Shown: piece after piece, positions 1 through 64,000 of the stretch | Layout of the letters: each line of letters begins with the position of its first letter | How positions within the stretch are numbered: position 1 is the first letter of the stretch | Source: Planctomycetia bacterium TMED53 | GTDB lineage: Bacteria > Planctomycetota > UBA8108 > UBA1146 | Assembly: GCA_002167285.1 (NCBI GenBank) | Contig: NHDG01000117.1 | Location: 67,133-131,132, forward strand | DNA: 64,000 nt | Reading direction: 5' to 3' | Notes under the pieces: model-generated | What the model was told of the DNA's origin: nothing | The model's database searches: none | What the model saw: the letters and a program-made list of their open reading frames with translations, nothing else | Program-made: the position numbers and the translations under genes

Positions 1-160
1 TCAAGAAACCTGAGTCTGTGGACTCAGTGAAAATTCGAGTCCGCGAGCTTTCCAGGGCAGGACTGCCGATTCTTTAAGTGAGATTTTTGGGTGCCGCCTC
101 ATCGACGAAAATTCGTGTGAGAAGCGGGTCCCACACGGGATTTTCAGGCTGCACTATCGC

Positions 161-198
161 CTCCCCCGGATGGTCCGGGGGAGGTTCTTTTTTCTTTA
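161..198 (+). terminator. Rho-independent terminator-like hairpin
   Basis: ctcccccgga (161-170), loop tggt, ccgggggag (175-183), followed by the T-rich run gttcttttttcttt. Confidence 0.7.
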
Positions 199-456
199 GG
201 ATGTCCTTAAGTCCCTATTTTTATTGACCTTAGGGCTGCATGGCGCGCTCTCCGAGGCCTCTGATCTGGGAAGATCCGGATCGTCCTCTATTTTTTCTGA
301 AAAAATCCTCAAGTAGACTCCAGTCACAGCCGATGACGAAAGTACGCGTGAATCTATCACCAGGATTCCTTCCCCGGGGGGGAAGCGTCGCTTGCAGGGC
401 TTCGAGACACCCTGTCAGTCGTTATCGATGAGATCTCGGAGGGAAAGTAGGGATGG

Positions 457-858
457 ATGAGCATCGAGAATATCGATGGTGTCGGCGGAATAGGTGCACC
501 TGAAGGAGCCGATGGCCCGGATAAACCGGGACAGGGGCCAGATAAGGCCGAAGGGGCTGAGAGCACCAACGAGAGTGGGAAGACAGGGGAGATCGGTGGC
601 TCTGAAGGGGTCAGCGAGGCCCAAGAGAATACGCAGGTCGATCCTGGCGATAAAACTGCTCTGAGACCAGGGGACCAGATCGATACTCCTCCCAGCCATT
701 TGGACCTCCTCGAGAAGATTCATCAGTTACCGGCAGATGGATCTCCTCTTGAGAAAAAATCCGAAGAGCAGATTCAGGAGATGAGCGAGGGATTCAAAGC
801 CGCTGATGAGGAACCCCTGAAGGAGATCATTCAAAAAATTCTCAATGAAGGTATTTGA
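457..858 (+). CDS. Hypothetical acidic, Gly/Glu/Pro-rich (probably disordered) protein, 133 aa
   Basis: Open frame from the ORF track. No recognisable domain. Its C-terminal 20 aa resemble the tail of the next small ORF. Confidence 0.4.
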   Translation: MSIENIDGVGGIGAPEGADGPDKPGQGPDKAEGAESTNESGKTGEIGGSEGVSEAQENTQVDPGDKTALRPGDQIDTPPSHLDLLEKIHQLPADGSPLEKKSEEQIQEMSEGFKAADEEPLKEIIQKILNEGI

Positions 859-881
859 TTTAGGGCAAAGGAGTCAGATCG

Positions 882-1046
882 GTGACGATCACGATGTTTC
901 CAGACGCTGGCCCGCCTTTTGAAGAGGAATCAAGCTCGCTATGCCCACGTTGCGGAAAGTGCTCACGTTGCGGAGCGGGCTTAAAAGCTGAAGACTATGA
1001 CGAACTGCAAGAAATAATCGAGAAGTTGCTCAAGCAAAGTATTTGA
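882..1046 (+). CDS. Small Cys-rich protein (about 54 aa) with a CPRCGKCSRCG zinc-knuckle-like motif
   Basis: AAGGAG (868-873) lies 8 nt upstream of GTG 882 (an alternative ATG is at 894). The frame is open to TGA 1044-1046 and a terminator follows. Too short to appear in the ORF track. Confidence 0.4.
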   Translation: MTITMFPDAGPPFEEESSSLCPRCGKCSRCGAGLKAEDYDELQEIIEKLLKQSI

Positions 1047-1102
1047 GTGATCTCCGTCTTGTACGTAGGTTTTTGAGGCAAAATCTCAACATTGATCTTT
1101 TG

Positions 1103-1131
1103 AACCCCGTTCATTTGAGCGGGGTTTTTTT
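1103..1131 (+). terminator. Rho-independent terminator
   Basis: aaccccg (1103-1109) pairs with cggggtt (1120-1126), followed by a T run. Confidence 0.75.
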
Positions 1132-1254
1132 ATCGGCTTATTTCTGTTTTCTGCGAGTGGTGACACATTGCAAGATCTGCGGCGCCGGTATTAGATGTGG
1201 CGCACAGTGTAAGCCATCATTCAGAGCAAAAAACCTGAGCCGAAGGGGTGCCCC

Positions 1255-1623
1255 ATGGCAGAAGAAGAAACGGTTGAGAACTCCGAGAAGGAAGCGATCG
1301 CTCCGATTTCATTCGACGATTTTATGAATGTTGAGTTGAGGACTGCAAAGGTTCTCGAAGTGGAGCCCCATCCCAAAGCAGACAGGCTTTGGTTGTTGAA
1401 AATCGATGGTGGAGATGAGCAGCGCCAAATCGTTGCAGGAGTTCGATCCCACTACACCGCAGATGAGTTGTTGGGGGCGACGATCGTCGTCGTATGGAAC
1501 CTTCAGCCTGCAACGATTCGTGGCGTTGAATCGAAGGGAATGCTCCTTGCGGTTCAGGATGGGGAAGTGGTCCGTTTACTCGGGCCCGATGGAAAAGTCG
1601 CTGCTGGCTGCAGAGTTGGCTAG
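1255..1623 (+). CDS. csaA: tRNA-binding OB-fold protein (CsaA / EMAP-like domain)
   Basis: LRTAKVLEVEPHPKADRLWLLKIDGG...QIVAGV...VVVWNLQPATIRGVESKGMLLA matches the tRNA_bind domain pattern. Confidence 0.75.
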   Translation: MAEEETVENSEKEAIAPISFDDFMNVELRTAKVLEVEPHPKADRLWLLKIDGGDEQRQIVAGVRSHYTADELLGATIVVVWNLQPATIRGVESKGMLLAVQDGEVVRLLGPDGKVAAGCRVG

Positions 1624-1637
1624 GGGAGAGTTCGCAA

Positions 1638-3332
1638 GTGCTGGTTCATCTGTCAGTGGAAGATTTGGGATTGATCGAGCGGGTTGATTTTGACCCTTGC
1701 GATGGGCTCCATGTCTTAACCGGGGAAACGGGCGTGGGGAAATCGATGCTTTTGGCATCGATGCTGATGTTGCGTGGTGAGCGCGCTCGAACCGATATGA
1801 TTCGCAGGGGAGCTGAGAAGGCGATGGTCAGAGGTATTTTCCATTTGACCGGTGAGTTGGCCGACAAGGTCAGTACTGAGTTGGGAACCCCCATCGAAGA
1901 TGATGAGCTGATCGTTGAGAGGGAAATCTCGCGGGAGGGTCGTAGTCGTTGTCGTATCGATGGTCGCGAATCGACGGCAAAGGTTCTCAGGCGAATCGCT
2001 CCTCTGTTGATTGAGGTGATCGGACAAGGTCAGGCTTTGACCCTCCTCAAGTCGGAGACTCAATTGGATCTTCTCGATCGTTTTGGAGATCTTCTCGACA
2101 TGCGCGAATCGCATTCGCGCTCTTGGCATGAGGCCAAGGAGTTGGAAGCTCGAATCAAATCCCTCGAAGAGAATCAGCGAGAGCGAAAAGATCGGGCTGT
2201 CTTTCTTGAGCATGTGATTCAAGAGTTGGAAGAAGCTCAGCTTGTCAGTGGTCAACGAGCAGCTCTGGAACAAGAGTTAGAGCTCCTTGAGGAGAGAGAT
2301 CGGGTTTTGGCCTCAATTGAAAGTGCCAGACTCCGTATCCTCGAAAACGATGGTGGAGTCATCGATACTCTGGGATCAACCGAGCGCGATTTACAAGGCT
2401 TCGAAGCCTTGCACCCCGGAATCGCGAATCTTCGGGAGGCAAGTTTGCACTCCAGAACTCTCCTTGAGGAAGCGATGAGGGAAGTTGCGGCGTTGGAATC
2501 GGATCTCGATATCGATCCTGTGGCTCTTGATCGCAAGCGGCGACGCCTCGATACCATCGTGACTCTCGAAGAAAAATTTCATCGGTCGGAAGAGGATTTG
2601 GTGCACTTTCTCCAAGAGTGCAAAGAAGAACTCACTGGAATCTCGGGGGATGCAGAAGAGCTTCCTGAATTGCAAGCTGGCCTGGAGCGTTGCATTCAAC
2701 AGTTGACAGAAGGTGCAAACCGTTTGAGCTCGGCGAGGAAAGCAGTCATCGCCAAGCTGACAAAGCAATGCGCTCAAGAGCTGACCGACCTGGGGCTTGA
2801 AAAAGCAGAATTGACAGGAGTTCTTGAGGCCCTTGCCGATTCTGAGAGCTGGAATGGCATGAATGAGTTCGGCCAAGATCGATTTCAAATCTGTTTCAGC
2901 GCAAACCCTGGTGAACCGGTTCAGCCCCTGGCAGCAGTCGCTAGTGGTGGAGAGCTTTCCAGGGTGATGCTCGCTCTGCAAAAAACCTTGGCAGGAGTCA
3001 CGGGAACAGGAACTCTGGTTTTCGATGAGATCGATAGCAATGTTGGCGGCCGAATGGGTTTTGCCATCGGCAGTAAGTTGCGGGAGATCGGTGAAAATCA
3101 CCAGGTTCTTTGTGTGACACACCTTCCCCAAGTCGCGTGTCACGGCAAGCGGCAGCATCGTGTTGTCAAAAGTGTCGATGCCGAGGTCACACGTACCTTC
3201 CTCGAAGAATTGGTCGAAGAAGAGAGGATCGAAGAGATCGCTTCAATGCTGAGAGGGGATCGAGCGACTGCCAGGTCTTTGGATGAAGCACGGGAGATGC
3301 TTGCCGAAGCAGAAAGCCTGGAGAACGCTTGA
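1638..3332 (+). CDS. recN: DNA repair protein RecN
   Basis: Walker A LTGETGVGKSMLL, long coiled-coil middle, signature GGELSRVMLAL, Walker B LVFDEIDSNVGG. GTG start. Confidence 0.95.
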   Translation: MLVHLSVEDLGLIERVDFDPCDGLHVLTGETGVGKSMLLASMLMLRGERARTDMIRRGAEKAMVRGIFHLTGELADKVSTELGTPIEDDELIVEREISREGRSRCRIDGRESTAKVLRRIAPLLIEVIGQGQALTLLKSETQLDLLDRFGDLLDMRESHSRSWHEAKELEARIKSLEENQRERKDRAVFLEHVIQELEEAQLVSGQRAALEQELELLEERDRVLASIESARLRILENDGGVIDTLGSTERDLQGFEALHPGIANLREASLHSRTLLEEAMREVAALESDLDIDPVALDRKRRRLDTIVTLEEKFHRSEEDLVHFLQECKEELTGISGDAEELPELQAGLERCIQQLTEGANRLSSARKAVIAKLTKQCAQELTDLGLEKAELTGVLEALADSESWNGMNEFGQDRFQICFSANPGEPVQPLAAVASGGELSRVMLALQKTLAGVTGTGTLVFDEIDSNVGGRMGFAIGSKLREIGENHQVLCVTHLPQVACHGKRQHRVVKSVDAEVTRTFLEELVEEERIEEIASMLRGDRATARSLDEAREMLAEAESLENA

Positions 3333-4336
3333 GCAGCGACCTTCGAACGATACTCAAATTGTCGGCGACTGCTGTCGAAAAGCCCTGGGGTGGCAGGAAG
3401 TTGGAACGATTTCTTTCTGCTGACCAGTTGCCAGAGGGTCCCCTCGGTGAGGTTTGGCTTGTCTCCACCGTTGGTGCTCAAGAATCGCATTCTATGATCT
3501 TGAATGGCCCCCATGCGGGGAAGTCTCTTAGCGAGTTGATCGAAGAAGATCGCAGTCAAGTGCTCGGTAGAAGTGTTGGTGGATCTTCAGCGAACGACTA
3601 TCCACTGTTATTCAAGTTGATCGATGCCGACAGTGATTTGTCGGTTCAAGTTCACCCCGGAGATTCCCTGGCACAAGAGATGGGGCTCGGCGAAACAGGG
3701 AAGGAAGAAACCTGGCTCATCCTTGAAGCAGAACCTGGATCCACTGTCAGGGCAGGGTTCGCGGATGGTTGGGATTTGGATCGATTACTCGCGACGATTC
3801 GAGCGGGCAGTGACGTAGAGTCTGCATTGCAGAAGTTCGAGGTGAAGCGTGGAGATCTGATTCACATTCCCCCTGGAACAGTTCACTCCATCGGTGCTGG
3901 AATCCTGTTGGCAGAGATTCAGCAGCCTAGCGATGTGACCTTCAGAATTTATGACGGGGAGACTCTCGGATCGGACGGGTTACCTCGGGAGTTGCATTTG
4001 GATCAAGCGTCTCGTGTTGCTCAAATCGATCCACCGCTTTTGAAGGTGGCTGCAACCCTCGAATCTGACCGCTGGCAATCACGGATTTCTGTGAATCCTT
4101 ATCAAATCGAAGAGCTTCGTGGCCGCTGGTCCGGAGACTTACCCTTGCCAGAGAAAAGTAGTTGTATTTTTTGCGCTCTCGAGGGGCAGGCTCGATTGAG
4201 CCTCGATGGTGAGGAGATCGACGTGATCGCTTCTGGAGAGGCTCGATTAGTTCTTCCCGGGGAAGCGAAACTATCCATGGATACGCTGAAAGAGGGCTGG
4301 TTCGCTATCTTCTCCCCATTGAATAGGCCTCGTTGA
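3329..4336 (+). CDS. manA: Type I mannose-6-phosphate isomerase
   Basis: KPWGG, LSVQVHP, KEETWLILEA, IPPGTVHSIGAGILLAEIQQPSD. The TTG start overlaps the recN stop. Confidence 0.8.
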   Translation: MSSDLRTILKLSATAVEKPWGGRKLERFLSADQLPEGPLGEVWLVSTVGAQESHSMILNGPHAGKSLSELIEEDRSQVLGRSVGGSSANDYPLLFKLIDADSDLSVQVHPGDSLAQEMGLGETGKEETWLILEAEPGSTVRAGFADGWDLDRLLATIRAGSDVESALQKFEVKRGDLIHIPPGTVHSIGAGILLAEIQQPSDVTFRIYDGETLGSDGLPRELHLDQASRVAQIDPPLLKVAATLESDRWQSRISVNPYQIEELRGRWSGDLPLPEKSSCIFCALEGQARLSLDGEEIDVIASGEARLVLPGEAKLSMDTLKEGWFAIFSPLNRPR

Positions 4337-4451
4337 CCCCCCTGTGGAGAGTCGCTAACATCGTGCCTTGCCCAAATCTTCAAGGGGAAAAACTGACAGC
4401 CTGTCCCGCTGCGGTTTTTGAAGATCGGGGAACCCCGGGAGGAGATGTCCC

Positions 4452-4976
4452 ATGAACAGAGTCCGCCGCCGCCCCCAGAGGGGCCGATCCGGTGCCGATA
4501 ACGGCAATGATGCTGGATCCGATGAGAAAAAACCGTATCGCCCTCAGCCAAAGAAGGGGGCTCATCCTGCGGTTGTCATCGTCACCTTGGTGCTATTGGT
4601 GGGGACCGTCTCGATGTTTGCTTACAGCTACATCAATCGTCCCACACAACCGAAAGTCGTGATCGAAGAGACGACCAACGACAAAGAATACCGTGCTATT
4701 CAGAAGGATATCGCCAAGTCTCGCTCACTTTCTCGTGAGGTCGTTCAAATGCGCAGTGACGACGATTCGCGAGCTTTTGCCAGAAAGTGGCAGCAAGCGA
4801 TGGGTTTTTCCAGCGCGACTCAGCAAAAGCTGCGTGAGATGTTGGCTGAAGTTCGTAATGAAGATGGAACACTCCCTCCAGAGTATTCAGGCTACAACAC
4901 CGACTTCACAACGATGCAGACTATCATCGGAGACTTGGCAAAGGTCGCTCCGATGTTCACTGAGGATGAGGATTAG
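4452..4976 (+). CDS. Hypothetical single-pass membrane protein with a basic N-tail
   Basis: Arg/Lys-rich N-terminus, one TM (AVVIVTLVLLVGTVSMFAY), soluble C-terminal domain, no known motif. Confidence 0.5.
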   Translation: MNRVRRRPQRGRSGADNGNDAGSDEKKPYRPQPKKGAHPAVVIVTLVLLVGTVSMFAYSYINRPTQPKVVIEETTNDKEYRAIQKDIAKSRSLSREVVQMRSDDDSRAFARKWQQAMGFSSATQQKLREMLAEVRNEDGTLPPEYSGYNTDFTTMQTIIGDLAKVAPMFTEDED

Positions 4977-4978
4977 AC

Positions 4979-5545
4979 TTGGCTCAGCGTAAAGTAAAGC
5001 GATCGGCAAAGAAGGCAGCCCCTAAGGTGGCCCCCAAGTCGAATTCCCAGTCGAAAGTGATTCGGGCTGAGGAAGACGATTTCGACATGGGCGATCTGAT
5101 CATCGGCCTATGTGGATTGATCGGCCTTCCTGTGGTTACTCTGATCATCCTTTCTTTCATTGGAATGCCGTTTGGTGGCACTGCAGAAATGAACAGCCAG
5201 CAGGCAGATGTTTATCGTGGCTTAGAAAATATCGTTCCTCCGATGACTGAGTCTGAAGCGCTGATCGTTCTCAACCGAGTCAAATATTGGGTTGATGATC
5301 GCGCCAAGGATTACATGAAGCGATCGCGTGGAACTGAAGACAATGCGATCAAAAGGTACTGGCAAGAAGTCGCCAAGGGAGTTCTTGGCAAGGCGGAAGC
5401 GGACCTGAAAAGGGTTCAGTCAGATTTCCGCAAGAACCCGAAGGCGGATGCGGGGATCCTCGATAGTGCCCAACAGTTCCTCTCCCAAATCGACACTCTT
5501 CAGGTACAGATTCAGCAGGAAGATCCATTCCGTCAGGTTCGCTAA
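4979..5545 (+). CDS. Hypothetical single-pass membrane protein with a basic N-tail
   Basis: Lys-rich N-terminus, TM LIIGLCGLIGLPVVTLIILSFIG, helical C-terminal part. TTG start 2 nt after the previous stop. Confidence 0.5.
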   Translation: MAQRKVKRSAKKAAPKVAPKSNSQSKVIRAEEDDFDMGDLIIGLCGLIGLPVVTLIILSFIGMPFGGTAEMNSQQADVYRGLENIVPPMTESEALIVLNRVKYWVDDRAKDYMKRSRGTEDNAIKRYWQEVAKGVLGKAEADLKRVQSDFRKNPKADAGILDSAQQFLSQIDTLQVQIQQEDPFRQVR

Positions 5546-5699
5546 CGACCGACCTTCCGATTCGTCGTGAAATTGGGAATTTTTTGAGCCCCTCGTAAAA
5601 TGCCCTGCAGGCGCGATTGACGCCATTCTACCCTCCTATAGCGGTCCAATTTGGAATCTCGTCGTATCCTTATTCGGGAGCGGTAGGCGCTCGGCGCCC

Positions 5700-8600
5700 A
5701 TGGAGCCCCGTTCCCGGGGAATCAAGATGGGCTCTGTCCAAACGGGTGAAACGATCAATGGTCGCTATCGCATCCTCCGTCAACTCGGAGAAGGTGCCAT
5801 GGGGACGGTATTCCTTTGTGAGGATCTCACCCGGGTTCGTCGCAAGGTCGCCCTGAAAATTCTGCGTTCCGATCGTCTGGAAGACTCGGAAGAGTGGTCG
5901 AAGGTTGAGTACGAGGCATTAACTCGGCTTCGTCATCCCAATCTCGCACGGGTCCATGATTTCGGCAGGATCCAGGAGAGCCACGATTGGTTCATAGTTA
6001 GCGAGTTTATCAGGGGTGACGATCTCCTTGGCGCATCGACATCTTTTGAAGAAGCAGAGTTTCTCGATGTGGTTGTGCAGATTTGCAGGGCACTCGAATA
6101 CATCCATTCCCAAGGGTATGTCCATTTCGATATCAAGCCAGATAACATCCTTGTCACGCGCACTCGCCAGCTCGGGTCTGATCAGACTTCAAAAGTAGTT
6201 CAAGATGGTCCCACGGATGGATCTACCGATCGTTGCCTAGGCCCGCCAGTGGCAAAGTTGATCGACTTTGGTCTCGCAGAAAAAATTACAGGTACTTTCG
6301 ACTTTGCGATCAAAGGTACCTTGCACTACGTCGCACCCGAAATCATCGATGGAGGAACTCCAGATCGAAGGGCCGACCTTTATTCCTTTGGAGTCTCCCT
6401 CTACCAGATCCTTGCCGGGCGCCTGCCTTTTGTCGCACCCGATGGAACAACTGTTGGTCGAGTTGAGGGGCGTTGGAAAGAAGACTTACGCAGGGATCTC
6501 TCCGGTGAGCATCCATGGCTGATCGAAATCATCTTGAGGTTGCTCGAAAAAGATCCAGAGAAACGATTTTCGACAGCAAGGGAGATCATTCAGGCGGTGA
6601 GTGCTGGTGCTGGCAGGCATTGGCAGGTTGAAACTGCCGAAACCCAGATCTCATATTTGCACAGTAATCGATTAATCGGGCGAAGGTTTGAACTGGAGCA
6701 TCTCAGGGATGGAGTCGAGAGAGGAACAGGTCTCGCCCTCCGCGAAGGTGGAGAGGAGAGAACTGTCGATCGCAGTCGTCCTCTACTGCTCGTTTCTGGA
6801 GAGATCGGTATCGGAAAAAGTCGCCTCCTCGATGAGTTTGCCCATCACTTGAAACTTCGGGAAATCCCGTTTTTCACCGGACATTGCCTGGAGGCTGGCC
6901 AAGAAGCTTATCAGCCATTCAGAACCATTTTGGAGCAGATGTCACTCTCGGTGGGGTTGGATTCGGATCTGTACAAAGAAAATGCCTCTTTGTTGCAACG
7001 GGTTTGCCCCCGCTTGCAGGATCCGGATCAGCAACAGGAAAGAGGGCATTCCTTCGATCCGATGGGAAGTCAACTCATCGATCAACTCGCTCTCTTTATC
7101 GAGAGATGCTCAGAAGAAAAACCCTGCGTCGTCGTACTCAACAACCTTCATTGGGCCGATGATTCGACTGTGAATCTCCTGCAGAGATTATCTGAAAGAG
7201 TCTTGAAAGAAGAATCGGCAAGCAGGCTTCTACTGGTATTGACGATGAGGGATGACGATCAGAAGTCCCCTGTTTTAAAGGAGTTCCTGGAAAAAAATTC
7301 AGAAGCTGGAACCGTCGATGAATTGGCGCTGAAAAGATTTGGGCGACCTCAAATCGCTGAACTGATTCAGCATGTTTTGCAAGTCGATGCGGTTCCATCA
7401 AACTTCCTCGATCGACTCGAAGAAAGAACCGCAGGGAATCCGCTCTTTATCGTCGAAATGTTGAAAGTGCTTCAGGAAGAAGGAATCATCTTCAGAGATT
7501 CTGATGGCTGGAGTATTCGTGGCGGCGGTGAATTGTCACGAGTGGAGTTGCCTGCAGGAATCCATCAGGTTCTCCATCGAAGGGTCAGAGTACTTCAAGA
7601 GGGTACCCGCAGCTTGTTGAGGTTGTTGGCTTTGCATGGACGCCCTGCACCGGTCAAGCTGCTCGAATCTGTCGAAGGATTTAAAGAAACTCTTCGGGAT
7701 GACCTTCGTGAATTAGACGCAAGAGGAATGGTGTCGAGGAGTCTTGATTCAGGAAGACCCACCTACGCCATCATGCAACCGAAGCTCCAAGAGATCATCT
7801 GCAGGGATATTCCTCCTGCTGAGGCTCGCAGGCTTCATGGTTTATTGGCTGAAGGGCTCGAGAGCTATCACGGAGAAGATCTTTCTCCCGTTCATGAAGA
7901 GCTCTCATTTCATTACCAAAGATCTGATCGTCCTGAAAAAGCATTGAATCATCTGTTAGCAGCAGGTGAAGCGATGCAGGAGATCCATGCCCACGATAAG
8001 GCGTTAGAGCACTACCAGCAGGCTTTAGAGAGGCTCGAGTCCGCTGAGCTTCAACTCCTTGAGCATTTAGCGGTATGGGAAAAGATCGGCGATGTATCGA
8101 TCCTCCTAGGCCGTCATGATCTTGCGACGGAGTCGTTCCAAAAAGTCGTATCCCAGCCGGTCGATGCTGAAGTTCGCAATGTTGAAACCGATCTGTATCG
8201 GATTCGCGCATTGCGCAAGTTAGGCAAGATCGATGAAATACTCGGTGATTACCCGGCAGCATTGCGTTGGCTCAGGGAGTCTGCGGATATGGTGATGAGA
8301 CTCGATTCTGATTTCCGTGATCAAGAACAACATCGGGTGTTGGGATCTTTGGCATGGATCCATCATTGCACCGGAGATCACGAGAAGGCGATGAGTATTA
8401 GTGCCGAAGGAATTTCACTTCTCGGGGAAGCCGATTCGAGTTCCGAAAGAGCACAGTTTTTGACAACGATCGGGCATGCTTCCCATTCGCGGGGAGAGTT
8501 CGATCAGGCCATCGATTACCACCAGAAAGCTTTGGATATCTTCGAGGGCTTGGAAGATTCACCAGGAATCATCCGCACCCTGAATGCGATCACGGCGTCC

Positions 8601-9968
8601 CAACTTGCTGCAGGTCATGTGGACGAAGCACTTTCTCTCATTGATCAGGTCCAGCAAGCAACTGAGGAAACCGGTGATCAGGCTGGTAGAGCGATGTGTT
8701 TTCATCTAAATGCTTCAGCATTGTTACGCTGCGGTGATTTGGAGGAAGCGCTTCGTCAAATTAAGGCTTCTGCAGAAATTAGTACCCAACTGAATATGCG
8801 CTTTTTGCGTAATAGAAATCACTTCCTCAGGGGAAAGATTCGCCGCAGGGCAGGAGATTTTGAGGAAGCGGAAAGCGATCTGTTGAGAGCTTTCGGAGTT
8901 TACGCAAGGGGGGGCAAGGGATCATGGCTGATCGAGTGCATGGTTGAGTTGTGCTGGCTCCATCTCGATCGATCCGATTCTACAAAGGCCAAAGAAATCT
9001 TGGCCAAGGTCCACCAAATCGAGGGGATCGCTTCCCACCCGGTGATGGAATTGGAAGTGAGCCATCTGGAAAACTCCATAGAGCTGATGGAAGGGCGTGA
9101 TCCGGAAGAGGTTCTCGCCCGTTGGGAGTCCCTCGAAAAGCAAGCGAGGGATCGCTCCGCGCTTGAGATTCGAATTCGGTTGCTGAGCCAAATCGCAGAG
9201 TTACAGGTCGAGGTAAGGAAGCTCGATGAGGCGCGCCAGAGTTATCGTCTTTGCGACCGCTTACACCAGGCATTTTCTGAATCTCTTCCTGGACCCCTTA
9301 GGCCCCGATATCTGTCGAGTCAGAAGGTGGCTACTCAACTCGAAGGTGGGCATGAGGTTCCAGAGGTAAACACAGGCGAAGAAGATGTTGAAGAGAAAGA
9401 TCTTGAGAGTGATCAGGCTAAAGAATCACTCGATTCGCAAAGCCAGGACTCGGCGGTCGATGAGTTTTATGCTGTTGAGCTGATGAGGGTCAGCCGTCTT
9501 TTGGCAGAAGCTTCAGCATTGCCGATGCCCCGCGTCTTGATCCCAAAATCATTGTCTGCTCTGGTTCGCGCATTGGATGGTGAGCAAGGTTGGCTGTTGA
9601 CACGAAAAGGTGATGCAATCCACGTCGCTTGTGGGGTCGATGGTCATGGGCAGACATTGAAGAGCCACCAGGAACGTATCGCGCTTCCACTGGTGGAGGA
9701 GATTTGGAATAGTGGCAAGTCACTGACAACCCATCGCATCGTCGATGAACCACGAACTCAAACTTTGGAATGCCTCTATCGAACCGGAGTCAAAGGATTG
9801 TGTGTCGTTCCGTTGAAGACGGATGGTCAAATTCGAGCATTGCTCTATATCACCGACCCTGAAGTCTCTCGATTGGAATCTGGCGAGGGTAAGGCCGTCC
9901 TTGACGCCCACTGTGGCTTGATGGGTTTCTTGCTACCAAGGGCAAATCCGGTCTCTACGAAGTCCTGA
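5700..9968 (+). CDS. Ser/Thr protein kinase fused to a STAND-type P-loop NTPase, TPR repeats and a C-terminal GAF-like domain (1422 aa)
   Basis: Kinase motifs GEGAMGTVF, VALKIL, HFDIKPDNIL, DFGLA, YVAPE. Walker A GEIGIGKSRL (6798-6821). Long TPR-like helical repeats. GAF-like C-terminus. Confidence 0.9.
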   Translation: MEPRSRGIKMGSVQTGETINGRYRILRQLGEGAMGTVFLCEDLTRVRRKVALKILRSDRLEDSEEWSKVEYEALTRLRHPNLARVHDFGRIQESHDWFIVSEFIRGDDLLGASTSFEEAEFLDVVVQICRALEYIHSQGYVHFDIKPDNILVTRTRQLGSDQTSKVVQDGPTDGSTDRCLGPPVAKLIDFGLAEKITGTFDFAIKGTLHYVAPEIIDGGTPDRRADLYSFGVSLYQILAGRLPFVAPDGTTVGRVEGRWKEDLRRDLSGEHPWLIEIILRLLEKDPEKRFSTAREIIQAVSAGAGRHWQVETAETQISYLHSNRLIGRRFELEHLRDGVERGTGLALREGGEERTVDRSRPLLLVSGEIGIGKSRLLDEFAHHLKLREIPFFTGHCLEAGQEAYQPFRTILEQMSLSVGLDSDLYKENASLLQRVCPRLQDPDQQQERGHSFDPMGSQLIDQLALFIERCSEEKPCVVVLNNLHWADDSTVNLLQRLSERVLKEESASRLLLVLTMRDDDQKSPVLKEFLEKNSEAGTVDELALKRFGRPQIAELIQHVLQVDAVPSNFLDRLEERTAGNPLFIVEMLKVLQEEGIIFRDSDGWSIRGGGELSRVELPAGIHQVLHRRVRVLQEGTRSLLRLLALHGRPAPVKLLESVEGFKETLRDDLRELDARGMVSRSLDSGRPTYAIMQPKLQEIICRDIPPAEARRLHGLLAEGLESYHGEDLSPVHEELSFHYQRSDRPEKALNHLLAAGEAMQEIHAHDKALEHYQQALERLESAELQLLEHLAVWEKIGDVSILLGRHDLATESFQKVVSQPVDAEVRNVETDLYRIRALRKLGKIDEILGDYPAALRWLRESADMVMRLDSDFRDQEQHRVLGSLAWIHHCTGDHEKAMSISAEGISLLGEADSSSERAQFLTTIGHASHSRGEFDQAIDYHQKALDIFEGLEDSPGIIRTLNAITASQLAAGHVDEALSLIDQVQQATEETGDQAGRAMCFHLNASALLRCGDLEEALRQIKASAEISTQLNMRFLRNRNHFLRGKIRRRAGDFEEAESDLLRAFGVYARGGKGSWLIECMVELCWLHLDRSDSTKAKEILAKVHQIEGIASHPVMELEVSHLENSIELMEGRDPEEVLARWESLEKQARDRSALEIRIRLLSQIAELQVEVRKLDEARQSYRLCDRLHQAFSESLPGPLRPRYLSSQKVATQLEGGHEVPEVNTGEEDVEEKDLESDQAKESLDSQSQDSAVDEFYAVELMRVSRLLAEASALPMPRVLIPKSLSALVRALDGEQGWLLTRKGDAIHVACGVDGHGQTLKSHQERIALPLVEEIWNSGKSLTTHRIVDEPRTQTLECLYRTGVKGLCVVPLKTDGQIRALLYITDPEVSRLESGEGKAVLDAHCGLMGFLLPRANPVSTKS

Positions 9969-9993
9969 CCTCTGTTTCAAAAGAGGTTATTCT

Positions 9994-10776
9994 GTGGTCA
10001 TGAGAATCGCTTCCTTGACCTGCTCCAACACCGAGATCGTTTGCGCCTTGGGGATGTCCCATCTCCTCGTCGGTGTCGATGATCATTCGGACCATCCGGT
10101 AGGCCCGTTGGAACCTCTCCCCAGGTTGGGCCCTGATCTGTCGATAGATCTTGATCTACTTGCAGAGCTGAAACCGGATTTGACCCTCGCCTCTCTGACT
10201 GTTCCTGGTCATGAAAAGGTGGTCGAAGGAGTCTCCCAGTTGGGTCTCGATCACATCGCTCCAGACCCCCGTAGCATCGCTGACATCCTTAGGGACATTC
10301 GCGAAATCGCTTCGTTATTAGAGGTCCCATCTCGGGGTGAGGCGCTCGTGGGCTGGATGCAAAGAGGGTTGGAGCCGCTTCCGCAAGAGGAGCTGCCGAT
10401 TCCGGTTCTCGTCGAGTGGTGGCCGAAACCGGTATTCGTTCCGGCGCGATTTTCCTGGGTGAATGAGATGTTGATTCTGGCCGGGGGATTCAATCCTTGG
10501 GCACAAGATGAAGGTCATAGCAGGGCCGTGACACCCGAAGAGGTTAAAGAACATGACCCGGAAGCGGTGGTGATCTCTTGGTGTGGTGTGGATTTTCATA
10601 ACTACAAAACGAACAAAGTGATCCAGCGGCCCGGCTGGGATTCGGTCTCTGCCGTTCTCAAAGAACAGGTTTCCGCAATTCCTGAAGCTTACATGGGCAG
10701 GCCAGGGCCACGCATCGTCGAGGGGGTTCGAAGGCTCAGGAAGGTGATCTGCTCGGCGAATTCGAGAACTCCCTGA
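9994..10776 (+). CDS. BtuF-like periplasmic-binding-fold (helical-backbone, cobalamin/metal-binding) protein with no obvious signal peptide
   Basis: RIASLTCSNTEIVCALG..LVGVDDHSDHP and ...VISWCG... resemble class III SBPs. The start may be ATG 10000. Confidence 0.65.
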   Translation: MVMRIASLTCSNTEIVCALGMSHLLVGVDDHSDHPVGPLEPLPRLGPDLSIDLDLLAELKPDLTLASLTVPGHEKVVEGVSQLGLDHIAPDPRSIADILRDIREIASLLEVPSRGEALVGWMQRGLEPLPQEELPIPVLVEWWPKPVFVPARFSWVNEMLILAGGFNPWAQDEGHSRAVTPEEVKEHDPEAVVISWCGVDFHNYKTNKVIQRPGWDSVSAVLKEQVSAIPEAYMGRPGPRIVEGVRRLRKVICSANSRTP

Positions 10777-10869
10777 GGCTCTGTGGGAATCTTTCATTTG
10801 CAGGGCATAATGACGCGGTGTAGAGCTCCCGTTGAGCTCTGTATTGTTGGAAATTTACTGGAGAATTTG

Positions 10870-11217
10870 ATGAAGAAAATTGACTGGTGGTATCACCGTA
10901 ACGGTTGAACATCTTGTAAGAGAGCTCAGGAGTTCCTGGGTGACGAAGTGAATGTGAAAGAACAGGTCGACGCTAAGAAGGTTCGTCTGGGTGTAGATGA
11001 GGCGCTGGAAATGGCCTCAAAGGCAAGCAAGGTCATCGTTGCCCGCGGTAAAAAATTCGTGGAGCACGACATGAAGAAGGATCGTCCTTCTGATGAGGAT
11101 CTCGCCAAAGGGATCATCGGCCCGAGCGGAAATTTACGTGCGCCAACTTTGTTGGTGGGCAAAAAAATGTTGGTGGGCTTTCATGAGGAAGCCTACACCG
11201 ATGTGATCGTTAACTGA
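10870..11217 (+). CDS. ArsC/Spx-fold redox protein, probable selenoprotein (in-frame TGA 10906-10908 read as Sec in a U-T-S-C motif)
   Basis: ATG 10870 is preceded by GGAG (10859-10862) and is in frame with track ORF 10948-11217. The only stop is TGA at the CxxC-equivalent position. The C-terminal part GNLRAPTLLVGKKMLVGFHEEAY is ArsC-family-like. Confidence 0.6.
10924..10941 (+). promoter_or_regulatory. Candidate bacterial SECIS-like hairpin
   Basis: gctcagg / loop agtt / cctgggt gives a 7-bp stem including G-U pairs. It starts 16 nt after the TGA. The apical loop has G at its second position. Confidence 0.4.
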
Positions 11218-11229
11218 GGGCAGGTTTGA

Positions 11230-12099
11230 GTGGGAATCTTTGATCGTGATTACATGCGAGATAGCAGCGGAGGCGGCGGCCCATTGAGTCGGTTCACCGG
11301 CCTGCAGCTGATACTCGGCATCAATGTCATCGTCTTTATTGCCTGGCATGTTTTACCCAAGAGTATCATGGGCCTCAATTTCCTGACGAGCATGACTCAT
11401 CTCAAGGAGGGTTATGTTTGGACTTTGGTCACTTCGGCATTTTCCCATTTCGATCTATGGCATTTTTTGATCAACATGCTGGTCCTTTACTCTTTTTCAG
11501 CTCCTCTGGAAGCCAGGTGGGGGAAGAAGCGATATCTTCTCTTCTATCTCGGAGCTGCACTCTTCTCCTCGATTCTCCACTGCAGCATGGTTTTCTTTGG
11601 ATTCAGGGATGTTCCTGCACTGGGAGCGTCCGGCGCGGTATGTGCCATGACCACTGCTTTCGCCATCTACTACCCTAAAGCGATGATTTATCTTTGGGGA
11701 ATTCTGCCTGTGCCAGCATGGCTCTTGGTCGGTGGGTTTGCTCTCTTTGATATCAAGGGTCTCATGGATCAAGCTGGCGGTGGTGGGGGAAACATCGGGC
11801 ACGCTGCTCACCTGGGTGGGACCGTTTTCGCTTTGATCATCATCGGGTTGTTGGCGGGCAACTTATTGCCCAAAGGCAGCCGCGCCAACACCACGGTTCG
11901 TCGGATGACTTCGGCGACGGGTCGAGCTCCTGCTGATTATTACCCTCAGCAGCAGCCAAGGCCGGAGAGGGATATTTCTGAAGAAATACTCCTCGATGAA
12001 TTGCTGACCAAGGTCAGTCGGTCGGGGATGGATTCCCTAACTGATCAGGAGAGGGATGATCTTCGGCGCATCGGTGAAAAGCGCAGGAACGATTCTTGA
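11230..12099 (+). CDS. Rhomboid family intramembrane serine protease
   Basis: FSHFDLWHFLINM, catalytic GASGAV, AHLGG, multiple TMs. GTG start. Confidence 0.9.
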   Translation: MGIFDRDYMRDSSGGGGPLSRFTGLQLILGINVIVFIAWHVLPKSIMGLNFLTSMTHLKEGYVWTLVTSAFSHFDLWHFLINMLVLYSFSAPLEARWGKKRYLLFYLGAALFSSILHCSMVFFGFRDVPALGASGAVCAMTTAFAIYYPKAMIYLWGILPVPAWLLVGGFALFDIKGLMDQAGGGGGNIGHAAHLGGTVFALIIIGLLAGNLLPKGSRANTTVRRMTSATGRAPADYYPQQQPRPERDISEEILLDELLTKVSRSGMDSLTDQERDDLRRIGEKRRNDS

Positions 12100-12449
12100 C
12101 CTGGTTTTCATCTCTGAAGAGATTTTTTCGTCAAAGAAAACTTCGCCAACAAGCTCGTCGTGAATTGATGAATATCTTTGAGTCTGAAGAGAACCTGCGT
12201 GGGACCTCTCTCAAGCTGCACCATCGGGGACGCTGCGACATCGTCGAGTTGGAAGCGAATGGGGAGCTCGTCGCCTTTACTTTTCAGATCCTGCGGCACC
12301 CTCGTCCCCATCCCTTTTCGAAGCAACACCACTTGGTGGCGGAGAGATGGCGTTACGACATGGTCGAAAAAACCCTCGAGCGAGCGGGATCGGTCAATTT
12401 GAGTCGATTAAGAGGTAGAGATGGCGAGCCGCCCGGGTCTTTTCCTTGA
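12096..12449 (+). CDS. Hypothetical protein (117 aa)
   Basis: Open frame whose TTG start overlaps the rhomboid stop. No motif recognised. Confidence 0.3.
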   Translation: MTWFSSLKRFFRQRKLRQQARRELMNIFESEENLRGTSLKLHHRGRCDIVELEANGELVAFTFQILRHPRPHPFSKQHHLVAERWRYDMVEKTLERAGSVNLSRLRGRDGEPPGSFP

Positions 12450-12547
12450 CCCGGCAGGGGTAACGGGGCGACCATGACGGATCGGGCGGTATTCATCCTT
12501 GAGAGTTTACCGCTACCTCTGAATCAAACTTCCTGAAATGAGGAACC

Positions 12548-13591
12548 ATGGAACTTCTCAAAGAGCTGTGCGAGGCCCACGGTGCCCCCGGTTTTGAAGA
12601 CAACATTCGTGCCATTTTCCGTCGTGAGATCGAACCTTTCGTTGATCGCATCGAAGTGGACGGGATCGGCAACTGTATCGCCATCAAGGAAGGGAAGCCC
12701 GGCAGTCCAAAAGTGATGTTGGCAGGCCACCTCGATGAGATTGGATTCGTCGTCAAACACATCGATGACCATGGTTTTTTGAGATTGTCACCACTCGGTG
12801 GATTTGATCCAAAAACCCTTATCGCCAAGAGGGTGGTCGTCAATTCTAGCCACGGCGAACAGATCACTGGGATGATCGGCTGCAAGCCGATTCACATCAT
12901 GACCCCGGAAGATCGCAAGAAGATGCCGACGGTGCCACAGCTCTTCGTCGATGTCAGCCTGACTGCTGAAGAAGCACGGCAGAAGATCGAGATTGGTGAC
13001 CCTGTCACCTTGAAGCAGACCTTTGAGACTCAGGGGAGTCGCTGTACCGGAAAGAGTCTCGACAACCGCGTTTCTATCTACACTCTCATCGAATCAGTAA
13101 AGCGCTTTAGCAATGAAAACGTTTCTGTTTATGCGGTAGCCACGACTCAAGAAGAGGTGGGCTTGCGCGGAGCGATGACTGCTTCGCACCGTATTGAGCC
13201 CGATTGCGGCATCGCCATCGATGTGACGCTCGCTTGTGATATTCCCGGTGCTACCGATCACGAGCAGATTTCTGCGCTCGGCAAAGGTGTGGCGATCAAG
13301 ATTCACGATAGTTCCAGCATCTCGAATCCAAAGATGGTTCGCGCGATGAGAAACTTTGCCCGTGAAAAAGAGATCCCCTTCCAGATGGAGATCCTGACCG
13401 CTGGCGGAACTGACGCCGGTGGAATCCAGCGTGGCGGCTCTGCTGTTCCGGCGATCACTCTGTCGGTGCCATGCCGATACGTTCACAGTGTGGTCGAGAC
13501 GATCGATTCCGGTGATCTGGAAGCGACGGTGGCATTGCTGACCGAGTTCCTCAACAACGCCCATGCGGTCGATCTCAGTTACGATTCCTGA
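12548..13591 (+). CDS. M42 family metallo-aminopeptidase (FrvX/CelM-like)
   Basis: GAPGFEDNIR, LAGHLDEIGF, GKSLDNR, TTQEEVGLRGA, and the C-terminal RYVHS motif pattern of M42. Confidence 0.9.
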   Translation: MELLKELCEAHGAPGFEDNIRAIFRREIEPFVDRIEVDGIGNCIAIKEGKPGSPKVMLAGHLDEIGFVVKHIDDHGFLRLSPLGGFDPKTLIAKRVVVNSSHGEQITGMIGCKPIHIMTPEDRKKMPTVPQLFVDVSLTAEEARQKIEIGDPVTLKQTFETQGSRCTGKSLDNRVSIYTLIESVKRFSNENVSVYAVATTQEEVGLRGAMTASHRIEPDCGIAIDVTLACDIPGATDHEQISALGKGVAIKIHDSSSISNPKMVRAMRNFAREKEIPFQMEILTAGGTDAGGIQRGGSAVPAITLSVPCRYVHSVVETIDSGDLEATVALLTEFLNNAHAVDLSYDS

Positions 13592-14193
13592 GTCTCCTCT
13601 GGAGTGGACGCGGTTTCACTTTTGAACCAGAAGATGAGGCTGGTATCACCATAGCGCCGCCCCTCCCGTGCTTCGATGCCCGGGGGGGGCGGCGCTGTTT
13701 CTTCTCTGGAGGGGTGTTCCATCACCAGCCAACCACCGGGCCTGAGCCATTCTCCCGCAGCCAATTCACTGGCAAGAATCCACGGTTTCGATTGGGGCCC
13801 TCGGTAATCGGGGAAGGGTGGGTCGAGGAGGATCAGATCAAAGGCGGACCCAGGGGGTTCAGGGCCCAATCGATAGGCGTCTCTTTCAAGAATCTTACAC
13901 TGGGCTTCGATGCCCAAATCGCGCAAGTTTTTGCGCAGCAGGGGCAAGACTTCCCGGGTGTTTTCGACGTGAATCGTTTGGCGAGCTCCCCGAGAAACTG
14001 CCTCGATGCCGACGGCGCCGGATCCTGCAAAGACGTCGAGGACTCTGCCCATCTGAAGGTGATCTTGGAGGCGATTGAAGAGCGCTTCGCGGACACGGGT
14101 TCGCATAGGCCTGACGGTGAGGCCTTCCGGTACTCGAATGCTTTTGCCTTTGAGGGAGCCACTGCTGAGGCGAATGGCTCCTTGTCGGGGCAT
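13579..14193 (-). CDS. rsmD: 16S rRNA (guanine966-N2)-methyltransferase RsmD
   Basis: RPMRTRVREALFNRL, VLDVFAGSGAVGIEAVSRGA, LILLDPPF. I chose the start at the internal Met (MPRQGAIRL), just downstream of the upstream gene's stop. Confidence 0.85.
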   Translation of the reverse strand: MPRQGAIRLSSGSLKGKSIRVPEGLTVRPMRTRVREALFNRLQDHLQMGRVLDVFAGSGAVGIEAVSRGARQTIHVENTREVLPLLRKNLRDLGIEAQCKILERDAYRLGPEPPGSAFDLILLDPPFPDYRGPQSKPWILASELAAGEWLRPGGWLVMEHPSREETAPPPPGIEAREGRRYGDTSLIFWFKSETASTPEETQES

Positions 14194-14206
14194 CGTTGAA
14201 AAGCGC

Positions 14207-14644
14207 CTAGCTGACGAGACGGTTGTCGGATGCGGCCAATCTCTTGGCCAAGATCCGCGCCATGTTGAGGACGACCTTGTAAGCGACGATGTCGCCGTCA
14301 TCGAGGAGCTTCTGGAAGGGCTCAGCGGGGACCTTTTTAAGTCTGCCGTCTTCGACACACATCACCGTTGCCGAGCGATTCTCACTACTGATGAGGGACA
14401 TTTCGCCGAAGTAGCTCAACTCTTCCAGCCTGGCAAGAACCTCATTGCGATTCCCTGATTTCAGAACCTCAAAGGCTCCTGCGCTGATGATGTAAAATCC
14501 ATCGCCAGGGGTGTCCTGAAGGACAACCGTATCACTTTGCTTCGCTTCGATATCTTCAGAGATGCGCAAGAGATCCTGGATCTCGGTCGGCGTCAATCCC
14601 TCGAAGAGAGGCACCTTCTCGAAACTCTCGGTGTATTCCTTCAT
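14207..14644 (-). CDS. Stand-alone cyclic-nucleotide-binding domain protein (145 aa)
   Basis: GDGFYIISAGAFEV..., FGEMSLIS.ENRSATV is the typical cNMP phosphate-binding cassette. There is no output domain. Confidence 0.8.
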   Translation of the reverse strand: MKEYTESFEKVPLFEGLTPTEIQDLLRISEDIEAKQSDTVVLQDTPGDGFYIISAGAFEVLKSGNRNEVLARLEELSYFGEMSLISSENRSATVMCVEDGRLKKVPAEPFQKLLDDGDIVAYKVVLNMARILAKRLAASDNRLVS

Positions 14645-14801
14645 GTCAACTCCCGTAATACTTCAGCATTCTGTATTCGACGCTTTGCTGCAGTGGTTCG
14701 TTTGCGAGTGGCCATTCTCCAGCCATTCGAATCCACAGCGTATCCGCGCACCGTCCTATCTGCAACTGCAGCAAAGCATCGGATAAAGGGAATTTGGTAC
14801 T

Positions 14802-15941
14802 TTAGGATCGGTTCTGCTCAGATGCTTCCCACCAAGGCAGCAGATCTGCCGGAAGGGGTGCCTCGAATCTCATTTGTGTACCGCTGACAGGGTGGCGCAG
14901 GTGTAACTTCCAGGCATGGAGAGCGTGCCTTGAAAGTGGAGCCGTGGGTTGTTGAGAACCCAAGGTTGCGAGATCTAGCTGCTTTTCTCTGCCGTAGAGG
15001 AAATCACAGAGGATCGGATGACCGATCGCTCGCAAATGAACTCTGATTTGATGGGTTCTTCCTGTCCTCGGAAAACAATGGAACCATGAGATGGGCTGGC
15101 GTAACGAGGGGAAGGTCGCCTTCAGTTCCCAGGCCGTGAATGCTTGCCGGGCATCCTTGTCGTGGCGAACCGTCCACTTTTTGGTGTCAGTAAAGGAGCG
15201 CGCAAGAGGTAGGTCGATTTGTCCGGAGGGCTCTTTCGGAACACCGTGGCTCAGTGCGAGATATTCCTTGGAAACTTCTCGATCGTGGAACTGCCTCGAC
15301 AATTCACGGTGTGCGGCATTCGTTCTGGCGATCACCATCACGCCGGAAGTTTCTCGGTCGAGCCGGTGGACGATTCCAGGCCGATCCGATTCTCCTACTT
15401 CGGCGATCTCATTTGTATGACCCAGCAAGGCGTTGACGAGGGTTCCCTCCGGTGGTGCACCCGGAGCCGGATGGACGATCATCCCAGCTTCCTTTGAAAT
15501 CACCAGAATATCGTCGTCCTGATGCAGGACTTGCAAGGGAACATCTTCTGGCAGGGGAGTTACAGAAGGGGGCGGAGGTGGAGTAAAGACAACCACTTCA
15601 TCGCAGTTCAGTTTTCTGGAAGCCTTCAAAATAGGTTTACCGTCGATCGTGACGGCGCCACCTTCGATGCATCTGCGCAGGACTGAACGTGAAAAATCGG
15701 TGTGATTTTTGGCGAGCCAACTGTCGAGGCGTTCGCCGGCATCTTCGTGGCTTACCCGGGATTCCCTGAGATTCAGGGAATCCGGGTTTTCAGGAACAGG
15801 ATTCTCCTCAGCGACCGGAGCCACCGGTCTCTTGAGGAGTGGAATCCTGTTCGGTGGCGGGCTTTTTCTCGACTTCATTAGGTTTGGCTTGGAGGGTCGG
15901 CTTCGATTCTGAATCCGTGGTTTGCTCGCCAACGGGGACAC
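14802..15941 (-). CDS. RluA/RluD-family 23S rRNA pseudouridine synthase (S4 domain plus catalytic domain)
   Basis: RLDSWLA (S4), VLHQDDDILVISKEAGMIVHPA, GIVHRLDRETSGVMVIA. The start is uncertain (ATG 15941, ATG 15878 or GTG 15824); the longest form overlaps the upstream gene. Confidence 0.85.
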   Translation of the reverse strand: MSPLASKPRIQNRSRPSKPNLMKSRKSPPPNRIPLLKRPVAPVAEENPVPENPDSLNLRESRVSHEDAGERLDSWLAKNHTDFSRSVLRRCIEGGAVTIDGKPILKASRKLNCDEVVVFTPPPPPSVTPLPEDVPLQVLHQDDDILVISKEAGMIVHPAPGAPPEGTLVNALLGHTNEIAEVGESDRPGIVHRLDRETSGVMVIARTNAAHRELSRQFHDREVSKEYLALSHGVPKEPSGQIDLPLARSFTDTKKWTVRHDKDARQAFTAWELKATFPSLRQPISWFHCFPRTGRTHQIRVHLRAIGHPILCDFLYGREKQLDLATLGSQQPTAPLSRHALHAWKLHLRHPVSGTQMRFEAPLPADLLPWWEASEQNRS

Positions 15942-16566
15942 CTTGAGATTCGATTCGTGGCTGGATGGCCGATTTGTTGGGATCGGTCGCCTCAGTAGCA
16001 GTTTCGACCTCTGGCGTCACTTCTACTACTGGTTCCTCTAGGAGTGCAGGGATCTCAACGGGTGCCTCTGGCAGTTCAAAGTTTTTGCTCGATTCGATGA
16101 CGCCGGAGTATTCGATACTTCGGGTTTTGAGGAGGAAGTCTTCGGGGAACTTCTCCTGAGCGGTGGCAAGCAGAGTGACAACAGGTTCCCAGAGGGTTTC
16201 GTCCTGCTGATCCCACATCCACTCCGCCACTCTTGAGTAGGCGTATGCTTCGACAGGAGTTCCTTGCAGGGTGGTTAACAGCGTGGGGTAGTTTTGAAGA
16301 ACCATTGCCTGATCTTGATTCAAGCATGCATCGATATCGTCATTGAGTTTTTGCAGTTTTTCTTCTTCAACTTTGCCCAAGACTGACGGCAGTGCGAGCA
16401 GTCCGACGATGCAAAGGACGACGAAGACGATCAGATTAGAATTCTTCTGCGCCGCTTCGACGACACCAGTAGTGGCGTCTTCGAGAGTCTTTTCCAGTTC
16501 GGGCGCGTCTTCTGTCCCGGTGTTGCTATTCTTGTCTTGTGGGCGACCTGGTCCTGTGTTTGCCAT
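15808..16566 (-). CDS. Hypothetical single-pass membrane protein with an acidic Pro/Glu/Thr-rich tail
   Basis: TM LIVFVVLCIVGLLALPSVL followed by a helical domain. No known motif. Confidence 0.5.
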   Translation of the reverse strand: MANTGPGRPQDKNSNTGTEDAPELEKTLEDATTGVVEAAQKNSNLIVFVVLCIVGLLALPSVLGKVEEEKLQKLNDDIDACLNQDQAMVLQNYPTLLTTLQGTPVEAYAYSRVAEWMWDQQDETLWEPVVTLLATAQEKFPEDFLLKTRSIEYSGVIESSKNFELPEAPVEIPALLEEPVVEVTPEVETATEATDPNKSAIQPRIESQGVPVGEQTTDSESKPTLQAKPNEVEKKPATEQDSTPQETGGSGR

Positions 16567-16604
16567 GCTGGTTGACTTCCCCTCAACTCCGGTTGATTGG
16601 AGAG

Positions 16605-17087
16605 TCAGGAATCGACACCGATCCTGACGATGAGCCTGGTTACGTAGTGCTTGCCATCTTGATCCGGCATGCGTCGAACGAGAACTTCCGCGTACTCGTC
16701 CCTCTTAGAATAACGCAACTGGGTTTCGCCTGCATCGATACTGTCAGAAACGAATTCCCAGCCGTGGAACGGCATCTGCTCCTTATACCAGGAGGCGATT
16801 TCGGTTATCGGACGATCACCCCAGTAAATCACCTCGACGGAACGCATCGGCAGAGGAGCATTTTGAAACTTGAGGTAAGACCAGGAATTGGGATCGAGTT
16901 CGAAGCCGAATGGGGCAGGAATGTCATCCGGTTGGTGTTGATCCACAACTGGAATCGAATCCTCTGGTGGGACCAAGCCGGCGCAACCACTGATGAATCC
17001 ACTGAGGGTCACGGCTACGACGAGCATGAGTGAAACCTTGGCACTGGGCCGAAGGCGTTGGATCAAGGAATTCGCGAATTGGGTCAT
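16605..17087 (-). CDS. Hypothetical lipoprotein
   Basis: ATG 17087 is preceded by GGAGGT. Signal peptide with lipobox ISGC (MTQF...LSGFISGCAG). Confidence 0.6.
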   Translation of the reverse strand: MTQFANSLIQRLRPSAKVSLMLVVAVTLSGFISGCAGLVPPEDSIPVVDQHQPDDIPAPFGFELDPNSWSYLKFQNAPLPMRSVEVIYWGDRPITEIASWYKEQMPFHGWEFVSDSIDAGETQLRYSKRDEYAEVLVRRMPDQDGKHYVTRLIVRIGVDS

Positions 17088-17274
17088 GGTGACCTCCTGA
17101 CGATTCAACTGTTCAGACTTCCGGAACGGTCCGTCCGAGTGCGGTTGCCTCCGCACCTCCCCGGAGGATAATCCGAATAAGAGTCCGAGGCGAGAACCCG
17201 AATGCGGAATCCGTACTTTCCAGCGTTTCTTTCGTCTCACCCATGAGCCCCTTTTTACGCTGAAGGTCGGTGGC

Positions 17275-18582
17275 ATGATCGGCGCCTTTCGAGAATTGAT
17301 CCGTCACCCGATCCGATCCTTCCTGATTTGTCAGGGGATCCTCTGGGCTGTGACCCTGATGGTCGCTCCAGCTGCGATCCTGGAGGGCTCCCGCGAGGCT
17401 GCGGTGGGAAGATCTGAAGAGTTGGGCACCGACAGAATTCAGCTGGAGATTCAAGATGGTGCGCCCAGGCCCCTCGATGAGGCCGATTTGGCAGCATTGA
17501 AGTCACGATTTGAGGACTCCAACAACTCCGGAGTGCCTTCCGCCAGGGTTACCGGCATCTCGGCTCTGAATGCCCGCTTCAGTGGAAATCGAAGTGCCTC
17601 AGGTTGGATTCTGCAAACCGATAATGAGGAACCCTTTGTCAGGTCTTTGGAACTTGCAGCGGGCCGTTGGCTGAGTTCTGGAGCTGTGCCCCCAGAGCTC
17701 GTGATCGAATCTTCATTGGCGAAAATCTGGCTTGAAGAAGGTGAGAGTGTCGAAGATCTCACCGGTCGCGAAGCGTGGATTGCTCCCGGTTCCTTTGGCA
17801 GTCAGAGGGTCGGATTCGGGACTGAGGCTCCTGAGGGCGCAACCCGTTATAAAATCGTCGGTGTCATGGCTCCCGTCGCAGAAATCGATCCCCTCGGTTT
17901 CGGCAAGGATCATTCATTCACGGAGTTGATCGAGGGGGTCCTCAAAATGTTGGGGGTTGCCCCAGATTCCGCACCTTGGCTTGAAGCGGGGACCTCCGTA
18001 CACGTCTCCCGTGAAGATTTTCCTGTCACCGGGAAGGTGGTGGATTGGGTCGTGATCAAAACCGACCCCTCTCAGGTCCAAGAGGTTGGGAGGCTAGCGG
18101 AAGAAGAGCTGCTGAGGAGGGGCTGCGCTACTCTGATCTACAGCAATGCCGCTTGGGCAGTAATTTCTAGCCCTGAGTTGGATGGTTACTTGGTTCTGCA
18201 CGATGTGTTCTTTGTCATCTCCGCGGTGACCGGTTTTCTGGTATTGGCCAATCTGCTGCTGCTCACCGGTCGAAGGCGACGAGGTGAGGTTGGGCTGAGA
18301 CGCGCAGAGGGAGCAACAAGGTTCGACATCTTTAGGCAGTTCCTTTGGGAAGGATTAGTGATCGCGCTTTTCGGTGCGGTACTGGGAACCTTGATGGCGA
18401 TGGGGTTGGCCGAGATCAGGGTTTGGCTCGACCCATCGGCGTTATTGGCGGTGACGTGGCCTTGGGGGACGATTTTTGAATCGGTATTGATCGTCAGTAT
18501 CGGTGCCGCCCTCGCTTCCGCAGGTCCAGCATGGTCTGTGAGTGGGGTCGATCCCGCGGGATTGCTGAGCGAAAAGAGATGA
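17275..18582 (+). CDS. MacB/FtsX-type ABC transporter permease
   Basis: N-terminal TM, large extracytoplasmic domain, three C-terminal TMs, FtsX-type motif LRRAEGATRFDI. Confidence 0.8.
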   Translation: MIGAFRELIRHPIRSFLICQGILWAVTLMVAPAAILEGSREAAVGRSEELGTDRIQLEIQDGAPRPLDEADLAALKSRFEDSNNSGVPSARVTGISALNARFSGNRSASGWILQTDNEEPFVRSLELAAGRWLSSGAVPPELVIESSLAKIWLEEGESVEDLTGREAWIAPGSFGSQRVGFGTEAPEGATRYKIVGVMAPVAEIDPLGFGKDHSFTELIEGVLKMLGVAPDSAPWLEAGTSVHVSREDFPVTGKVVDWVVIKTDPSQVQEVGRLAEEELLRRGCATLIYSNAAWAVISSPELDGYLVLHDVFFVISAVTGFLVLANLLLLTGRRRRGEVGLRRAEGATRFDIFRQFLWEGLVIALFGAVLGTLMAMGLAEIRVWLDPSALLAVTWPWGTIFESVLIVSIGAALASAGPAWSVSGVDPAGLLSEKR

Positions 18583-18586
18583 TCTC

Positions 18587-19846
18587 GTGCTGATACTTCG
18601 AGACGCCTACTCCAGGATTATAAATCACAAGGCGCGCTCGCTCTTGGTGACTCTCACCTTCGTACTGGGACTCTCCTCAGTGATCAGTATCGTCGGGACC
18701 ATCGAGGGCGGTCGCCGTGCCATCGAGCATGATCTTGAGGCGCTGGGCTCCGATTTGATCGCTCTCGTCAATCCTCTCAAGCTGGGAACCGTTTCGATGG
18801 GAATCATGACCGAAGGTGAGCCCATCACTTCAGAAGACTTGGTTTCCCTGAGATCTTTGCTCGAAGAATCGGTCGATTCAGTTTCTCCATTGTCGATCGA
18901 TCTCGGATTGACCACCTTCGGTGATATTGCTTGGCGTCACACAATGGTATCGACGACACCGGGATTTCGATCGGTGTTGCGCTCAGGATTGCTAGCGGGC
19001 AGATATCTGGAAGAGACTGACCGCTGGCCCACCACTGAAGGATTACCGGTGCCGACGGTGATCGACGAAGCGTTGGCGTTGAAGTTTTTCTACCGAGCTG
19101 AAGACGCGATGGGAAAGAAGTTGCGATCGATTCGTAACGGTAAGGCTTTCGATTGTGAAATCATCGGTGTCGTCAAAGATCCTCTCCTATTGCGTCAGCA
19201 TTTGAGCTCATTCGATGCGACCTCGAAAGCACGATCGATACCGGCAAGGCGATTGGAATTCTTGAATCTTTACATGCCTTGGAGAGCTGAATCAGATCAA
19301 CCCGCCGTCGTGATTATCGACTCGAAGGACGTGGATAGGGTGGATCAGATCGAGCCGACCATCTCCGAGTGGATCGGTGCTCAAGGGAAGGGGGTATACC
19401 TCCACGTCCAAAAGGATTGGACCCGGGTAGTTTTGGAGATGGTTGATCGCTTTCGCGGCCTCGGCCACTTCATTTGGGTTCTTGACCTGGTCATCGTTCT
19501 CATCTTGACGGCGACAATTTCACTGCTGGCCATCGATGAAAGCATGGGAGAGGTCGCCTTGCGTCGTGCCGAAGGTGCTAGGGTGTTTCAGGTGACAGGC
19601 CCCGTCTTTCTCGAAGCGGGAATCCTTGCCCTTATTGCTCTCCTCCCCGGGTACTATCTGGGTTTAAAGATTATTGAGATCGGGATCGTGCCTGTTTTGG
19701 GTTGGCAAGCTTGGCTTCCACCGACAACCCTTTTCGGCACTTTTGTTGCATTAGTATTGACGGCGATGCTTTCAGCAGTGTTGCCAGCTTGGCGGGTAGC
19801 AACGATGGACCCCGCAACGGTTCTCTGTGGACGGAGAGATCTGTGA
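18587..19846 (+). CDS. MacB/FtsX-type ABC transporter permease (paralogue of the previous gene)
   Basis: Same architecture. Motif LRRAEGARVFQV. Confidence 0.8.
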   Translation: MLILRDAYSRIINHKARSLLVTLTFVLGLSSVISIVGTIEGGRRAIEHDLEALGSDLIALVNPLKLGTVSMGIMTEGEPITSEDLVSLRSLLEESVDSVSPLSIDLGLTTFGDIAWRHTMVSTTPGFRSVLRSGLLAGRYLEETDRWPTTEGLPVPTVIDEALALKFFYRAEDAMGKKLRSIRNGKAFDCEIIGVVKDPLLLRQHLSSFDATSKARSIPARRLEFLNLYMPWRAESDQPAVVIIDSKDVDRVDQIEPTISEWIGAQGKGVYLHVQKDWTRVVLEMVDRFRGLGHFIWVLDLVIVLILTATISLLAIDESMGEVALRRAEGARVFQVTGPVFLEAGILALIALLPGYYLGLKIIEIGIVPVLGWQAWLPPTTLFGTFVALVLTAMLSAVLPAWRVATMDPATVLCGRRDL

Positions 19847-20538
19847 GTTTAGTTGACTCAGAAAACTTGATCGTCGATATGCAAGAGATCGAAAGATCTT
19901 TTGGTGAGGGCGATACTTCTGTTCGCGCATTGGCAGGAGTCGATCTGCAGATTTCCCAAGGAGAGTTCGTCGCGATCGTTGGCGCCTCCGGGAGTGGCAA
20001 GAGCACTCTTCTGCAAATCCTTGGCTGCCTGGATCGAGCAGATTCGGGAAGGTACCACCTGTCGGGTCAAGATGTGCTGACCCTGTCAGAGCGGGAGATG
20101 GCAAAGGTGCGAAATGAAACGATTGGATTTGTCTTTCAGTCATTTCATCTTCTCGGCGACCGGGATGCTTTGGCCAATGTAAAGCTACCCCTCGAATATC
20201 GCAGGGGTGGAAAGAGCCATGGCGATCCCAAGGAAACTTTGAATCGGGTTCAACTCACTGATCGCATGCATCATCGACCGTCGCAATTGAGTGGGGGAGA
20301 AAGGCAGCGTGTAGCCATTGCGAGGGCCCTGGTCAAAAAGCCTGACTTGCTTCTCTGCGATGAGCCTACGGGAAATTTGGATAGTGAAAATGGCCAGCAG
20401 GTTCTCGATTTGTTGTCGGGTTTAAGGGAAGACTTCAAGACGACTCTGGTTTTGGTGACCCATGATTCAGAGGTTGCTGCCCGTGCCGATCGGACTCTTG
20501 TCCTCAAAGATGGGCTTTGGTTGGAGGGTGCCAGTTGA
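19843..20538 (+). CDS. ABC transporter ATP-binding protein (MacB/LolD-like)
   Basis: GASGSGKST, LSGGERQRVAIARAL, LLLCDEPTGNLD. GTG 19843 overlaps the upstream stop (GTGA). Confidence 0.9.
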   Translation: MSLVDSENLIVDMQEIERSFGEGDTSVRALAGVDLQISQGEFVAIVGASGSGKSTLLQILGCLDRADSGRYHLSGQDVLTLSEREMAKVRNETIGFVFQSFHLLGDRDALANVKLPLEYRRGGKSHGDPKETLNRVQLTDRMHHRPSQLSGGERQRVAIARALVKKPDLLLCDEPTGNLDSENGQQVLDLLSGLREDFKTTLVLVTHDSEVAARADRTLVLKDGLWLEGAS

Positions 20539-21551
20539 TGAGATTCTTATTGCTCGTGCTCTTATTGACACTGCCCTTTTTGATCGGGTGCCAAGGCGGA
20601 GACGCTCCGGTGGTGACCATCTATTGTGCGCACGATCGTGCTCACGCTGAAAAGATTCTCGATCTATTTCAGGAGGAGACGGGTATTCGTGTTGAGGCGG
20701 TCTTCGATACAGAGGCGAATAAAACGGTTGGACTTGCAGAGAGACTTCGCGCAGAGAAGCAAAGGCCTCGCTGCGATCTGCATTGGTCCAACGAGCCGCT
20801 GCGTTCAGTGCGATTGGCGAAGGAGGGGATCTACCGCCCCTTGCCAGAGGATATCGCTTCTGGAATCGATGATCGTTGGAAGGACCCGGCAGGATTATGG
20901 TGTGGATTTGCCGGACGTATTCGCGCCTTGGCTCTCGCGCCGAAATCCCCCGCTGTTGGAACTGACACTCCAGAATCGGTCAAGCAACTCACCGATGTTC
21001 GTTGGCGTGGGAAAGTTGCCATCGCCGATCCACGGCTAGGTACCACTGGTACGCACATGGCGATCCTCAAATGGGCATGGGGCGAAGAGGAGTTCCTCAA
21101 CTGGCTCGAAGCACTCGAGAAAAACGAAGTCAGGGTTGTCGCCTCCAACTCAGCTACCCGTGATCGAGTGATTACGGGTGAAGTTTGGATCGGAATGACC
21201 GATACGGATGACATCGAAGTGGTACGGCGCCGGGGTGTGGAGATCGGTGAAGGTTTTACAGCAGGGGATGGAGTGATTTTACTTCCGAATGTGGTCGGGC
21301 TGGTTTCTGGTTCCCCACAACCGGAACATGGAGAAACCCTTGCTCGCTGGTTGCTGAGTCCTCGCGTTGAAGAGATTTTGGCGGCTTCTTCCAGTCGGCA
21401 AGTCCCGTTGAACGCCGATGCCAAAGTCCCTGCAGGAGGACTGGCATTGAATGACCTCGGACCACTGTTACCGCTGAATTGGGATGCTGCTGCGGACACA
21501 CTTCCCGGAGCGATTCGGGATGTGGAAAGGGTTCTACTGGATCGTCGATGA
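20538..21551 (+). CDS. Fe(3+)-type ABC transporter substrate-binding lipoprotein (FbpA/AfuA/FutA-like)
   Basis: Signal with lipobox LIGC. VTIYCAHDRAHAEKILDLFQEETGIRVEAVF... is the family 1 SBP pattern. The ATG overlaps the upstream TGA. Confidence 0.75.
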   Translation: MRFLLLVLLLTLPFLIGCQGGDAPVVTIYCAHDRAHAEKILDLFQEETGIRVEAVFDTEANKTVGLAERLRAEKQRPRCDLHWSNEPLRSVRLAKEGIYRPLPEDIASGIDDRWKDPAGLWCGFAGRIRALALAPKSPAVGTDTPESVKQLTDVRWRGKVAIADPRLGTTGTHMAILKWAWGEEEFLNWLEALEKNEVRVVASNSATRDRVITGEVWIGMTDTDDIEVVRRRGVEIGEGFTAGDGVILLPNVVGLVSGSPQPEHGETLARWLLSPRVEEILAASSSRQVPLNADAKVPAGGLALNDLGPLLPLNWDAAADTLPGAIRDVERVLLDRR

Positions 21552-23047
21552 GAAGAATCGTTGCCCGATCATGGCCGATCTGGGTCATCGGATTGGGGTT
21601 TTACCTGCCGGTGGCGATCACGTTTTTTAATGACGCCCGCATGGGATCTTGGGCTGAAGCCTTTTCGAGCACTTGGGCTGCGATTCCTCTTTTCTTTTCC
21701 ACTGCGCTTTTAGCCCTCGCTTCCGCTTTTCTCGCCACATTCATCGGAGCGGTGGACGCACTTCTTTATTCAGCGTTTAGGCAGCCACGTGGAGCTTGGT
21801 TGTGGTTGCTACCTTGTTTGTTGCTGACCTTTACTACCCCGCCAGCAGCCATCGCTTCGGCGATTCAATCAGCATTTGGATCGACGATGTTGATCGGAGG
21901 GTTCAGGGACGAATTCGGTACAGTTCTGTTATTGACCTTGAGATGGGCCCCGGTTGCCTTTCTCGTCTTGGCAGGATTAACCATCACGATTCCCCACTCA
22001 CAAGAGTTGGCGTTGAGACAACTGCCTCCAAAAACGGCTCTTCGATTACGTTGGCAATTGCAGGCTCCTTGGCGAAGAGCGTGCTTTTTTCTGCTCTTTT
22101 TATTGATGTTGCCGGCTGCCGAAATCCCTTCATATACCGGAGTTGAAACCATCTCTCGTAGGATCATGGCACGATTGACAATAGGGGACGGACTCTCGGG
22201 TTGGTTGTTGGCTCTCGGATTAGCGCTCTTACTGGTGCCGATCATCGTGTATTGGTTCCCTTCGCAGCGATTGCTGGGCAGGTCGTTTCAAGTTCGTGAT
22301 CCCCATGGATTACCGCGATCAAATTGGCTACTGCCTTGGTGGTTATTGAGATTGATTCCAGTGGTGGCGTTGATCTCGGTTTTATGGGTGACCGCATTGC
22401 CTCAAGCGTCAGAAACTGAGGCCGCGAGTAGGGAGTTTCTTGGCGCGTTGTGGGATGGCCTCAGTGAGCTTCCGAGGGGGATCATCGTCGTGGTTCTTCC
22501 AACTCTTGCTTGTTGGTCTCTGGTAAGTCAGCAAAGAACCCGTGCGCTCTTGTTGTGGTGTATGCCGACATTTTTACCTGTGAGCCTGATCGCTCTCGCC
22601 CTCGCTTCTTCGGTGAGGCCTTGGTTGCCGGCAGCGCTCGACAGTTTTCCATTGCTGTTATCTATCGCTCAGATGATTCAACTTGGAGCACTCGCGGTTA
22701 TCGTAGGAATCTTGTCGTTACGAATGATTCCAAAGCATGAGCTGCAGTCTGCTCAATTGCTTCCACCGGGCTGGAGTCGCTGGAAAGTATTGTTTCCAAG
22801 GTCACTACCGGTACTACTTCCTGCAGCGATATTGGGAATGCTGCTGATACTGGGAGAGGTGCAATCGACACTGATCTTAGCTCCACCGGGGCATCCATCC
22901 CCTGCTCTGGAGTTGCATCAGTTGCTGCACTTCCGCAATGATGAGCAGGCGGCGAGGTTGGCACTCGCATTGGTCGTGATCAGCTTGCTGTGGACGCTTT
23001 TATTTTCCTGGCTGATCCGTGGTAAAGGAGATTCGGATGGCAAATGA
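21548..23047 (+). CDS. ABC importer permease, fused double transmembrane domain (FbpB-like)
   Basis: About 12 predicted TMs and two degenerate EAA-like loops (SQELALRQLP..., ELQSAQLLPP...). ATGA overlap with the SBP gene. Confidence 0.65.
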   Translation: MRRIVARSWPIWVIGLGFYLPVAITFFNDARMGSWAEAFSSTWAAIPLFFSTALLALASAFLATFIGAVDALLYSAFRQPRGAWLWLLPCLLLTFTTPPAAIASAIQSAFGSTMLIGGFRDEFGTVLLLTLRWAPVAFLVLAGLTITIPHSQELALRQLPPKTALRLRWQLQAPWRRACFFLLFLLMLPAAEIPSYTGVETISRRIMARLTIGDGLSGWLLALGLALLLVPIIVYWFPSQRLLGRSFQVRDPHGLPRSNWLLPWWLLRLIPVVALISVLWVTALPQASETEAASREFLGALWDGLSELPRGIIVVVLPTLACWSLVSQQRTRALLLWCMPTFLPVSLIALALASSVRPWLPAALDSFPLLLSIAQMIQLGALAVIVGILSLRMIPKHELQSAQLLPPGWSRWKVLFPRSLPVLLPAAILGMLLILGEVQSTLILAPPGHPSPALELHQLLHFRNDEQAARLALALVVISLLWTLLFSWLIRGKGDSDGK

Positions 23048-23663
23048 AGTCATCCTTGAGCTCAAGGATTTGATCGTTCGCAGAGGCGCGAGTCGCTTGG
23101 GGCCATTGAGCTTATCTCTCAGTAGAGGTAGTTGGATCAGCGTCATCGGCGCGAACGGATCCGGAAAGAGTAGTTTGCTCGAAGCGATTGCCGGTTTTCT
23201 CCCTGTCGAATCTGGCAGTGTTGTGATCAACGGAGAAGGGAGAAATCCTACAGCGGAGGAGCTTGCTCCCTGGCAAAGGGGGATCGGTTGGCTCGGTCAG
23301 CAGCGTGGGCTTTGGCCCCATTTGACTCTGCGTGGACAGTGCGGCTTGCATACAGAATCCTTCTCTGAAAAAGACCTTCTCGATTGTGCGAAGGATTTGA
23401 ATCTGGAATCACTGCTTGACCGCAAACCGGGCCAGTTATCTGGAGGCGAAGCACAGAGGGGTGAACTGCTTCGGGCCCTGAGTTCTGGGGCTCCCATGTT
23501 GATTCTCGATGAGCCGTTTGCTGCTCAAAACAAGGACCACAGGGAAGCAATATTGGAGCGATTAGAAGTTGAGAAGTCACGGGGTAGAGCGATTCTCATG
23601 GCCCTACACGAGACGCTGGAAGGTATTGAGGAGGTTCACCTTCCCACAAGGGAGTCAGCTTGA
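23037..23663 (+). CDS. ABC transporter ATP-binding protein (short form, no C-terminal regulatory domain)
   Basis: GANGSGKSS, LSGGEAQRG, MLILDEP. Confidence 0.85.
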   Translation: MANEVILELKDLIVRRGASRLGPLSLSLSRGSWISVIGANGSGKSSLLEAIAGFLPVESGSVVINGEGRNPTAEELAPWQRGIGWLGQQRGLWPHLTLRGQCGLHTESFSEKDLLDCAKDLNLESLLDRKPGQLSGGEAQRGELLRALSSGAPMLILDEPFAAQNKDHREAILERLEVEKSRGRAILMALHETLEGIEEVHLPTRESA

Positions 23664-24413
23664 GTCTGTGACTTGCTGATTGTCGCTTTCGCTGCGAAAG
23701 CGACCATCGATCATCTGTAATCGACGATCTGCCCGCGATGCCAAATCAGGATCATGGGTGACTACCAAAATTGAAGTAGAAAGATCCTGATGAAGCTCCC
23801 TGAGCAATTGATGGATGCTTTCACTGGTTCGTGAGTCGAGGTTTCCGGTGGGCTCGTCGCAGAGCAGCAGCTTTGGTGAAAGCATCAAAGCGCGTGCAAT
23901 CGCTACCCGTTGGCGTTCTCCACCGGAAAGAGTTCCCGGTGCTTGGCGTTCGCGCCCTTTTAAGCCGACCCTTTCGAGCAGTGATTCCCCTCGAGCTTCG
24001 AATTGACTTCGCTTTTTATTCCACTCACCGGTTTCTTGGCTAATGAAGGTGGGCAATAAAACGTTTTCCAATACGTCGAGATCTGGAAGCAGATGGAAAA
24101 ATTGGAAGACAAATCCGATGAAGTGATTTCGTAAACGACAACGGTCTTCTTCACTGAGATCGGAAGATCGCCAGGTGCGTGAGTCATCTCTGTAGGTGAT
24201 TTCTCCACTGGTCGGAGAATCGAGAAGTCCAAGGCAGTGGAGCAGAGTACTTTTGCCAACGCCGCTCATCCCGACGATTGCGACCATCTCTGATTCATGG
24301 ATTTGCATCTCGAGTTCGCGCAGAACCTTTAGCTCGGCGCCATTCGCCATCGGAAAAGATTTCACCAGTTTCCTGGCAGAGATCACAGGAAGTGCGGCGG
24401 ATAACTCATTCAT
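23655..24413 (-). CDS. lolD: Lipoprotein-releasing system ATP-binding protein LolD-like
   Basis: GMSGVGKST, LSGGERQRVAIARAL, LLLCDEPTGNLD. The start MNELSAAL overlaps the upstream permease stop. Confidence 0.8.
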   Translation of the reverse strand: MNELSAALPVISARKLVKSFPMANGAELKVLRELEMQIHESEMVAIVGMSGVGKSTLLHCLGLLDSPTSGEITYRDDSRTWRSSDLSEEDRCRLRNHFIGFVFQFFHLLPDLDVLENVLLPTFISQETGEWNKKRSQFEARGESLLERVGLKGRERQAPGTLSGGERQRVAIARALMLSPKLLLCDEPTGNLDSRTSESIHQLLRELHQDLSTSILVVTHDPDLASRADRRLQMIDGRFRSESDNQQVTDSS

Positions 24414-25890
24414 GGTGCAACGCCTTGATGGGGTCTTGGCGACCTGCGCGAATCGCCGGCAGGATACTACCGAGGAAACCAAAGATGAGTGTCGGCAGAC
24501 AGACCAAGAGAACATCCTCCCAGCGCAGGATCGCCGGAATCCTTTCGAGATAATAGACGTCTGGCGGGAACAATCTCAGACCGGTCATGTCGTATACCCA
24601 GTCGTGGAAGGCGTTGATGTTTTCAAGGAAGATCCAGCCTCCCAGCAAGCCAAGAACTGCTCCCAGAGTACAAAGGAACATGCCTTGGCGTAGAACCAAA
24701 GAGACAACCCCTCCTCGGGTTGCCCCCAGTGCTCTGAGGACCCCAAGATCTCTCTGCTTTTCGATCACCAAAAGCATCAAAATCAAAAAGATCATGCCGG
24801 CAGCAAATGCCACGATCAGAAGCATCAACACCGAGATGATACGTTTTTCAATTTCGACCGCTTGAATCAAGTGTGCCCTCTTGTCCTCCCATGTTTCGTA
24901 GGAGGGGCTGCGCATGGGGATCGATTCGGGGTCACTTTCGTCGAGGAGCATGCGACGCTCGATCTCACGGCGGACGTCAACCTTGATTTGATCTGCGGAG
25001 GCGTAATCGTCGAGTTTGACTGAGATTCCGGAAAGGCGCATGTCTTCTGCATCCTCATCCCAAAGCTCGAGTGTGTTTTGGAGCGCTCGAATGTCTGTGA
25101 ATGCCCATCTCAAATCCTGTTCGTAGACTCCCGACTGGAAAGCTCCCACGACCAGAAAATTTCCTGAGCAAGGTTCAAGGGTGACCGGTGAGTAGGAGGA
25201 GATTTGGACCACATCTCCCATTTGTAGTCGAAAGCTTCGTAGCGCTTCGATACCAACGATGATCGCCTGAGGTGGTGATTCGACGCTAAAGCCAGATCCG
25301 GGATCTTCTTCCAACCGCCATCGCATCACCTCTCTTCGTCTTTTGAGGGAGAAGAGCTGCTCGACCTGCTCCAGCGCCATCGGTTCCCGCTCGGGCGGCA
25401 ACAGCATATAGCGATCCCTCAGCATCATGTTGATCTCAGAGTCAGAGAGCAGGAAGCGAGCGAGATCGGATACCTGAGATTCTGCGATAGGATCGACTCC
25501 CCGAAGTACGCAGTGATCCATGACTCCGACCTTATAAAGAGCCAGGGTCGTCACGTTAGGAGCGGCGGCGGCGACCCCTTCAACTCCCTGGATCGCCTCG
25601 AGAAGTAAGTCTTCACCGACCAGTCCTCGGAAGGGATCTGCTTCGACGACGAGGTGGGAGAGGGTTCCACGGATGCGATCCCGCATCTCGATTTTGAACC
25701 CCTCCATCACTGCGAGGACAGTCAGAAGGGAAAAGACACCGAGAGTTACAGCCAAGGTGGCTGCCCATGGAGCCCAACGTTTGCTGAGGTAGCGCTGGAT
25801 GAGGTAGTTTTGATATTTCAACGATTCTCCGGGGCCATGAGGTCGTTTATGTCTACTTCCTGGAATGACCGAATGCAAGAGTTGAAACAA
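24406..25890 (-). CDS. Lipoprotein-releasing system permease LolC/LolE-like (FtsX family)
   Basis: LIQRYLSKRW...LTVLAVMEGFKIEMRDRIRGTLSHLVV is the typical LolC/E N-terminus. Three C-terminal TMs. Confidence 0.8.
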   Translation of the reverse strand: MFQLLHSVIPGSRHKRPHGPGESLKYQNYLIQRYLSKRWAPWAATLAVTLGVFSLLTVLAVMEGFKIEMRDRIRGTLSHLVVEADPFRGLVGEDLLLEAIQGVEGVAAAAPNVTTLALYKVGVMDHCVLRGVDPIAESQVSDLARFLLSDSEINMMLRDRYMLLPPEREPMALEQVEQLFSLKRRREVMRWRLEEDPGSGFSVESPPQAIIVGIEALRSFRLQMGDVVQISSYSPVTLEPCSGNFLVVGAFQSGVYEQDLRWAFTDIRALQNTLELWDEDAEDMRLSGISVKLDDYASADQIKVDVRREIERRMLLDESDPESIPMRSPSYETWEDKRAHLIQAVEIEKRIISVLMLLIVAFAAGMIFLILMLLVIEKQRDLGVLRALGATRGGVVSLVLRQGMFLCTLGAVLGLLGGWIFLENINAFHDWVYDMTGLRLFPPDVYYLERIPAILRWEDVLLVCLPTLIFGFLGSILPAIRAGRQDPIKALHHE

Positions 25891-26246
25891 AGCATAAAAA
25901 TACTCACAACTACTTAATCTGTATGAACTTGTGAATCAGTCACCCGGATTTGTTATGGATTGCGATTCACTTCATGGCCTCAGGGTATGCGGTTACAATC
26001 GCCCTAGAGCCCTGCATGGCAAAGATCATGCAGAACCCAACTTCTCTGCCAACCAGAAACGATCCGATACTCAGGATCGTTCCTGAGTTTAACCGTGCTC
26101 CGAGTAGGAGATTTTCTTCTGCCCTCGCTGAGGGGGCTAGGATTGCCCTCTGGGGAGCGAAGCGGGAAGACAGGGATCAAATTGGAGACCGCGCCGCCTA
26201 CTACTTCGGCGTGAGTCCAAATAAACACCACAGACCAAGGGGAAAC

Positions 26247-27329
26247 ATGAAGATCGAAAAAATCGAAACAGAAGGTTATGAGAACGTCGTCATGGCCAAG
26301 GATGCGGAAACCGGCCTACGGGCGGTGATCGCGGTCCATGACACCACTCTGGGACCCGCTCTCGGTGGTTTGCGTATGTGGAATTACGCCACCGAAGAAG
26401 AGGCTGTTTTTGATGTTTTGCGCCTTTCCAAGGGGATGACCTACAAGAGTGCCTGTGCCAACACCGGTCTCGGTGGAGGCAAGGCGGTCATCATCGGCGA
26501 TCGACACAAGGACAAGAGTGAGGCGCTTTTCCGAGCGATGGGGCGCTTCGTCGATTCTCTCGGCGGCACCTACATCACTGCGGAAGATGTCGGAATCGGA
26601 ATCCAGGAACTGGAGTGGCTTCAGCAAGAGACTCGACACGTCACGGGATTGAGTCGAGAGTCCGGTTCCAGCGGAAATCCCTCCCCCTTCACTGCCCGCG
26701 GCTGCATCCGTGGACTCTTCGCCTGCACTGAGGAAAAGTTTGGTACCAGTCACCTCGATCGTTTGCACTACTCAGTCCAAGGTCTGGGTCAGGTCGGCGG
26801 CGATGTCGTTCGGTGTTTGTCGATGTTGGGAGCACGGGTAACGGTCACAGATATCAATGAAGATCTTTGTGCAGAGTTTTCTGCATTGCCAGGAGTTGAA
26901 GTCGTCCGCGGTGAAGAGATTTACGCTGTCGATGCGGACGTATTCATGCCCTGTGCCCTTGGTGGAATCCTTAACGATGAGACGATTCCGCGTCTTAAAG
27001 TTAAAGTAGTTGCCGGTGCAGCGAACAATCAGCTTCTCGCTGAAGAGCATGCCGAAAGGCTTCATGAGCTCGACATCCTTTATGCCCCGGATTTCATCAT
27101 CAATGCTGGCGGAATCATCAACGTTTCAGTTGAGGTACGCCCTGAGGGCTATCACGAGAGAACTGCGGTTGCCAAGATCGAGAACATCTACGACGGCTTG
27201 CGTGAAGTTTTCGAAACCTCTCGTAGGGAAAACCTGACTCCTGCAGAGGCCGCTTATCGGGTCGCAGAACAGCGTCTCGAGGAGGCTCGGCAATTGAATG
27301 GTCATTCGGTTGCTGATTCCACCACCTGA
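26247..27329 (+). CDS. ldh: Leucine (Leu/Phe/Val) dehydrogenase
   Basis: MKIEKIETEGYENVV..AVIAVHDTTLGPALGGLRMW, GLGGGKAVI, Rossmann VQGLGQVGGDV. AAGGGG lies 5 nt upstream of ATG 26247. Confidence 0.9.
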   Translation: MKIEKIETEGYENVVMAKDAETGLRAVIAVHDTTLGPALGGLRMWNYATEEEAVFDVLRLSKGMTYKSACANTGLGGGKAVIIGDRHKDKSEALFRAMGRFVDSLGGTYITAEDVGIGIQELEWLQQETRHVTGLSRESGSSGNPSPFTARGCIRGLFACTEEKFGTSHLDRLHYSVQGLGQVGGDVVRCLSMLGARVTVTDINEDLCAEFSALPGVEVVRGEEIYAVDADVFMPCALGGILNDETIPRLKVKVVAGAANNQLLAEEHAERLHELDILYAPDFIINAGGIINVSVEVRPEGYHERTAVAKIENIYDGLREVFETSRRENLTPAEAAYRVAEQRLEEARQLNGHSVADSTT

Positions 27330-27348
27330 GGAGGTGGGAGGAGGCTCA

Positions 27349-27729
27349 TTGAGGGATCACCGATTTCCCCGATCCGCGAGGATCTGCCGCAAGGGTGATT
27401 TCCAACTGATTTTTGACCAGGGAGTGCGTATGAGCACTCGTCATCTTCGGGGAGTGATTCACGAAGTGGGTCGTGATCGAAGCCGACTCGGTCTCGCTGT
27501 CAGTCGTAAAGTTGGAAATGCTGTGGTGAGAAATCTTCTCAAGCGTCGCTTGCGAGAGATCTTCCGTACTCAGTCTCATTTGGCTCCCAATACGAGAGAT
27601 TTGATTCTGATTCCCCGCCCAGGGTGTGCTGATCTCGATTTTGAGTCTTTGAAATTAGAAGTGGTGGACCTTATTTCACGCCGATTGATTTCGGATCACG
27701 ACGAGACGGGTTCACGAGGAGATCGGTAA
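27349..27729 (+). CDS. rnpA: Ribonuclease P protein component
   Basis: [48 protein letters not shown] 27349 is preceded by GGAGG (27340-27344). Confidence 0.85.
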
Positions 27730-27736
27730 AGATACG

Positions 27737-28003
27737 ATGACGCAGCGAAAAGCCGGGAGCCTCTTGGCAAGACTGTTTCTTGGAATGATTCGCTTTTACC
27801 GCTCCGTCATATCTCCTCTTCTTCCTCCACTCTGTCGATTTGAACCGACGTGCAGCTGTTATGCGGCAGAAGCGATTCAAACTCACGGGGCATTTCGTGG
27901 ATTGAGAATGACCATCTGGAGATTATTGAGATGCCATCCGTTTTCGCGGGGAGGGTATGACCCTGTCCCTGCACCTAAGGAAACAAAATCAAACCATCCC
28001 TGA
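27737..28003 (+). CDS. yidD: Membrane protein insertion efficiency factor YidD
   Basis: [33 protein letters not shown]...[16 protein letters not shown]. Confidence 0.9.
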
Positions 28004-28024
28004 AACTGCTATTGAAGAATGGTT

Positions 28025-28045
28025 TATAAAGTATAAAGTATAAAG
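28025..28045. repeat. Three tandem copies of TATAAAG, flanked by the inverted repeat aactgct/agcagtt
   Basis: tataaag at 28025, 28032 and 28039. aactgct (28004-28010) and agcagtt (28044-28050) are reverse complements. Confidence 0.8.
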
Positions 28046-28098
28046 CAGTTGTTGCGGGCGGGGGGGATTGTCCGACCGCACGGGAGGGGAATCGACGC

Positions 28099-28356
28099 TT
28101 GCCCAAACCACCAGCTGGTCAGGTGCCCAGGAAGCTATTCAAGATCGGTGAAGTCATGGCGGCGACGGGCATCTCCCGTCAGACGATCCATGATTACACC
28201 GTTTCTGGCTTCATCGAGGAGGAGGAACGCACTCCCGCAGGGCACCGCCTCTATGCGGAGTGGATCTTCGAGAGATTAGCTAAAATGGCCGAGCTGCAAG
28301 ATCAGGGGAAATCTCTCAAGGAAATCAAGGAACTCATCGACGAGGGGAAAATCTAG
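28099..28356 (+). CDS. MerR-family HTH transcriptional regulator (short, 85 aa)
   Basis: FKIGEVMAATGISRQTIHDYTVSGFI...TPAGHRLY is the MerR HTH pattern. TTG start. Confidence 0.8.
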   Translation: MPKPPAGQVPRKLFKIGEVMAATGISRQTIHDYTVSGFIEEEERTPAGHRLYAEWIFERLAKMAELQDQGKSLKEIKELIDEGKI

Positions 28357-28506
28357 ATGTTCTGGACTGATCCGTCCTTTCTCACCACTGCTTTAATCGT
28401 CGCCCTCGCTATTCAGTGGATACCGGTTCGCAGGGGGCCATCTGTGCCCTCACGGATTCGCTTCTTTTCGGATAAAACCAAGGAGAGGTCCGAGCAGGAA
28501 GATTGA
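28357..28506 (+). CDS. Possible 49-aa single-TM peptide, start abutting the MerR stop codon
   Basis: The ATG immediately follows TAG 28354-28356. MFWTDPSFLTTALIVALAIQWIPV is a hydrophobic helix followed by a basic/acidic tail. Confidence 0.3.
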   Translation: MFWTDPSFLTTALIVALAIQWIPVRRGPSVPSRIRFFSDKTKERSEQED

Positions 28507-28676
28507 AGCCTGTCAGAGTCAGTTTTTCGCAACCTGGCGTTGACACATCTGGGCACTGCTAATGGGCATGATACTATCCTGATGGTGTACCGATTCCCTG
28601 GATTCATTTCCTGGGATTCAATTCTGACAAGGATTGAATTGGAAACTAGTTAAGCCAGTGCTGCGGCAGGAGTCAC

Positions 28677-31550
28677 GTGTCTGACGAAAATTCTCTCTGG
28701 GATTCCATGGGAAAAGTGGGATTTGAAAGCGGGGCTTCCGAAGCTACCGCGGGGGAAGATCTATCGATTCTCCCTGATCGTCACGATATCGCACATCATC
28801 CCTATCGGGCATTTCTTCATCGATTGGAAAAACCGGGGAGATACACCGGCGGAGAATTACACTCCGTCACAAAAGAGGACGCTCAGTTGTCATTCTTGCT
28901 GGCATTCCCCGACGTTTACGAAATCGGTATGAGCCACCTCGGGTTCAAAATCCTTTACTCGCAATTGAATGGCCTTGAGGGAGTGCGTGCAGAGCGGGTC
29001 TATACGCCGTGGATCGATTGCGAAAAAGAACTGCGCAGCCGCAACCTGGAATTGGTGAGCCTGGAGTCCTGGCGAAGAATGAGGGATTTCGACGTCGTCG
29101 GATTCTCGATGCAGTACGAACTGACCTTCACCAACATTTTGACGATGCTGGACCTGGGGGGGATCCCCATCCGCTCCAGTGACCGCGATGACGACTGCCC
29201 GCTCGTCATGGCCGGAGGGCCTGTGGCGTTCCAGCCGGAACCGATGAGCCCTTTCATCGATGCATTCCTGATCGGTGATGGAGAGGGTCACTTCCACAAG
29301 GTGGTCGACCACTGGAAGTCCCTGAAAGAGCTGGGCGTTCCGAGAAGAGATCGCCTGATTCAGATCAGTGGCTTTGACGGGGTTTACGTTCCCTCTCTCT
29401 ACAGTACTCGGGTGGAAGCGGATACCGGCTTTACAGTCGTCGACGCACCTGTCGATGAACGGGTCCCGGCTTCCGTGAAGCGTGCCCATGTTCCGGATCT
29501 GGCCGAGTATCCGTTCCCTGCCAAGTCTCCGGTCCCCAACACGGAGGTCGTTTTTGACCGTGCCAGCATTGAGGTGGCCCGGGGATGCACAGAGGGGTGC
29601 CGCTTCTGCCAGGCAGGCATGATCTATCGTCCTGTTCGGGAAAGACCCCCCGAGGACATCCAGGAAGTGGTTCGCGATGCGGTCAAATGCGGCGGCTTTG
29701 ACGAGGTCTCTCTCACCAGCCTGTCAACGGCGGACTACAGTGCGATTGAACCGCTGGTGAAAAAAATCATGCCGGAACTGCGCGAGAAGAACATCTCTCT
29801 CAGTGTGTCTTCTCTGCGAGCCTACGGCCTGACCGATGAGATGCTGGAAGAGATGTCCAGTGTTCGGAACACTTCCCTGACCTTTGCTCCTGAAGCAGGA
29901 ACGCAGCGGATGCGGGATGTGGTCAACAAAAACATCACGGAAGAAGACATCGCCAAAAGTGCACACCGGATCTTCTCCAGGGGTTGGCGCCGAATGAAAC
30001 TGTATTTCATGATCGGCCTGCCCACAGAAGATGAAAGTGACGTTCGCGGTATCGCTGACACAGGCAAGCGTATGCTCGACATCGCCCGGGAGTATCTCCC
30101 AAAAGGACGAGCTCAGGTGACCGTCTCCGTTTCAAGCCATGTGCCGAAGCCGTTCACTCCTTTCCAGTGGGCTGCGATGGATGATCTTCCAGATATCGAA
30201 ATGAAGCATGATGCCTTGCGGAAATGGACTCGACATCCGGGCCTTCAGCTTCGCTGGCACGATCCGTCGACGAGTCACCTCGAGGGAATCCTCAGCAGGG
30301 GAGACCGGACCATCTCCAATGTCATCGAAACTGCGTGGCGGAAGGGCTGTCGATTCGACGGCTGGTCCGATCGGATGAGGTTTGATTACTGGATGGAAGC
30401 GATCGAGGAGAATGAGATCGACCGCTACCGTTTCCTCGGCACCATTCCCATCGACGCAAGGCTCCCCTGGGACCACCTCGATTGTGGAGTAGAGCCCAAG
30501 TTCCTCAAGCGCGAGTACCAGAGAGCGCTCAAGGATCGGACTTCCCATCCGTGTGGCAAGCCTGGCAAGAGATTGACCCACTACACCAATGTGGAAGAGG
30601 CGAGTGAAGACAAGCGCAGATTGGTTTGTTACGACTGTGGAATTGAATGTGATCTCAGTCAAATGAAAGAAGAGCGCATCGAGTTCCTCGATTTCCTCGA
30701 GGCCAAAGAGAAAAAAGTGGGCAAGGCTTCTTCACAGACGGATGCCGGTGTGGAACAGGTTCGAGAAGAGGCAAAGAAGCGCTTTGCTGCGCGTGCGAAC
30801 CCTAAAATGCCACCAGAGCGAAAAGAGTTGGATCATGCCAGCCATGGATATCGAATCCGATACGCCAAGCTGGGTCGCGCCCGCTACATGAGCCATTTGG
30901 ATCTGAACCGTTTCCTGCCAAGGGCAATTCGAAGAGCCGGGTTCTCTCCGGCATACTCCAAGGGTTTTCACCCGATTCCCCAAATGTCGTTTGGTCCGCC
31001 GCTGCGTTTGGGAATGGCGGGGCTTTCAGAAGTGGTCGATATTCGATTGCAGGAAGATCTCCCAGCAGAGGTGGTTTTTGAGAAGCTCTCTCAGCAGTGT
31101 CCTGACGGAATCGTCATTCGCTCCTTGCATGCTCTGGGTCCTGATGCTCCGAAGCTTTCCATCGTCAGCAACTGGGCTGACATTCTGATCTTTACACCCA
31201 ACCAAGTCGCCGATCGAATCCCGGGTGAAAAACTTGTCCAATTCCTGGACCGCAAGGAGATTCCGGTCGACAGATTGACCAAAAAAGGCAAGCCGAAGGT
31301 GGTCGATATTCGGCCTGGCATCCAAATCCTTGAATGGCTCGAGGAGGTACCAGCAGATGTGGAAGGCCTTCAATCCTGTCAACCAGAGGAGAGATTGCTG
31401 TCGATGCGGATCTGCTTACAGGGTGACCATCTCACCAAGCCTGAGGATGTATTAGTCCAACTGTTTGACGGAGAGTTACCAGTGGGATTACAGGTTGTTC
31501 GCCGTCGCCTACTGCCGGCTCCCAGTTCAAAAAGTTTTATCAGGGTCTGA
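28677..31550 (+). CDS. B12-binding-domain radical SAM protein fused to a DUF2344-type C-terminal domain (957 aa)
   Basis: Radical SAM motif ARGCTEGCRFCQAG (Cx3Cx2C). The N-terminal domain is B12-binding-like. The C-terminal part YRIRYAKLGRARYMSHLDL...GFHP matches the DUF2344 pattern. Confidence 0.85.
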   Translation: MSDENSLWDSMGKVGFESGASEATAGEDLSILPDRHDIAHHPYRAFLHRLEKPGRYTGGELHSVTKEDAQLSFLLAFPDVYEIGMSHLGFKILYSQLNGLEGVRAERVYTPWIDCEKELRSRNLELVSLESWRRMRDFDVVGFSMQYELTFTNILTMLDLGGIPIRSSDRDDDCPLVMAGGPVAFQPEPMSPFIDAFLIGDGEGHFHKVVDHWKSLKELGVPRRDRLIQISGFDGVYVPSLYSTRVEADTGFTVVDAPVDERVPASVKRAHVPDLAEYPFPAKSPVPNTEVVFDRASIEVARGCTEGCRFCQAGMIYRPVRERPPEDIQEVVRDAVKCGGFDEVSLTSLSTADYSAIEPLVKKIMPELREKNISLSVSSLRAYGLTDEMLEEMSSVRNTSLTFAPEAGTQRMRDVVNKNITEEDIAKSAHRIFSRGWRRMKLYFMIGLPTEDESDVRGIADTGKRMLDIAREYLPKGRAQVTVSVSSHVPKPFTPFQWAAMDDLPDIEMKHDALRKWTRHPGLQLRWHDPSTSHLEGILSRGDRTISNVIETAWRKGCRFDGWSDRMRFDYWMEAIEENEIDRYRFLGTIPIDARLPWDHLDCGVEPKFLKREYQRALKDRTSHPCGKPGKRLTHYTNVEEASEDKRRLVCYDCGIECDLSQMKEERIEFLDFLEAKEKKVGKASSQTDAGVEQVREEAKKRFAARANPKMPPERKELDHASHGYRIRYAKLGRARYMSHLDLNRFLPRAIRRAGFSPAYSKGFHPIPQMSFGPPLRLGMAGLSEVVDIRLQEDLPAEVVFEKLSQQCPDGIVIRSLHALGPDAPKLSIVSNWADILIFTPNQVADRIPGEKLVQFLDRKEIPVDRLTKKGKPKVVDIRPGIQILEWLEEVPADVEGLQSCQPEERLLSMRICLQGDHLTKPEDVLVQLFDGELPVGLQVVRRRLLPAPSSKSFIRV

Positions 31551-31775
31551 TTATATAAAAGCGGCATAGCTGGGTGGTGTGTTTCGGATCAATGGTCTCC
31601 ACCCTCATCCGATCCAATCGAGACCTCCAAATAGGTCCACAAAGTGTTTAAAAATTTGTGGTTCCGATATCGTGGTGCGAAGATCCTAATCTGATTCTTT
31701 CCAACTCCTTAAAAATAAACGTGATGATCCTATGCAAGAGTTCTGGGGGACTTCGAGCATGGGGGAAAAGCACAG

Positions 31776-34148
31776 GTGACGATCAGTCAAGAAATTACTG
31801 CAAATATCGCTTTGGATCGCGCAGTTGCCGCGTTAAAGGCCGCAGGCTGTGATCCCAAAAATGCTGATACTCTTCCATATTGCCATAAAGACCTGACCGC
31901 AGGCTCTGAAATGGAGTTCCAGGTCGCGGTGCTGGGATCATGGAAAAATGTTGATCTTCCACAATCCATATTGGGCAGTGATGATCTTACTGACCAAAAA
32001 AAGCGAGTTGCCCGTGGTGAAAGCTCGAGTACTCGCTTGTCCCAATTGGTGGATTTTCTGAAAAACCCTAAGACTTCAGTTTGGGAAAACTCATGGGTTC
32101 GAATCCCGGTGAAAAAAACTTCCAAATCAGTCAATGAAGAGTTTTTGAATGATATGCATTCGGATCGCTTGGATTCAAACAGTGTATTGAGATCTGATCG
32201 GAACATTTTTGAGTTTGAAAAAGACGGCGAGAAGTGGATACGTGTTCCAGTGTCATACCTTCTCAATCTCGCTCTGGCTTCAATTCAGGGTGAATCAATC
32301 CCACAAGTGGAACAGCTCGCGGAAAAACTCAAGATTCATTTTTTGAATGATAACAACTCGCCAGAATCGACTTCTTTTCATGTAATGAATCCAGGCGAGG
32401 CCAGTGGGCGCGGAATTGAGATCGCCAGGGAAGCCTCATTCAGATTTTTGTTCTCGCAACTTCTTGTTCAGTACGCCAATCAAAAATTTGGTTTGTTGGA
32501 GTCGGGGCAAAAAGTTGAGATTTTTTTCCAGCCTCACCCAGCAGAGAACCAAAAATCTCTTAATCGATTGATTTCAGATAATCAGTATCGGGAGCTTTTC
32601 TGCAGTCCATGTCTGTCGGGTTGGCAAAACGGAGAAAAAAAAGCAGCCTATATGAGGTTGTGTCATGAGGTTCTCAGTCGATCACATCTCAACATTATTC
32701 CAAAAATCAAAGACGCTGGAATTCTGAAAAACAATCTTGTCGTATTGCCGAGCACTTCAAGCACATCCCTTTCAAACAATGGCATCCATTTGACACTGGG
32801 TAGCAAATTGTTAACTGAAATGCGTAGTCAGCAATATTCAGGTTTCGGGGCTGAGGAAGAGAAAAGCCTTGTTGATCTGGTATCAAAAGTCGTTGAGCAT
32901 TTTTTAGGTCTTTTTGTAGGTTATATATCAGCTTCTCCCTACCGCCTGGATTTCAAAGATTTCCATCCTGAAGTCGCCCTGGGGTTTCTTCCTCATCAAT
33001 TGACAGGAAAACACCTGCGGATGATCTGGCGTCGTTGGAGAGTGAAAGCAAAAAACAGGTGCTTGGGAAGGACTATGAAACCGTATGGTCCATATTGGAT
33101 AGACCGGATTCGCCAAATTCTCTTCAGGCTTAAAGGGGACCATGTACCAGACTATCGCTTGATTGATTATCCGATTTCATTTTTGAGTACAGAAAAAAAA
33201 TCGTCACAAAATGGTCTACTGGGAAATCACGACCGATTGAAAAGGGACTTGGAAAGAGAAAGTGTCTTTGATAGTCGGATGTCGATGTATTTGCCATTCA
33301 AGCCGCGCTCATATGATTCTCATGGGTTTGTCGGTATTGAAAGTCGGATTCATTCACTGTTCCCCTCATTCAAGCAAGATTTTGCTCTATGTTCAGACCT
33401 GTTGATTCTGCTGACGGCATTTGCTCACCAGCAGATTATTGCAGGGCGAGTTACCCATGATTCCATCCCTGATGACCCGGACTCAGAGAGTGAGCGAAGG
33501 CAGTTGATTTTCGCCTCAGCGCTGGGATTGCCAACCGCCTTCATAAGGCCTCATGGACCTGATTTGTTCATGGGAAGAGTGTTGGCGTACTGCGATGGTT
33601 CTCGAAGAAGTTATCGATACAAAGGAAAAATACGAGTCTCTGTTCAGGAATATTTAAAAGGCTGTCTGAAGTTGATAAAAGTCTCATCAAGTGAACTGAT
33701 CAGTCACTTGGGAATGTCTGAGACCATTCAGGAAATTGAATCAAGAATTGACTACCCACGAGAAAGGAGTAGTGCCGGAAGAATCACGGGTGCTGTCCTC
33801 GAAAATTTACAAGTTTCTTCTCCGATGAATGTGTGTGCGCAGAAGTTTAATCAGGGGCTCGAAGAGTGGTGTCGTGGTGACCTCCGTAATGATCAGTTGA
33901 AGGAGGCATTTGAGGATTTACGAGCGACCTTGATCAGATTAAAGCCCAATGCGGAATTCCAGTCACAAGTAAGTGAACTTGGAAATATCCAGAACCCGTT
34001 GGGATTTGTAGATGAAGTCCAAGAATCGATCGTTCAGCAGGATTGCAGTGAAGACAGGATCGCAACCTTGATTTCATTGATGATTCTGGTTGAACAGTTT
34101 CTGCAAAAAGAATCTGAGAAGCTTGTTGAGAAGGAAAAAGTATCATGA
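31776..34148 (+). CDS. Hypothetical soluble protein, 790 aa, no recognisable family
   Basis: Uninterrupted 2.37-kb frame in an AT-rich segment. GTG start after GGGGGAAAAG. ATGA overlap with the next gene. No TM, P-loop or Rossmann motif seen. Confidence 0.7.
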   Translation: MTISQEITANIALDRAVAALKAAGCDPKNADTLPYCHKDLTAGSEMEFQVAVLGSWKNVDLPQSILGSDDLTDQKKRVARGESSSTRLSQLVDFLKNPKTSVWENSWVRIPVKKTSKSVNEEFLNDMHSDRLDSNSVLRSDRNIFEFEKDGEKWIRVPVSYLLNLALASIQGESIPQVEQLAEKLKIHFLNDNNSPESTSFHVMNPGEASGRGIEIAREASFRFLFSQLLVQYANQKFGLLESGQKVEIFFQPHPAENQKSLNRLISDNQYRELFCSPCLSGWQNGEKKAAYMRLCHEVLSRSHLNIIPKIKDAGILKNNLVVLPSTSSTSLSNNGIHLTLGSKLLTEMRSQQYSGFGAEEEKSLVDLVSKVVEHFLGLFVGYISASPYRLDFKDFHPEVALGFLPHQLTGKHLRMIWRRWRVKAKNRCLGRTMKPYGPYWIDRIRQILFRLKGDHVPDYRLIDYPISFLSTEKKSSQNGLLGNHDRLKRDLERESVFDSRMSMYLPFKPRSYDSHGFVGIESRIHSLFPSFKQDFALCSDLLILLTAFAHQQIIAGRVTHDSIPDDPDSESERRQLIFASALGLPTAFIRPHGPDLFMGRVLAYCDGSRRSYRYKGKIRVSVQEYLKGCLKLIKVSSSELISHLGMSETIQEIESRIDYPRERSSAGRITGAVLENLQVSSPMNVCAQKFNQGLEEWCRGDLRNDQLKEAFEDLRATLIRLKPNAEFQSQVSELGNIQNPLGFVDEVQESIVQQDCSEDRIATLISLMILVEQFLQKESEKLVEKEKVS

Positions 34149-35149
34149 ATCCGCATCAGTTTGTGTGCAGGGAAGACGGTCAGGTAATCACGGAAGAACT
34201 TTTCGGTGATCAAATCGTTCGCTTTCTCTATAGCGAGGCCAGAGAAAAAGCGCCTGCGTTGTTTCAAATGCTGACTGGAGAGCGGGCTTCTGATCTATTG
34301 GGGCTACTGAATTTTGATTTGCCTTTGAGTGCCACTTTTTCCGGAAGCCAACGTTTCTTGAAAGCTCGAGGAGTGGATCTGGAAGAATCCCTGATCTCAG
34401 CGAACGAGATGAAAACTCCCCGGGATTTCTTCGAGAGGAAGATCTGTTATTGGAAATCTCGTCCGATGCCAGAAGATTCTGAAGTTGTCGTGTCTCCTGC
34501 TGATTCCCGAATGATTGTCGGTGGGCTTTCAGAGGTGAGTTATCTGAAGATCAAAGATAAGTTTTTCAAGCTCAATGAGTTGCTTGGCACTGACCGCACG
34601 GACCTTCATACCATCTTCCATGAAGGAGACTTCGCAATATTCAGGCTGACTCCGGAAATGTACCACTGGAATCATGTGCCAGTATCTGGAGTGGTTAGCG
34701 ATATTTACACTCTTGATGGAGATTATCATTCCTGTAATCCAGGTGCCGTTGTCAAAATGGTCACTCCATATTCAGCCAATCGACGAGTTGTGACGATCAT
34801 CGATACTGACGTACCTCATGGTTCGTGGGTCGGAAGAGTGGCAATGGTCGAAATTGTCGCTTTGATGATCGGCGGGATCGATCAAAGGTATTCACAGCAA
34901 AAATATGACAGTCCTACCGATGTTGTTCCTCGAATGTTTCTGAAAAAGGGGCAACCCAAGAGTTTGTACCGGCCCGGAAGCAGTACAGATGTTTTGATTT
35001 TTGAACCGGGCAGGCTTGAATTTGATCAGGATTTGGTCTCATTTCGCAGCCGTTCAGATGTTCAGAGTCGCTTCAATGCATTTGGTGGCCATCTCAATGA
35101 AACTGAAGTGAAAGTCAGGCAGTCCATCGCACGTAAAATAGGGGGGTAG
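34145..35149 (+). CDS. Phosphatidylserine decarboxylase family (pyruvoyl-dependent) protein
   Basis: FFERKI..W..RP, VVSPADSR, FRLTPEMYHWNHVPVSG, NRRVV, MIGGI, and the putative self-cleavage site YRPG-SSTDVLIFE (34976-34984). Confidence 0.8.
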   Translation: MNPHQFVCREDGQVITEELFGDQIVRFLYSEAREKAPALFQMLTGERASDLLGLLNFDLPLSATFSGSQRFLKARGVDLEESLISANEMKTPRDFFERKICYWKSRPMPEDSEVVVSPADSRMIVGGLSEVSYLKIKDKFFKLNELLGTDRTDLHTIFHEGDFAIFRLTPEMYHWNHVPVSGVVSDIYTLDGDYHSCNPGAVVKMVTPYSANRRVVTIIDTDVPHGSWVGRVAMVEIVALMIGGIDQRYSQQKYDSPTDVVPRMFLKKGQPKSLYRPGSSTDVLIFEPGRLEFDQDLVSFRSRSDVQSRFNAFGGHLNETEVKVRQSIARKIGG

Positions 35150-35157
35150 GGCCGATC

Positions 35158-36210
35158 ATGATGATGTTCCTTACGATTTTAGGCCTTGTAACTCTTGTTC
35201 CTTTGATTCTTGGTATTCGAAAGTTGGCCGGTGATCGCTGGCAAGTTTTAGCCTCTATTCCATTGCATTCCAATCCTGATGGAACCTGGGAGGCGGGTAA
35301 CTTCACCTGGTATGGATTTATCTCAGCTTCTGCTTACGCACTTTCGGTCAGTGTATTATGGATCTTGCTACTGGCTCTTGAATTTCAGTTTTCGGAAGCA
35401 GTGATATTGATTACGGCAGTGATGGCTGTCGTGATTCCTTCTTCAAGAAAAATTGCACAATGGATTGAGGGAAGAAAAAACACATTCAGTATTGGTGCTG
35501 CTGCCTTTGTCGGAATGATTTTGTGTCCTCTCTTGCTTTTTATTGTGAGTCAATTGGAGCTCTATGGCCGTCCATTGCCGATTCTTGAGGCTACCGCAGC
35601 CTTCACTATCGCTTATTCATTCGGTGAAGGTTTGGGGCGATTGGCGTGTATTTCATTTGGCTGTTGTTACGGTAAGCCAGTTGATGAATTAACAGGTATT
35701 GCTCAACGGATCTTTAGGCCATTTAAAATAACCTATAACTCCATGGAAACCCGGAAGGTTCAATATGATTCCGGGTATTCCCAAAGGCCCCTGGTTGCGA
35801 TTCCTGCAATCACCGCTGTGCTATGTACAGTTACTGGACTGATTTCTACGGCGTTGTTTTTATCAGGAAATTTTGTTTTCGCATTGCTGTTGAGTCTTGG
35901 TGTCACTCAGATCTGGAGATTTGGTTCCGAGTTTTTACGTTCGGACTACCGGGGAGATAACAGCATCAGTGCATATCAGTGGATGGCTTTACTGGGATTG
36001 TTCGGCGCTATCGTGTTTGTTTCGTCAGTCTCAACCACAGGAGTTGTTCCTGATCTTGACAATGCGTTGACGATGGTTTGGCAACCGGGTCCGATTCTCG
36101 TTACACAGGGTTTATGGCTCTTCATATTTTTTTTCATGGGTTGGAGTGATGTGACAAGTTCGACGGTCAGTCTTCATCTTTGCAGAAACAAGGTTGAGGA
36201 AGCTGTATGA
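35158..36210 (+). CDS. Lgt (prolipoprotein diacylglyceryl transferase) family membrane protein, paralogue-like
   Basis: At least 7 TMs. GEGLGRLACISFGCCYGKP (35635-35679) resembles the GRxGCxxxGCCYGxP motif of Lgt-family proteins. Later there is FLRSDYRGDN.ISAYQW. Confidence 0.7.
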   Translation: MMMFLTILGLVTLVPLILGIRKLAGDRWQVLASIPLHSNPDGTWEAGNFTWYGFISASAYALSVSVLWILLLALEFQFSEAVILITAVMAVVIPSSRKIAQWIEGRKNTFSIGAAAFVGMILCPLLLFIVSQLELYGRPLPILEATAAFTIAYSFGEGLGRLACISFGCCYGKPVDELTGIAQRIFRPFKITYNSMETRKVQYDSGYSQRPLVAIPAITAVLCTVTGLISTALFLSGNFVFALLLSLGVTQIWRFGSEFLRSDYRGDNSISAYQWMALLGLFGAIVFVSSVSTTGVVPDLDNALTMVWQPGPILVTQGLWLFIFFFMGWSDVTSSTVSLHLCRNKVEEAV

Positions 36211-37106
36211 ACCCCAAACAAAAAACCGAACCGGTTTCTCAAAGTGATTTGGATCAATGGATTCAATGGGCATTGATTGCTTCAAGGAAAGCAGCGTCCA
36301 TTCAGAGAGATTTCTTTCGCAATCCGATCATTGAGGCGGATTCAAAAGCAGATGGGTCTCCTGTCACTCTTGCGGATACTCAATCAGAAGAGATCATTCG
36401 CGAAGAATTGAGACTTCAGGGTTCCGAGTTTGGCTTATACGGGGAAGAGTATGGTCAGGAGGGGGAACTGGAGGATTGCTGGGTGATCGACCCCATAGAT
36501 GGGACCCGCAATTTTGTGGATGGTCTGCCAGGTTTTGCGATCCTGATCGGATTGAGGATCAGTGGATCACCTCTTTTGGGAGTGGTTCATGCTCCAGCCT
36601 TGGGGGCGATGGCCGGAGATCCTGAACTCATGGGATGGACGTGGATAGGAATCGCTGACAGGGGAGCATGGCGTGGTTACGGAACTCACCCGCAAACAGC
36701 GCAAAAAGACGCCATCAGGGTTCGTGACTGTAAGGCTCTCAGCGATACCTTTCTCTGTCATGGAGGACTCAGGCATATCCACGAATCCGGGAAGTGGGAT
36801 TCATGGAGCAAGCTCACATCTTCTGTTCGAAGAACTCGGGGATTTGGTGATTGGTGGGGGCACTGTCTTGTCGCAGAGGGTGCAGCCGATGCCATGTACG
36901 ACCCCAGAGTCGAGCTTCATGACACGGTGGCGGTGGAGGCACTGGTTCGGGGTGCCGGCGGAGTTCTGCTTGCTCGCGAGAAAGTGACTCGCAACTACAT
37001 CGGTCCCACTGTGTCAGGGAGTTATGAGATCGCTGAGTCTATCGGTAGATGCATGGAGGAGACCGGTATGGTCCCCGCCTCGAATGCTGAATGGAACAGA
37101 GACTGA
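36207..37106 (+). CDS. Inositol monophosphatase family protein, HisN-like histidinol-phosphatase
   Basis: WVIDPIDGTRNFV, RTRGFGDWWGHCLVAEGAADAMYDP closely resembles the HisN motif RTRGFGDFW..LVAEGA.D. ATGA overlap with the upstream gene. Confidence 0.8.
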   Translation: MNPKQKTEPVSQSDLDQWIQWALIASRKAASIQRDFFRNPIIEADSKADGSPVTLADTQSEEIIREELRLQGSEFGLYGEEYGQEGELEDCWVIDPIDGTRNFVDGLPGFAILIGLRISGSPLLGVVHAPALGAMAGDPELMGWTWIGIADRGAWRGYGTHPQTAQKDAIRVRDCKALSDTFLCHGGLRHIHESGKWDSWSKLTSSVRRTRGFGDWWGHCLVAEGAADAMYDPRVELHDTVAVEALVRGAGGVLLAREKVTRNYIGPTVSGSYEIAESIGRCMEETGMVPASNAEWNRD

Positions 37107-37116
37107 AGAGCACTCA

Positions 37117-37353
37117 CTAGGCGGAGCAGTCGTCGCCAATCGCCTCGACGGGGCATTCTTCCTTCGCTTGTTCGCAGAGTTCTTCCTCTTCCGGGGAAGT
37201 AGGCTGCTTAAACACGAAAGAGTAGCCTTCGTCTTCGTTGGCCTTGAAGTTGTCAGGAGCGGTAGTTCTGCAGAGATCGCAGTCGATGCATTCGTCATCG
37301 ACGTACCACTTGCCTGCGATATTACTTTCGACCTTGTTTGCGGGATCTGCCAT
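37117..37353 (-). CDS. Small 4Fe-4S ferredoxin (78 aa)
   Basis: MADPANKV...DECIDCDLCRTTAP...EECPVEAI. ATG 37353 is preceded by AGGAGG. Confidence 0.8.
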   Translation of the reverse strand: MADPANKVESNIAGKWYVDDECIDCDLCRTTAPDNFKANEDEGYSFVFKQPTSPEEEELCEQAKEECPVEAIGDDCSA

Positions 37354-37642
37354 CTGCGGCCTCCTGCTGATTCTTCTCTGTTCAGTTTGTTGGTGTCGGC
37401 ATTCCCCCTGGAATTTGCCGCTGGGAAAGGTCTCAGGCGGGGAAATGACTCCGCGAGACCTGACAATATAGAGAATAGGATCCTGAACTGATCGTGGCAA
37501 GTGAACTGTAGCCCCGCTTTGCTGGCAGGTGGTCGATTTTGCCCTTATGTTGAGTATTCACGTGATAGTAGCGATTTTGTGTAATTCGTCAAAACAGGGA
37601 GGTTTTTCCTGCCTGCGGCAACGAGTATCTACGGAGGAGACC

Positions 37643-38473
37643 ATGAAAGTAGTCATCGCCCACAGTCCTGACTCTGACGATGCCTTCATGCATTTCGCCA
37701 TTGGCGAAGGCAAAATTGATACGGGTATTTACGAGTTCGATCACATGATGGCCGACATCGAGACCCTGAATCAGCACGCTGTCGAGGGGCGACACGAAGT
37801 GACCGCCATCTCGATCCATGCCTACGCCCATCTCTCCGACCGCTATGCCCTGTTGAACCACGGTGCCAGCATGGGTGAAAACTACGGTCCGGTGATGATT
37901 TCCCGTGAGCCCAAAACCCGTGAAGATCTTGCCGGGGTTCCCATTGCGGTTCCCGGAGACTGGACCAGTGCCACCCTCGCGACCAAGCTCTGGTATCCGG
38001 AGGCGAAAACCGTCTCCGTTGATTTTGACCAGATCATGGAACGGGTCGGCTCCGGAGAATTCGAGGCCGGGGTGATTATTCACGAAGGTCAGGTCACCTA
38101 TCAGGATCAGGGTTATTACCCTGTGGTCGACCTCGGGAAATGGTGGGCTGAAACTCAGGATGGTTTGCCGCTGCCTCTGGGCGGAAATGCAATCCGCAGA
38201 GATCTGGGGGAAGAGCACATTCACGAGATTTCGAGGATTTTGCGTGAGAGCATCGCTTACGCCCTCGATCACCGCGAAGAGGCCCTTTTGTATGCTGAAC
38301 AGTACAACCGGGGTCTGACCCGTGAGCTGACCGACAAATTTGTGGGTATGTACGTCAATCAGCGAACTCTCGACTATGGCGATGATGGGCGCGAGGCCGT
38401 ACGTCGTTTCCTTGATTTGGGAGAAAAAGCGGGAGCTTTTCCGCAGGTCGCTGATCCGGAGTTTATTCGCTGA
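37643..38473 (+). CDS. MqnA/MqnD/SBP-family protein (periplasmic-binding-protein-like fold, menaquinone-futalosine related family)
   Basis: MKVVIAHSPDSDDAFMHFAI...EGRHEVTAISIHAY. GGAGGAG lies upstream of ATG 37643. Confidence 0.65.
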   Translation: MKVVIAHSPDSDDAFMHFAIGEGKIDTGIYEFDHMMADIETLNQHAVEGRHEVTAISIHAYAHLSDRYALLNHGASMGENYGPVMISREPKTREDLAGVPIAVPGDWTSATLATKLWYPEAKTVSVDFDQIMERVGSGEFEAGVIIHEGQVTYQDQGYYPVVDLGKWWAETQDGLPLPLGGNAIRRDLGEEHIHEISRILRESIAYALDHREEALLYAEQYNRGLTRELTDKFVGMYVNQRTLDYGDDGREAVRRFLDLGEKAGAFPQVADPEFIR

Positions 38474-38538
38474 ACTGATTGAGGAAGCCATCCATGGTAA
38501 AACAGGGTCTGACCTGTGTATGGAGGGCTAGAATCGAC

Positions 38539-39873
38539 ATGGTGGATCAACAACCCCAAAGCTCTTCATCGATTTGGTATGGTTGGGCCCGAACCAGTCG
38601 GGCCAACTCCCAGCTCGTCAACTGCGACGATGTGAACTCTGCCAAAGCCGGAATTCAAGATTCAGCATATTGGTTGCCGAGGGGGGCAGGTTGCAGTTAT
38701 GGCGATGCTGCCCTGAGTGATGGTGGTCGTCTTCTTCGGCCACAATTTCCTTCTGAGATTGTTGCTTCTTCGAATCCAAACTCGGTACGGGTACCCGCTT
38801 CGATGCCATTGGGAGAATTGTTGGCCCGGTTGTCGTTGGAGGAGTTAACCCTACCGGTCGTCCCTGGTGTTTTGGCAGCGACGGTGGGTGGGATGGTTGC
38901 GGCAGATGTCCATGGAAAAAATCACCAGCGATCTGGAAGCTTTGGTAATTGGGTAGAGGCGATTAAATTGATGCCGCCTGACGGGGAATACCGCTGGTGT
39001 ACAAGGGAGAGTGATCGCGAACTCTTTGAAGGAACCATCGGCGGGATGGGACTGACCGGAATCATCCTCGAAATTGATCTCCGTGTCGTCAGGCGTAGTG
39101 ATTCGTTGGCACAGGTTCATGTAGAGGCGACAGATTCGATTGCACAGACTTTAGATCGTTTGGAAAAGTCATCTCGCACTGCCGATCATTCATCCGCATG
39201 GTTAGATCTCGCCCTCAATAGCCCAAGTCTTGGTAGAGGAGTGGTGATCGGCGGCTTTCTCCAATCGGTTGAGAAGGAGACAGTCAGCCAGCTGTGGGAG
39301 CCGAGGTCAGGGCCTGTGTTTCCGCCAATGCCGGTGCCCGGTGAGTCGATGATTCGATTGCATAATAGTTTTTATCACGGCTTTGCACGTCTGCTCCCAG
39401 TTGTTCGACGATGGCCACTTGAGAAGTTGTTGTTTCCGTTGGAAGCCTGGAGGGACTGGAGAAATGTTTACGGGAAATCGGGTTTCTATCAACACCAGTG
39501 CTTGATTCCAGAATCGGTAAGAGTGGCAGGTCTCGAATCGATCTTGAAGATGATCAAGGAATGCCAGATTTCTCCGACGCTGGCGGTATTGAAAATGATG
39601 GGTGAAGGCAATGGCGGTTTGTCTTTCCCTGCCCCAGGAGTCACCCTGTCGCTGGATTTCAGGAATCAAGCGGGGGTTCTCCAACTGTTAAACAATTTGA
39701 ACGCTCTGGTCGCCGAGTTCGGAGGTAGAGTTTATCTCGCCAAGGATTCAACTTTGACCGCGGGATTGTTTCAAAAGATGTATCCTCAGTTGGATCAATT
39801 TTTGGAGTTGCGTCGTCGCATCGATCCAGGCGGGCGAATCAGGTCTGATCTATCAAGCAGGCTGGGAATGTGA
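38539..39873 (+). CDS. FAD-binding (PCMH-type) oxidoreductase, DprE1-like
   Basis: GWARTSRANSQLV...LPRGAGCSYGDAAL, HGKNHQRSGSFG, GGMGLTGIILE, and a C-terminal ALO-like region. The start is uncertain (38479 or 38539). Confidence 0.75.
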   Translation: MVDQQPQSSSSIWYGWARTSRANSQLVNCDDVNSAKAGIQDSAYWLPRGAGCSYGDAALSDGGRLLRPQFPSEIVASSNPNSVRVPASMPLGELLARLSLEELTLPVVPGVLAATVGGMVAADVHGKNHQRSGSFGNWVEAIKLMPPDGEYRWCTRESDRELFEGTIGGMGLTGIILEIDLRVVRRSDSLAQVHVEATDSIAQTLDRLEKSSRTADHSSAWLDLALNSPSLGRGVVIGGFLQSVEKETVSQLWEPRSGPVFPPMPVPGESMIRLHNSFYHGFARLLPVVRRWPLEKLLFPLEAWRDWRNVYGKSGFYQHQCLIPESVRVAGLESILKMIKECQISPTLAVLKMMGEGNGGLSFPAPGVTLSLDFRNQAGVLQLLNNLNALVAEFGGRVYLAKDSTLTAGLFQKMYPQLDQFLELRRRIDPGGRIRSDLSSRLGM

Positions 39874-41718
39874 ATCGATCGCTCCTTGTTGTGATTCAAC
39901 GTAAATCGGCAAGGTGATGGTAAAGGTGGTTCCTTGGCCGTCACGACTCTTTACCTCCACATTGCCGTCATGTTTCAGGCAAACATTTTTGACGATGGCA
40001 AGGCCAAGGCCCGTTCCTCCGATCTCCCGTGAACGTGCCTTGTCTACTCTGAAGAACCGTTCAAAGATTCGATCGAGGAGTTCTTCCGGAATACCGATCC
40101 CGTTGTCGCGAATCTCGATGATGGCCAATTCGTTTTCACTACACAGTGTTGTTTGAATAGTGCCTTCAGCTGGAGTGTACTTGAGACCATTGTCGATCAG
40201 GTTGCCGATAGCCTGGCGCAGATCTTCTTCATTTCCGAATACAAAAATAGGTTCCTTGGGTGCTTCGAATTTAAGCGCGGCTTGATTTTCCGGAGAGGTC
40301 ACCTTTGACAATGAGCTGATGCGCTCATTTATCAGCGAGCCCAGATCAATTTTTACACGGGGTGTCTTTTTCTTCTCATCGAGGCTGGCCAGAGCCAGCA
40401 AATCTGACACGAGGTTCGATAGTCTGTGAGACTGATCCGTAATCTTGGCGGTGAACTTGTGTCGAATCTCTGGATCTATATCTGGATCATCCAACAAGGT
40501 CTCTGCGATTCCGCGGATTGCGGTGATGGGTGTTTTTAACTCATGGGATACGTTTGCAACAAAGTCTCTGCGCATATTTTCGAGTTGGCGGGTCTGAGAT
40601 AAATCATGAAGCACGATCAGGGCGCCAGAGACGTCTTGTCCGTAATCGACTAGCGGACTGGTGTAGGCCTTTAGGAAGATCTCGTTTGGCCCGGTCTCGA
40701 GATCAAGTTCAGCCTCCAGCGGTCTTTGAATGCGAAGGGTGTTGAGAAGCAACTCAGTAATTTCGGTATTATTAACGACGTCAGAGATGTATTGCCCCTT
40801 TGCCTCCCTGATTTCAAGCTTGAGAATCCTGCTCATCACTGAGTTGATGAGCACAATTTTCCCTAAATCATCGATGGCGATGAGACCATCCCGCATCCCT
40901 CCCAAGATGACTCGCATTCGATTGTGCTCGAGGTGGATCTCTGAGACTTGTTCCTGAATCTCATCTGCGAGCTTGTTGAGAGCTTCTCCGAGAAGATCAC
41001 TCTCGACATCCAATCCATTGGGAGCGCGAGCAGAAAAATCACCTTCAGAGTAGGCGACAGCAACTTTGGTAAGAATTTTAAACTGCCTGTTGATCCTTCT
41101 GTAAAGGAGGTGACCCATCACCATTGCCAGCAACGCAGCGATTAACCCCAGCAATAAGACGCTCTCGAAGATAGAGTCAATTTGAGAGATGACCAAACTG
41201 GGGTCTTGTGCAATTCTGAGAAGGTAATTTTTATCATTACCCGCTGAATAGAAGCGCATGATCACTGAAGGAAATTGGTCTCGAGCAGAGCCCAGATTGA
41301 AATTTGCGAGAGCAAATGATCGATCAGATTTAAAAAACTCTGAGAGCTCGGGGTAGAGGGTTTTTGGATTAGTGCTCGTTGAAGGTTTGCTGTTATCTCT
41401 CGATATAAATTCGGTTCCTTCCGAATTCAGCAAATCGATTCGCAGCTGAGGTTTTCGATTATTTTCGATTGTTGCAATGATCGATTTTTCATCGAGCCAG
41501 CTCCATGAGCTTGAGAAGGCTTGCGCTTGCTCAGTCATTCGCTGTTCAAAATTATAAAAAGTATCTTTAGTGAACCTCTCACAGAGAAGGTAACCAAAGA
41601 ACCAGCCTCCAAAGGCAATCAGCACTCCGTAAACAGAGTATACTTGCCAGAAAAAACGGGGCGTTGCGGCATTGGGATCAGTATTTGAAGCGGTATCCGA
41701 CTCCACGCACGGTTTCAA
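39853..41718 (-). CDS. Sensor histidine kinase (2 TM, periplasmic domain, HAMP, PAS, HisKA, HATPase), PhoR-like
   Basis: H-box SHELKTPITAIRG, N-box NLIDNGLKYTP, DNGIGIP, GGTGLGLAIV. TTG/GTG start overlapping the regulator gene. Confidence 0.9.
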   Translation of the reverse strand: MKPCVESDTASNTDPNAATPRFFWQVYSVYGVLIAFGGWFFGYLLCERFTKDTFYNFEQRMTEQAQAFSSSWSWLDEKSIIATIENNRKPQLRIDLLNSEGTEFISRDNSKPSTSTNPKTLYPELSEFFKSDRSFALANFNLGSARDQFPSVIMRFYSAGNDKNYLLRIAQDPSLVISQIDSIFESVLLLGLIAALLAMVMGHLLYRRINRQFKILTKVAVAYSEGDFSARAPNGLDVESDLLGEALNKLADEIQEQVSEIHLEHNRMRVILGGMRDGLIAIDDLGKIVLINSVMSRILKLEIREAKGQYISDVVNNTEITELLLNTLRIQRPLEAELDLETGPNEIFLKAYTSPLVDYGQDVSGALIVLHDLSQTRQLENMRRDFVANVSHELKTPITAIRGIAETLLDDPDIDPEIRHKFTAKITDQSHRLSNLVSDLLALASLDEKKKTPRVKIDLGSLINERISSLSKVTSPENQAALKFEAPKEPIFVFGNEEDLRQAIGNLIDNGLKYTPAEGTIQTTLCSENELAIIEIRDNGIGIPEELLDRIFERFFRVDKARSREIGGTGLGLAIVKNVCLKHDGNVEVKSRDGQGTTFTITLPIYVESQQGAIDSHSQPA

Positions 41719-42373
41719 TCAGGTTGCGATGGGTTTCACCCAACTTCTTACGAATAGATCGAATGTGTACATCCACATTCCTGTCAATCACTACCGTATC
41801 GGATCCTACCACCTTGGAAAGCAGTTGTTCGCGACTGAATACCCTTCCTGGATGGGATGCTAGAAAGTGGAGCATTCGAAACTCTGTTGCTGTCATAGGG
41901 ATAGATTCCCCATCGATAGAAAGATCGTGACGGATATTGTCGAGAACGAAGCCATCCACCGAAATCCTATCCTTGCTTTCGACCGTCTCCTTGAGGGGGG
42001 CTCTGCGCAAAACTGCTTTAACCCTTGCCACTAATTCTTTCGGGCTGAAAGGCTTACTGACGTAATCATCTGCTCCAACACCGAGGCCGAGAACGACATC
42101 GCTCTCTTCAGTTTTTGCAGTGATCATGATGACTGGGATGTCCCGGGTGACGGGGTCTTCCTTAACCTTTTTACAAATTTCGAGGCCGTCGATTCCTGGT
42201 AGCATCAAATCAAGTAGGACTAAATGGGGGTGATCTTCTCGAATCGCCTCAAGGCCCCTCTCCCCGTCTCGATAACCTCTGACGTTGTAGCCCTCGCGGG
42301 AAAGGTTGTATTCGATGACGTCTAAAATATCGGCTTCATCTTCAACGATGATGATATTTGCCTTTTTGCTCAA
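41678..42373 (-). CDS. OmpR/PhoB-family response regulator
   Basis: IIIVEDE, LVLLDLMLPGIDG, TRDIPVIMITA, KPFSPKELVARVKAVLRR, wHTH TVRGVGYRF. Confidence 0.95.
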   Translation of the reverse strand: MSKKANIIIVEDEADILDVIEYNLSREGYNVRGYRDGERGLEAIREDHPHLVLLDLMLPGIDGLEICKKVKEDPVTRDIPVIMITAKTEESDVVLGLGVGADDYVSKPFSPKELVARVKAVLRRAPLKETVESKDRISVDGFVLDNIRHDLSIDGESIPMTATEFRMLHFLASHPGRVFSREQLLSKVVGSDTVVIDRNVDVHIRSIRKKLGETHRNLIETVRGVGYRFKY

Positions 42374-42420
42374 TCTGGGAGCTCTCTTTCGCAGTTCTAA
42401 AGCACGCTTGAGTTGGCAGA

Positions 42421-43302
42421 CTAAAACCTGAAAGTCACGCCCAACTCAATATTATGAATTTCAAAATCAAGATCCAAGAGTTCCCCGCCCGCGCGGCGAT
42501 CGAACTCAAGGTTTTTTCGGGACAGCGTTAAGTGGGAAGTCCAATCGGTTGAAGGGCTCCACTCGAAAGCTGCTCCGATATCCCTATATACTGGGGTTTG
42601 CGACCCGGTAATTGAAACCAATGATTTTGTAAAGAATAGCTGAAGATTCCATGTTTTCTTCATGCGCCAGTCCAGAAGCACGCCGGTGAATGGAATGTGA
42701 TCCAAGTCTTCCAGCTTTAACACCGACAGGGGGTTGTCCGTTGACTGTGCGGAGAACTCATAATCGACAAAATCGAGCCCAGCCAACCAATGAATCTTCG
42801 GTGAGCGCAGTTCCGATAATAACTCAAGGGGTAGGTCCTGCATGATCCTCGTTGAAGTGAAGCTGTTATCAAAACGATAGTCACCGGCTGGAAAGCTCAA
42901 ACTTCCGGCGGTCGCTTCGAAGGGCGCTACCGATCGTGAATGACTATGAATTTGATTCAGTGACCACTTCATAGGGCCTTGCCTCAAAGTGATTCCTGGC
43001 CGGTAGTTGAAGTCTGCCTGGTCGAGCTGCACTTCATCGAAGTTGACCAGGGATACACTGCCATTGGAGGTTTTTAACCCTCCGGAAACGGAGACCCGAT
43101 GGATGGAGTGGCTGCTCTCAAATGACAATTGACTGACTTGACGTTGGGTCATAGTGCAGCCTGAAGTGAACAGCAGAAGAAGCGTTCCCAGTGTCCAGAA
43201 TTGAAATGAGAGCTTAGAGCTGAACTCAAGAATGGGTCCAGAAAAGGGCCCAGTAGTTGGAGCTCTCAATGAACTTCTGATAGGGGACCTTGGAAACTTC
43301 AT
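42421..43302 (-). CDS. Hypothetical outer-membrane beta-barrel-like lipoprotein
   Basis: Signal with lipobox FTSGC. Alternating beta-strand pattern. C-terminal ...ELGVTFRF ends in an aromatic residue, typical of OMPs. Confidence 0.5.
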   Translation of the reverse strand: MKFPRSPIRSSLRAPTTGPFSGPILEFSSKLSFQFWTLGTLLLLFTSGCTMTQRQVSQLSFESSHSIHRVSVSGGLKTSNGSVSLVNFDEVQLDQADFNYRPGITLRQGPMKWSLNQIHSHSRSVAPFEATAGSLSFPAGDYRFDNSFTSTRIMQDLPLELLSELRSPKIHWLAGLDFVDYEFSAQSTDNPLSVLKLEDLDHIPFTGVLLDWRMKKTWNLQLFFTKSLVSITGSQTPVYRDIGAAFEWSPSTDWTSHLTLSRKNLEFDRRAGGELLDLDFEIHNIELGVTFRF

Positions 43303-43441
43303 GAAACACCTCGTTTTCAGGATTATTGGTCCGATCTGGCTTGAAGCAAGGGTGGAGAGGGATCCTGGAACTGGTTCGAAGCTGTTTCCGTGGCTAAGAT
43401 GTGATTTTGGGCCTTATTCCTCGATCTGAGAGTGGAGCCAA

Positions 43442-46400
43442 ATGTCGAAACCGCCATCTTTGAAACACTTTTTGGCGATTCTGCTATTGGGTTTATTGGC
43501 CCCAGTCATCACCTCCGAATGGTACTCACCACTGATAGGACTCTCCGCAGGTGAGCCACTTGTCAGGGATGATTCTACTGAGACGCAAATCAAACAAAGA
43601 TACTTCGAAAATCGCGTGCGACCTCTGTTGGAGGAGCGTTGTATTCGTTGTCACGGTCCAGCCATCGGCAAGCAGGAATCGGGCCTCGATCTTTCTCACC
43701 GTGAGGGACTTCTCAAGGGAGGAAGACGCGGAGCTGCGGTGTTACCCGGGAAGCCAGACGAGAGCTTGCTGATTCAGATGATCGAGGGGCATGTCTCCGG
43801 TCTATCGATGCCTCCTGACGATCCCCTCTCCGCTGAAGAAAGAAAAATTCTAAGAAAATGGATCGAGGATGGGCTGGTCGATCCAAGGTTGGCGACGGAC
43901 TCCCATGCTGGCGGTGGAATAGACGGTATTCCCCCTATGGAGAAACGGGGGGATCATTGGTCCTTCCAGCCATTGACTGACCCCGTCGTTCCAAAAGTCG
44001 GAAACCCACAGCAGATTCGCCAGGCGCTGGATGCTTTCATCCTATCTACATTGGAGGAGAAAGGTTGGGGATTTGCTCCCGAAGCAGATCTCTTTACCAG
44101 AGCGAAGCGAGCATCTCATTTGTTGACAGGCTTGCCACTCGATTGGGATCGGTGGCAAATTTTGCTCTCACAAAACGACGAAGAGGCCTTCGACGAATTC
44201 ATCGAAGAACTCCTTGAGTCCGATGCTTTTGGTGAACGCTGGGCACGTTGGTGGCTCGATTTGGCAAGGTATTCAGACTCAAACGGACTCGATGAGAATC
44301 TAGCTTTTGGCGAAGCGTGGAGATACCGGGACTACGTCATTCGCTCATTCAATCAAGATAAGCCTTACGACCGTTTTCTTCTCGAGCAGTTGGCTGGTGA
44401 TTTGCTTCCGGAGCCCACTTCAGAGCAGGAATGGCGAGATCAGAGAATCGCAACAGGGTTTCTTGCGCTCGGCCCAAAGATGCTGGCTGAGCAAGACAAA
44501 GACAAACTCGCTATCGACGTGGTGGATGAGCAATTGGATGTGACTGGCCAAGTATTCATGGGTATGACCATCGGTTGTGCACGTTGTCATGATCACAAAT
44601 TTGATCCAGTCACCGCTCGCGATTACTACGCCATGGCTGGGATTTTTCGTTCGACGAGCAGTTTTGAAAATCTCGACTTTGTTTCACGTTGGCGGGAGGT
44701 CTCTCTTGAAACTCCAAATGAGAAGAAGGTCCGTGAAGATTGGGAGCAGAGACGTTCACAGGTAGAAGATCGGCGAAATAAAAATCTAGATGTCGTCAAA
44801 AAAGATTTTGAAAAAGATCTGATTTCGAAACTCGACAAGCAGTTGGTGGAAGCTGTCGAGTGGGCTTCAGTGATTCCTGGTAAGACTGTGGTTGAAAACT
44901 CTTCGATGTCATTGGGGCTCAATCGAAGCATGTATGGGAATGAAGCGATTCCACTTGCTCATACTGTTCAAGGCGGTGAGCAACAGGTGACTTGGGACTT
45001 GGAGGTTCTTCAAGAAGGGCTTCATGAGATTCAGGTCCGCTACACCGCTCTAGAGTCTCGACCTATGAAGTTGTACCTCAATGGTGAAGTTTTGGTCGAG
45101 GCGGCACTTGGCGAGACAACAGGTACCTGGGGCCTCGAAGGGTTACGTTGGCAATCCGTCGGAAGCTTCGAGTTCAAAGCGGGTGTGCAACAGTTCAAGT
45201 TGGTCGGTGGTAGCGCAGTTCCTCATCTCGATCGCATTCGATTGCTTCCAAAGAAGGAGCCGGATGCTCAAGACTGGGAGCAGGGAGTTCTCGCTTGGGT
45301 CGATTATTTACAACGGCCTTCGACTCTCGAAGATCCTTTGTGGGGGGCATGGGCTCATCGTGCTCTCAAAAGAAGCTCAGAGCCGGTCCATCGGCAACAA
45401 GAAGATTTCCTCGGTTCTGATCGGCGTCAGCATTTGGCCCCAGAGGTACTTCAGATCCTTGGTGAATCCATCGGTGGGACTCTCGGAGAAATCTCCTCAT
45501 TGTGGAAGACTCTCCTGATCCGCGCCGAAGAGGGGGGCGATTCTAAAGCTTTGGTGGAAGTTCTTAACAAGGTCAGGGGAGTTTCAGGTCCTTGGTATGA
45601 AATCCTCGAAAACTCAGCACAGCATGCTCCTCCACAGTTAAGAGTGGAGTTGGATAACGATCAGAAAAAGTTGCAAGAGTTGGATCAAATCAAGCCACAA
45701 GAAGCTCCGCGGACTCTAGGTGTTCAGGATTCCGATGCGGTGAATTTGCCGATTCACATCCGAGGCAGCCATCTGCGATTGGAGAAGGAGCCGACTCCCC
45801 GCGGTGTCATGTCGGTGATCGCGAACAACTTTTCTCCTCCTAGCATTCCTGACGATTCAAGTGGGCGATTGGAGTTTGCGCAATGGCTGCTACATCCGGA
45901 GCATCCATTGACGGCAAGGGTCATCGTGAATCGTGTTTGGCTTGAACTGTTTGGTGAAGGCCTCGTCAGTTCGCCATCTAATTTTGGCTTACGGGGAGAC
46001 AGTCCCAGTCATCCAGAGTTGCTCGACCGATTGGCTCGAGACTTCATCGCTGATGGTTGGTCCATCAAAAGGTTGATTCGGAAAATCCTCGATAGCACTG
46101 CCTGGCGTCAGCAGGTGGTGAGTCGGCCGGAGTACATGCTCGAGGATCCAGAAAATCGATTGTTGTGGAGTCAGAATCGGCAGCGCCTGAGGGCAGAGGC
46201 GGTCAGGGATTCAGTTTTACAAGTGAGTGGGCAACTGGATAGGAAGATGGGCGGGACGCTGCTGATGACCCCTAATCGGGGGTACGTCACCAATGATCAG
46301 TCGAATAATCAAGCTCGGTACGACCTGCCCCGTCGATCGATCTACCTTCCGGTGATTCGCAATGCGATGTACGAGTTGTTCAGCGCCTTCGACTACAATG

Positions 46401-46738
46401 ACCCTTCCATTCATATCGCGAGAAGGCCCTCCACCGTCGTCGCTCATCAAGCGCTCTATTTCCTCAATTCTCCGATGGTGATCGAAGCTGCGGGAATGGT
46501 TGTCGATGAGGTTCTCAAAGAGACGGAAGATGAGAATGCCCGAATCGATGCCTGCTATCGGCGGATTCTTTGTCGTCATGCGACTGAATCCGAATTGGAG
46601 AGGGCGTCATCGTATTTTGAAAAGGTGCGGCAGTGGCGATCGGATCTCGAAGCGCCTGATGAGATTTCGGATCAACAAGTGTGGCACAGTTTTTGTCAGA
46701 CCCTGCTCGCTTCGAGCGAGTTTTTGTACCTTGATTAA
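43442..46738 (+). CDS. PSCyt1 / DUF1549 (PSCyt2) / DUF1553 (PSD1) domain protein with a heme-binding CxxCH motif (1098 aa)
   Basis: Signal peptide. RCIRCHGP...MPP (planctomycete cytochrome c domain). DUF1549-like LLTGLPLDWDRW...WLDLARYSDSNG. GCARCHDHKFDP. The C-terminal region is DUF1553-like. Confidence 0.9.
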   Translation: MSKPPSLKHFLAILLLGLLAPVITSEWYSPLIGLSAGEPLVRDDSTETQIKQRYFENRVRPLLEERCIRCHGPAIGKQESGLDLSHREGLLKGGRRGAAVLPGKPDESLLIQMIEGHVSGLSMPPDDPLSAEERKILRKWIEDGLVDPRLATDSHAGGGIDGIPPMEKRGDHWSFQPLTDPVVPKVGNPQQIRQALDAFILSTLEEKGWGFAPEADLFTRAKRASHLLTGLPLDWDRWQILLSQNDEEAFDEFIEELLESDAFGERWARWWLDLARYSDSNGLDENLAFGEAWRYRDYVIRSFNQDKPYDRFLLEQLAGDLLPEPTSEQEWRDQRIATGFLALGPKMLAEQDKDKLAIDVVDEQLDVTGQVFMGMTIGCARCHDHKFDPVTARDYYAMAGIFRSTSSFENLDFVSRWREVSLETPNEKKVREDWEQRRSQVEDRRNKNLDVVKKDFEKDLISKLDKQLVEAVEWASVIPGKTVVENSSMSLGLNRSMYGNEAIPLAHTVQGGEQQVTWDLEVLQEGLHEIQVRYTALESRPMKLYLNGEVLVEAALGETTGTWGLEGLRWQSVGSFEFKAGVQQFKLVGGSAVPHLDRIRLLPKKEPDAQDWEQGVLAWVDYLQRPSTLEDPLWGAWAHRALKRSSEPVHRQQEDFLGSDRRQHLAPEVLQILGESIGGTLGEISSLWKTLLIRAEEGGDSKALVEVLNKVRGVSGPWYEILENSAQHAPPQLRVELDNDQKKLQELDQIKPQEAPRTLGVQDSDAVNLPIHIRGSHLRLEKEPTPRGVMSVIANNFSPPSIPDDSSGRLEFAQWLLHPEHPLTARVIVNRVWLELFGEGLVSSPSNFGLRGDSPSHPELLDRLARDFIADGWSIKRLIRKILDSTAWRQQVVSRPEYMLEDPENRLLWSQNRQRLRAEAVRDSVLQVSGQLDRKMGGTLLMTPNRGYVTNDQSNNQARYDLPRRSIYLPVIRNAMYELFSAFDYNDPSIHIARRPSTVVAHQALYFLNSPMVIEAAGMVVDEVLKETEDENARIDACYRRILCRHATESELERASSYFEKVRQWRSDLEAPDEISDQQVWHSFCQTLLASSEFLYLD

Positions 46739-46764
46739 GGCAGCAATATGATGAAGGCGGCAAT

Positions 46765-48180
46765 GTGATCATTCAGCCAGGACAATCTGCGCCTGCAGGC
46801 CTCTCTCGAAGAAGTTTACTCAAGGGGTGTTGCGCAGGGTTTGGTGCGTTGGCTTTAGAGGGCCTCTTGGGTACCTCCAAGCTCTTCGCCGACCTTCCTG
46901 GGGGCCCACACCATACTCCGCGGGCCAAGCGGGTGATCTTCCTCTTTATGCACGGTGGCCCTTCTCAGGTAGATACCTTCGATTACAAACCGCGATTGAT
47001 TCAGGATCATGGCAAGCCCTTGTCGATTCCTTTGCCGAGGGTGACTTTTGCCGAGCCAAGCCAATATGGGGGAGTGTTGAGATCCCCTTGGGAGTTTAGT
47101 CGTCACGGTGAGTCGGGAATGTGGGCCAGTACCCTTTTTCCCCACGTCGCCGAAATGGTCGATGAGCTGTGCTTCGTCAAAAGCCTCCATGGCACCAATG
47201 ACGCCCATGGGGGAGCGCTCTTAGCATTGCACACCGGGAGTGACACCTTCGTGAGGCCGAGTATGGGAAGCTGGATCCAATACGGGCTTGGCGAAGAAAA
47301 CTCCAATCTCCCTGGTTTTATCACCATATGCCCGACTCTTGGGCATGGCGGGGGCAACAATTGGTCGAGTGGGTTCCTTCCTGCACGTTATCAGGGTACT
47401 CCCATCGGGCATGCCGGGATCAAAGCCCGAGAAGCGACGATCCACCATTTAAAAAATGAACATTGGAATGCAGGGCTGCAACGGATGCAGTTGGAATTGC
47501 TCGAGGATATTAACCTGGAGCACCTTGGCCAAAGGGAAACAGACGATGCTCTCGAGGCACGGATTCGTTCATTTGAGCTCGCGTTTCAGATGCAAACAGA
47601 AGCTCCAGAGGTGATGGATCTCTCTGGGGAAACTGCAACGACATTGGAAATGTATGGCATCGATGAAGAACCTACTGACAACTTCGGTCGGCAGTGCTTG
47701 ATGGCTCGTCGATTCGCCGAGTCGGGAGTTCGATTTATTCAGTGCACTCACTCCTACAAATGGGACCAGCACACCAATCTAGAGCGAGACCATTCAAAAA
47801 ATGCCAGGGAAGTTGATAAGCCGATCGCAGGCTTGATCAAGGATTTGAAGAGTCGGGGTCTTCTGGAGGACACCCTCGTTCTATGGGGCGGAGAATTCGG
47901 ACGCACGCCGATGGCTCAGGATGGAACTGGAAGGGATCATAATCCTCACGGTTTCACGATGTGGATGGCGGGTGGTGGAGTTCGTAGTGGTTTCTCCTAT
48001 GGAGAGACCGACGAATTCGGTTATCACGCAGTTATCGACAAGGTCCATGTCCATGATCTTCATGCGACGATTTTGCACCTCCTGGGAATCGATCATGAGA
48101 AACTGACTTATAGATACGCCGGCAGGGACTTCCGACTGACGGATGTCCATGGCCGGGTGGTCCACGAAATCATCGCCTGA
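46765..48180 (+). CDS. DUF1501 domain protein (sulfatase-fold) with a twin-arginine signal
   Basis: SRRSLLKGCCAG.. Tat motif. GRDHNPHGFTMWMAGGGVRSGFSYGETDEFG is the typical DUF1501 C-terminal pattern. Confidence 0.9.
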   Translation: MIIQPGQSAPAGLSRRSLLKGCCAGFGALALEGLLGTSKLFADLPGGPHHTPRAKRVIFLFMHGGPSQVDTFDYKPRLIQDHGKPLSIPLPRVTFAEPSQYGGVLRSPWEFSRHGESGMWASTLFPHVAEMVDELCFVKSLHGTNDAHGGALLALHTGSDTFVRPSMGSWIQYGLGEENSNLPGFITICPTLGHGGGNNWSSGFLPARYQGTPIGHAGIKAREATIHHLKNEHWNAGLQRMQLELLEDINLEHLGQRETDDALEARIRSFELAFQMQTEAPEVMDLSGETATTLEMYGIDEEPTDNFGRQCLMARRFAESGVRFIQCTHSYKWDQHTNLERDHSKNAREVDKPIAGLIKDLKSRGLLEDTLVLWGGEFGRTPMAQDGTGRDHNPHGFTMWMAGGGVRSGFSYGETDEFGYHAVIDKVHVHDLHATILHLLGIDHEKLTYRYAGRDFRLTDVHGRVVHEIIA

Positions 48181-48202
48181 ATAGTGATCGGATCATCGAT
48201 GA

Positions 48203-48239
48203 GAAAGGGCCCCTCACGTCAAACGTGAGGGGCCCTTTC
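48203..48239. terminator. Bidirectional terminator hairpin between convergent genes
   Basis: gaaagggcccctcacg (48203-48218) pairs with cgtgaggggccctttc (48224-48239), a perfect 16-bp stem. Confidence 0.8.
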
Positions 48240-48260
48240 CGATGAGATCGCTTTCGATAA

Positions 48261-48845
48261 CTACCAGTTGATACCGGTCATTACCGAGAAATTCGAGCGA
48301 TCAGCGATTCCGTCATAGGTGGAGAATCGGTAGTTGAGTCCCAAGTGAGCGTTGTCACCCAGATGCAAAATTGCACCGGTGTGAAAGTAAACGCCGCTTT
48401 CGTCAGCGGAGAAATCGTACTCGCGTACCTTCAGTTGGGAAATGCCGCCTCCGCCGATCAGTGAAAATGGAGTGAAGGGTAACTCTGCAGTCACACGTCC
48501 ACCGAGGAAGACTTCAGCGTTATCGACTTCGCCAAGGTCGCCGTTGTCTTCGGTGGCATTCAAGTACCCGATCTCTGGAGCGATGTACCACTCGCTGGGA
48601 CGGGCGCTGACCCACAAACCAAATCCATCGACGTCATTGAGGTTTTGCGGATTCTCTTCGTAGTCACCGTAGGTGCCATAGATGACACTGACTTGACCTG
48701 TGTAAGGTTTTTCGATGGGCTGCTCGACTCCCGAGAAGGGAGATTTTGCATCGGGGCGAAAACGAATCACGTCCTCATTGCCCGCACATCCGGCGAGGTA
48801 AACGAGACAGATGAGGGCGATTCCAACGGTCTTGAGACTGGACAC
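48261..48845 (-). CDS. Small outer-membrane beta-barrel lipoprotein (OmpW/OmpX-size)
   Basis: Signal with lipobox LAGC. Alternating strands. C-terminal ...VMTGINW ends in an aromatic residue. Confidence 0.6.
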   Translation of the reverse strand: MSSLKTVGIALICLVYLAGCAGNEDVIRFRPDAKSPFSGVEQPIEKPYTGQVSVIYGTYGDYEENPQNLNDVDGFGLWVSARPSEWYIAPEIGYLNATEDNGDLGEVDNAEVFLGGRVTAELPFTPFSLIGGGGISQLKVREYDFSADESGVYFHTGAILHLGDNAHLGLNYRFSTYDGIADRSNFSVMTGINW

Positions 48846-48958
48846 TTAGGGTCTCCAATTCTTCCAGGGGCTCGGTGCCATCAACGACACCATCTGGCAT
48901 CGGAACAGACTTTGAACGCAGGGTCACTGCAGTTTCGACTCTGTTCCCTTGGACTCAA

Positions 48959-48984
48959 TGATTGACTCACTCTTTGATTGACTC
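48959..48984. repeat. Direct repeat tgattgactc x2 separated by 6 nt
   Basis: Copies at 48959-48968 and 48975-48984. A related ttgactc occurs at 49202. Confidence 0.7.
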
Positions 48985-49706
48985 TCGGACGATCTGCAAC
49001 TCCGGGATTCGAATTTCGGGGAAACTCACGGACATCCCAAGTTCAGCAGAAGTGCGGGATTCTAGACCGTTGATCGCAGAGCGGCAAGGGTCCCGGGGAT
49101 GGCTTTCTTGGCATTCTCACCAGGCTCAGTAGGGCTGGGGTCCCCGGGAAGGGGGAAAGATCTCCAATGAGGGGGGGGGAAATGTCGATTGTGGGGCTTT
49201 CTTGACTCTGAACAGGGATCTTTTACGATCACGGGTTGACGGATCATTCCGCAGGAGTCCTGTCAGCCCCAGAGTGCCGGATACGGCGGCCCAGGTCGTT
49301 TTTCACGGATTCTTGGATTTTGGTGACGTGTTCGGTATTTCCTTCGCCATCAGATTTTGTCGGAGGTATCGAAAGTTCCAGTCCAAGTCCTCGATTTGGG
49401 AGTCTGTAGTTTTTGGCTCTTGGGGAGAATTTGGTGTTCAGGAGGTGTCCCATGCTCCTGTTCCACGGAACTCAAAATTTAGGTGCTCGGTTTGGTTGGA
49501 CCCCAAATTGATATGAATCGATTTGGGTGAGCTTGATCGTCGGCTGGGAAATGGGTCCAACCGATGAAATAGTTCAGTTTGTTTTTCCGACCATTGAATC
49601 AGTGCTCTGCTTTGTGTGGGCAGTTTGCTGGTATGGCGAGTGCGAAGTGTGTGCGGCGTGAATTCTGTCCTCGATTGAATCGTAGCCCTGCAAGGGAAGG
49701 CCACGC

Positions 49707-51407
49707 ATGAAGAAAAAAGTCGGAGAAATTCTGCGCGAAAAGGGTTGGGCCAGCGAAGAGCAGATTGATAAGGCTCTTGCTTATAGTAAAGCGGAGAACT
49801 GCCGGTTGGGAGAAGCTCTTCTCAACCTTGAGCTCTGCACCCAGGAGCAGATCACCAGAGCCCTTGCCATTCACCACCAGCTTCCCTTTGCCAATCTTGG
49901 TAAGCATGTGATCGCCCAGGAAATTATCGATCTCGTTCCCAAGGAAGTCGCTATCGAGAACCAGATCATTCCGGTAGCAAAAAAGGGTGAGCGTCGATTG
50001 GTGGTGGCGATCGGCGACCCAGACGATTACGCATTCAAGCTCGACAACATCCGCTTTATTCTCGGCCTCGATCTCGATTGTGCCCTGGCGATGCCGGATG
50101 CTGTCGAGGAGGCTCTCGACGATTACTATCGCCTTGCGGGGGGGTATGACTCGGTTCTGGGTGAAGACGCCGGATCTGACGACGACGTCGAGTTTGGGCG
50201 CGGTGATTACGCAGGCGACGATTCCGACGCCAACGATGCTCCGGTGATCAAGCTGGTACACATGATCATCGCTAATGCGCTCAAGGCAGGGGCCTCGGAT
50301 ATTCACGTCGAACCGATGGAGCACCATCTTCAGGTGCGGTACCGGATCGACGGTGTTTGCCAGGTGATGGATTCACCGCCCAAAAAACTGCAGGGTCCCG
50401 TCCTCTCCAGGGTCAAGATCATGGCTCGAATGGACATGGCTGAAAAACGTAGGCCCCAGGACGGTCGTATCAAGATCAAAATCCAGGGTAAAGAGATCGA
50501 CCTTCGTGTGTCAGTGATTCCTACGGTTCATGGCGAGAGCATCGTCATGAGGATTCTCGATAAAGACGCCGGGCTGGTCGATCTGGAGAAGCTGGGATTC
50601 CACGAAGGTGACCTCAAAAGGTTCAACCGCATCATCAAGCGACCGAATGGAATCTTCCTCGTCACCGGACCGACCGGTTCAGGTAAGACGACGACCCTTT
50701 ACTCAGCACTGATGAACTTGAACAAGCCTGACACAAAAATCATTACCGCGGAGCACCCGATCGAATACAACCTCACCGGTATCAACCAGTCCGAGGTGAG
50801 ACACGAGATCGGGCTCGACTTCTCGCGGATCCTTCGAGCGATGATGCGTCAGGCGCCCAATATCATTCTCGTTGGTGAGATTCGAGACCGGGAAACCGCA
50901 GACACCGCGATTCAGGCGGCGCTGACAGGCCACTTGGTCTTCTCGACCCTTCACACCAATGACGCACCTTCTGCGCTGACGCGACTGATCGATATGGGCG
51001 TGAAGCCCTTCCTCGTCGCTTCAGCAGTGCTTTCCATCATGGGACAGCGCTTGATACGTAAGCTCTGCTCCGAGTGCAAGGAGCCTTACGAGCCGGCTGA
51101 GACAGAGTTGCGCATGATCGGCCTGACGATGGCAGAAGTTCAGGGGCAAGAGATCTTCAGGCCTGTGGGGTGTGCAAAGTGCTCCGGCGGCTACAAAGGT
51201 CGACTCGGAATTTACGAGCTTCTTGAAATGTCGGGAGACCTTCGCGATCTGACCTTCAAAAAGGCGGTTTCGAAAGATCTCAGGAACAAAGCGCGCAGCG
51301 AGGGAATGGTGACTCTGCAGGAGGACGCCGTCAGAAAGCTGCTTGCAGGAATTACCTCCGTTGAGGAGATCCTCCGTGTGACGCACTCCTCGGAGTTTGC
51401 CGGATAA
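49707..51407 (+). CDS. GspE/PilB-family secretion/pilus assembly ATPase with an MshEN-type N-terminal domain
   Basis: Walker A GPTGSGKTTT, Walker B IILVGEIRD, His box TGHLVFSTLHTN, tetracysteine CSECK...CAKC. The N-terminus has VGEILREKGW..EQIDKAL and RLGEALLNLEL..EQITRAL. Confidence 0.9.
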   Translation: MKKKVGEILREKGWASEEQIDKALAYSKAENCRLGEALLNLELCTQEQITRALAIHHQLPFANLGKHVIAQEIIDLVPKEVAIENQIIPVAKKGERRLVVAIGDPDDYAFKLDNIRFILGLDLDCALAMPDAVEEALDDYYRLAGGYDSVLGEDAGSDDDVEFGRGDYAGDDSDANDAPVIKLVHMIIANALKAGASDIHVEPMEHHLQVRYRIDGVCQVMDSPPKKLQGPVLSRVKIMARMDMAEKRRPQDGRIKIKIQGKEIDLRVSVIPTVHGESIVMRILDKDAGLVDLEKLGFHEGDLKRFNRIIKRPNGIFLVTGPTGSGKTTTLYSALMNLNKPDTKIITAEHPIEYNLTGINQSEVRHEIGLDFSRILRAMMRQAPNIILVGEIRDRETADTAIQAALTGHLVFSTLHTNDAPSALTRLIDMGVKPFLVASAVLSIMGQRLIRKLCSECKEPYEPAETELRMIGLTMAEVQGQEIFRPVGCAKCSGGYKGRLGIYELLEMSGDLRDLTFKKAVSKDLRNKARSEGMVTLQEDAVRKLLAGITSVEEILRVTHSSEFAG

Positions 51408-51454
51408 ATCCAGAATCAAATCGGTGCCGCCCCGTGATGGCGGTGAGGTGAGAA

Positions 51455-53164
51455 ATGGCCATTACATCCCAGCCACTCGGACAAATCCTCAAGGAGATGG
51501 GGAAGATTTCCGAACTGGACATCCAGGAAGCGCTGCAAATCCAGAAGCAAAAGGGTGGCGCCATCGGACAGATTTTCGTCGACAAAGGGCTCGTCAATGA
51601 TGACGACATCCGCTTGGCTATCGCTCGTCAGTCGGGCATGGAGCCGGTCGATCTTTCCGAAGTCGTCATGACCGCAGATTTGCTCGATATGGTTCCTGCC
51701 CATGTGGCTGAAACTTATCAGGTAATCCCTGTCGATTTTGATGGCAGCGTGCTGACCCTTGCTTTGGCTGATCCACAAAATGTGAGCGCACTCGACGACA
51801 TGAAGTTCATGCTCAATGTGGACGTCAAAGGTGCTCTCAGTGATCCCGCCGCGGTGGAAGCTGCTCTCGAAAAGTATTACTCCGACAGAGGAGAGTCGAT
51901 GGAGAGCCTCCTTGGCTCCATGGACAGTGGCGAGATGGAAGTGATGGATGACAACCGTCACGAGATGATGGATATGGATCAGCTGGAGAAGGATGTCAAC
52001 GCGGCGCCTGTGGTCAAGTTGTTGAACATGGTGCTGTTGTCCGCGATTAAGGACAGGGCTTCCGATATTCACCTCGAGCCTTTTGAGAAAGAGTTCAAGA
52101 TCCGCTACAGGGTTGACGGTGTGCTTTACGAAATGATGCCACCGCCGATTCAGTTGGCACGGGCAGTCATCTCCAGGGTGAAGGTGATGTCGAACCTCGA
52201 CATTGCTGAGACCCGCTTGCCACAGGACGGAAGGATCGAGTTGAACATCGCCGGTCGTCCCGTCGATTTGCGTGTTTCGACTTTGCCGACGATGTACGGG
52301 GAATCGGTCGTGATGAGGGTTCTCGATAGGGGGCAGGTATCCCTCGATCTGGAAAACATCGGTTTGCGTCCCAAGGATCTCGACACGATTCGTAAGCTGA
52401 TCATGAAGCCGAACGGAATTATTCTCGTGACTGGTCCGACCGGTTCGGGCAAGACGACGACCCTCTATTCCTGTCTGAATGAGGCGAATAATCCGGAAAC
52501 CAAAATCATCACCACCGAAGACCCGGTCGAATACAACATCGATGGAATCGTCCAGATCCCCATCAATGAAGATATCGGGGTGACCTACGCTGCTTGCCTG
52601 CGAGCAATCCTGCGTCAGGACCCGGACAAGATTCTCGTCGGTGAGATTCGTGACTTGGAAACAGCACAGATCGCGGTCGAGGCGAGCCTCACCGGTCACA
52701 TCGTGTTCTCCACACTTCACACCAACGATGCGCCTTCCTCGGTGATTCGATTGGTCGACCTGGGCGTTGAAGCTTTCCTTCTGACTGCGACCGTCGAAGC
52801 GGTCGTCGCGCAGCGCCTGGTGCGTCGTGTTTGTACCGGCTGTAAAGAGGAGTACGAACCCACCGACGACGTCTTGATGGAGCTCGAGTTGACCCGATCG
52901 GATGTTCAGGGCCGTACCTTCTTCTACGGAAAAGGGTGCAAGGACTGCAATGGATCCGGTTACAAGGGCCGAATTGCGCTCTTTGAAATCATGATGATGT
53001 CGGATCGAATTCGCGACATGATCATGGATGGGGCGAGTACCCAAGAATTGCAAAATACGGCACGTGAGGAGGGTATGCAGACTCTTCGAGATGCCGGACT
53101 GATTCACATTTACGACGGTGTCACCACCATTGAAGAAGTCGTCAAGGAGACCATCGTCAGTTAG
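51455..53164 (+). CDS. GspE/PilB-family ATPase, second paralogue, with an MshEN-type N-terminal domain
   Basis: GPTGSGKTTT, ILVGEIRD, TGHIVFSTLHTN, CTGCK...CKDC. The N-terminus has LGQILKEMGK..LDIQEAL and AIGQIFVDKGL..DDIRLAI. Confidence 0.9.
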   Translation: MAITSQPLGQILKEMGKISELDIQEALQIQKQKGGAIGQIFVDKGLVNDDDIRLAIARQSGMEPVDLSEVVMTADLLDMVPAHVAETYQVIPVDFDGSVLTLALADPQNVSALDDMKFMLNVDVKGALSDPAAVEAALEKYYSDRGESMESLLGSMDSGEMEVMDDNRHEMMDMDQLEKDVNAAPVVKLLNMVLLSAIKDRASDIHLEPFEKEFKIRYRVDGVLYEMMPPPIQLARAVISRVKVMSNLDIAETRLPQDGRIELNIAGRPVDLRVSTLPTMYGESVVMRVLDRGQVSLDLENIGLRPKDLDTIRKLIMKPNGIILVTGPTGSGKTTTLYSCLNEANNPETKIITTEDPVEYNIDGIVQIPINEDIGVTYAACLRAILRQDPDKILVGEIRDLETAQIAVEASLTGHIVFSTLHTNDAPSSVIRLVDLGVEAFLLTATVEAVVAQRLVRRVCTGCKEEYEPTDDVLMELELTRSDVQGRTFFYGKGCKDCNGSGYKGRIALFEIMMMSDRIRDMIMDGASTQELQNTAREEGMQTLRDAGLIHIYDGVTTIEEVVKETIVS

Positions 53165-53231
53165 GGAATCATCGAATAGGATGTGATCCCACCGGAGAGA
53201 GAACTCCGGTTCAGATAAAGGAGCAGCCCAA

Positions 53232-54467
53232 ATGGCGGTATTCGAGTTCGAAGCCATTGGACCCGGCGGACAGAAGAAGCGCAGTACTATCGAAGCAGCC
53301 AGTCAGGCTGAAGCGATCAAGCAGCTACGCTCCCGGGGAATGAAGCCGACCAAGATTCGCGAGAGCAAGAAAGCCGCAGCAGCCGCAGGCGGTGGTGAGA
53401 AAAAGAAGAAGGGTGGGGGACTCTTTGCGGGCGGTGTGTCCCAAGCAGACCTCGTTCAGTTCACCCAGCAGTTGGCGACATTGCAGGATGCGGGTCTGCC
53501 GATCGTGCGCTCTCTGAAGATCCTCGCCGATCAGATGAAGCCAGGAACCTTCCAAAACCAACTGATGCAAGTGACCGAGGACGTCGAGGGTGGTTCCACC
53601 CTTTCGGAAGCACTTGAGAAGTATCCGAAGACTTTTGACACACTTTTTGTGGCGATGGTCAAGGCGGGTGAGGCCGGTGGTGTGCTCGATACGATCCTGC
53701 AGCGTCTGTCGGACTTCCAGGAGAAGTCGATGAAGCTGCGTAAAAAGGTTCAGGGCGCCATGGTTTATCCGGTTGCCGTCATCTGTGTGGCCGCATTGAT
53801 CCTCGGATTCATCATGACTCAGGTGATTCCCCAGTTCCAAAAAATGTTCGCCGACATGAATACCGCCTTGCCGGGGCCCACTCAGGCACTCCTGGGATTC
53901 GCGGAGGCAGTTCAGGGATACTGGTGGGCAGCGCCCGTGATCATTTTTGCAATGTGGGGCGCATTGAAAGCTCTCGGCAATACCAGTGCCGGAGAGTTGA
54001 TGATCGACAAATCGAAGTTGAACGCGCCCATCTTTGGCCAGATTGTTCGCAAATCGACGATTTCCCGTTTCTGCCGTACCTTGGGTACCCTGATCAGCTC
54101 CGGTGTGCCGATTCTCGAAGCTCTCGAAATCGTGCGGGCTGCGGTCGGCAATCGGGTGATTTCGGACGCCATCGAATCGGTTTGTGGGTCTATTCGCGAG
54201 GGTGAAACCATCGCCGAGCCATTGGGGACATCCGGAGTCTTCGACCCGCTGTTGGTCAACATGATCGACATCGGTGAGGAAACCGGTGAGTTGGACAAAA
54301 TGCTCAACAAGATCTCTGACAACTACGACCTCGATGTGGACGTCCTCGTCGATTCACTCTCGAGCCTGCTCGAGCCGGTTCTGATCGTCGGAATGGGAGG
54401 AGCGGTGGGATTCATCGTCGTCGCTCTCTTCATGCCATTGCTCTCGATCATTCAAAAGGTCGGATAA
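53232..54467 (+). CDS. Type II secretion system F / PilC-family platform protein
   Basis: Two T2SSF repeats, three TM segments, GEAGGVLD and GEETGELDKML motifs. Confidence 0.9.
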   Translation: MAVFEFEAIGPGGQKKRSTIEAASQAEAIKQLRSRGMKPTKIRESKKAAAAAGGGEKKKKGGGLFAGGVSQADLVQFTQQLATLQDAGLPIVRSLKILADQMKPGTFQNQLMQVTEDVEGGSTLSEALEKYPKTFDTLFVAMVKAGEAGGVLDTILQRLSDFQEKSMKLRKKVQGAMVYPVAVICVAALILGFIMTQVIPQFQKMFADMNTALPGPTQALLGFAEAVQGYWWAAPVIIFAMWGALKALGNTSAGELMIDKSKLNAPIFGQIVRKSTISRFCRTLGTLISSGVPILEALEIVRAAVGNRVISDAIESVCGSIREGETIAEPLGTSGVFDPLLVNMIDIGEETGELDKMLNKISDNYDLDVDVLVDSLSSLLEPVLIVGMGGAVGFIVVALFMPLLSIIQKVG

Positions 54468-54488
54468 GTCTGATCTCAGATTGCTTGG

Positions 54489-54537
54489 AAGCGGGCCGTG
54501 TCGGGTATGATCCTGACACGGCCCGCTTTCTTTTTTG
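54489..54537 (+). terminator. Rho-independent terminator
   Basis: aagcgggccgtgtc (54489-54502) pairs with gacacggcccgctt (54515-54528), followed by tcttttttgg. Confidence 0.85.
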
Positions 54538-54557
54538 GTTTTCGAAACAGGTGAATC

Positions 54558-56843
54558 TTGAATCCCCAGTCTGAACTGATCACTGCGATCCGATCTTGGT
54601 ACAGAAGTGATCAATATCAGCCATTTAAAGTGGCGGATATGAGAGAGTTGCCCGGTTGGGGAAAGGTTGAGACTGCCGAGTTGGAAGCTGCGCTGAGCGA
54701 TCTGGAAAATCGGGGTGAGATGGTTTTCCTTTTCGCCCGTGGCTGGTTTGCGACGAGCCGCGAAGGTTGGTTTGTGGGCACACTCTCCATCGCCCGTCGA
54801 GGTTTTGGATTTGTTCGAGCATTGGCGGTAGATCCTCGCGGGGATGTTTTCATTCCGATTCGCCGATTACGCGATGGTCACCATGGTGATCGCGTTCTCG
54901 TCGCTTTGGAGAAGACACGTAAGGGGAACCCCCCGCTGGCCGGGGAAGGACGCTCTGGAAAGATCCTCGAAGTCATCGAGCGAAGCCCCAGGGTTTTCCC
55001 AGGATACTTTTATGAGGCAGAAGGTGGTGCGGGTGTCGTTGAGCCTGCTCGACATGAAAGTGTCCGTGAGGTTTGGATCGACCCCAGTTTTCGTAGCGGC
55101 GTTGAGGACGGAGATCGCGTTCTGGCAAGACTGAGATCTGGAGCGGCCATCGACGGATTGCCTCCCGGTGAAGTGTTGTGCAATTGGGCTCCCGAGGGCA
55201 CATGGTTAGCCGACTTACAAATCGTCTGTGCGGAACATGAATTGCGTGAAGAGTTCCCTGCTGAGGTGGAGGAGCTCGCCGCCGCTTTCCCGGAGCAGAT
55301 TTCCGCGGAAGAGTTGGAAACTCGCGTCGATCGCCGCGAGTTACCCTTCATGACTATCGACCCGGTCGATGCCAAGGATTTTGACGACGCCATCTATGCC
55401 CTCGAATTGCCCGAAGGGGGGTTTCGACTGGGTGTCGCCATCGCTGATGTGAGTCACTTTGTCAGTCAGGGTGACCCCATCGATCAGGAGGCTTTGCTTC
55501 GAGGAACCAGCGTCTACATTCCGGGAAAGACGATCCCGATGTTGCCGGAGAGATTGAGTAATGGACTCTGTTCTCTTAGACCCCAAGAGGACCGTTTGGC
55601 AAAGATTGCTTGGATGGACTTGGATTCGAAGGGGAACTTTACCGACATCCAGCTGGAGAAATCGGTGATTCGTAGTGCCCACCGTTTCACCTACGAAGGG
55701 GCACAGGCCATCTTGGAAGGGAACTCCACTGAGGAAGTCAGTGGTGTTTTGAAGGAGCAGGTTCAAGTTTTGAATCAGCTTCGTGAAATTCTTCTGAAGC
55801 GTCGATTACGCCAAGGTGCGTTACAGCTGGAAATCGAAGAGATGAAACTGGTTTTGGATGACGAAGGTGAAGTCATCGACGTCATCAGCCGCGAGCATCT
55901 AGAAGCCCATGGTTTGGTTGAAGAATGCATGCTCGCCGCCAACGAGGCGGTGGCGACCTTTGCCTCGCAGCACCAATTGCCGATTCTACGCAGGGTCCAT
56001 GCGCCCCCCGACGAATCGGAACTGGACAAGTTTATCAAGCTGTGCAGGGTACTCGTGTCTGAAGCGCCGGTGAATTCGGTGGACGACTTACCGAAGCTGA
56101 TCGAAGTGGTCACCGGTTCTGACCTTGCTCCTGTCGTCTTTTTTGCCTTGCTAAGAAGTTTGACCCGGGCTGAGTATAGCCCCGCCAAAGAAGTGCATTT
56201 TGCACTGCAGAAGCAGGAGTATTGTCACTTCACCTCGCCGATTCGAAGGTATCCCGATCTTCAGGTTCATCAGATCCTCGACCGTTTCTTTTCGACAGGC
56301 GGTGAAGGTCCGAAGTTGAGTCACGAAGATGTTTCTCTTCATGAGCTGGCCGAAAATTGTTCGACGAGGGAGCGTGCAGCTGAGGCTGCAGAAAGAGACA
56401 TGAGTCGATTGCGGGCGATTTCATGGTTGCGCCATCGTGTTGGTGAAAGATTTCCAGGGATCGTGACATCGGTTCGTGACCAAGGCTTCCATGTGCGCCT
56501 TGATGGGGTTCTCGTCGATGGATTTGTTCATGTTTCAAGGCTTCGGGATGACCACTACGTCTTCAATGAGACTCATTTTGCACTGAGGGGCGTCAACAAG
56601 GGCAACATGATTCGCCTCGGAGATCCGGTCGAAGTTGAATTGGAGGGTGTCGATCCACTCCAAAGAGACATCGATCTGAGGTACCTTCATACGAGGCCGG
56701 GGGCTCGAAGGGGACGAGGCACAGGTGGGCATGCGGAACCCAAGGGGGCTCGCTCATCGAAGGCCAGCAAGCCGCGATCACAAAAGTCAAAGCGGGGCGG
56801 AAAAAATTCTGCAGGTCGAAGTCGTCGCAGGGATAGAAGGTGA
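54558..56843 (+). CDS. rnr: Ribonuclease R
   Basis: Cold-shock/OB N-terminal domains, RNB motif FMTIDPVDAKDFDDAI, HFTSPIRRYPDL, S1 domain, Lys/Arg-rich tail. Confidence 0.95.
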   Translation: MNPQSELITAIRSWYRSDQYQPFKVADMRELPGWGKVETAELEAALSDLENRGEMVFLFARGWFATSREGWFVGTLSIARRGFGFVRALAVDPRGDVFIPIRRLRDGHHGDRVLVALEKTRKGNPPLAGEGRSGKILEVIERSPRVFPGYFYEAEGGAGVVEPARHESVREVWIDPSFRSGVEDGDRVLARLRSGAAIDGLPPGEVLCNWAPEGTWLADLQIVCAEHELREEFPAEVEELAAAFPEQISAEELETRVDRRELPFMTIDPVDAKDFDDAIYALELPEGGFRLGVAIADVSHFVSQGDPIDQEALLRGTSVYIPGKTIPMLPERLSNGLCSLRPQEDRLAKIAWMDLDSKGNFTDIQLEKSVIRSAHRFTYEGAQAILEGNSTEEVSGVLKEQVQVLNQLREILLKRRLRQGALQLEIEEMKLVLDDEGEVIDVISREHLEAHGLVEECMLAANEAVATFASQHQLPILRRVHAPPDESELDKFIKLCRVLVSEAPVNSVDDLPKLIEVVTGSDLAPVVFFALLRSLTRAEYSPAKEVHFALQKQEYCHFTSPIRRYPDLQVHQILDRFFSTGGEGPKLSHEDVSLHELAENCSTRERAAEAAERDMSRLRAISWLRHRVGERFPGIVTSVRDQGFHVRLDGVLVDGFVHVSRLRDDHYVFNETHFALRGVNKGNMIRLGDPVEVELEGVDPLQRDIDLRYLHTRPGARRGRGTGGHAEPKGARSSKASKPRSQKSKRGGKNSAGRSRRRDRR

Positions 56844-57304
56844 AGATACCAATGGCAGAGCCTGATTACAGAATTTGGACAGATGGAGCCTGCAGGGGTA
56901 ATCCTGGCCCTGGTGGTTGGGGATACATCGTTCGCGATGTGCATGGTGAGGAATCGGTTCAATACGATGCCGAAAAGCAGACCACCAACAATCGGATGGA
57001 ACTGATCGCCGTCATCGAAGCGTTGAAATCTCTACCGGGTCCCAGTTCGGTGGAGTTGTTCAGTGATTCCCAATATGTGGTCAAGGGAATGAGCGAATGG
57101 ATTAAGGGCTGGCAGCGTCGAGGCTGGAAAAAGGCGGATGGCAAGCCTGTCGTGAATGACGATCTATGGAAAGAACTGGTCGATTTGGCTTCTCGGCATC
57201 AAGTTCAATGGAGTTGGGTTGAAGGCCACGCTGGCCACGAAGAGAATGAACGTTGTGATGGACTCGCGAATAGAGCCATCGACGAAGCATCTTGGACTTC
57301 TTGA
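56840..57304 (+). CDS. rnhA: Ribonuclease HI
   Basis: IWTDGACRGNPGPGGWG, TNNRMEL, FSDSQYV, GHAGHEENERCDGLA. The start is GTG 56840 (overlapping the rnr stop) or ATG 56852. Confidence 0.9.
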   Translation: MKIPMAEPDYRIWTDGACRGNPGPGGWGYIVRDVHGEESVQYDAEKQTTNNRMELIAVIEALKSLPGPSSVELFSDSQYVVKGMSEWIKGWQRRGWKKADGKPVVNDDLWKELVDLASRHQVQWSWVEGHAGHEENERCDGLANRAIDEASWTS

Positions 57305-57316
57305 GGAGGATTTGAA

Positions 57317-58000
57317 ATGAATGTTTTGCAGATCATAATCATCTTGATCATCGTTGCGCTCGCCGGAGCGTTAACGGCAGCCATCGCCGATTACACCAGT
57401 ATTCCCCCTGCCGCCAAGGACCTCTTTGAGAGAGTGAGCCTCTCAGAAACGGACCTTACGGCTGCGATCGCCATCGCTAAGGAGACGACCGGTGGAGCGG
57501 TCAACTCTGCACGCTTCAGGCCAGATACTTCGGTCGTCATGATCGAAGTCGAAACGGTGACGGCTGAAAAACGAGAGCGTTTGATGATCACATCCGATGG
57601 CAAAGTGAGTAATCGGGAAGACATTATGCGGTTTCCGGGAGTCGATACCTCGAATCCTCTTCAGCGCACCGATTCTGGGCTGATGTACATCGATGTCACC
57701 GAAGGAACCGGAGAGACTCCACCCTCTGACTCCACCAATGTGAAGGTGCACTACACGGGGTACCTCGTCGATGGAACAAAGTTTGATAGTAGTGTCGATC
57801 GTGGAATGCCCGCGACCTTTCCGCTCAACCGAGTCATCAAAGGTTGGACTGAAGGAGTCGGTTCGATGAAGGTGGGTGGCAAGCGCAAGTTGATCATCCC
57901 CTTCGATATGGCTTATGGGGCCAACGGACGTCCACCTTCGATCCCGCCACGGGCAACCCTGATTTTTGACGTCGAGCTGCTAGAAATTGTAAATAACTAG
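57317..58000 (+). CDS. Membrane-anchored FKBP-type peptidyl-prolyl isomerase with a PepSY-like linker domain
   Basis: N-terminal TM. AIAIAKETTGGAVNSARF...VMIEVE is PepSY-like. FKBP core VKVHYTGYLVDGTKFDSS...VIKGWTEG...IPFDMAYG. Confidence 0.85.
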   Translation: MNVLQIIIILIIVALAGALTAAIADYTSIPPAAKDLFERVSLSETDLTAAIAIAKETTGGAVNSARFRPDTSVVMIEVETVTAEKRERLMITSDGKVSNREDIMRFPGVDTSNPLQRTDSGLMYIDVTEGTGETPPSDSTNVKVHYTGYLVDGTKFDSSVDRGMPATFPLNRVIKGWTEGVGSMKVGGKRKLIIPFDMAYGANGRPPSIPPRATLIFDVELLEIVNN

Positions 58001-58246
58001 TCAGCGGCAAAATTGGGCCGGTAATCGGCCGTGAATGGCGAGTGGGCGGCCCTGCGGGAGAAATTGTCGTATTCTCCTGACAGGGCCGCTCTCCCGATGG
58101 CCCTGCTTCCTTCCAAGGCATGCACCATGGTTTCGTTGCAGGATTGCTCTAATCGATCTAGGATCTTCGTTTGGCCGCCCTGAACTCCAGCGCGAGTTCT
58201 GTTCACCGATAATGTGGGTCAAGCCCCACGCAGAGAGGGGACCGGG

Positions 58247-60163
58247 ATGTCCACCGGCTTCTTCAAAAGTAATGAGAAGGTCATCATGACCTTGCTCCTG
58301 TTGATTCTTGCTCCGACCTTTGCCGCCACTGGTCTGGTGGAATCATTCTTCACAGCTGCAAACTCTGAAGCGTACGTCGTCTTCGGCGAGACTGTCGATG
58401 TTGATACTTTTGTCAAGACTCGTAGAAGTCTGTCGGAAGCCCTTTGGGTCAATAACATTCGCAGATTTGGGCCCTATGCAGCCAATAACCTGAGACGTTT
58501 TCAATCGGCGACGGTAGACGACGTGTTGAGGCACATGGTTTTTGTTCATGACCTCAATGAACGAGGTATCGAACCGAGTATGGAACGAAAAAAGGAAGAG
58601 ATCCGCGAAGCTGCGCTCGATCTGATCGCCTGGCACAAGACGATGGAGCAGGCCGGTTGGACCGGAACCTATCAGGATCGCTTCCCCGATTACAATGCAT
58701 TGAGAACCGATCCAAACTTCCGTTTCACACGAGCAGAATACGAAGCTGTCTTCAAAGATGAGAACTTTGGACTTTTCAATAAGTCACTCACCATCGGTGA
58801 GTTTGAAGACTGCGTAATCCGGAACTTGAGAACTCAAGAATTGCTCGATGTGGTGACTTCTTCCGTCGCCGTCTCCGAGCAGGAAGTTTTCAATGACTTT
58901 TCGGCAACTTACGAGAAGCGAATTTTGGATATTGTCCAAGTACCTGGTGAAACGTACATCGACGAGGCTCGTGACAGCGTGACCATCGAAGATTTCGAGA
59001 ATCACTACAATGAAAACAGCGAAGATTTCGTACTTCAGAATCGTCTTTCGGTCGAAGTCGCGCGCGTGAATCGCAACAACCTCATCGCCTCCATCGAATA
59101 CGAGCCTACCGTCGAAGAAATCGAAGCCAAATACGCTGAGGACAGGGATATTCTCTACCGAATTCGCAGACCCGAGGGGTATGTGCCGCCAGAGGATGGT
59201 AGCCCTGAGGACGAATATCGCCCCCTTCCGGAGGTCTTCGAACGGGTCGTTCGCTCGATCAAGCAGGCAAAGGCCCAAGAGCTTGAAGGGGAGCTGTTGC
59301 AGAGCGCGCTCGACGCCCTCAAGGAGTTTCGTGCTCAGGGGGAAGAAGTCGAGCTGTCACAAGTGTTCCCTGAAAACTTGGAGTATGTCGAGATCACTGA
59401 AGTCGAGCCCTTCACACAGAGGGAGCTGAGCCAGGTCGACGCTCCGTTGAGAAACCCTGCTGCTTACAGTGATTTCTTCACACGTGAGAGATTGACCCCA
59501 GGTTCGGTCGTTCCCGGTGATCTTTACGAATCCATCGCGACCAATAGCCAGGGCAACTTCATCATTCGGGTGAAGGAAATGCTTCCTCAAAGACAGATGA
59601 CTTACGACGAAGCTGTCGAGGATGTCATCAAGGCGACTGAGGAAGCCAAGGCAAAGTCATTGGCCGCTGCTGCGGTTGAAGGCTGGGTCAGTGAAATTTC
59701 TGCTGAGGATAGTGAAGCTTCTCTGCAATCGGTTGCAGAAGATAACAACTTCACGGTCAACACTTTGGAGCCTTTGACGCGAACCCAGTCTTTCAATGTT
59801 CGCATTAATGGTAACTCGGTTCCCTCTGCCAGGGATCTTCTCACCGAAGCCTTCGACATTCAGGAGGTTGGTGGAGTGATCGGTCCTGTGACCAGTGATA
59901 ATGACAAAGCGGTCTACATGGTTCGTCTAGGGGGAATGGGAGACGCCGACATCGAGCTCTTCGAAACCCTCAAAGAGACGACTGAGAGACGCTTGTTGCT
60001 CGATAAGCAGAGAGCTTTGCTAGATGCTTACGAGGCAGAACTGATGACGAGAGCCAACATTCAGCAGTTCCTGGAAGAAGGAGAGTCTGTTTCCCGGGAG
60101 GAGCTTCTGAATCAGGAGCTGGAGACCGATTCTGAATCGGAGAACGAGGCGACCTCTGGCTGA
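58247..60163 (+). CDS. PpiD/SurA-N-like periplasmic chaperone, membrane-anchored
   Basis: N-terminal TM (IMTLLLLILAPTFAATG), long helical SurA_N-like region, degenerate parvulin-like segment, acidic tail. Assignment is by architecture only. Confidence 0.5.
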   Translation: MSTGFFKSNEKVIMTLLLLILAPTFAATGLVESFFTAANSEAYVVFGETVDVDTFVKTRRSLSEALWVNNIRRFGPYAANNLRRFQSATVDDVLRHMVFVHDLNERGIEPSMERKKEEIREAALDLIAWHKTMEQAGWTGTYQDRFPDYNALRTDPNFRFTRAEYEAVFKDENFGLFNKSLTIGEFEDCVIRNLRTQELLDVVTSSVAVSEQEVFNDFSATYEKRILDIVQVPGETYIDEARDSVTIEDFENHYNENSEDFVLQNRLSVEVARVNRNNLIASIEYEPTVEEIEAKYAEDRDILYRIRRPEGYVPPEDGSPEDEYRPLPEVFERVVRSIKQAKAQELEGELLQSALDALKEFRAQGEEVELSQVFPENLEYVEITEVEPFTQRELSQVDAPLRNPAAYSDFFTRERLTPGSVVPGDLYESIATNSQGNFIIRVKEMLPQRQMTYDEAVEDVIKATEEAKAKSLAAAAVEGWVSEISAEDSEASLQSVAEDNNFTVNTLEPLTRTQSFNVRINGNSVPSARDLLTEAFDIQEVGGVIGPVTSDNDKAVYMVRLGGMGDADIELFETLKETTERRLLLDKQRALLDAYEAELMTRANIQQFLEEGESVSREELLNQELETDSESENEATSG

Positions 60164-60190
60164 TCGCAGCTGAATCGACAATGCGCTTAA

Positions 60191-60230
60191 AAAAGGAGCA
60201 CGCGGAAATCTCCGCGTGCTCCTTTTCTTT
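60191..60230. terminator. Bidirectional terminator hairpin between convergent genes
   Basis: aaaaggagcacgcgga (60191-60206), loop aatc, tccgcgtgctcctttt (60211-60226), followed by ctttt. Confidence 0.85.
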
Positions 60231-60280
60231 TGATCGGTCGCGGTAGTTTTTTCCGCTGTGGTTTCTTTTTGCTGTGGTTT

Positions 60281-60721
60281 CTATCCTGGAACGCGGTCAA
60301 TCTTGTTCACCCGATCTCCATGACGCCCTCCTTCAAAGGGGGTATCCAGGAAAACTCCGAGCAGCTCCGTAATCTTGTCAGCACCTAATACTCGCTCACC
60401 GAAGCAAGCCACATTGGCGTCATTGTGACCCCTGGCCATTTCAGCCGTAAATGCGTCGGTGATGACAGCCGCTCTGATTCCACAGTATTTGTTGGCAGTC
60501 ATCGCCATACCTTGGCCAGTCCCGCAGACGAGAATACCTATCTCCGCGTCTCCCGAAGTCACACCCGCTGCAACGTCGTGGGCGACATCGGGGTAATCTG
60601 TTTTCTCATCCACGTTGGAAGGTCCGAGGTGTTGAATCTCCCAACCGCGATCTGCGAGTACGGCAGCGACAGCGTTTCTGCCATCGATCCCTGCGTGATC
60701 TGAACCAATCATAGCCCTCAT
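60281..60721 (-). CDS. rpiB: Ribose-5-phosphate isomerase B
   Basis: MIGSDHAG, GILVCGTGQGMAMTANK, ARGHNDANV. The start MRAMIGS at 60721 overlaps the upstream stop (ATGA). Confidence 0.9.
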   Translation of the reverse strand: MRAMIGSDHAGIDGRNAVAAVLADRGWEIQHLGPSNVDEKTDYPDVAHDVAAGVTSGDAEIGILVCGTGQGMAMTANKYCGIRAAVITDAFTAEMARGHNDANVACFGERVLGADKITELLGVFLDTPFEGGRHGDRVNKIDRVPG

Positions 60722-61824
60722 GGCTTGGTGATCCTCTCCAGCCATTGATTCGCAATGGCATTGCTGATTTCAGCGGCGCAAATTCTGTAGATTTCCAAGG
60801 GGCCACCCACAGGATCTGCGACGCCGGTTGCATTGATCATGAATAATTTGTCGAGAACTTCCTTCTGCCCATTGCACAGGTGTCGAATTCCTTCGAGGTG
60901 ATTGGGTGCGAGGGCAAGGATCAGATCCGCTGATTCGAGCATCTCTGGGCTTAGCTGCCGCGAAATGTGTCCTGAGGCGTCTGCTTCCAGCTCTCGCATG
61001 GCCGTGACAGCATTCTCGCTGGCAGGACCCCCTCCTGAGAAGAGGGCGGCACTGTGGACATGAATGCCATGCTTGGGTAAGTCCTCGACCTTCACATCTT
61101 CTCTCTGTGAGAGCATTTTTTTGCAGAGGGCTTCAGCCATCGGGCTTCGGCAGGTGTTTCCTGTACAGACGAAGAGAACTTCAAATTCACCGAGAGCTTT
61201 GCGGATCATCGATCGATTGATCAGCCCCTCTCGGAGAATTTCGAATGAGCCTTCTTGATCAAAGCGGACGATAGTCGAGGCCTCGCCGACTTTGCAGGGA
61301 CCTCCATCGATGGCTACAGCGACCTCCGAGCCGATACTTTCGACCGCTTCTTTGCAAGAGAGGGGCGGCGCGGCACCCCTACGGTTTGCGCTACTTGCGA
61401 TCAATGGGCCGGTTTGTTGGATCAGTTTGCAGGCGACTTCGTGAGCAGGGAAACGTACTCCAAGCCCCATGTCGGTCCCATCAGGAATGATGATCGTCAT
61501 GGGTCCTGGCCAAAAGGTATCGACGACTCTACGAATTTTCTCGGGAACTTCATTCACCAGTTCGTCGAGTTGCTCCATCGATCCGATGTGGACGGTAAAG
61601 GGTTGATCTGCAGGACGCTCTTTCGCCGCTGCCAGCTTTTCGCGTGCTCCAGGAGCGCGGTAGAGCGCTCCGATACCGTAGACCGTTTCGGTTGGGAAGA
61701 TTCCCAATTCACCACTGGAGATGATCTCTGCTGCTTGCTGGAGAAGATCTGGCTGGGATTGAACGTCATCCAGATTCATGATCCTTGGATTCACCTGAAA
61801 CCACATTTCATGGAGGAGAGTCAA
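60718..61824 (-). CDS. tsaC: Fusion protein: L-threonylcarbamoyladenylate synthase (TsaC/YwlC, Sua5/YrdC domain) plus a YwlE-like low-molecular-weight phosphatase
   Basis: N-terminal half: IFPTETVYGIGA, FWPGPMTIII, ASSANRRG. C-terminal half: VLFVCTGNTCRSPMAEAL (Cys codon 61165-61167) and VADPVGG. The start may be Met16 (61779). Confidence 0.85.
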   Translation of the reverse strand: MTLLHEMWFQVNPRIMNLDDVQSQPDLLQQAAEIISSGELGIFPTETVYGIGALYRAPGAREKLAAAKERPADQPFTVHIGSMEQLDELVNEVPEKIRRVVDTFWPGPMTIIIPDGTDMGLGVRFPAHEVACKLIQQTGPLIASSANRRGAAPPLSCKEAVESIGSEVAVAIDGGPCKVGEASTIVRFDQEGSFEILREGLINRSMIRKALGEFEVLFVCTGNTCRSPMAEALCKKMLSQREDVKVEDLPKHGIHVHSAALFSGGGPASENAVTAMRELEADASGHISRQLSPEMLESADLILALAPNHLEGIRHLCNGQKEVLDKLFMINATGVADPVGGPLEIYRICAAEISNAIANQWLERITKP

Positions 61825-61908
61825 CCGGGTTCATCGACCCTTCAGCGGGCAAGGGTCGCAACCGGGGCAATTCTGCCACTCTCCAGCGGGCAGGACAACC
61901 GATCGGAA

Positions 61909-62781
61909 TCAGACGGAGGCGTGATAGGAGGATCGAACCAAGGGTGCCGATTCGACTTTGATAAAGCCGAGCTCAGTGGCGAATTCGCCCAGCTGGGTGA
62001 ACTCATCGGGGGTCCAATACCTTTTGACGGGGATGTGGCGATCCGAAGGGGCAAGGTACTGTCCGAGGTTGATTCTTCGGGCTCCTGCACGGTAGAGATC
62101 TTCGATCGTCTCCCTGACTTCATCTTCTTTTTCGCCCAAACCAAGGATCAAGCTCGATTTAACACGATTCCCACCGATCCGCTTGGCTGCCGCAGATAGA
62201 AGGGAAACGGAGTGGTCGTAATCGGATCCGGGTCTGGCTGCGGGATAAAGTCGGCGTACCGTTTCGACATTGTGGGAAAAAATAGTCGGGTCTGCAGCCA
62301 GTACGAGATCCAATCCCAATTCGGGATCGGGTCTGAAGTCAGGAACCAACACTTCTGTGGTGGCTTCCGGCAACTTCTCTCTTAGTGCTTCGAGGGTTTT
62401 TGCAAACTGACCCGCTCCGCCATCGGTGAGATCATCCCGGTCCACACTGGTGATCACCACATGCTTGAGATTTAGACGCGCAGCAGCTTCAGCCAACTCA
62501 CGGGGTTCGTCTGAATCGACCGGTGAAGGTGAGCCTTTACTCACTGCACAGAATCCACACTTACGGGTGCAAACTTCCCCAAGGATCAAAAAGGTGGCGG
62601 TTCCCATTTGCCAGCACTCATAGATGTTTGGGCAGTGTGCTTCCTGGCAGACGGTGTGCAGGCCACCTTGGTTCATCAAATCACCGACACGTTGCAGCGA
62701 GTCATCGCCAGGGACTGCGACTTTGATCCATGAAGGACGATCGAGTTTTGGTTTTTTACCGCGGTACTCGACGGGGCTCAT
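61909..62781 (-). CDS. lipA: Lipoyl synthase
   Basis: CQEAHCPNIYECW and the radical SAM motif CTRKCGFCAV. Confidence 0.95.
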   Translation of the reverse strand: MSPVEYRGKKPKLDRPSWIKVAVPGDDSLQRVGDLMNQGGLHTVCQEAHCPNIYECWQMGTATFLILGEVCTRKCGFCAVSKGSPSPVDSDEPRELAEAAARLNLKHVVITSVDRDDLTDGGAGQFAKTLEALREKLPEATTEVLVPDFRPDPELGLDLVLAADPTIFSHNVETVRRLYPAARPGSDYDHSVSLLSAAAKRIGGNRVKSSLILGLGEKEDEVRETIEDLYRAGARRINLGQYLAPSDRHIPVKRYWTPDEFTQLGEFATELGFIKVESAPLVRSSYHASV

Positions 62782-63461
62782 GACTCCTCCACCCGATTCA
62801 ACACCGTTAGCAGATGGAATCGAAGCCGATCCTCTACCGATTTGAAGTCAATTGAGGTCCCGAGGAGGTCTTCCATGGTGACGACCTCACAGTTTTGAAG
62901 TCCACAGGGGACGATCCAATCGAAAGCTCTCTGGTCACCATTGACACATAATGCGAGTCCGTGACCTGTGACCCAGCGGCGAACACTCAGGCCAACGGCG
63001 GCGATCTTCTCGTATCCGATCCACACGCCGGTGTGGCCTCCACGTCGTTCTCCGACGATATGCCAGTCTGCGAGTGTCAGGATGACCGCTTCCTCCAGAT
63101 TGCGTAGGAGGTTGTGCAGGTCGCGCTCTTCTTCGCGCAGACGGATCACTGGATAAGCCAAGAGCTGTCCTGGTCCGTGATAAGTCGCTTCTCCACCGCG
63201 ATCGACCTCACGAATCTCAATCCCTTGTTCTTGCAACTTTTCAGGGGCGAGGATCGGTGATTCTTCACTGTTTCGGCTTCCCACAGTCACGACCGGGGAA
63301 GGTTCGAAGAGGAAGATTCGCTCCGGTGATTCATGATTCGGGTGCTCTCCCAGATCAGACTGGAGCTCAAGCATCCGGGTATGAATCTCTCCAAATGAAA
63401 CCTTGCCGGGAGTCTCGACCTGGACTTTTGAAGGGTCAGTTCTCACGGCGGTATTCATCAT
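62778..63461 (-). CDS. lipB: Octanoyltransferase (lipoyl(octanoyl) transferase)
   Basis: DRGGEATYHGPGQLLAYPVI, GVWIG..KIAAVG, CGL. ATGA-type overlap with lipA. Confidence 0.9.
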   Translation of the reverse strand: MMNTAVRTDPSKVQVETPGKVSFGEIHTRMLELQSDLGEHPNHESPERIFLFEPSPVVTVGSRNSEESPILAPEKLQEQGIEIREVDRGGEATYHGPGQLLAYPVIRLREEERDLHNLLRNLEEAVILTLADWHIVGERRGGHTGVWIGYEKIAAVGLSVRRWVTGHGLALCVNGDQRAFDWIVPCGLQNCEVVTMEDLLGTSIDFKSVEDRLRFHLLTVLNRVEES

Positions 63462-64000
63462 TTAGCCAATCGCAGATTCATCAAAGTTCTCAAGGGTGTG
63501 TTTGACGTGCGCCATGAACTGATCTGCTAGTGCACCATCGACGAGGCGGTGGTCGTAGGAGAGGCACATGTAGAGCATGTCTCGAATTGCGATCTTGTCG
63601 CCATCGACGACGACAGGACGTTTGATGATTCCACCCACTCCCAAGATGGCGACTTGGGGCTGGTTGATGATGGGAATCCCAAAGAGTCCACCGAACTGAC
63701 CCGGATTAGTGATCGTAAAGGTGCCCCCTGCGACTTCGTCGGGAAGGAGCTGCTTGTTACGAGCCCTTTGTGCCACATCGGTGACCGATTTTTGGATTCC
63801 AGCAATACTCAAGTCTTGGACATTTTTGACGACTGGCACGATGAGTCCATTGTCGAGTGCAACAGCGATGCCGATGTTGACATCGTTGTGTAGCAAAATG
63901 TCATCCCCGTCGATGGAAGCATTGACGTGAGGGAACTGGCGTAAAGCATCGCAGCATGCGCGAAGGAAGAAGGGCATGTAGGTGAGCTTGGTGCCATTGC
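63462..64000 (-). CDS. 2-oxoacid dehydrogenase E2 (dihydrolipoamide acyltransferase), C-terminal catalytic domain. The 5' part lies beyond the window.
   Basis: PFFLRA..., NIGIAV, LSYDHRLVDGA catalytic motif. The frame stays open to the window edge. Confidence 0.9.
   Translation of the reverse strand, partial: NGTKLTYMPFFLRACCDALRQFPHVNASIDGDDILLHNDVNIGIAVALDNGLIVPVVKNVQDLSIAGIQKSVTDVAQRARNKQLLPDEVAGGTFTITNPGQFGGLFGIPIINQPQVAILGVGGIIKRPVVVDGDKIAIRDMLYMCLSYDHRLVDGALADQFMAHVKHTLENFDESAIG

Follow-up and report, generated by a model that had tools for sequence, protein, structure and literature searches.

Does the TGA codon at 10906-10908 end a short reading frame in Planctomycetia bacterium TMED53, or is it decoded as selenocysteine (Sec) inside a longer gene? 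The codon lies in a 64-kb stretch of the genome, which is referred to here as the window. Read directly, the + strand holds a gene of 115 codons and a stop at 10870-11217, opened by ATG 10870. The sole interruption between this ATG and GTG 10948 is the in-frame TGA 10906-10908, which is codon 13, and the frame is otherwise open up to TGA 11215-11217, the real stop of the gene. GTG 10948, which is in frame with ATG 10870, is the start of an 89-aa stop-to-stop ORF. A preliminary description of the window, which had proposed a selenoprotein gene overlooked by ORF calling, placed the ATG, the TGA, and the GTG ORF correctly. It was right as well that a GGAG precedes the ATG, and only the position needs to be changed, since the motif occupies 10860-10863 and not the claimed 10859-10862, a shift of one base to the right. 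Based on the evidence presented below, we conclude with high confidence that 10870-11217 is a genuine selenoprotein gene of the ArsC family, cut short by gene finders because its Sec codon, TGA, is read as a stop. The features of the locus, each with the evidence for it, are the following.

10860 to 10863, + strand: Shine-Dalgarno sequence GGAG, 6 nt 5' of ATG 10870; read directly from the sequence.
10870 to 11217, + strand: full CDS of a very probable ArsC-family selenoprotein with Sec at codon 13; translation, NF041106 and Pfam ArsC matches, tblastn matches across the TGA.
10870 to 10905, + strand: 12 N-terminal codons, MKKIDWWYHRNG, comprising strand beta1 and missed by gene callers; codon-position pattern, IDWYYHRxG in 80 loci, P0007 model.
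10906 to 10908, + strand: very probable UGA Sec codon; TGA/Cys alternation and alignment with Cys in homologues.
10906 to 10917, + strand: U-T-S-C redox motif, codons 13-16; translation, with Sec as the first residue.
10924 to 10941, + strand: putative SECIS hairpin GCUCAGG-AGUU-CCUGGGU, spanning codons A-Q-E-F-L-G; minimum-free-energy fold and comparison with relatives.
10948 to 11217, + strand: 89-aa ORF of the public records, regarded here as a truncation artefact; P0001 entry.
11119 to 11145, + strand: family signature GPSGNLRAP, residues 84-92; columns mostly invariant, and the rest nearly so, across homologues.
11230 to 12099, + strand: rhomboid-family protease gene, starting 12 nt after the selenoprotein stop; Pfam Rhomboid match.

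Translation through the TGA from ATG 10870 gives MKKIDWWYHRNG, the interrupting codon, and then TSCKRAQEFLGDEV..., with the residues after the TGA beginning TSCKRAQEFLG. For profile searches of this 115-aa protein, the TGA was read as Cys. The protein matches the NCBIfam model NF041106 (ArsC_rel_Se_1), named 'ArsC family (seleno)protein', with 137 bits where the curated cutoff is 85 (E = 3.3e-40), and the match runs end to end, from residues 4-109 of the protein onto positions 1-107 of the 107 in the model. The [U/C]xxC that the model calls for is present as U-T-S-C at codons 13-16. Pfam ArsC (PF03960) is likewise matched by the read-through protein, with 30.4 bits (gathering score, 24), and inclusion of the N-terminal 26 residues is required to exceed this score. 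The 89-aa form falls below it with 21.1 bits (E = 4e-4) and reaches ArsC positions 12-77 only. The protein misses the cutoffs of the NCBIfam models for Spx/MgsR, the RNA-polymerase-binding regulators (NF002459, 29 bits; NF009210, 24.5 bits; NF009885, 20.8 bits; cutoffs 123-159) and is therefore not Spx. TIGR01617 was matched with 24 bits against a cutoff of 75.

Within NF041106, the window gene is a plain member with no difference of substance except for its truncated public record, and at the Sec position its relatives carry either Sec or Cys, which fits the '(seleno)protein' of the family name. It follows that the family, the recoding mechanism, and the SECIS type are all already known. The preliminary description had mentioned earlier reports of ArsC-family selenoproteins, and these can be found in NF041106 itself and in two surveys by Zhang et al. 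In 2005, an 'Arsenate reductase (COG1393)' selenoprotein family of 14 Sargasso Sea metagenome sequences was described by Zhang, Fomenko, and Gladyshev together with a SECIS figure (PMC1088965), and in 2006, 'ArsC-like' selenoproteins were tabulated in bacterial genomes and listed in Deltaproteobacteria, with too few Planctomycetes genomes to judge that phylum (PMC1794560). The window protein is likewise an ArsC-family (COG1393/ArsC-like) selenoprotein, the 2005 set is also marine, and in both that set and the window a SECIS, putative in our case, lies downstream of the in-frame UGA. The host of the window gene differs in being a planctomycete, and the subfamily is presumably the same as the published one.

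A search of 5.8 billion proteins returned 37 relatives, most of which are fragments of 76-93 aa. The best of them, P0001, is 99% identical to the window protein over the shared part and is the public record of the gene itself, deposited as 'hypothetical protein CBC13_11340 [Planctomycetia bacterium TMED53]' with 89 aa. Six homologues are full length (P0007, P0009, P0010, P0011, P0014, and P0015) and carry Cys exactly at the TGA position, in the pattern IDW[YSLF]Y[HF]R..C..C with IDWYYHRNG before the Cys. Homologues thus do possess the N-terminal extension that had been predicted for them, in the form IDWYYHRNG-C-xx-C. When GTDB genomes, one for each species, were scanned with the family alignment, 538 relatives were confirmed and 80 loci retained. 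These come mostly from Planctomycetota MAGs, with some from Bdellovibrionota, Obscuribacterales, Binatia, and others. The motif IDWYYHRxG is conserved in the 80 loci, and the tblastn matches in the 80 genomes run from residue 1-4 across the TGA. At the codon aligned with the TGA, 65 of the 80 loci have TGA, 15 have TGC or TGT, and nothing else occurs. Alternation with Cys alone is the signature of Sec, and the expectation that Cys or Sec would align with this codon was borne out.

The occurrence of Cys forms in relatives, together with the fact that TGA is one substitution away from both TGC and TGT, raises the prospect that a Cys codon was mutated in a pseudogene or misread as TGA during assembly. 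The TGA is present in all six independently assembled contigs that carry the window gene, from which we consider sequencing error and a pseudogene to be excluded. The count of 65 out of 80 species argues in the same direction, as do the intact flanking protein, the lack of any other frame disruption, and a downstream hairpin that co-occurs with TGA and not with Cys codons. We regard a damaged or misread Cys codon as exceedingly improbable.

Translation of the stretch upstream of the UGA was analysed from the pairwise differences per site at each codon position among 27 close relatives. In the 12 codons before the TGA, the differences at positions 1, 2, and 3 are 0.077, 0.093, and 0.349, and in the 13 codons after it they are 0.091, 0.150, and 0.408. 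In the 30 nt 5' of the ATG they are ∼0.67 in all three phases, that is, saturated. Most close relatives have GGAG or GGGAG at a similar distance before the start codon, amid DNA that is otherwise unalignable. The gene therefore begins at ATG 10870, 5' of which only the GGAG escapes saturation, and its codons ahead of the TGA are translated. The suggestion that the upstream 36 nt are coding therefore holds, with the differences concentrated at third positions.

These data bear on the simplest alternative, in which TGA 10906 terminates translation, GTG 10948 opens the functional 89-aa protein, and the 12 upstream codons are a leader or non-coding. Every gene caller output the 89-aa form, which is how the gene is called on each contig carrying 10870-11217; this part alone does match ArsC, if weakly (E = 4e-4), and Sec machinery was not seen in the ∼82 kb covered. 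Against a true stop, both the 12 codons upstream of the TGA and the 13 between TGA and GTG are under clear coding constraint in the 27 relatives, the Cys-form homologues are full length, and a GGAG-type site precedes ATG 10870 while none is visible just 5' of GTG 10948. Moreover, the 89-aa form would be without beta1, the redox motif, and most of alpha1, besides scoring below the Pfam gathering threshold. The preliminary description had argued that the short form lacks the N-terminal element of the fold, and the strand at 6-9 and the helix at 14-25 in the model of the homologue P0007 do fall in the missing part. Termination at codon 13 is thus very unlikely, and decoding as Sec remains the preferred reading.

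Recoding of a bacterial UGA as Sec depends on a SECIS element, which has been described as a stem-loop that directly follows the UGA and carries G in its small apical loop (PMC1088965). In the window, the hairpin GCUCAGG-AGUU-CCUGGGU at 10924-10941 forms seven pairs, including two G-U pairs, and belongs to the minimum-free-energy fold. The stem is separated from the UGA by 15 nt and the loop by 22 nt, so that the loop starts 23 nt after the UGA; the published consensus for bacterial SECIS elements has 16-37 nt between UGA and loop. On its own, the window hairpin is unremarkable, with z = -0.07 for a 66-nt stretch against dinucleotide shuffles and with 6.5% of synonymous recodings folding as well as the window sequence. 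As the fold of the window alone is no better than chance, its significance rests on comparison with relatives.

This comparison separates the TGA forms from the Cys forms. For the 36 nt after the codon, the median is -11.3 kcal/mol in 67 TGA forms versus -5.6 in 15 Cys forms (Mann-Whitney p = 2e-4), and the hairpin is weak or absent in the latter. In 44 of the 67 TGA forms versus 4 of the 15 Cys forms, the native sequence equals or exceeds 95% of its synonymous recodings in stability, and recodings that fold as stably as the native sequence make up a median fraction of 0.025 and 0.355, respectively. A loop that lies 22-23 nt from the UGA and contains G was found in 50 of 66 distinct TGA-form sequences. 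Both the comparison of TGA with Cys forms and the shuffle controls ignore phylogenetic kinship and are therefore treated as strong evidence, not formal proof.

Among the relatives (L031-L086, first 50 nt after the TGA), at least three forms of the hairpin can be distinguished. Class A, formed by the window and 25 relatives, has the consensus GC[C/U]CAGG-AGUU-CCUGGG[N] with a stem of 6-7 bp and 22 nt to the loop. Over its 26 sequences, 94.5% of cells are paired as compared to 57% or less in slid controls, and one pair shows a compensatory G-C to A-U double change. The hairpin nucleotides of this class are nearly invariant, third positions included, whereas the flanking codons vary freely, which shows a constraint at the RNA level. 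Class B (∼24-27 sequences, from more distant TGA forms) has the consensus CGCAAG[A/G]-G[U/G]U-[U/C]CUUGCG with a stem of 6-9 bp, and its register is shifted by one relative to class A, giving 23 nt to the loop. Here 86.6% of cells are paired versus 64% or less in controls, three pairs show compensatory changes (A-U/G-C in nine sequences, G-C/U-A in two, and C-G/G-U in three), and the covariation score was reached by none of 500 shuffles. Class C has a longer, bulged stem with a loop of CUC, UUC, CUG, or UUG ∼27 nt from the UGA; three of its minimum-energy loops are of the CUC/UUC type, without G. In a few TGA forms the hairpin is no more than weak; one of these is L072, which comes from a Drouetiella cyanobacterium.

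Covariance searches against Rfam gave no SECIS or other match for the whole window at gathering thresholds, and no match for 10860-11000 at E <= 10. When set beside the bacterial SECIS of the E. coli fdhF type and the consensus of Zhang and Gladyshev, the window element shares its position as a stem-loop within the coding sequence 3' of the UGA and its small G-containing loop. It differs in its short stem, 7 bp with two G-U pairs, in having no similarity to curated RNA families, and in the three or more registers (classes A, B, and C) found among relatives of the gene. The proposal that 10924-10941 conforms to the loose bacterial SECIS model has gained from the analysis: the hairpin is present in the minimum-free-energy fold, and across the relatives it is more stable than recodings and Cys forms and carries compensatory changes. 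Taken together, the comparisons, which leave kinship aside, make a strong case short of formal proof that this hairpin acts as a bacterial SECIS.

One remaining question is whether the UGA could be read without a Sec system, either as Trp or Gly under an alternative code or as Cys by near-cognate read-through. Three database relatives, P0022, P0024, and P0034, do carry W at the Sec position (GWTTC, GWTSC, and GWVSC), and no Sec machinery was observed in the window and ∼9 kb to each side. The W residues are most likely TGA codons that a pipeline or gene caller translated under genetic code 4, which is also the simplest account of them. Among 45 coordinate-verified genes of the window, TGA ends 29, the selenoprotein gene included, with 10 ending in TAG and 6 in TAA, so the code is the standard one. 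TGA is thus the normal and preferred stop of the window, which means that its recoding at codon 13 has to be confined to this site and to depend on context. In addition, the codon alternates with Cys alone, and a conserved hairpin is needed for recoding of the SelB type and not for a change of code. We consider decoding without Sec highly improbable and retain Sec as the residue at codon 13. The mRNA itself would carry two UGAs, the recoded one at 10906-10908 and the terminating one at 11215-11217.

The genes of the Sec machinery were sought in the vicinity. ARAGORN found no tRNA at all in the 64-kb window, hence no tRNA-Sec, and no tRNA-Sec in 60 related loci. Pfam tables covering the window and a further ∼9 kb on either side contain no SelA, SelB, or SelD; they list typical planctomycete genes, such as PSCyt1/PSCyt2/PSD1, DUF1501, type II secretion, and the pyruvate dehydrogenase complex. 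For a multi-megabase genome, the absence of selA, selB, and selD from ∼82 kb carries little weight in either direction. Complete Sec machinery has been reported in some Planctomycetes (PMC4807772). A scan of the window for in-frame TGA codons gave 180 raw candidates and no second selenoprotein gene, and the intergenic gaps held none. The most promising candidate, a 'CGFU' at 4419-4421, was rejected as a second selenoprotein; it lacks an upstream start codon, and ATG 4452 is preceded by a strong GGAGG.

For insight into the structure, we turned to an AlphaFold model of the Cys homologue P0007, which is 57% identical to the window protein and was modeled from a 30-sequence alignment; the model thus describes the homologue and not the window protein. 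It has a mean pLDDT of 93.3 and a pTM of 0.86, and consists of beta(6-9), alpha(14-25), beta(33-35), alpha(43-51), and beta(55-60) in the first half and beta(63-68), alpha(76-83), beta(94-97), beta(100-103), and alpha(107-114) in the second. Cys13 of P0007, the equivalent of Sec13, sits between strand 6-9 and helix 14-25, in keeping with the placement of the U-x-x-C motif in the beta1-loop-alpha1 position by the preliminary description. The model also has a beta-hairpin at residues 55-68.

In a fold search with the P0007 model, the best PDB matches were Spx, YffB (1rw1), SACOL0876 (2m46), and ArsC-related proteins, followed by glutaredoxins. The arsenate reductases 3f0i and 3rdw, from V. cholerae and Y. 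pestis, appeared at ranks 15-17, below Spx and YffB. Superposition on Spx/YffB gave a TM-score of only ∼0.55 with an rmsd of 7-8 Å. A profile search of the PDB was carried out with the family profile (A1), the first row of which is the window protein with Cys in place of Sec. It returned Spx, YffB, and ArsC-related proteins at E values of 1e-7 to 1e-4, and its alignment pairs the first Cys of the Spx CxxC with the Sec position and the Spx LRRP with the invariant LRAP. No chain of the R773-type ArsC was found at E <= 1 in the PDB sequence search. The subfamily therefore has the overall fold of Spx, YffB, and ArsC-related proteins (PF03960; 1z3e, 6gho, 1rw1, and 2m46), with the N-terminal CxxC of Spx aligned with its UxxC, and it differs from them in its distant sequence similarity (profile E ∼1e-7), its TM-score of ∼0.55, and the beta-hairpin seen at 55-68 in the P0007 model. 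Judging from this model, the ArsC fold may be present in a variant form in this subfamily. The product is most likely a small selenol/thiol oxidoreductase, and nothing supports arsenate reduction specifically.

The gene context is conserved as well. The rhomboid-family gene lies directly downstream of the selenoprotein gene in all 25 class-A relatives (L007-L032), an arrangement that is kept while the identity of the rhomboid protein to those of the relatives falls from 82% to 32%. Upstream, 18 of the 25 have a Peripla_BP_2 gene. The selenoprotein and rhomboid genes, 12 nt apart, are probably co-transcribed, and the arrangement Peripla_BP_2/selenoprotein/rhomboid may be a conserved operon. A scan for promoters and terminators across 10600-12300 gave nothing above shuffle expectation. 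The 93-nt spacer from the end of the Peripla_BP_2 gene at 10776 to ATG 10870 holds a perfect 7-bp inverted repeat, AGAGCUC-CCGUU-GAGCUCU, at 10822-10840 on the + strand. This repeat, which the terminator scan did not flag, could serve to terminate the upstream gene or form a structure in the leader. The 30 unconserved nt 5' of the ATG overlap it by one base only.

Two other features of the window were observed. An 861-nt stretch at 48846-49707, flanked by a gene of 194 aa and the first of the T2SSE ATPase genes, has no convincing ORF and no Rfam match at gathering thresholds. An ORF at ∼27737-28036 (+), which follows the gene for the RNase P protein and is missing from the table of gene calls, appears to resemble the membrane-insertion factor YidD.

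Based on these analyses, our current model for expression of the gene is as follows. Translation would start at ATG 10870, behind the GGAG at 10860-10863, and the ribosome would pass UGA 10906-10908 without terminating. The hairpin at 10924-10941 would recruit SelB·GTP·Sec-tRNA(Sec) for the insertion of Sec, and UGA 11215-11217, which has no such hairpin context, would terminate. The predicted product is a protein of 115 residues in the ArsC/Spx/YffB branch of the thioredoxin fold, with Sec13 in U-T-S-C at the start of helix alpha1. This protein would most likely cycle between a reduced form and a Sec13-Cys16 selenenylsulfide.

The gene reveals neither a new mechanism nor a new family, and the corrected annotation for the TMED53 MAG and many relatives is the only new element. 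The 89-aa 'hypothetical protein' entry should become a 115-aa ArsC-family selenoprotein. Dozens of planctomycete MAGs share the truncation, and the fragments of 76-93 aa make up most of the homologues in the database. If the W entries do stem from translation under code 4, the family is mis-annotated in a second way. The conserved pairing of selenoprotein and rhomboid genes hints at a functional link, a speculative one that is suggested by the annotation of neither gene. That the Sec-containing ArsC-like protein serves as a dedicated redox partner or switch for the rhomboid intramembrane protease in this planctomycete clade is doubtful, although it is a specific form that such a link could take. 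More broadly, the finding implies that a marine Planctomycetia lineage and many of its relatives decode UGA as Sec. Such a lineage would therefore depend on selenium, and its Sec decoding bears on the use of selenium in the ocean.

Follow-up and report, generated by a model that had tools for sequence, protein, structure and literature searches.

Two of the proteins considered here belong to the families of the E. coli enzymes Lgt and phosphatidylserine decarboxylase (PSD). Lgt, whose orientation in the E. coli membrane is known and agrees with the positive-inside rule, has only peptide cysteines as known substrates, and its reaction ejects a phosphate-containing head group; its HGGL motif has been proposed to bind the lipobox peptide (PMC4728403). 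In E. coli PSD, Tyr137 occupies a phosphate-binding position, at which approximately 15 % of PSD-family sequences have an arginine (PMC7952604).

The block described below is one copy, inserted by horizontal transfer, of a three-gene operon that is conserved but uncharacterised, and in which a PSD-like and an Lgt-like gene follow a gene for a large ligase-like protein. The initial annotation knew of no characterised pathway with this combination, and publications on the trio were not found in a literature search. Most likely, the operon serves to make or remodel, under phosphate scarcity, the polar head group of a membrane lipid based on diacylglycerol.

The three-gene block and its insertion site

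The window, i.e. the whole analysed stretch of 64,000 nucleotides from Planctomycetia bacterium TMED53, carries the three genes co-directionally and tightly packed at 31776-36210 (Table 1), as had been annotated. ATGA overlaps were read both between genes 1 and 2 (34145-34148) and between gene 3 and the following gene (36207-36210). The 9-nt gap given earlier for genes 2 and 3 is correct as a difference of coordinates; the spacer between the TAG stop and the ATG is 8 nt.

Table 1 Features of the operon and its surroundings in the window
Feature	Position	Strand	Description
Radical SAM gene	28677-31550	+	Resident left flank; TIGR03960-family B12-binding, fused to TIGR03936/DUF2344 domain
Intergenic leader	31551-31775	+	225 nt, upstream of the operon; left edge of the inserted DNA
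Gene 1	31776-34148	+	790 aa, GTG start, ORF call
Gene 2 (PSD-like)	34145-35149	+	334 aa, ORF call
Gene 3 (Lgt-like)	35158-36210	+	350 aa, ORF call
IMPase-family (HisN-like) gene	36207-37106	+	299 aa; resident, right border of the insertion, outside the conserved trio
PhoR/PnpS-like histidine kinase	39853-41718	-	NCBIfam PnpS 366 bits, PhoR TIGR02966 297 bits (each slightly under its cutoff)
PhoB-like response regulator	41678-42373	-	NCBIfam PhoB TIGR02154 266 bits (slightly under its cutoff)

The drop in composition noted earlier was seen in 1-kb windows between 32 and 36 kb, with a GC content of 0.43-0.46 vs approximately 0.51-0.57 elsewhere. The three genes had the lowest GC content (0.438, 0.467 and 0.444; z = -4.5, -3.1 and -4.2) and the lowest GC3 (z = -3.3, -2.4 and -3.5) of the 47 ORF-defined genes, and the GC content of the IMPase gene was normal (0.529), that of the radical SAM gene being 0.547. 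A related genome (L089), the radical SAM protein of which is 73 % identical to that of the window, shares all ten flanking genes and their order but lacks the trio, only 38 nt separating the radical SAM stop from the IMPase start. Since this site is trio-less and otherwise collinear, the block is an insertion, 4.6 kb of low-GC DNA in a marine planctomycete. The earlier proposal of horizontal acquisition beside a resident IMPase/HisN-like gene is thus well founded, resting on both the foreign composition and the collinear site. Also in line with the initial annotation, there is no tRNA anywhere within the window, no convincing flanking repeats were detected at the borders and no integrase was seen among the neighbours.

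The insertion site adjoins resident genes unrelated to the trio. The IMPase-family gene (PF00459, E = 1e-33; best NCBIfam match HisN, 175 bits vs a cutoff of 275) adjoins the trio in the window and in locus L006 only, among the loci compared. The leader contains the palindrome CCACAAA-N11-TTTGTGG (31638-31662), and no match to a sigma-70-like promoter was found on its + strand (31551-31775). A PhoR/PnpS-like and PhoB-like pair on the opposite strand (39853-42373), at a distance of 3.6 kb downstream from the operon, is given as context only.

Occurrence and neighbourhood of the trio

Gene 1 had been called an orphan; this was wrong, as it belongs to a large, well conserved family (approximately 45 % identity) with at least 1899 homologues at E <= 1e-3. 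It was found in at least 576 of 185,579 species genomes, among them Desulfobacterota, Nitrospira, anammox and other Planctomycetota, and Acidobacteriota. In complete loci, defined by at least 3 kb of sequence available past gene 1 (n = 68), a PSD-like gene directly follows gene 1 in 65, and an Lgt-like gene is present in 63, immediately after the PSD-like gene in 59. The trio, whose absence elsewhere would have spoken against the initial proposal, is therefore found together in 59-65 of the 68 loci and in several phyla, across which it forms one conserved unit. Gene 1 occurs with neither partner gene at three loci, and in Geomesophilobacter, a cultured species, there is no Lgt-like gene within 8 kb.

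Genes for PhoU or PstS/C/A lie within 8 kb of the trio at approximately 20 of 82 loci, and any Pho-like gene, PhoB- and PhoR-like genes included, at 39 of 82; this link is one of gene neighbourhood, and many of the loci are mutually related. At L047, pstSCAB-phoU is immediately downstream of the operon on the same strand, and in an acidobacterium (L071) pstSCABB is immediately upstream; these genes exceed the NCBIfam cutoffs, except both PstB copies of L071. At many loci, PhoB- and PhoR-like genes adjoin the operon. In the sequence upstream of gene 1, a TGTCA-N6-TGTCA-like box shows 6.7-fold enrichment, with few independent lineages contributing. The recurrence of the trio and the frequency of phosphate-starvation neighbours together make a role in synthesis of a replacement lipid probable.

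Lipid-related genes were also found nearby. A GT4 gene, present at 17 loci and within the cluster in Trichlorobacter, has GlcNAc-PG synthase and MGlcDAG synthase among its best NCBIfam matches. The trio of Syntrophorhabdus is accompanied by a gene of OlsF type (Acyltransf_2 + Acetyltransf_5) and a HAD phosphatase, and DedA/VTT and PHO4 genes are among the neighbours at other loci. Neighbours related to stress or second messengers include DksA-like and EAL-CBS-GGDEF proteins. The extra genes that recur near the trio are regulators, GT4, DUF2062 and pst/pho only, and among the loci compared, small ORFs or candidate substrate genes conserved alongside the trio were not found.

The most constant core is the pair of genes 1 and 2 (65 of 68 loci), which in Geomesophilobacter stands without the Lgt-like gene. 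The pair could yield a small soluble amide, such as a thiol, a polyamine-like or a beta-alanyl/GABA-type compound, with the membrane protein as exporter or anchor. PSD-family enzymes may use non-lipid amino acids, as PsiD does, and GT4 is also weakly similar to BshA and MshA, makers of low-molecular-weight thiols. A soluble product is nevertheless of low probability, given the recurrence of lipid genes among the neighbours, the invariance of the DAG/PG-site residues R143, R239, E243 and Y26 in the Lgt-like protein and the hydrophobic acyl-chain-contacting positions retained in the PSD-like protein.

Features of the three proteins

No Pfam or NCBIfam match was obtained for the gene 1 family, even at E <= 10 (43 members searched). 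The AF2 model of the protein (pLDDT 84.9, pTM 0.90) gave GshF, GshA (two entries) and PafA (two chains) as the top five Foldseek matches in the PDB, with Dop and GS-III also in the list; these matches are weak, with E-values of 3.5e-3 and worse and TM of 0.3-0.44. Motifs invariant in the family are GSE45xE47, E104, G-x-H338-x-x-x-G-S and E522xR524. The model and the order of the motifs point to a predicted cytoplasmic ATP-dependent carboxylate-amine ligase with the glutamate-cysteine-ligase/glutamine-synthetase/PafA fold.

Gene 2 had been assigned to the PSD family, to which it indeed belongs (PF02666, PS_Dcarbxylase, E = 4e-36), and aligns with E. coli PSD (7cnw, E = 2e-11). Its best NCBIfam match, NF001941, scored 137 bits vs a cutoff of 371. 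D120, H174, H177 and the cleavage motif G278-S-S-T281 are unchanged in 75-76 of 76 orthologues. Of the acyl-chain surface of PSD, F41 and F67 are retained, the surface being hydrophobic in part. Judged by its catalytic residues, gene 2 encodes an intact pyruvoyl-dependent PSD-family decarboxylase. It is a long form, and no named PSD has it as an equivalog. Where PSD has the phosphate-binding Tyr137, all 76 orthologues have an arginine (Arg167). This residue counts against a charge-free thioether substrate, and a phosphate-bearing one, e.g. PS, fits it at least equally well as a phosphorus-free one.

With this arginine, the complete catalytic set and the partly hydrophobic surface, the enzyme could be a true decarboxylase of PS or a PS-like lipid, the product altering membrane charge under stress without saving phosphorus. 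The ligase would then add an amino acid to, or use the carboxylate of, a PS/PE-type head (N-aminoacyl-PE-type), and the Lgt-like enzyme would redistribute diacylglyceryl groups; the DksA-like and EAL-CBS-GGDEF neighbours beside the Pho genes are consistent with such a stress response. Modification of phospholipids is, however, unlikely, as extra phospholipid synthesis beside pstSCAB-phoU or phoBR would hardly make physiological sense, the Lgt reaction ejects the phosphate-containing head group (PMC4728403) and the GT4 and OlsF-like genes of the clusters produce phosphorus-free lipids.

The earlier assignment of gene 3 to the Lgt family agrees with its match to PF01790 (LGT; E = 7e-7, 29.2 bits vs a gathering score of 24.9), which covers model positions 11-238 of 240. 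The score against the NCBIfam Lgt equivalog was 28 bits (cutoff 334). The protein has approximately nine TM helices, with an extra helix at each of the N- and C-terminal ends, and the sole meaningful Foldseek match of its AF2 model (pLDDT 92.9) was E. coli Lgt (5azb, probability 1.0, TM 0.50). The equivalents of Lgt Y26, R143, G154, R239, E243 and R246 are invariant, so that on alignment gene 3 retains the residues of the donor (PG/DAG) site; H103, N146 and E151 of the E. coli enzyme are replaced by V, C and C, respectively. The GRxxCxxxGCCYG motif highlighted in the initial annotation is not special to gene 3, being carried also by a normal-looking Lgt of Brocadia. In its loops, lysine and arginine residues numbered 17.1 on the active-site side vs 1.6 on the other side (37 members), the reverse of the E. 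coli enzyme. The active site is therefore predicted to face the cytoplasm, the protein being apparently inverted in the membrane relative to Lgt.

Such an enzyme could place diacylglycerol on a cysteine of a protein or peptide at the cytoplasmic face, with the PafA/GshA-like ligase and the decarboxylase readying or tagging the substrate. Besides the predicted orientation, the peptide substrates of known Lgt (PMC4728403) and the protein-modifying ligases PafA and Dop among the fold matches of gene 1 would fit this, but it is improbable: no candidate substrate gene or conserved small ORF was found with the trio at the loci compared, the HGGL motif proposed for lipobox binding is lost with H103, and a PSD-family decarboxylase requires a free alpha-amino acid, which is rare on proteins.

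It is very improbable that genes 2 and 3 are ordinary housekeeping genes, i.e. a psd that serves PE synthesis and an lgt that matures lipoproteins, which stand by chance beside an unknown gene. Both proteins exceed the Pfam thresholds, gene 3 carries the source annotation 'prolipoprotein diacylglyceryl transferase', and LolCDE is encoded in the window, so the organism makes lipoproteins. Both scores are nevertheless far under the equivalog cutoffs, the block is a recent insertion absent from the related genome, the trio is strictly co-inherited in a small share of species (at least 576 of 185,579 genomes) and the loop charges are opposite to those of functional Lgt. In Brocadia at least, a canonical lgt shares the contig with the trio, which makes the Lgt-like gene a second copy; a sole lgt would have spoken against the initial proposal.

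Proposed pathway and comparison with known enzymes

We give about even chances to a pathway of lipid remodelling in phosphate starvation, the product of which would be an amino acid-derived diacylglyceryl lipid, probably phosphorus-free. The ligase would make or lengthen an amino-acid head group through an amide bond. The inverted Lgt-like enzyme would take diacylglyceryl from phosphatidylglycerol of the inner leaflet and pass it to a nucleophile in the cytoplasm, for which a thiol is the most plausible candidate, the simplest guess for the acceptor being of gamma-glutamyl-cysteine type; this step would free glycerol phosphate, from which phosphorus could be recovered. The PSD-like enzyme would act on the lipid-bound head group and strip the alpha-carboxylate beside its free amine, by which an anionic head would become zwitterionic in net charge. 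If so, the product of the operon would probably be a novel replacement membrane lipid.

The chemistry first proposed, S-diacylglyceryl transfer to a Cys compound with subsequent decarboxylation, would fit the Pho-gene neighbourhoods, the similarity of the ligase fold to GshA above all others and an active site of the Lgt-like protein that is predicted to face the cytoplasm. In the structural comparison, glutamate-cysteine ligase (GshA-type) was the nearest match of the modelled gene 1 protein. Comparison of profiles of the gene 1 family and GshA gave no match; on inspection, the invariant motifs follow the order of E27/E29, E67, H150 and E328/R330 of E. coli GshA. Among Lgt proteins, the loops of the E. 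coli enzyme have 5 lysine and arginine residues on the active-site side and 13 on the other, and those of the canonical Brocadia Lgt 10 and 17, a bias that gene 3 reverses.

Gene layout and insertion of the three-gene block

The block consists of three co-directional open reading frames, hereafter called the trio, which are listed together with the other features discussed here in the table below. The tight packing described in the initial annotation was confirmed, with ATGA overlaps read at 34145-34148 and 36207-36210, the latter coupling gene 3 to a gene of the IMPase family whose best NCBIfam match was HisN, below the cutoff. The spacing between genes 2 and 3 is short, as claimed, and consists of a TAG stop codon, 8 nt and an ATG codon, instead of the 9 nt originally read. 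No sigma-70-like promoter was found on the + strand at the block and no terminator-like site inside the operon. The leader of the inserted operon contains a perfect 7-bp inverted repeat, CCACAAA-N11-TTTGTGG, and a related palindrome, ACAAATTTGT(GG), is located at the end of the MqnA-like gene. Both may be binding sites of a regulator.

Coordinates of the features in the window and in loci from other genomes
Sequence	Feature	Positions	Strand	Type
Window	B12-binding radical SAM gene (resident left flank)	28677-31550	+	
Window	Presumed inserted segment, about 4.6 kb	31551-36206		
Window	Inverted repeat in operon leader (putative regulator site)	31638-31662		
Window	Gene 1 (ligase-like)	31776-34148	+	ORF
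Window	Gene 2 (PSD-like)	34145-35149	+	ORF
Window	Gene 3 (Lgt-like)	35158-36210	+	ORF
Window	IMPase-family gene (resident right flank)	36207-37106	+	ORF
Window	Palindrome at end of MqnA-like gene (putative regulator site)	38330-38347		
Window	PhoR/PnpS-like and PhoB-like gene pair	39853-42373	-	
Window	ORF of 293 aa	42421-43302	-	
Window	PSCyt1-PSCyt2-PSD1 and DUF1501 genes	43442-48180	+	
L008, Candidatus Brocadia	Canonical-length lgt	4136-5005	-	
L001/L012, Geomesophilobacter sediminis	Alpha/beta-hydrolase-like, GH3-family and DUF2062 genes	4226-7385	+	
L067, Trichlorobacter thiogenes	Gene for 735-aa protein	11277-13484	+	
L083	DksA/TraR-type zinc-finger gene	3611-4045	+	
L013, Syntrophorhabdus	HAD-family phosphatase gene	3901-5319	+	
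L013, Syntrophorhabdus	Two-domain acyltransferase gene	7370-9214	+	

The reported drop in GC content was also reproduced, the 1-kb windows at 32-36 kb having a GC content of 0.43-0.46 compared with roughly 0.51-0.57 elsewhere. The trio genes have the lowest GC (z = -4.5, -3.1 and -4.2) and the lowest GC3 (z = -3.3, -2.4 and -3.5) among the 47 ORF-defined genes of the window, and the composition of the IMPase gene downstream is ordinary. The same block, with 97 % protein identity, is present on the MAG contig MCMED-G47. The nearest non-identical homologue of the IMPase (51 % identity) is encoded on L089, a contig of a related genome with the gene order LolD, LolCE, GDH, RnpA, YidD-like, MerR-like, radical SAM, IMPase, MqnA-like and FAD protein. 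These ten genes are collinear with those of the window (44-84 % amino acid identity), the radical SAM and IMPase genes are separated by 38 nt, and no match to any trio gene was found on L089. The collinear contig without the trio and the deviant GC content together indicate that about 4.6 kb was inserted between two resident genes. The horizontal acquisition proposed in the initial annotation is thus supported both by the deviant GC and GC3 (z -2.4 to -4.5) and by an empty site in a relative.

The difference between the GC content of the trio and that of its flanks had a median of +0.016 in 60 other genomes, and a value of -0.09 was observed only in the window lineage, which is also the only one in which the IMPase gene adjoins the trio. 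The donor of the block is a lower-GC genome, not traceable from the best non-self homologues, which are merely 46-48 % identical. With regard to hallmarks of mobility, neither an integrase-like nor any other mobility gene was found, no tRNA was present in the whole window and no repeats flanked the block, as had been noted before. Plasmid-borne mobility was rejected, as no plasmid match was obtained. An anti-phage defence system was also considered and rejected, since PADLOC gave no match.

In the 957-aa product of the left-flanking gene, a B12-binding radical SAM protein of TIGR03960 is fused to a TIGR03936/DUF2344 domain, and the fusion is retained in L089. Further downstream in the window, a gene for a 1098-aa PSCyt1-PSCyt2-PSD1 (DUF1549/DUF1553) protein is followed by one for a DUF1501 protein, a planctomycete-specific pair which confirms the phylum of the window lineage, a marine member of the Planctomycetota.

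The three encoded proteins

The 790-aa product of gene 1 had been described as an orphan, a description that no longer applies, as at least 1899 homologues with about 42-48 % identity over nearly the full length were found, all of them unnamed and without Pfam domains. At least 576 species encode gene 1 (pattern scan, one genome per species). Among the matches listed, the carriers were mostly Desulfobacterota (Geobacterales, Syntrophales, Desulfobacterales and Desulfobulbales), the others being Nitrospirota, Nitrospinota, Planctomycetota including Brocadia, Acidobacteriota and one gammaproteobacterium. When 1.84 billion representatives were searched with a profile, only 886 matches were obtained, mostly fragments, and even this exhaustive search produced no tail of remote relatives, so the family is isolated. 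About 110 columns of the alignment are invariant, a level of conservation that would be expected of an enzyme.

The 43 family members had no Pfam family match at E <= 10. Searches of the window protein with Pfam and NCBIfam, and phmmer and profile searches against PDB sequences, gave nothing meaningful. Alignment of the family with E. coli GshA by hhalign had a probability of 0.2, and the GCL, GCS2, Gln-synt and Pup-ligase sequence models (Pfam/NCBIfam) did not recognise gene 1 as a member. The sole informative search was that of the predicted fold. An AlphaFold2 model built from the 43 sequences (pLDDT 84.9, pTM 0.90) had as its five best PDB matches in Foldseek GshF (3ln7), E. coli GshA (1v4g), Francisella GshA (3nzt) and two PafA chains (4bjr), with Dop (7oyh) and type III glutamine synthetase (3o6x) further down the list. 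All of these belong to the carboxylate-amine ligase superfamily; the scores are weak (best E = 3.5e-3, probability 1.00, TM 0.27-0.44) and the list is consistent. Four invariant motifs of gene 1, G-S-E45-x-E47, E104, G-T-H338-I-S-L-G-S and E522-x-R524, resemble, by inspection and in their order, the catalytic residues of E. coli GshA in G-L-E27-R-E29, E67, G-V-H150-Y-N-F-S and E328-V-R330; these candidate metal/ATP-site residues lie on or next to predicted beta-strands. Judged from the fold and the motifs, gene 1 probably encodes an active ligase, ATP-dependent and amide-forming, that represents a new family.

The family assignments made earlier for genes 2 and 3 were upheld. Gene 2 belongs to PF02666 (E = 4e-36; 124.9 bits, gathering score 22) and matches E. 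coli PSD chains with E = 2e-11. It is below the NCBIfam equivalog cutoffs, the best match being NF001941 at 137.5 bits (cutoff 371), and all eight PSD/ASD models scored it under their cutoffs. When 76 orthologues were aligned with E. coli PSD, D120, H174 and H177, equivalent to E. coli D90, H144 and H147, were present in all 76. In the self-cleavage site G-S-(S)-T, which is G253-S254-T255 in E. coli PSD, G278 and S280 were conserved in 75 and T281 in 74 orthologues. The acyl-chain-contact positions F41 and F67 are kept, and at L13 and L18, in the first amphipathic helix, the residues are polar or small instead. The position of Tyr137 is occupied by Arg167 in 76/76. In PSDs, Tyr137 hydrogen-bonds the lipid phosphate, and 85 % of the enzymes have Tyr at this position and 15 % have Arg (PMC7952604).

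Gene 2 thus encodes an intact pyruvoyl decarboxylase, and its substrate is probably still an alpha-amino acid that is bound to a lipid and has an anionic group close by. That group could be a phosphate, the trio then modifying a phosphate-containing lipid; Arg at this position occurs among PSDs themselves, and the setting of phosphate-starvation genes described below stands on the other side. We give this alternative a limited chance. A pathway for a soluble metabolite would fit the occurrence of the ligase and PSD-like pair without the Lgt-like gene in Geomesophilobacter; with F41 and F67 kept in gene 2 and the PG/DAG-site residues kept in gene 3, it appears improbable.

The match of gene 3 to PF01790 (29.2 bits, gathering score 24.9) spans model positions 11-238 of 240, and most members of its family have a precomputed match to the same model. 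The score against the NCBIfam Lgt equivalog NF000778 was 28.4 bits, with a cutoff of 334. The AlphaFold2 model (pLDDT 92.9) has about nine transmembrane helices, including, as modelled, one extra helix at each end compared with Lgt. Its top Foldseek match was E. coli Lgt (5azb, probability 1.00, TM 0.42/0.50), and the next matches were unrelated. As hhalign aligned the Lgt-like profile with E. coli Lgt in the signature region alone, a three-way MAFFT alignment was used instead. Y52, R161, G172, R254, E258 and R261, invariant in the 37 members, align to Y26, R143, G154, R239, E243 and R246 of E. coli Lgt, the residues that make up its PG/DAG site (PMC4728403). In place of H103, an HGGL-motif residue that is essential to E. 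coli Lgt and has been proposed to belong to the lipobox-peptide site (PMC4728403), the family has V118, and N146 and E151 are replaced by C164 and C169.

The Cys-rich motif, which had been taken as peculiar to gene 3, is not confined to it, and the HGGL motif is altered elsewhere too. On a contig of Candidatus Brocadia, 3 kb upstream of the trio, an Lgt of canonical length is encoded (290 aa; score against E. coli Lgt, 107 bits) in which GRIGCFLNGCCFG stands for GRLGNFINGELWG and YYGG for HGG. Not every presumably functional Lgt thus has N146, E151 and H103, which are reported to be important in E. coli, and their loss alone does not exclude Lgt activity. For the same reason the triple-Cys motif (C164, C169 and C170) was rejected as the hallmark of a new, perhaps Zn-thiolate, activity. 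The Brocadia contig also shows that the Lgt-like gene of the trio is a second copy there and not the only lgt. Genes 2 and 3 could be plain housekeeping psd and lgt genes, as their Pfam matches would allow; given the second lgt in Brocadia and the scores far below the equivalog cutoffs, this is highly improbable.

What sets gene 3 apart is its architecture. Besides the two extra helices, the cytoplasmic loops rich in K and R that canonical Lgts have are absent from it. The mean number of K and R residues in the 37 members of the family was 17.1 (range 12-23) on the active-site side and 1.6 (0-4) on the other side, compared with 5 and 13 in E. coli Lgt and 10 and 17 in the canonical Brocadia Lgt, so that the charge bias was reversed in every member. 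E. coli Lgt obeys the positive-inside rule and has its active site facing the periplasm (PMC4728403). Applied to the reversed bias, the rule predicts that gene 3 should be inverted relative to Lgt, with its active site and head domain toward the cytoplasm. The ligase and the decarboxylase are also expected in the cytoplasm, because they have no Pfam-detectable export or membrane domains and no signal peptide (N-termini inspected by eye). Lipidation of a protein or peptide at the cytoplasmic face would fit the Lgt fold and the predicted orientation; given the loss of H103, and with no small ORF or substrate gene recurring beside the trio, it seems a poor candidate.

Conservation and genomic neighbourhood of the trio

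Operon conservation was counted over 68 non-redundant loci with at least 3 kb after gene 1. The PSD-like gene directly follows gene 1 in 65 of them, usually overlapping it, and the Lgt-like gene was found in 63, directly after the PSD-like gene in 59. The genes thus occur together elsewhere, as expected of the functional module suggested in the initial annotation. No study of this gene combination was found in the freely accessible full-text literature.

Gene 1 is alone in three loci (L023, L027 and L033, contigs of uncultured Deltaproteobacteria and Syntrophus MAGs), where no PSD-like or Lgt-like gene is present within 8 kb and gene 1 adjoins phoB/phoR/phoU/pst genes and a gene for an EAL-CBS-GGDEF protein. 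The ligase may accordingly act independently of the other two enzymes. In Geomesophilobacter the ligase gene is accompanied by the PSD-like gene, and no Lgt-like gene was found within 8 kb. Upstream of this pair in G. sediminis are alpha/beta-hydrolase-like, GH3-family acyl-acid amido synthetase and DUF2062 genes, the GH3-family gene representing a second amide-forming enzyme in the cluster. In Trichlorobacter and Syntrophorhabdus extra genes are located between the PSD-like and Lgt-like genes. The order in Trichlorobacter is ligase, PSD-like, 735-aa unknown, GT4, Lgt-like and DUF2062; the 735-aa protein has no Pfam or NCBIfam match in T. thiogenes and may be a further component of the pathway there. 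The PSD-to-Lgt spacing and the position of the GT4 gene are the same in two other loci (L036 and L081). A 144-aa DksA/TraR-type zinc-finger gene lies between the PSD-like and Lgt-like genes of L083 and 11 other loci, mostly from Syntrophales, which is suggestive of a connection with the stringent or stress control of transcription. In Syntrophorhabdus a gene for a HAD-family phosphatase occupies this place, and just downstream on the same strand is an acyltransferase with Acyltransf_2 and Acetyltransf_5 domains, the domain architecture of the ornithine-lipid synthase OlsF.

Neighbouring genes were surveyed by clustering the ORFs of 82 loci, many of them phylogenetically related. Recurrent neighbours were a PhoB-like response regulator (best NCBIfam match PhoB, 266-275 bits), a PhoR/PnpS-like kinase, PstS, PstC/A, PhoU, an EAL-CBS-GGDEF protein and a GT4 glycosyltransferase of approximately 800 aa, as well as a DUF2062 membrane protein encoded directly 3' of the Lgt-like gene. 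GlcNAc-PG synthase and monoglucosyl-DAG synthase are among the best curated matches of the GT4 protein, with scores under their cutoffs. In other loci, the neighbouring genes include a DedA/VTT gene and one for a PHO4 transporter. A cluster labelled PstB was rejected as a Pho marker, as BLAST clustering had mixed in other ABC ATPases, the member from the window being LolD; only PhoU and PstS/C/A were therefore counted as specific. These were present within 8 kb in about 20 of the 82 loci, in varied arrangements, and any Pho-like gene in 39/82. For a random gene, our own rough expectation of PhoU or PstS/C/A within this distance is well under 1 %.

Two loci were checked against curated cutoffs. 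Directly downstream of the L047 trio, in the same orientation, are pstS-pstC-pstA-pstB-phoU genes, all above NCBIfam cutoffs. In the acidobacterial L071, pstS-pstC-pstA-pstB-pstB abuts the trio upstream on the same strand, the two PstB copies being below cutoff and the rest above. In the window, the PhoR/PnpS-like and PhoB-like pair is encoded 3.6 kb downstream of the operon. Its GC content is somewhat low, at 0.47-0.48 (z = -2.9 and -2.3), with GC3 near normal, and directly after the PhoB-like gene is a 293-aa ORF that matched neither Pfam nor NCBIfam. Direct repeats resembling TGTCA-N6-TGTCA are enriched 6.7-fold just upstream of gene 1, in few independent lineages, and are absent from the window. 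Taken together, the gene neighbourhood points to phosphate starvation and lipid remodelling.

Proposed pathway and relation to known systems

A pathway for lipid head-group synthesis that would operate when phosphate is limiting, and in which the ligase, the PSD-like and the inverted Lgt-like enzyme act together, is the general reading proposed here, and we put its chances at about even. Under phosphate limitation, the inverted Lgt-like enzyme would take diacylglyceryl from PG in the cytoplasmic leaflet and alkylate a cytoplasmic nucleophile, with release of glycerol phosphate and thus recovery of phosphorus. Lgt chemistry favours a thiolate as nucleophile. The ligase would make or extend an amino acid head group, and the decarboxylase would strip from the lipid-bound head group the alpha-carboxylate adjacent to its free amine.

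In a concrete version using each enzyme once, the ligase would join Glu and Cys to gamma-Glu-Cys, and DAG transfer would then give S-diacylglyceryl-gamma-Glu-Cys, an anionic, PG-like lipid, which decarboxylation of the Glu alpha-carboxylate would convert to a zwitterionic, PE-like lipid. The anion recognised by the invariant Arg would in this version be the Cys carboxylate. This specific thioether chemistry is tentative and, taken by itself, unlikely to be correct in full. The same low expectation applies to the wider proposal that hundreds of bacteria answer phosphate starvation with an undescribed phosphorus-free S-diacylglyceryl (thioether) amino lipid made by the trio. There is nevertheless a real chance that the product of the trio and the inverted Lgt are categorically new.

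If the proposal is true, the carriers concerned would include Nitrospira, anammox and other Planctomycetota, Geobacter, Syntrophus and other Desulfobacterota, and Acidobacteriota, and a new biosynthetic route, probably with a new lipid class, would be added to organisms of nitrification, anammox, iron and sulfate reduction and syntrophy. Among the phosphorus-free lipids that have been reported from anoxic environments and not identified, some could be explained by this lipid. A large conserved family currently without a Pfam or NCBIfam model would gain a function through gene 1. Gene 3 would be the first Lgt-fold enzyme shown to have a substrate other than exported lipoproteins, and the first for which a cytoplasm-facing orientation is predicted, which bears on the evolution of a family that is an antibiotic target. 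Even with other chemistry, the annotations 'prolipoprotein diacylglyceryl transferase' for gene 3 and 'phosphatidylserine decarboxylase' for gene 2 are probably misleading.

Among known enzymes, GshA/GshF and the wider carboxylate-amine ligases (GS, PafA/Dop) are the best structural matches of gene 1. Gene 1 has no detectable sequence or profile similarity to them and is approximately 270 residues longer; a large insertion separates its motifs 2 and 3, and its C-terminal domain is long and helical. Gene 2 shares with PSD (E. coli structures 7CNW-7CNZ) the Asp-His-Ser autoprocessing residues, the pyruvoyl-yielding G-S-(S)-T site, the equivalent of His144 and part of the acyl-chain surface, and its Arg at the Tyr137 phosphate site is a variant known within the PSD family; unlike PSD, it is translationally coupled to an 800-aa ligase and not associated with pssA. 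Gene 3 belongs to the same superfamily as Lgt (PF01790, 5AZB) by Pfam and fold, and N146C and E151C are common to it and the canonical Brocadia Lgt and thus not diagnostic. It differs from Lgt in being about 300 bits under the equivalog cutoff, in its constant linkage to a ligase and a decarboxylase and, according to the model, in departing from the seven-TM, N-terminus-out, periplasm-facing, positive-inside arrangement.

Functionally, the closest known systems are those of Pho lipid remodelling, namely PlcP-Agt (glycolipids), BtaAB (DGTS) and OlsBA/OlsF (ornithine lipids), in which phospholipid is replaced; the same outcome is expected of the trio, with an amino acid-derived lipid. Association with Pho-regulon genes is common to these systems and the trio, which is also found near GT4 (Agt-like) and OlsF-like genes. 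However, no trio enzyme is homologous to PlcP, Agt, BtaA/B or OlsA/B, and, in contrast to the PlcP route, the trio is predicted to take DAG straight from PG by Lgt-type alkyl transfer and not by phospholipase C. To our knowledge, the thioether or amine link predicted for the trio lipid occurs in no known class of membrane lipid.

Follow-up and report, generated by a model that had tools for sequence, protein, structure and literature searches.

The window analysed here is a stretch of 64,000 nucleotides from Planctomycetia bacterium TMED53 (contig NHDG01000117.1, positions 67,133 to 131,132 of the forward strand). It contains a block of four genes, headed by a gene for a 790-aa protein referred to below as BIG, and the following features were assigned at the locus.

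31551–31775, + strand: upstream intergenic region of the four-gene block, putative promoter/operator
31776–34148, + strand: BIG, 790 aa, predicted soluble ATP-dependent carboxylate-amine ligase with a GCL/glutamine-synthetase superfamily fold
34145–35149, + strand: PSD-family pyruvoyl decarboxylase paralogue, 334 aa (PF02666, E=4e-36)
35158–36210, + strand: Lgt-family membrane protein paralogue, 350 aa (PF01790, 29.2 bits, cut-off 24.9)
36207–37106, + strand: IMPase/HisN-like phosphatase, 299 aa (PF00459, E=1e-33)
~31600–37120 (boundaries approximate), no strand: four-gene accessory island of 5.5 kb, corresponding to an empty site in two sister genomes
39853–42373, − strand: PhoR/PhoB-like two-component system, given as context, 2.7 kb beyond the island and part of the core genome

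The BIG frame was intact over its 790 codons, starting with GTG and preceded by GGGGGA, and contained no stops and no frameshifts. The probability of meeting no stop over 790 codons at 43.8 % GC is ~9e-21, which bears out the original prediction that so long and clean a frame is unlikely by chance, and comparison with a sister genome gave a pN/pS of 0.19; BIG is a real, intact gene under purifying selection. The description of this DNA as AT-rich applies relative to its flanks (53–55 % GC) and not otherwise. As had been claimed, no TM segment was found in BIG (maximum 19-residue Kyte–Doolittle mean 1.47), and a motif scan detected no Walker A, GxGxxG, HEXXH or HxKxxxxD motif. The peptides that had been singled out, namely NNGIHLTLGS (32775–32804), MIWRRWRVKAKNR, PYCHKD and FCSPCLSGW, were all present in the translation.

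At least 1,899 relatives of BIG were identified at 90 % clustering (E≤1e-3, identity 43–48 %), the family comprising 886 clusters at 50 % identity and being carried by at least 576 species genomes from many phyla. Across the whole family 38 alignment columns were invariant. In the family tree no branch is longer than that of the planctomycete copy, which could therefore use substrates other than those of the remaining members. Database searches with the sequence gave no match: BIG matched nothing in Pfam or NCBIfam, 32 of its homologues had no Pfam match at E≤10, searches of the PDB by phmmer and with a profile returned chance matches only (e.g. T4 lysozyme and NifB), and PADLOC found nothing. 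As judged by sequence comparison, BIG belongs to a large bacterial family without a name and is not the orphan it had been called, and neither frameshifts nor poor conservation, the signs of decay that had been considered, were found.

The gene is embedded in a conserved cassette. In the window the cassette (31776–36210) consists of BIG, the PSD paralogue and the Lgt paralogue, joined by ATGA overlaps or an 8-nt gap; the BIG stop overlaps the start of the PSD-like gene by ATGA, which indicates translational coupling, as originally suggested. The tie to PSD-like and Lgt-like genes extended well beyond this genome, with the PSD paralogue directly 3' of BIG in 66 of the 69 informative loci and the Lgt paralogue also next in 62 of the 69. 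Carriers of the cassette belonged to the Thermodesulfobacteriota, Nitrospirota, Acidobacteriota, Planctomycetota and Nitrospinota, and included one gammaproteobacterium. Each of the eight cassette genomes tested also encoded canonical Lgt and a canonical, short Psd; the TMED53 genome has a second, ordinary PSD on contig C77, and a canonical Lgt was not found in it (MAG 83 % complete). The three genes are therefore a conserved cassette additional to the housekeeping copies.

The PSD paralogue resembled phosphatidylserine decarboxylase (PF02666) in keeping the pyruvoyl self-cleavage site and the Asp/His residues: D120, H174, H177 and G278-S-S280 were kept in 71–72 of the 72 family members, and self-cleavage is predicted at G278|S279-S280. 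It differs in having G-S-S in place of G-S-T and in occurring beside a housekeeping Psd, and its scores fell well short of every NCBIfam cut-off for Psd equivalogs. The Lgt paralogue has approximately nine TM segments and retained the equivalents of E. coli Lgt Y26, G104, R143, G154, R239 and E243, the arginines among these being those that bind phosphatidylglycerol, whereas H103, D129 and Y235 were replaced. A further point of resemblance to Lgt was the GR-x-x-C-x-x-x-G-C-C-x-G variant of the signature, which some true Lgts share. Other differences from Lgt were one additional TM segment at each terminus and its occurrence as an extra copy beside canonical Lgt. The numbers of K+R on the opposite faces were 18.7 and 2.0, and the bias was inverted in all 64 members, from which the positive-inside rule predicts that the core is inverted, with its active face cytoplasmic. 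With this bias, the Lgt paralogue would carry out its chemistry at the membrane face that a cytoplasmic ATP-dependent enzyme can reach. Given this inversion and the replacement of H103, D129 and Y235, the partner gene does not appear to be an Lgt orthologue. The fourth gene, encoding the IMPase-like phosphatase (TIGR02067 score 175, cut-off 275), overlaps the stop of the Lgt-like gene by ATGA and was unlinked to the cassette in the 79 other loci.

The full-length AF2 model of BIG (pLDDT 85, pTM 0.90) was compared with the PDB using Foldseek. The best match was GshF (3ln7, E 2.8e-3, probability 1.00), followed by E. coli GshA (1va6, E 1.6e-2, probability 0.99), GshA 3nzt, yeast GCL 3ig5 and PafA 4bjr, so that the top five were all ligases of the GS superfamily, whilst Dop and GS type III appeared at ranks 9 and 17. 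GCL structures ranked higher (probabilities 0.72–1.00) than PafA/Dop (0.16–0.89); the TM-scores were 0.30–0.45 and the E-values modest, all for one predicted model. Residues 25–630 modelled alone gave a poorer model (pLDDT 70.6), with which Foldseek returned nothing significant, GshA still being first at E 2.2. Membership of the GCL/GS superfamily at the fold level is thus supported by structural similarity of moderate strength; such a match to a known enzyme family had been named at the outset as grounds for rejecting the original view, and it is present at that moderate strength.

No corresponding signal was detected between sequence profiles. When a profile of 80 BIG sequences and a diverse BIG alignment were compared by hhalign with an alignment of 28 gammaproteobacterial GshA sequences, the probability was ≤1 %; profile–profile comparison of the BIG alignment with the single E. 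coli GshA sequence was not significant either. The sequences listed when homologues were sought from E. coli GshA were all at least 82 % identical. Because neither BIG nor its 32 homologues matched Pfam and the hhalign probability was so low, BIG should not, on present sequence comparisons, be filed under GshA (PF04262) or GCS2 (PF04107).

Candidate ligand residues of BIG were found in five motifs, GSEMEF (E45/E47), WENSW (E104), NNGIHLTLGS (H338), PYRLDF (R390) and GIESR (E522/R524). All five lie on predicted β-strands and are collinear in order with E27/E29, E67, H150, R235 and E328/R330 of GshA, its metal and phosphate ligands; equivalence was judged by motif order and by strand position and context, not by 3-D superposition, and E104 and E197 are alternative candidates for one ligand position. 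In the most diverse BIG alignment H338, E522 and R524 were invariant and E45/E47 were at least 90 % conserved. The original statement that BIG has no recognisable catalytic signature therefore held for sequence searches, but the predicted fold and the five collinear motifs suggest a ligase of the GCL type.

The GshA type (1VA6/1V4G/2D32; Francisella 3NZT; the GCL domain of GshF, 3LN7; PF04262) was the best structural match of the BIG model. The two share the motif order E-x-E, E, G-x-H, R-L-x-D, E-x-R, and both are soluble and lack a P-loop, an absence that is expected among ATP-dependent enzymes of the glutamine-synthetase fold. The reaction proposed for BIG, transfer of a glutamate γ-carboxyl to a Cys-type amine, would also be that of GshA. 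In contrast, similarity to GshA was undetectable by sequence profiles, BIG is ~270 residues longer (insertions at ~112–190 and ~257–335 and a C-terminal helical domain of 170 residues), and it never adjoins gshB, being encoded instead beside lipid enzymes; the acceptor may therefore be lipid-linked. PafA/Dop and YbdK/GCS2 belong to the same glutamine-synthetase-type superfamily, although the GCS2 model did not match BIG and GCS2 was missing from eight of nine cassette genomes.

The trio and the IMPase-like gene of TMED53 were missing from the genomes of the sister species G144 and G235, each of which has an empty site. In G235 the stop of the rSAM gene is followed by ~59 nt and then by sequence matching the window from 37126 onward, whilst in G144 the gap is ~409 nt. 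The GC content of the first three island genes was 44–47 % (43.8 % for BIG). Neither flanking repeats nor an integrase was found at the island; a 17-nt direct repeat that brackets the low-GC part (31579–31595/36244–36260) was considered as an att site and rejected, approximately one 15/17 match being expected by chance in 5.9 kb. The upstream B12/radical-SAM gene was likewise rejected as a member of the module, being core genome here and missing at all 79 other loci. The best reading is that the BIG/PSD/Lgt module and the IMPase-type phosphatase lie on a horizontally acquired island of 5.5 kb.

Upstream of BIG there is a palindrome, CCACAAA-N11-TTTGTGG (31637–31661), and the word GGATCAATGGTCTCCACCC (31586–31604). 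Comparison of the sequences upstream of the island, of the PhoB-like operon and of the porin-pstSCAB-phoU operon (contig C92) showed only two shared words, TCAATGG and GGATC...TCTCCACCC, both defined post hoc, and no Pho box was identified. The pattern GGATC-N2-6-TCTCCACCC, also defined post hoc, occurs twice in the 2.98-Mb genome, upstream of the island and of the PhoB-like operon. The PhoB-like gene scored 265.7 against TIGR02154 (cut-off 296.2), and the best NCBIfam match of its partner was PnpS/PhoR. The pair aligns with sister genome G144 and is core genome, so its nearness to the island may be accidental. Among the 79 loci, PstS/PstCAB operons were found within 6 kb of the cassette in approximately 10, representing at least six lineages, and a PHO4 phosphate transporter adjoins it in Nitrospira; phosphate-uptake genes were absent from inside the cassette of Desulfatibacillum alkenivorans and of this window. 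This context suggests that the cassette may be under phosphate control.

We consider it likely that BIG is a GCL-fold ligase within a lipid head-group pathway. The fuller proposal, that it is an ATP-dependent ligase of the Glu/Cys type and that the trio converts phosphatidylglycerol to a phosphorus-free S/N lipid, seems on balance probable. BIG would be the first gene of a three-enzyme head-group module, which is compatible with the earlier suggestion that it supplies or recognises the substrate, since the predicted ligase would build part of the head group. Through the cytoplasm-facing Lgt paralogue, a cysteine-type thiol would receive the diradylglyceryl group from phosphatidylglycerol, with glycerol phosphate set free. 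In the step assigned to BIG, a carboxylate would be converted to its acyl phosphate at a metal cluster bound by Glu and His residues and then passed to an amine, in this case by joining the γ-carboxyl of glutamate to the amine of cysteine or cysteamine, and the PSD paralogue would remove one α-carboxyl. The lipid so formed would contain S and N but no phosphorus and would be zwitterionic, with the head group C7H14N2O3S, i.e. 4-aminobutanoyl-cysteine or its isomer γ-glutamyl-cysteamine, and the IMPase-type phosphatase could release phosphate from the glycerol-phosphate by-product.

Replacement of phospholipids by phosphorus-free lipids is a major adaptation under phosphate scarcity, and the PlcP/Agt, BtaAB, Ols and Sqd gene sets serve as environmental markers of phosphorus stress. 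The purpose proposed for the cassette is the same as that of the PlcP+Agt glycolipids, BtaAB betaine lipids, OlsBA/OlsF ornithine lipids and SQDG, namely the exchange of phospholipids for phosphorus-free lipids, but its enzyme families are wholly different and it is recurrently linked to pst genes. We know of no described precedent for a direct head-group swap on phosphatidylglycerol by Lgt-type alkyl transfer in the synthesis of bulk lipids.

Lipids of the composition proposed here have been described in D. alkenivorans PF2803T, in which BACys lipids replace PE, PG and CL under phosphate limitation and make up ~65 % of lipids (Ding et al. 2024, PMC11181052). The head-group fragment was reported as C7H13O3N2S+ (m/z 205.064), the published structure is tentative, being based on MS2 alone, the main text makes no mention of a thioether link, and no genes were proposed (PMC11181052). 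Glu plus Cys minus H2O and CO2, that is γ-Glu-Cys minus CO2, is C7H14N2O3S, and the fragment mass calculated from it, 205.0641, matches the reported value. In the genome of D. alkenivorans DSM 16219 the cassette is present and intact (locus L074), and a literature search for the cassette or for BACys-lipid genes found no gene assignment. The cassette is thus present in a BACys producer and the formula accounts for the head group, a correlation drawn from one organism. That the product of the cassette is specifically of the BACys type falls, in our estimation, just short of probable, and we put forward with the same reserve the identification of the trio as the missing biosynthetic pathway of S/N-for-P (BACys-type) membrane lipids.

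A lipid role of another kind would have BIG modify the amine of an ordinary aminophospholipid, either γ-glutamylating PE or PS or adding an amino acid to a PS-like intermediate, so that phospholipid head groups are tuned. The full phospholipid PS decarboxylase architecture of the PSD paralogue, the diversity of amines used by GCL-fold enzymes and the absence of phosphate-uptake genes from inside the D. alkenivorans and window cassettes would all suit this role. We nevertheless regard it as unlikely, for it leaves an Lgt paralogue with phosphatidylglycerol-binding arginines without a function, and it explains neither the repeated linkage to pst operons nor the exact agreement of a head-group formula with Glu plus Cys minus CO2 in a carrier of the cassette. 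The presence of PafA and Dop among the Foldseek matches, together with the fact that canonical Lgt modifies proteins, raises the alternative that BIG acts on protein as a PafA/Dop-like ligase or deamidase, the Lgt paralogue lipidating a protein at the cytoplasmic face. This is distinctly improbable given that the GCL matches outrank PafA/Dop, that neither a small Pup-like ORF nor a conserved target gene appears in the neighbour clusters, and that PSD-family enzymes act, to our knowledge, only on lipid head groups.

There is slightly less still to be said for BIG as a pseudo-enzyme, a non-catalytic scaffold or regulator by which the two partner paralogues (PSD, Lgt) would be organised at the membrane. 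Its invisibility to sequence profiles and the ~270 residues that it has beyond GshA, including the long C-terminal helical domain, would fit such a function, but pseudo-enzymes usually lose their catalytic ligands, whereas the ligand-equivalent positions of BIG are its most conserved. Finally, the low-GC stretch, the lack of family annotation and the long branch in the tree might be read as signs of a decaying gene, of a chance frame or of an orphan restricted to one lineage; this is refuted by the at least 1,899 homologues, the frame free of stops and frameshifts, the pN/pS of 0.19 and the chance probability of ~9e-21.

With BIG read as a ligase of a phosphorus-free lipid pathway, the cassette is a concrete candidate for the source of the abundant S/N lipids described in 2024, whose genes are not known, and it is found in groups of biogeochemical importance, including anammox bacteria, Nitrospira, relatives of Geobacter, syntrophs, Acidobacteriota and marine Planctomycetota. 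If the proposal is correct, a function would be assigned to an unannotated family of ~800-aa proteins, and through this cryptic GCL-fold ligase its superfamily would for the first time be represented in lipid head-group synthesis. The novelty would lie in a cytoplasm-facing Lgt-type enzyme that makes a bulk thioether glycerolipid directly from phosphatidylglycerol, with recovery of the phosphate; the chemistry of Lgt, turned round in the membrane, would have been put to new use in making bulk lipids, and a PSD paralogue would decarboxylate a non-phospholipid. Even if the link to lipids fails, a compact family that occurs in hundreds of species, has a GCL-like predicted fold and is invisible to Pfam and NCBIfam merits a family model. 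If the link holds, the pathway would be mobile, having entered aerobic marine Planctomycetota on a 5.5-kb island with its own phosphatase, the remodelling strategy would reach beyond anoxic sediments into surface ocean waters poor in phosphorus, and phosphorus stress would have a new genomic marker in the cassette.

The open reading frame at 31776–34148 (+) comprises 790 codons without a stop and begins with a GTG codon 8 nt 3′ of GGGGGA. A random stop-free run of this length at the local GC content of 43.8 % has a computed probability of about 9e-21, and all four genes of the island that this frame opens are under purifying selection (pN/pS 0–0.19), in agreement with the original prediction of a real gene. 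All the peptides quoted in that prediction were present in the protein, and a check of the sequence confirmed that a TM segment and Walker A, Rossmann, HEXXH and HKD motifs were absent. The failure to place the protein in a family from sequence was also borne out, as Pfam, NCBIfam and PDB sequence searches gave no match. Its description as an orphan did not hold: among 5.8 billion clustered proteins, at least 1899 homologues were found. The best 120 listed were 43–48 % identical over nearly the full length, the exception being one near-copy (97 % identical); all were unnamed or annotated as ‘hypothetical’, and none carried a Pfam domain. When 1.84 billion representatives were searched exhaustively with a profile, 886 clusters (50 % identity) were obtained, of which some 30 were full-length and the others fragments, and no more distant families were revealed.

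Relatives were present at at least 576 loci in species-representative genomes, the carriers including Geobacterales, Desulfuromonadales, Syntrophales, Desulfobacterales, Nitrospira, Blastocatellia, Brocadia, Nitrospinota, a few Planctomycetota and the gammaproteobacterium Litoribacillus. The most diverse alignment of the family contained 38 invariant columns. The window's protein formed the longest branch of the family tree, grouping with another Planctomycetia MAG and the marine aerobe Litoribacillus.

The proposed translational coupling to the PSD-like gene was confirmed, the stop codon overlapping the next start (ATGA); the third gene begins 8 nt past the second, and the fourth overlaps the third by ATGA. 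The block comprises:

31776–34148 (+), 790-aa protein, putative ligase
34145–35149 (+), PSD paralogue
35158–36210 (+), Lgt paralogue
36207–37106 (+), IMPase/HisN-like phosphatase

The first three genes form a cassette that recurs in other genomes. Of 69 loci from other species whose downstream sequence extends for at least 2.6 kb, 66 have a PSD-family gene directly 3′ of the ligase gene and 62 an Lgt-family gene after it; in two exceptions the Lgt-like gene was 5–10 kb away on the same contig. Canonical Lgt (266–300 aa, 184–277 bits) and a short canonical Psd were also encoded in all eight larger genomes tested, so the cassette genes are extra paralogues. The window's genome has a second PSD on another contig (C77); canonical Lgt was not found in this MAG, which is only 83 % complete. 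The radical-SAM gene upstream was rejected as a member of the module, not being found with the cassette at any of the 79 other loci; it is a core-genome gene (28677–31550) encoding a 957-aa fusion of TIGR03960 B12-binding radical-SAM and TIGR03936/DUF2344.

The Asp, two His and G|S-S self-cleavage site of the PSD paralogue are kept in 71–72 of 72 family members, and from these residues it is most likely an active pyruvoyl decarboxylase, its substrate being a head group with a terminal α-amino acid. The Lgt paralogue retains equivalents of E. coli Lgt Y26, G104, R143, G154, R239 and E243, including the arginines that hold the phosphatidylglycerol phosphate, but has lost H103, D129 and Y235 and gained one TM segment at each end. 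Its most striking trait is an inverted charge bias, seen in all 64 members: the mean K+R count is 18.7 in loops whose E. coli Lgt homologues are periplasmic and 2.0 in those whose homologues are cytoplasmic. The positive-inside rule predicts a cytoplasmic catalytic face, on the side accessible to a soluble ATP-dependent ligase and to a peripheral PSD.

The AlphaFold2 model of the 790-aa protein (32-sequence alignment) was confident, with pLDDT 85 and pTM 0.90. The top five Foldseek matches in the PDB all belonged to the glutamine-synthetase-type carboxylate-amine ligase superfamily, with Dop at rank 9 and GS type III at rank 17.

Foldseek matches of the model in the PDB (E value; probability)
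GshF 3ln7: 2.8e-3; 1.00
E. coli GshA 1va6: 1.6e-2; 0.99
Francisella GshA 3nzt: 6.6e-2; 0.96
Yeast GCL 3ig5: 0.11; 0.72
PafA 4bjr_B: 0.33; 0.89

Five conserved motifs lie on predicted β-strands in the order of the published GshA ligands and are candidate equivalents of these, paired with them by sequence comparison, order and strand. The original description of a protein with no recognizable signature applies to sequence searches only. Invariant in the most diverse alignment are H338, E522 and R524; conservation of E45/E47 is at least 90 %. The E. coli residue numbers follow Hibi et al. (2004).

Motifs of the 790-aa protein and the paired E. coli GshA motifs
GSEMEF (E45/E47): GLERET (E27/E29)
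VWENSW (E104): LLEFIT (E67)
NNGIHLTLGS (H338): ISGVHYNFS (H150)
PYRLDF (R390): SLRLSD (R235)
GIESR (E522/R524): IEVRS (E328/R330)

Membership in PF04262 or PF04107 was rejected, given the lack of a Pfam match and a negative profile–profile comparison of the family with a GshA alignment (27 gammaproteobacterial genomes plus E. coli). Because the modelled fold is GCL-like but the TM-scores of the matches are low (0.30–0.45), this comparison was negative and a poorer truncated-core model (residues 25–630) gave non-significant matches, with GshA still first, we call the protein a new family with a predicted GCL-like fold. Conservation within the family is highest at residues 260–335 and 400–420 (32553–32780 and 32973–33035; SPCLSGW...GE.K..YM.LCH, HLRMxWRRW), where confidence in the model is lowest; this stretch may be a mobile lid or substrate-binding loop.

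The protein is most likely an ATP-dependent ligase of the Glu/Cys type, one of three enzymes in a putative pathway for head-group exchange; we regard a GCL-fold ligase acting in a lipid head-group pathway as quite probable. Lgt chemistry suggested a phosphorus-free lipid of the diacylglyceryl-S-cysteine type. Under phosphate limitation, Desulfatibacillum alkenivorans PF2803T replaces about 90 % phospholipids with BACys and glucuronosyl lipids, the BACys (‘N-butyramide cysteine glycerol’) lipids reaching about 65 % of lipids with a head-group fragment C7H13O3N2S+ (m/z 205.064); neither genes nor a pathway were proposed (Ding et al., 2024; PMC11181052). A search of later literature on BACys lipids found no paper naming genes. 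γ-Glu-Cys minus CO2 is C7H14N2O3S (calculated fragment mass 205.0641), a formula shared by its isomer γ-glutamyl-cysteamine, so two reaction orders fit. After the Lgt paralogue, either the ligase would act, followed by PSD on the γ-Glu end, or PSD would decarboxylate S-diradylglyceryl-cysteine, a close phosphatidylserine analogue, before the ligase acts. In either order, the phosphoglycerol head group of phosphatidylglycerol would give way to a phosphorus-free head group containing S and N.

D. alkenivorans DSM 16219, the type strain, has an intact cassette (L074:974–5644; 827, 344 and 358 aa). Upstream of it are genes for a GAF-ANTAR regulator and two proteins with Glu_synthase domains, and there are no pst genes at this locus. 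The link to BACys, a correlation in one organism combined with chemical logic, is attractive but unproven, and a BACys-type product is put at slightly under an even chance.

When all adjoining ORFs at 79 loci were clustered, PstS/PstCAB operons were found within 6 kb of the cassette at about 10, in at least six separate lineages, compared with a chance expectation of about 0.3 % of loci. In Nitrospira the trio is flanked by a PHO4 transporter and a HAD phosphatase. Other recurrent neighbours were DUF2062 proteins, α/β hydrolases, a DksA/TraR-type zinc-finger gene between the PSD-like and Lgt-like genes (L084:3910–4314 and 10 other Syntrophales loci) and PHP-GT4 glycosyltransferase fusions (16 of 79 loci). 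The last, an 800-aa protein in Geobacter/Desulfuromonas relatives (L064:10911–13313 (−) and 15 other loci), has a C-terminal GT4 by Pfam (GT4 domains only) and an N-terminal resemblance to PHP by eye; it could make the glycolipids that occur alongside S/N lipids when phosphate is limiting.

A core-genome PhoB/PhoR-like pair, whose best NCBIfam matches fall just under the equivalog cut-offs, lies 2.7 kb from the island. No convincing Pho box was found upstream of the island, the PhoB-like operon or the pst operon on contig C92 of the same genome. The latter (C92:23210–29080) is of Pho type, in the order porin-like gene, pstS, pstC, pstA, pstB, phoU; tandem CTCAATGGCC repeats precede the porin gene at a spacing of about 10–11 bp and form a candidate Pho box of this planctomycete. 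The word GGATC-N2-6-TCTCCACCC, a pattern defined post hoc whose 10-mer alone has 21 genome copies, has just two copies in the 2.98-Mb genome, one upstream of the 790-aa gene (31586–31604) and one upstream of the PhoB-like operon (43350–43365 (−)), and could be an operator common to both. Another possible operator is CCACAAA-N11-TTTGTGG (31637–31661), a perfect inverted repeat with 7-nt arms that lies in the intergenic region 115 nt before the GTG.

The host is a marine Planctomycetota MAG (nearest record MCMED-G47) with PSCyt/DUF1501 genes nearby. The 790-aa gene is rare in this phylum (5 of 151 genomes, 3 of 136 genera) and was found in two of the four species of its own genus. In the other two (G235 and G144) the flanking genes abut, leaving an empty site: in G235 about 59 nt follow the radical-SAM stop before sequence matching window position 37126 onward, compared with a gap of about 409 nt in G144. 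The accessory insert (~31600–37120) comprises the trio and the IMPase/HisN-like phosphatase gene, which both sister species also lack and which accompanies the cassette at no other locus. The phosphatase scores 175 bits against a HisN cut-off of 275, and its gene is part of the island, not of a histidine operon. GC content is 44–47 % in the first three genes and 52.9 % in the phosphatase gene, compared with 53–55 % in the flanks.

Relative to the MCMED-G47 MAG locus, an 8.7-kb tract (window ~29800–38500) is 96–100 % identical, with 75–80 % identity on either side. The tract includes half of the radical-SAM gene (the 3′ part), the island and the genes for ferredoxin and an MqnA-like protein. 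This suggests recent exchange of the island between related species by homologous recombination, or possibly a MAG contig that is chimeric. The phosphatase, whose gene is coupled to that of the Lgt paralogue, could free phosphate from the glycerol-phosphate by-product. What the window adds is a clean island for which an empty site is known, a phosphatase gene attached to the cassette, and an aerobic marine planctomycete as carrier.
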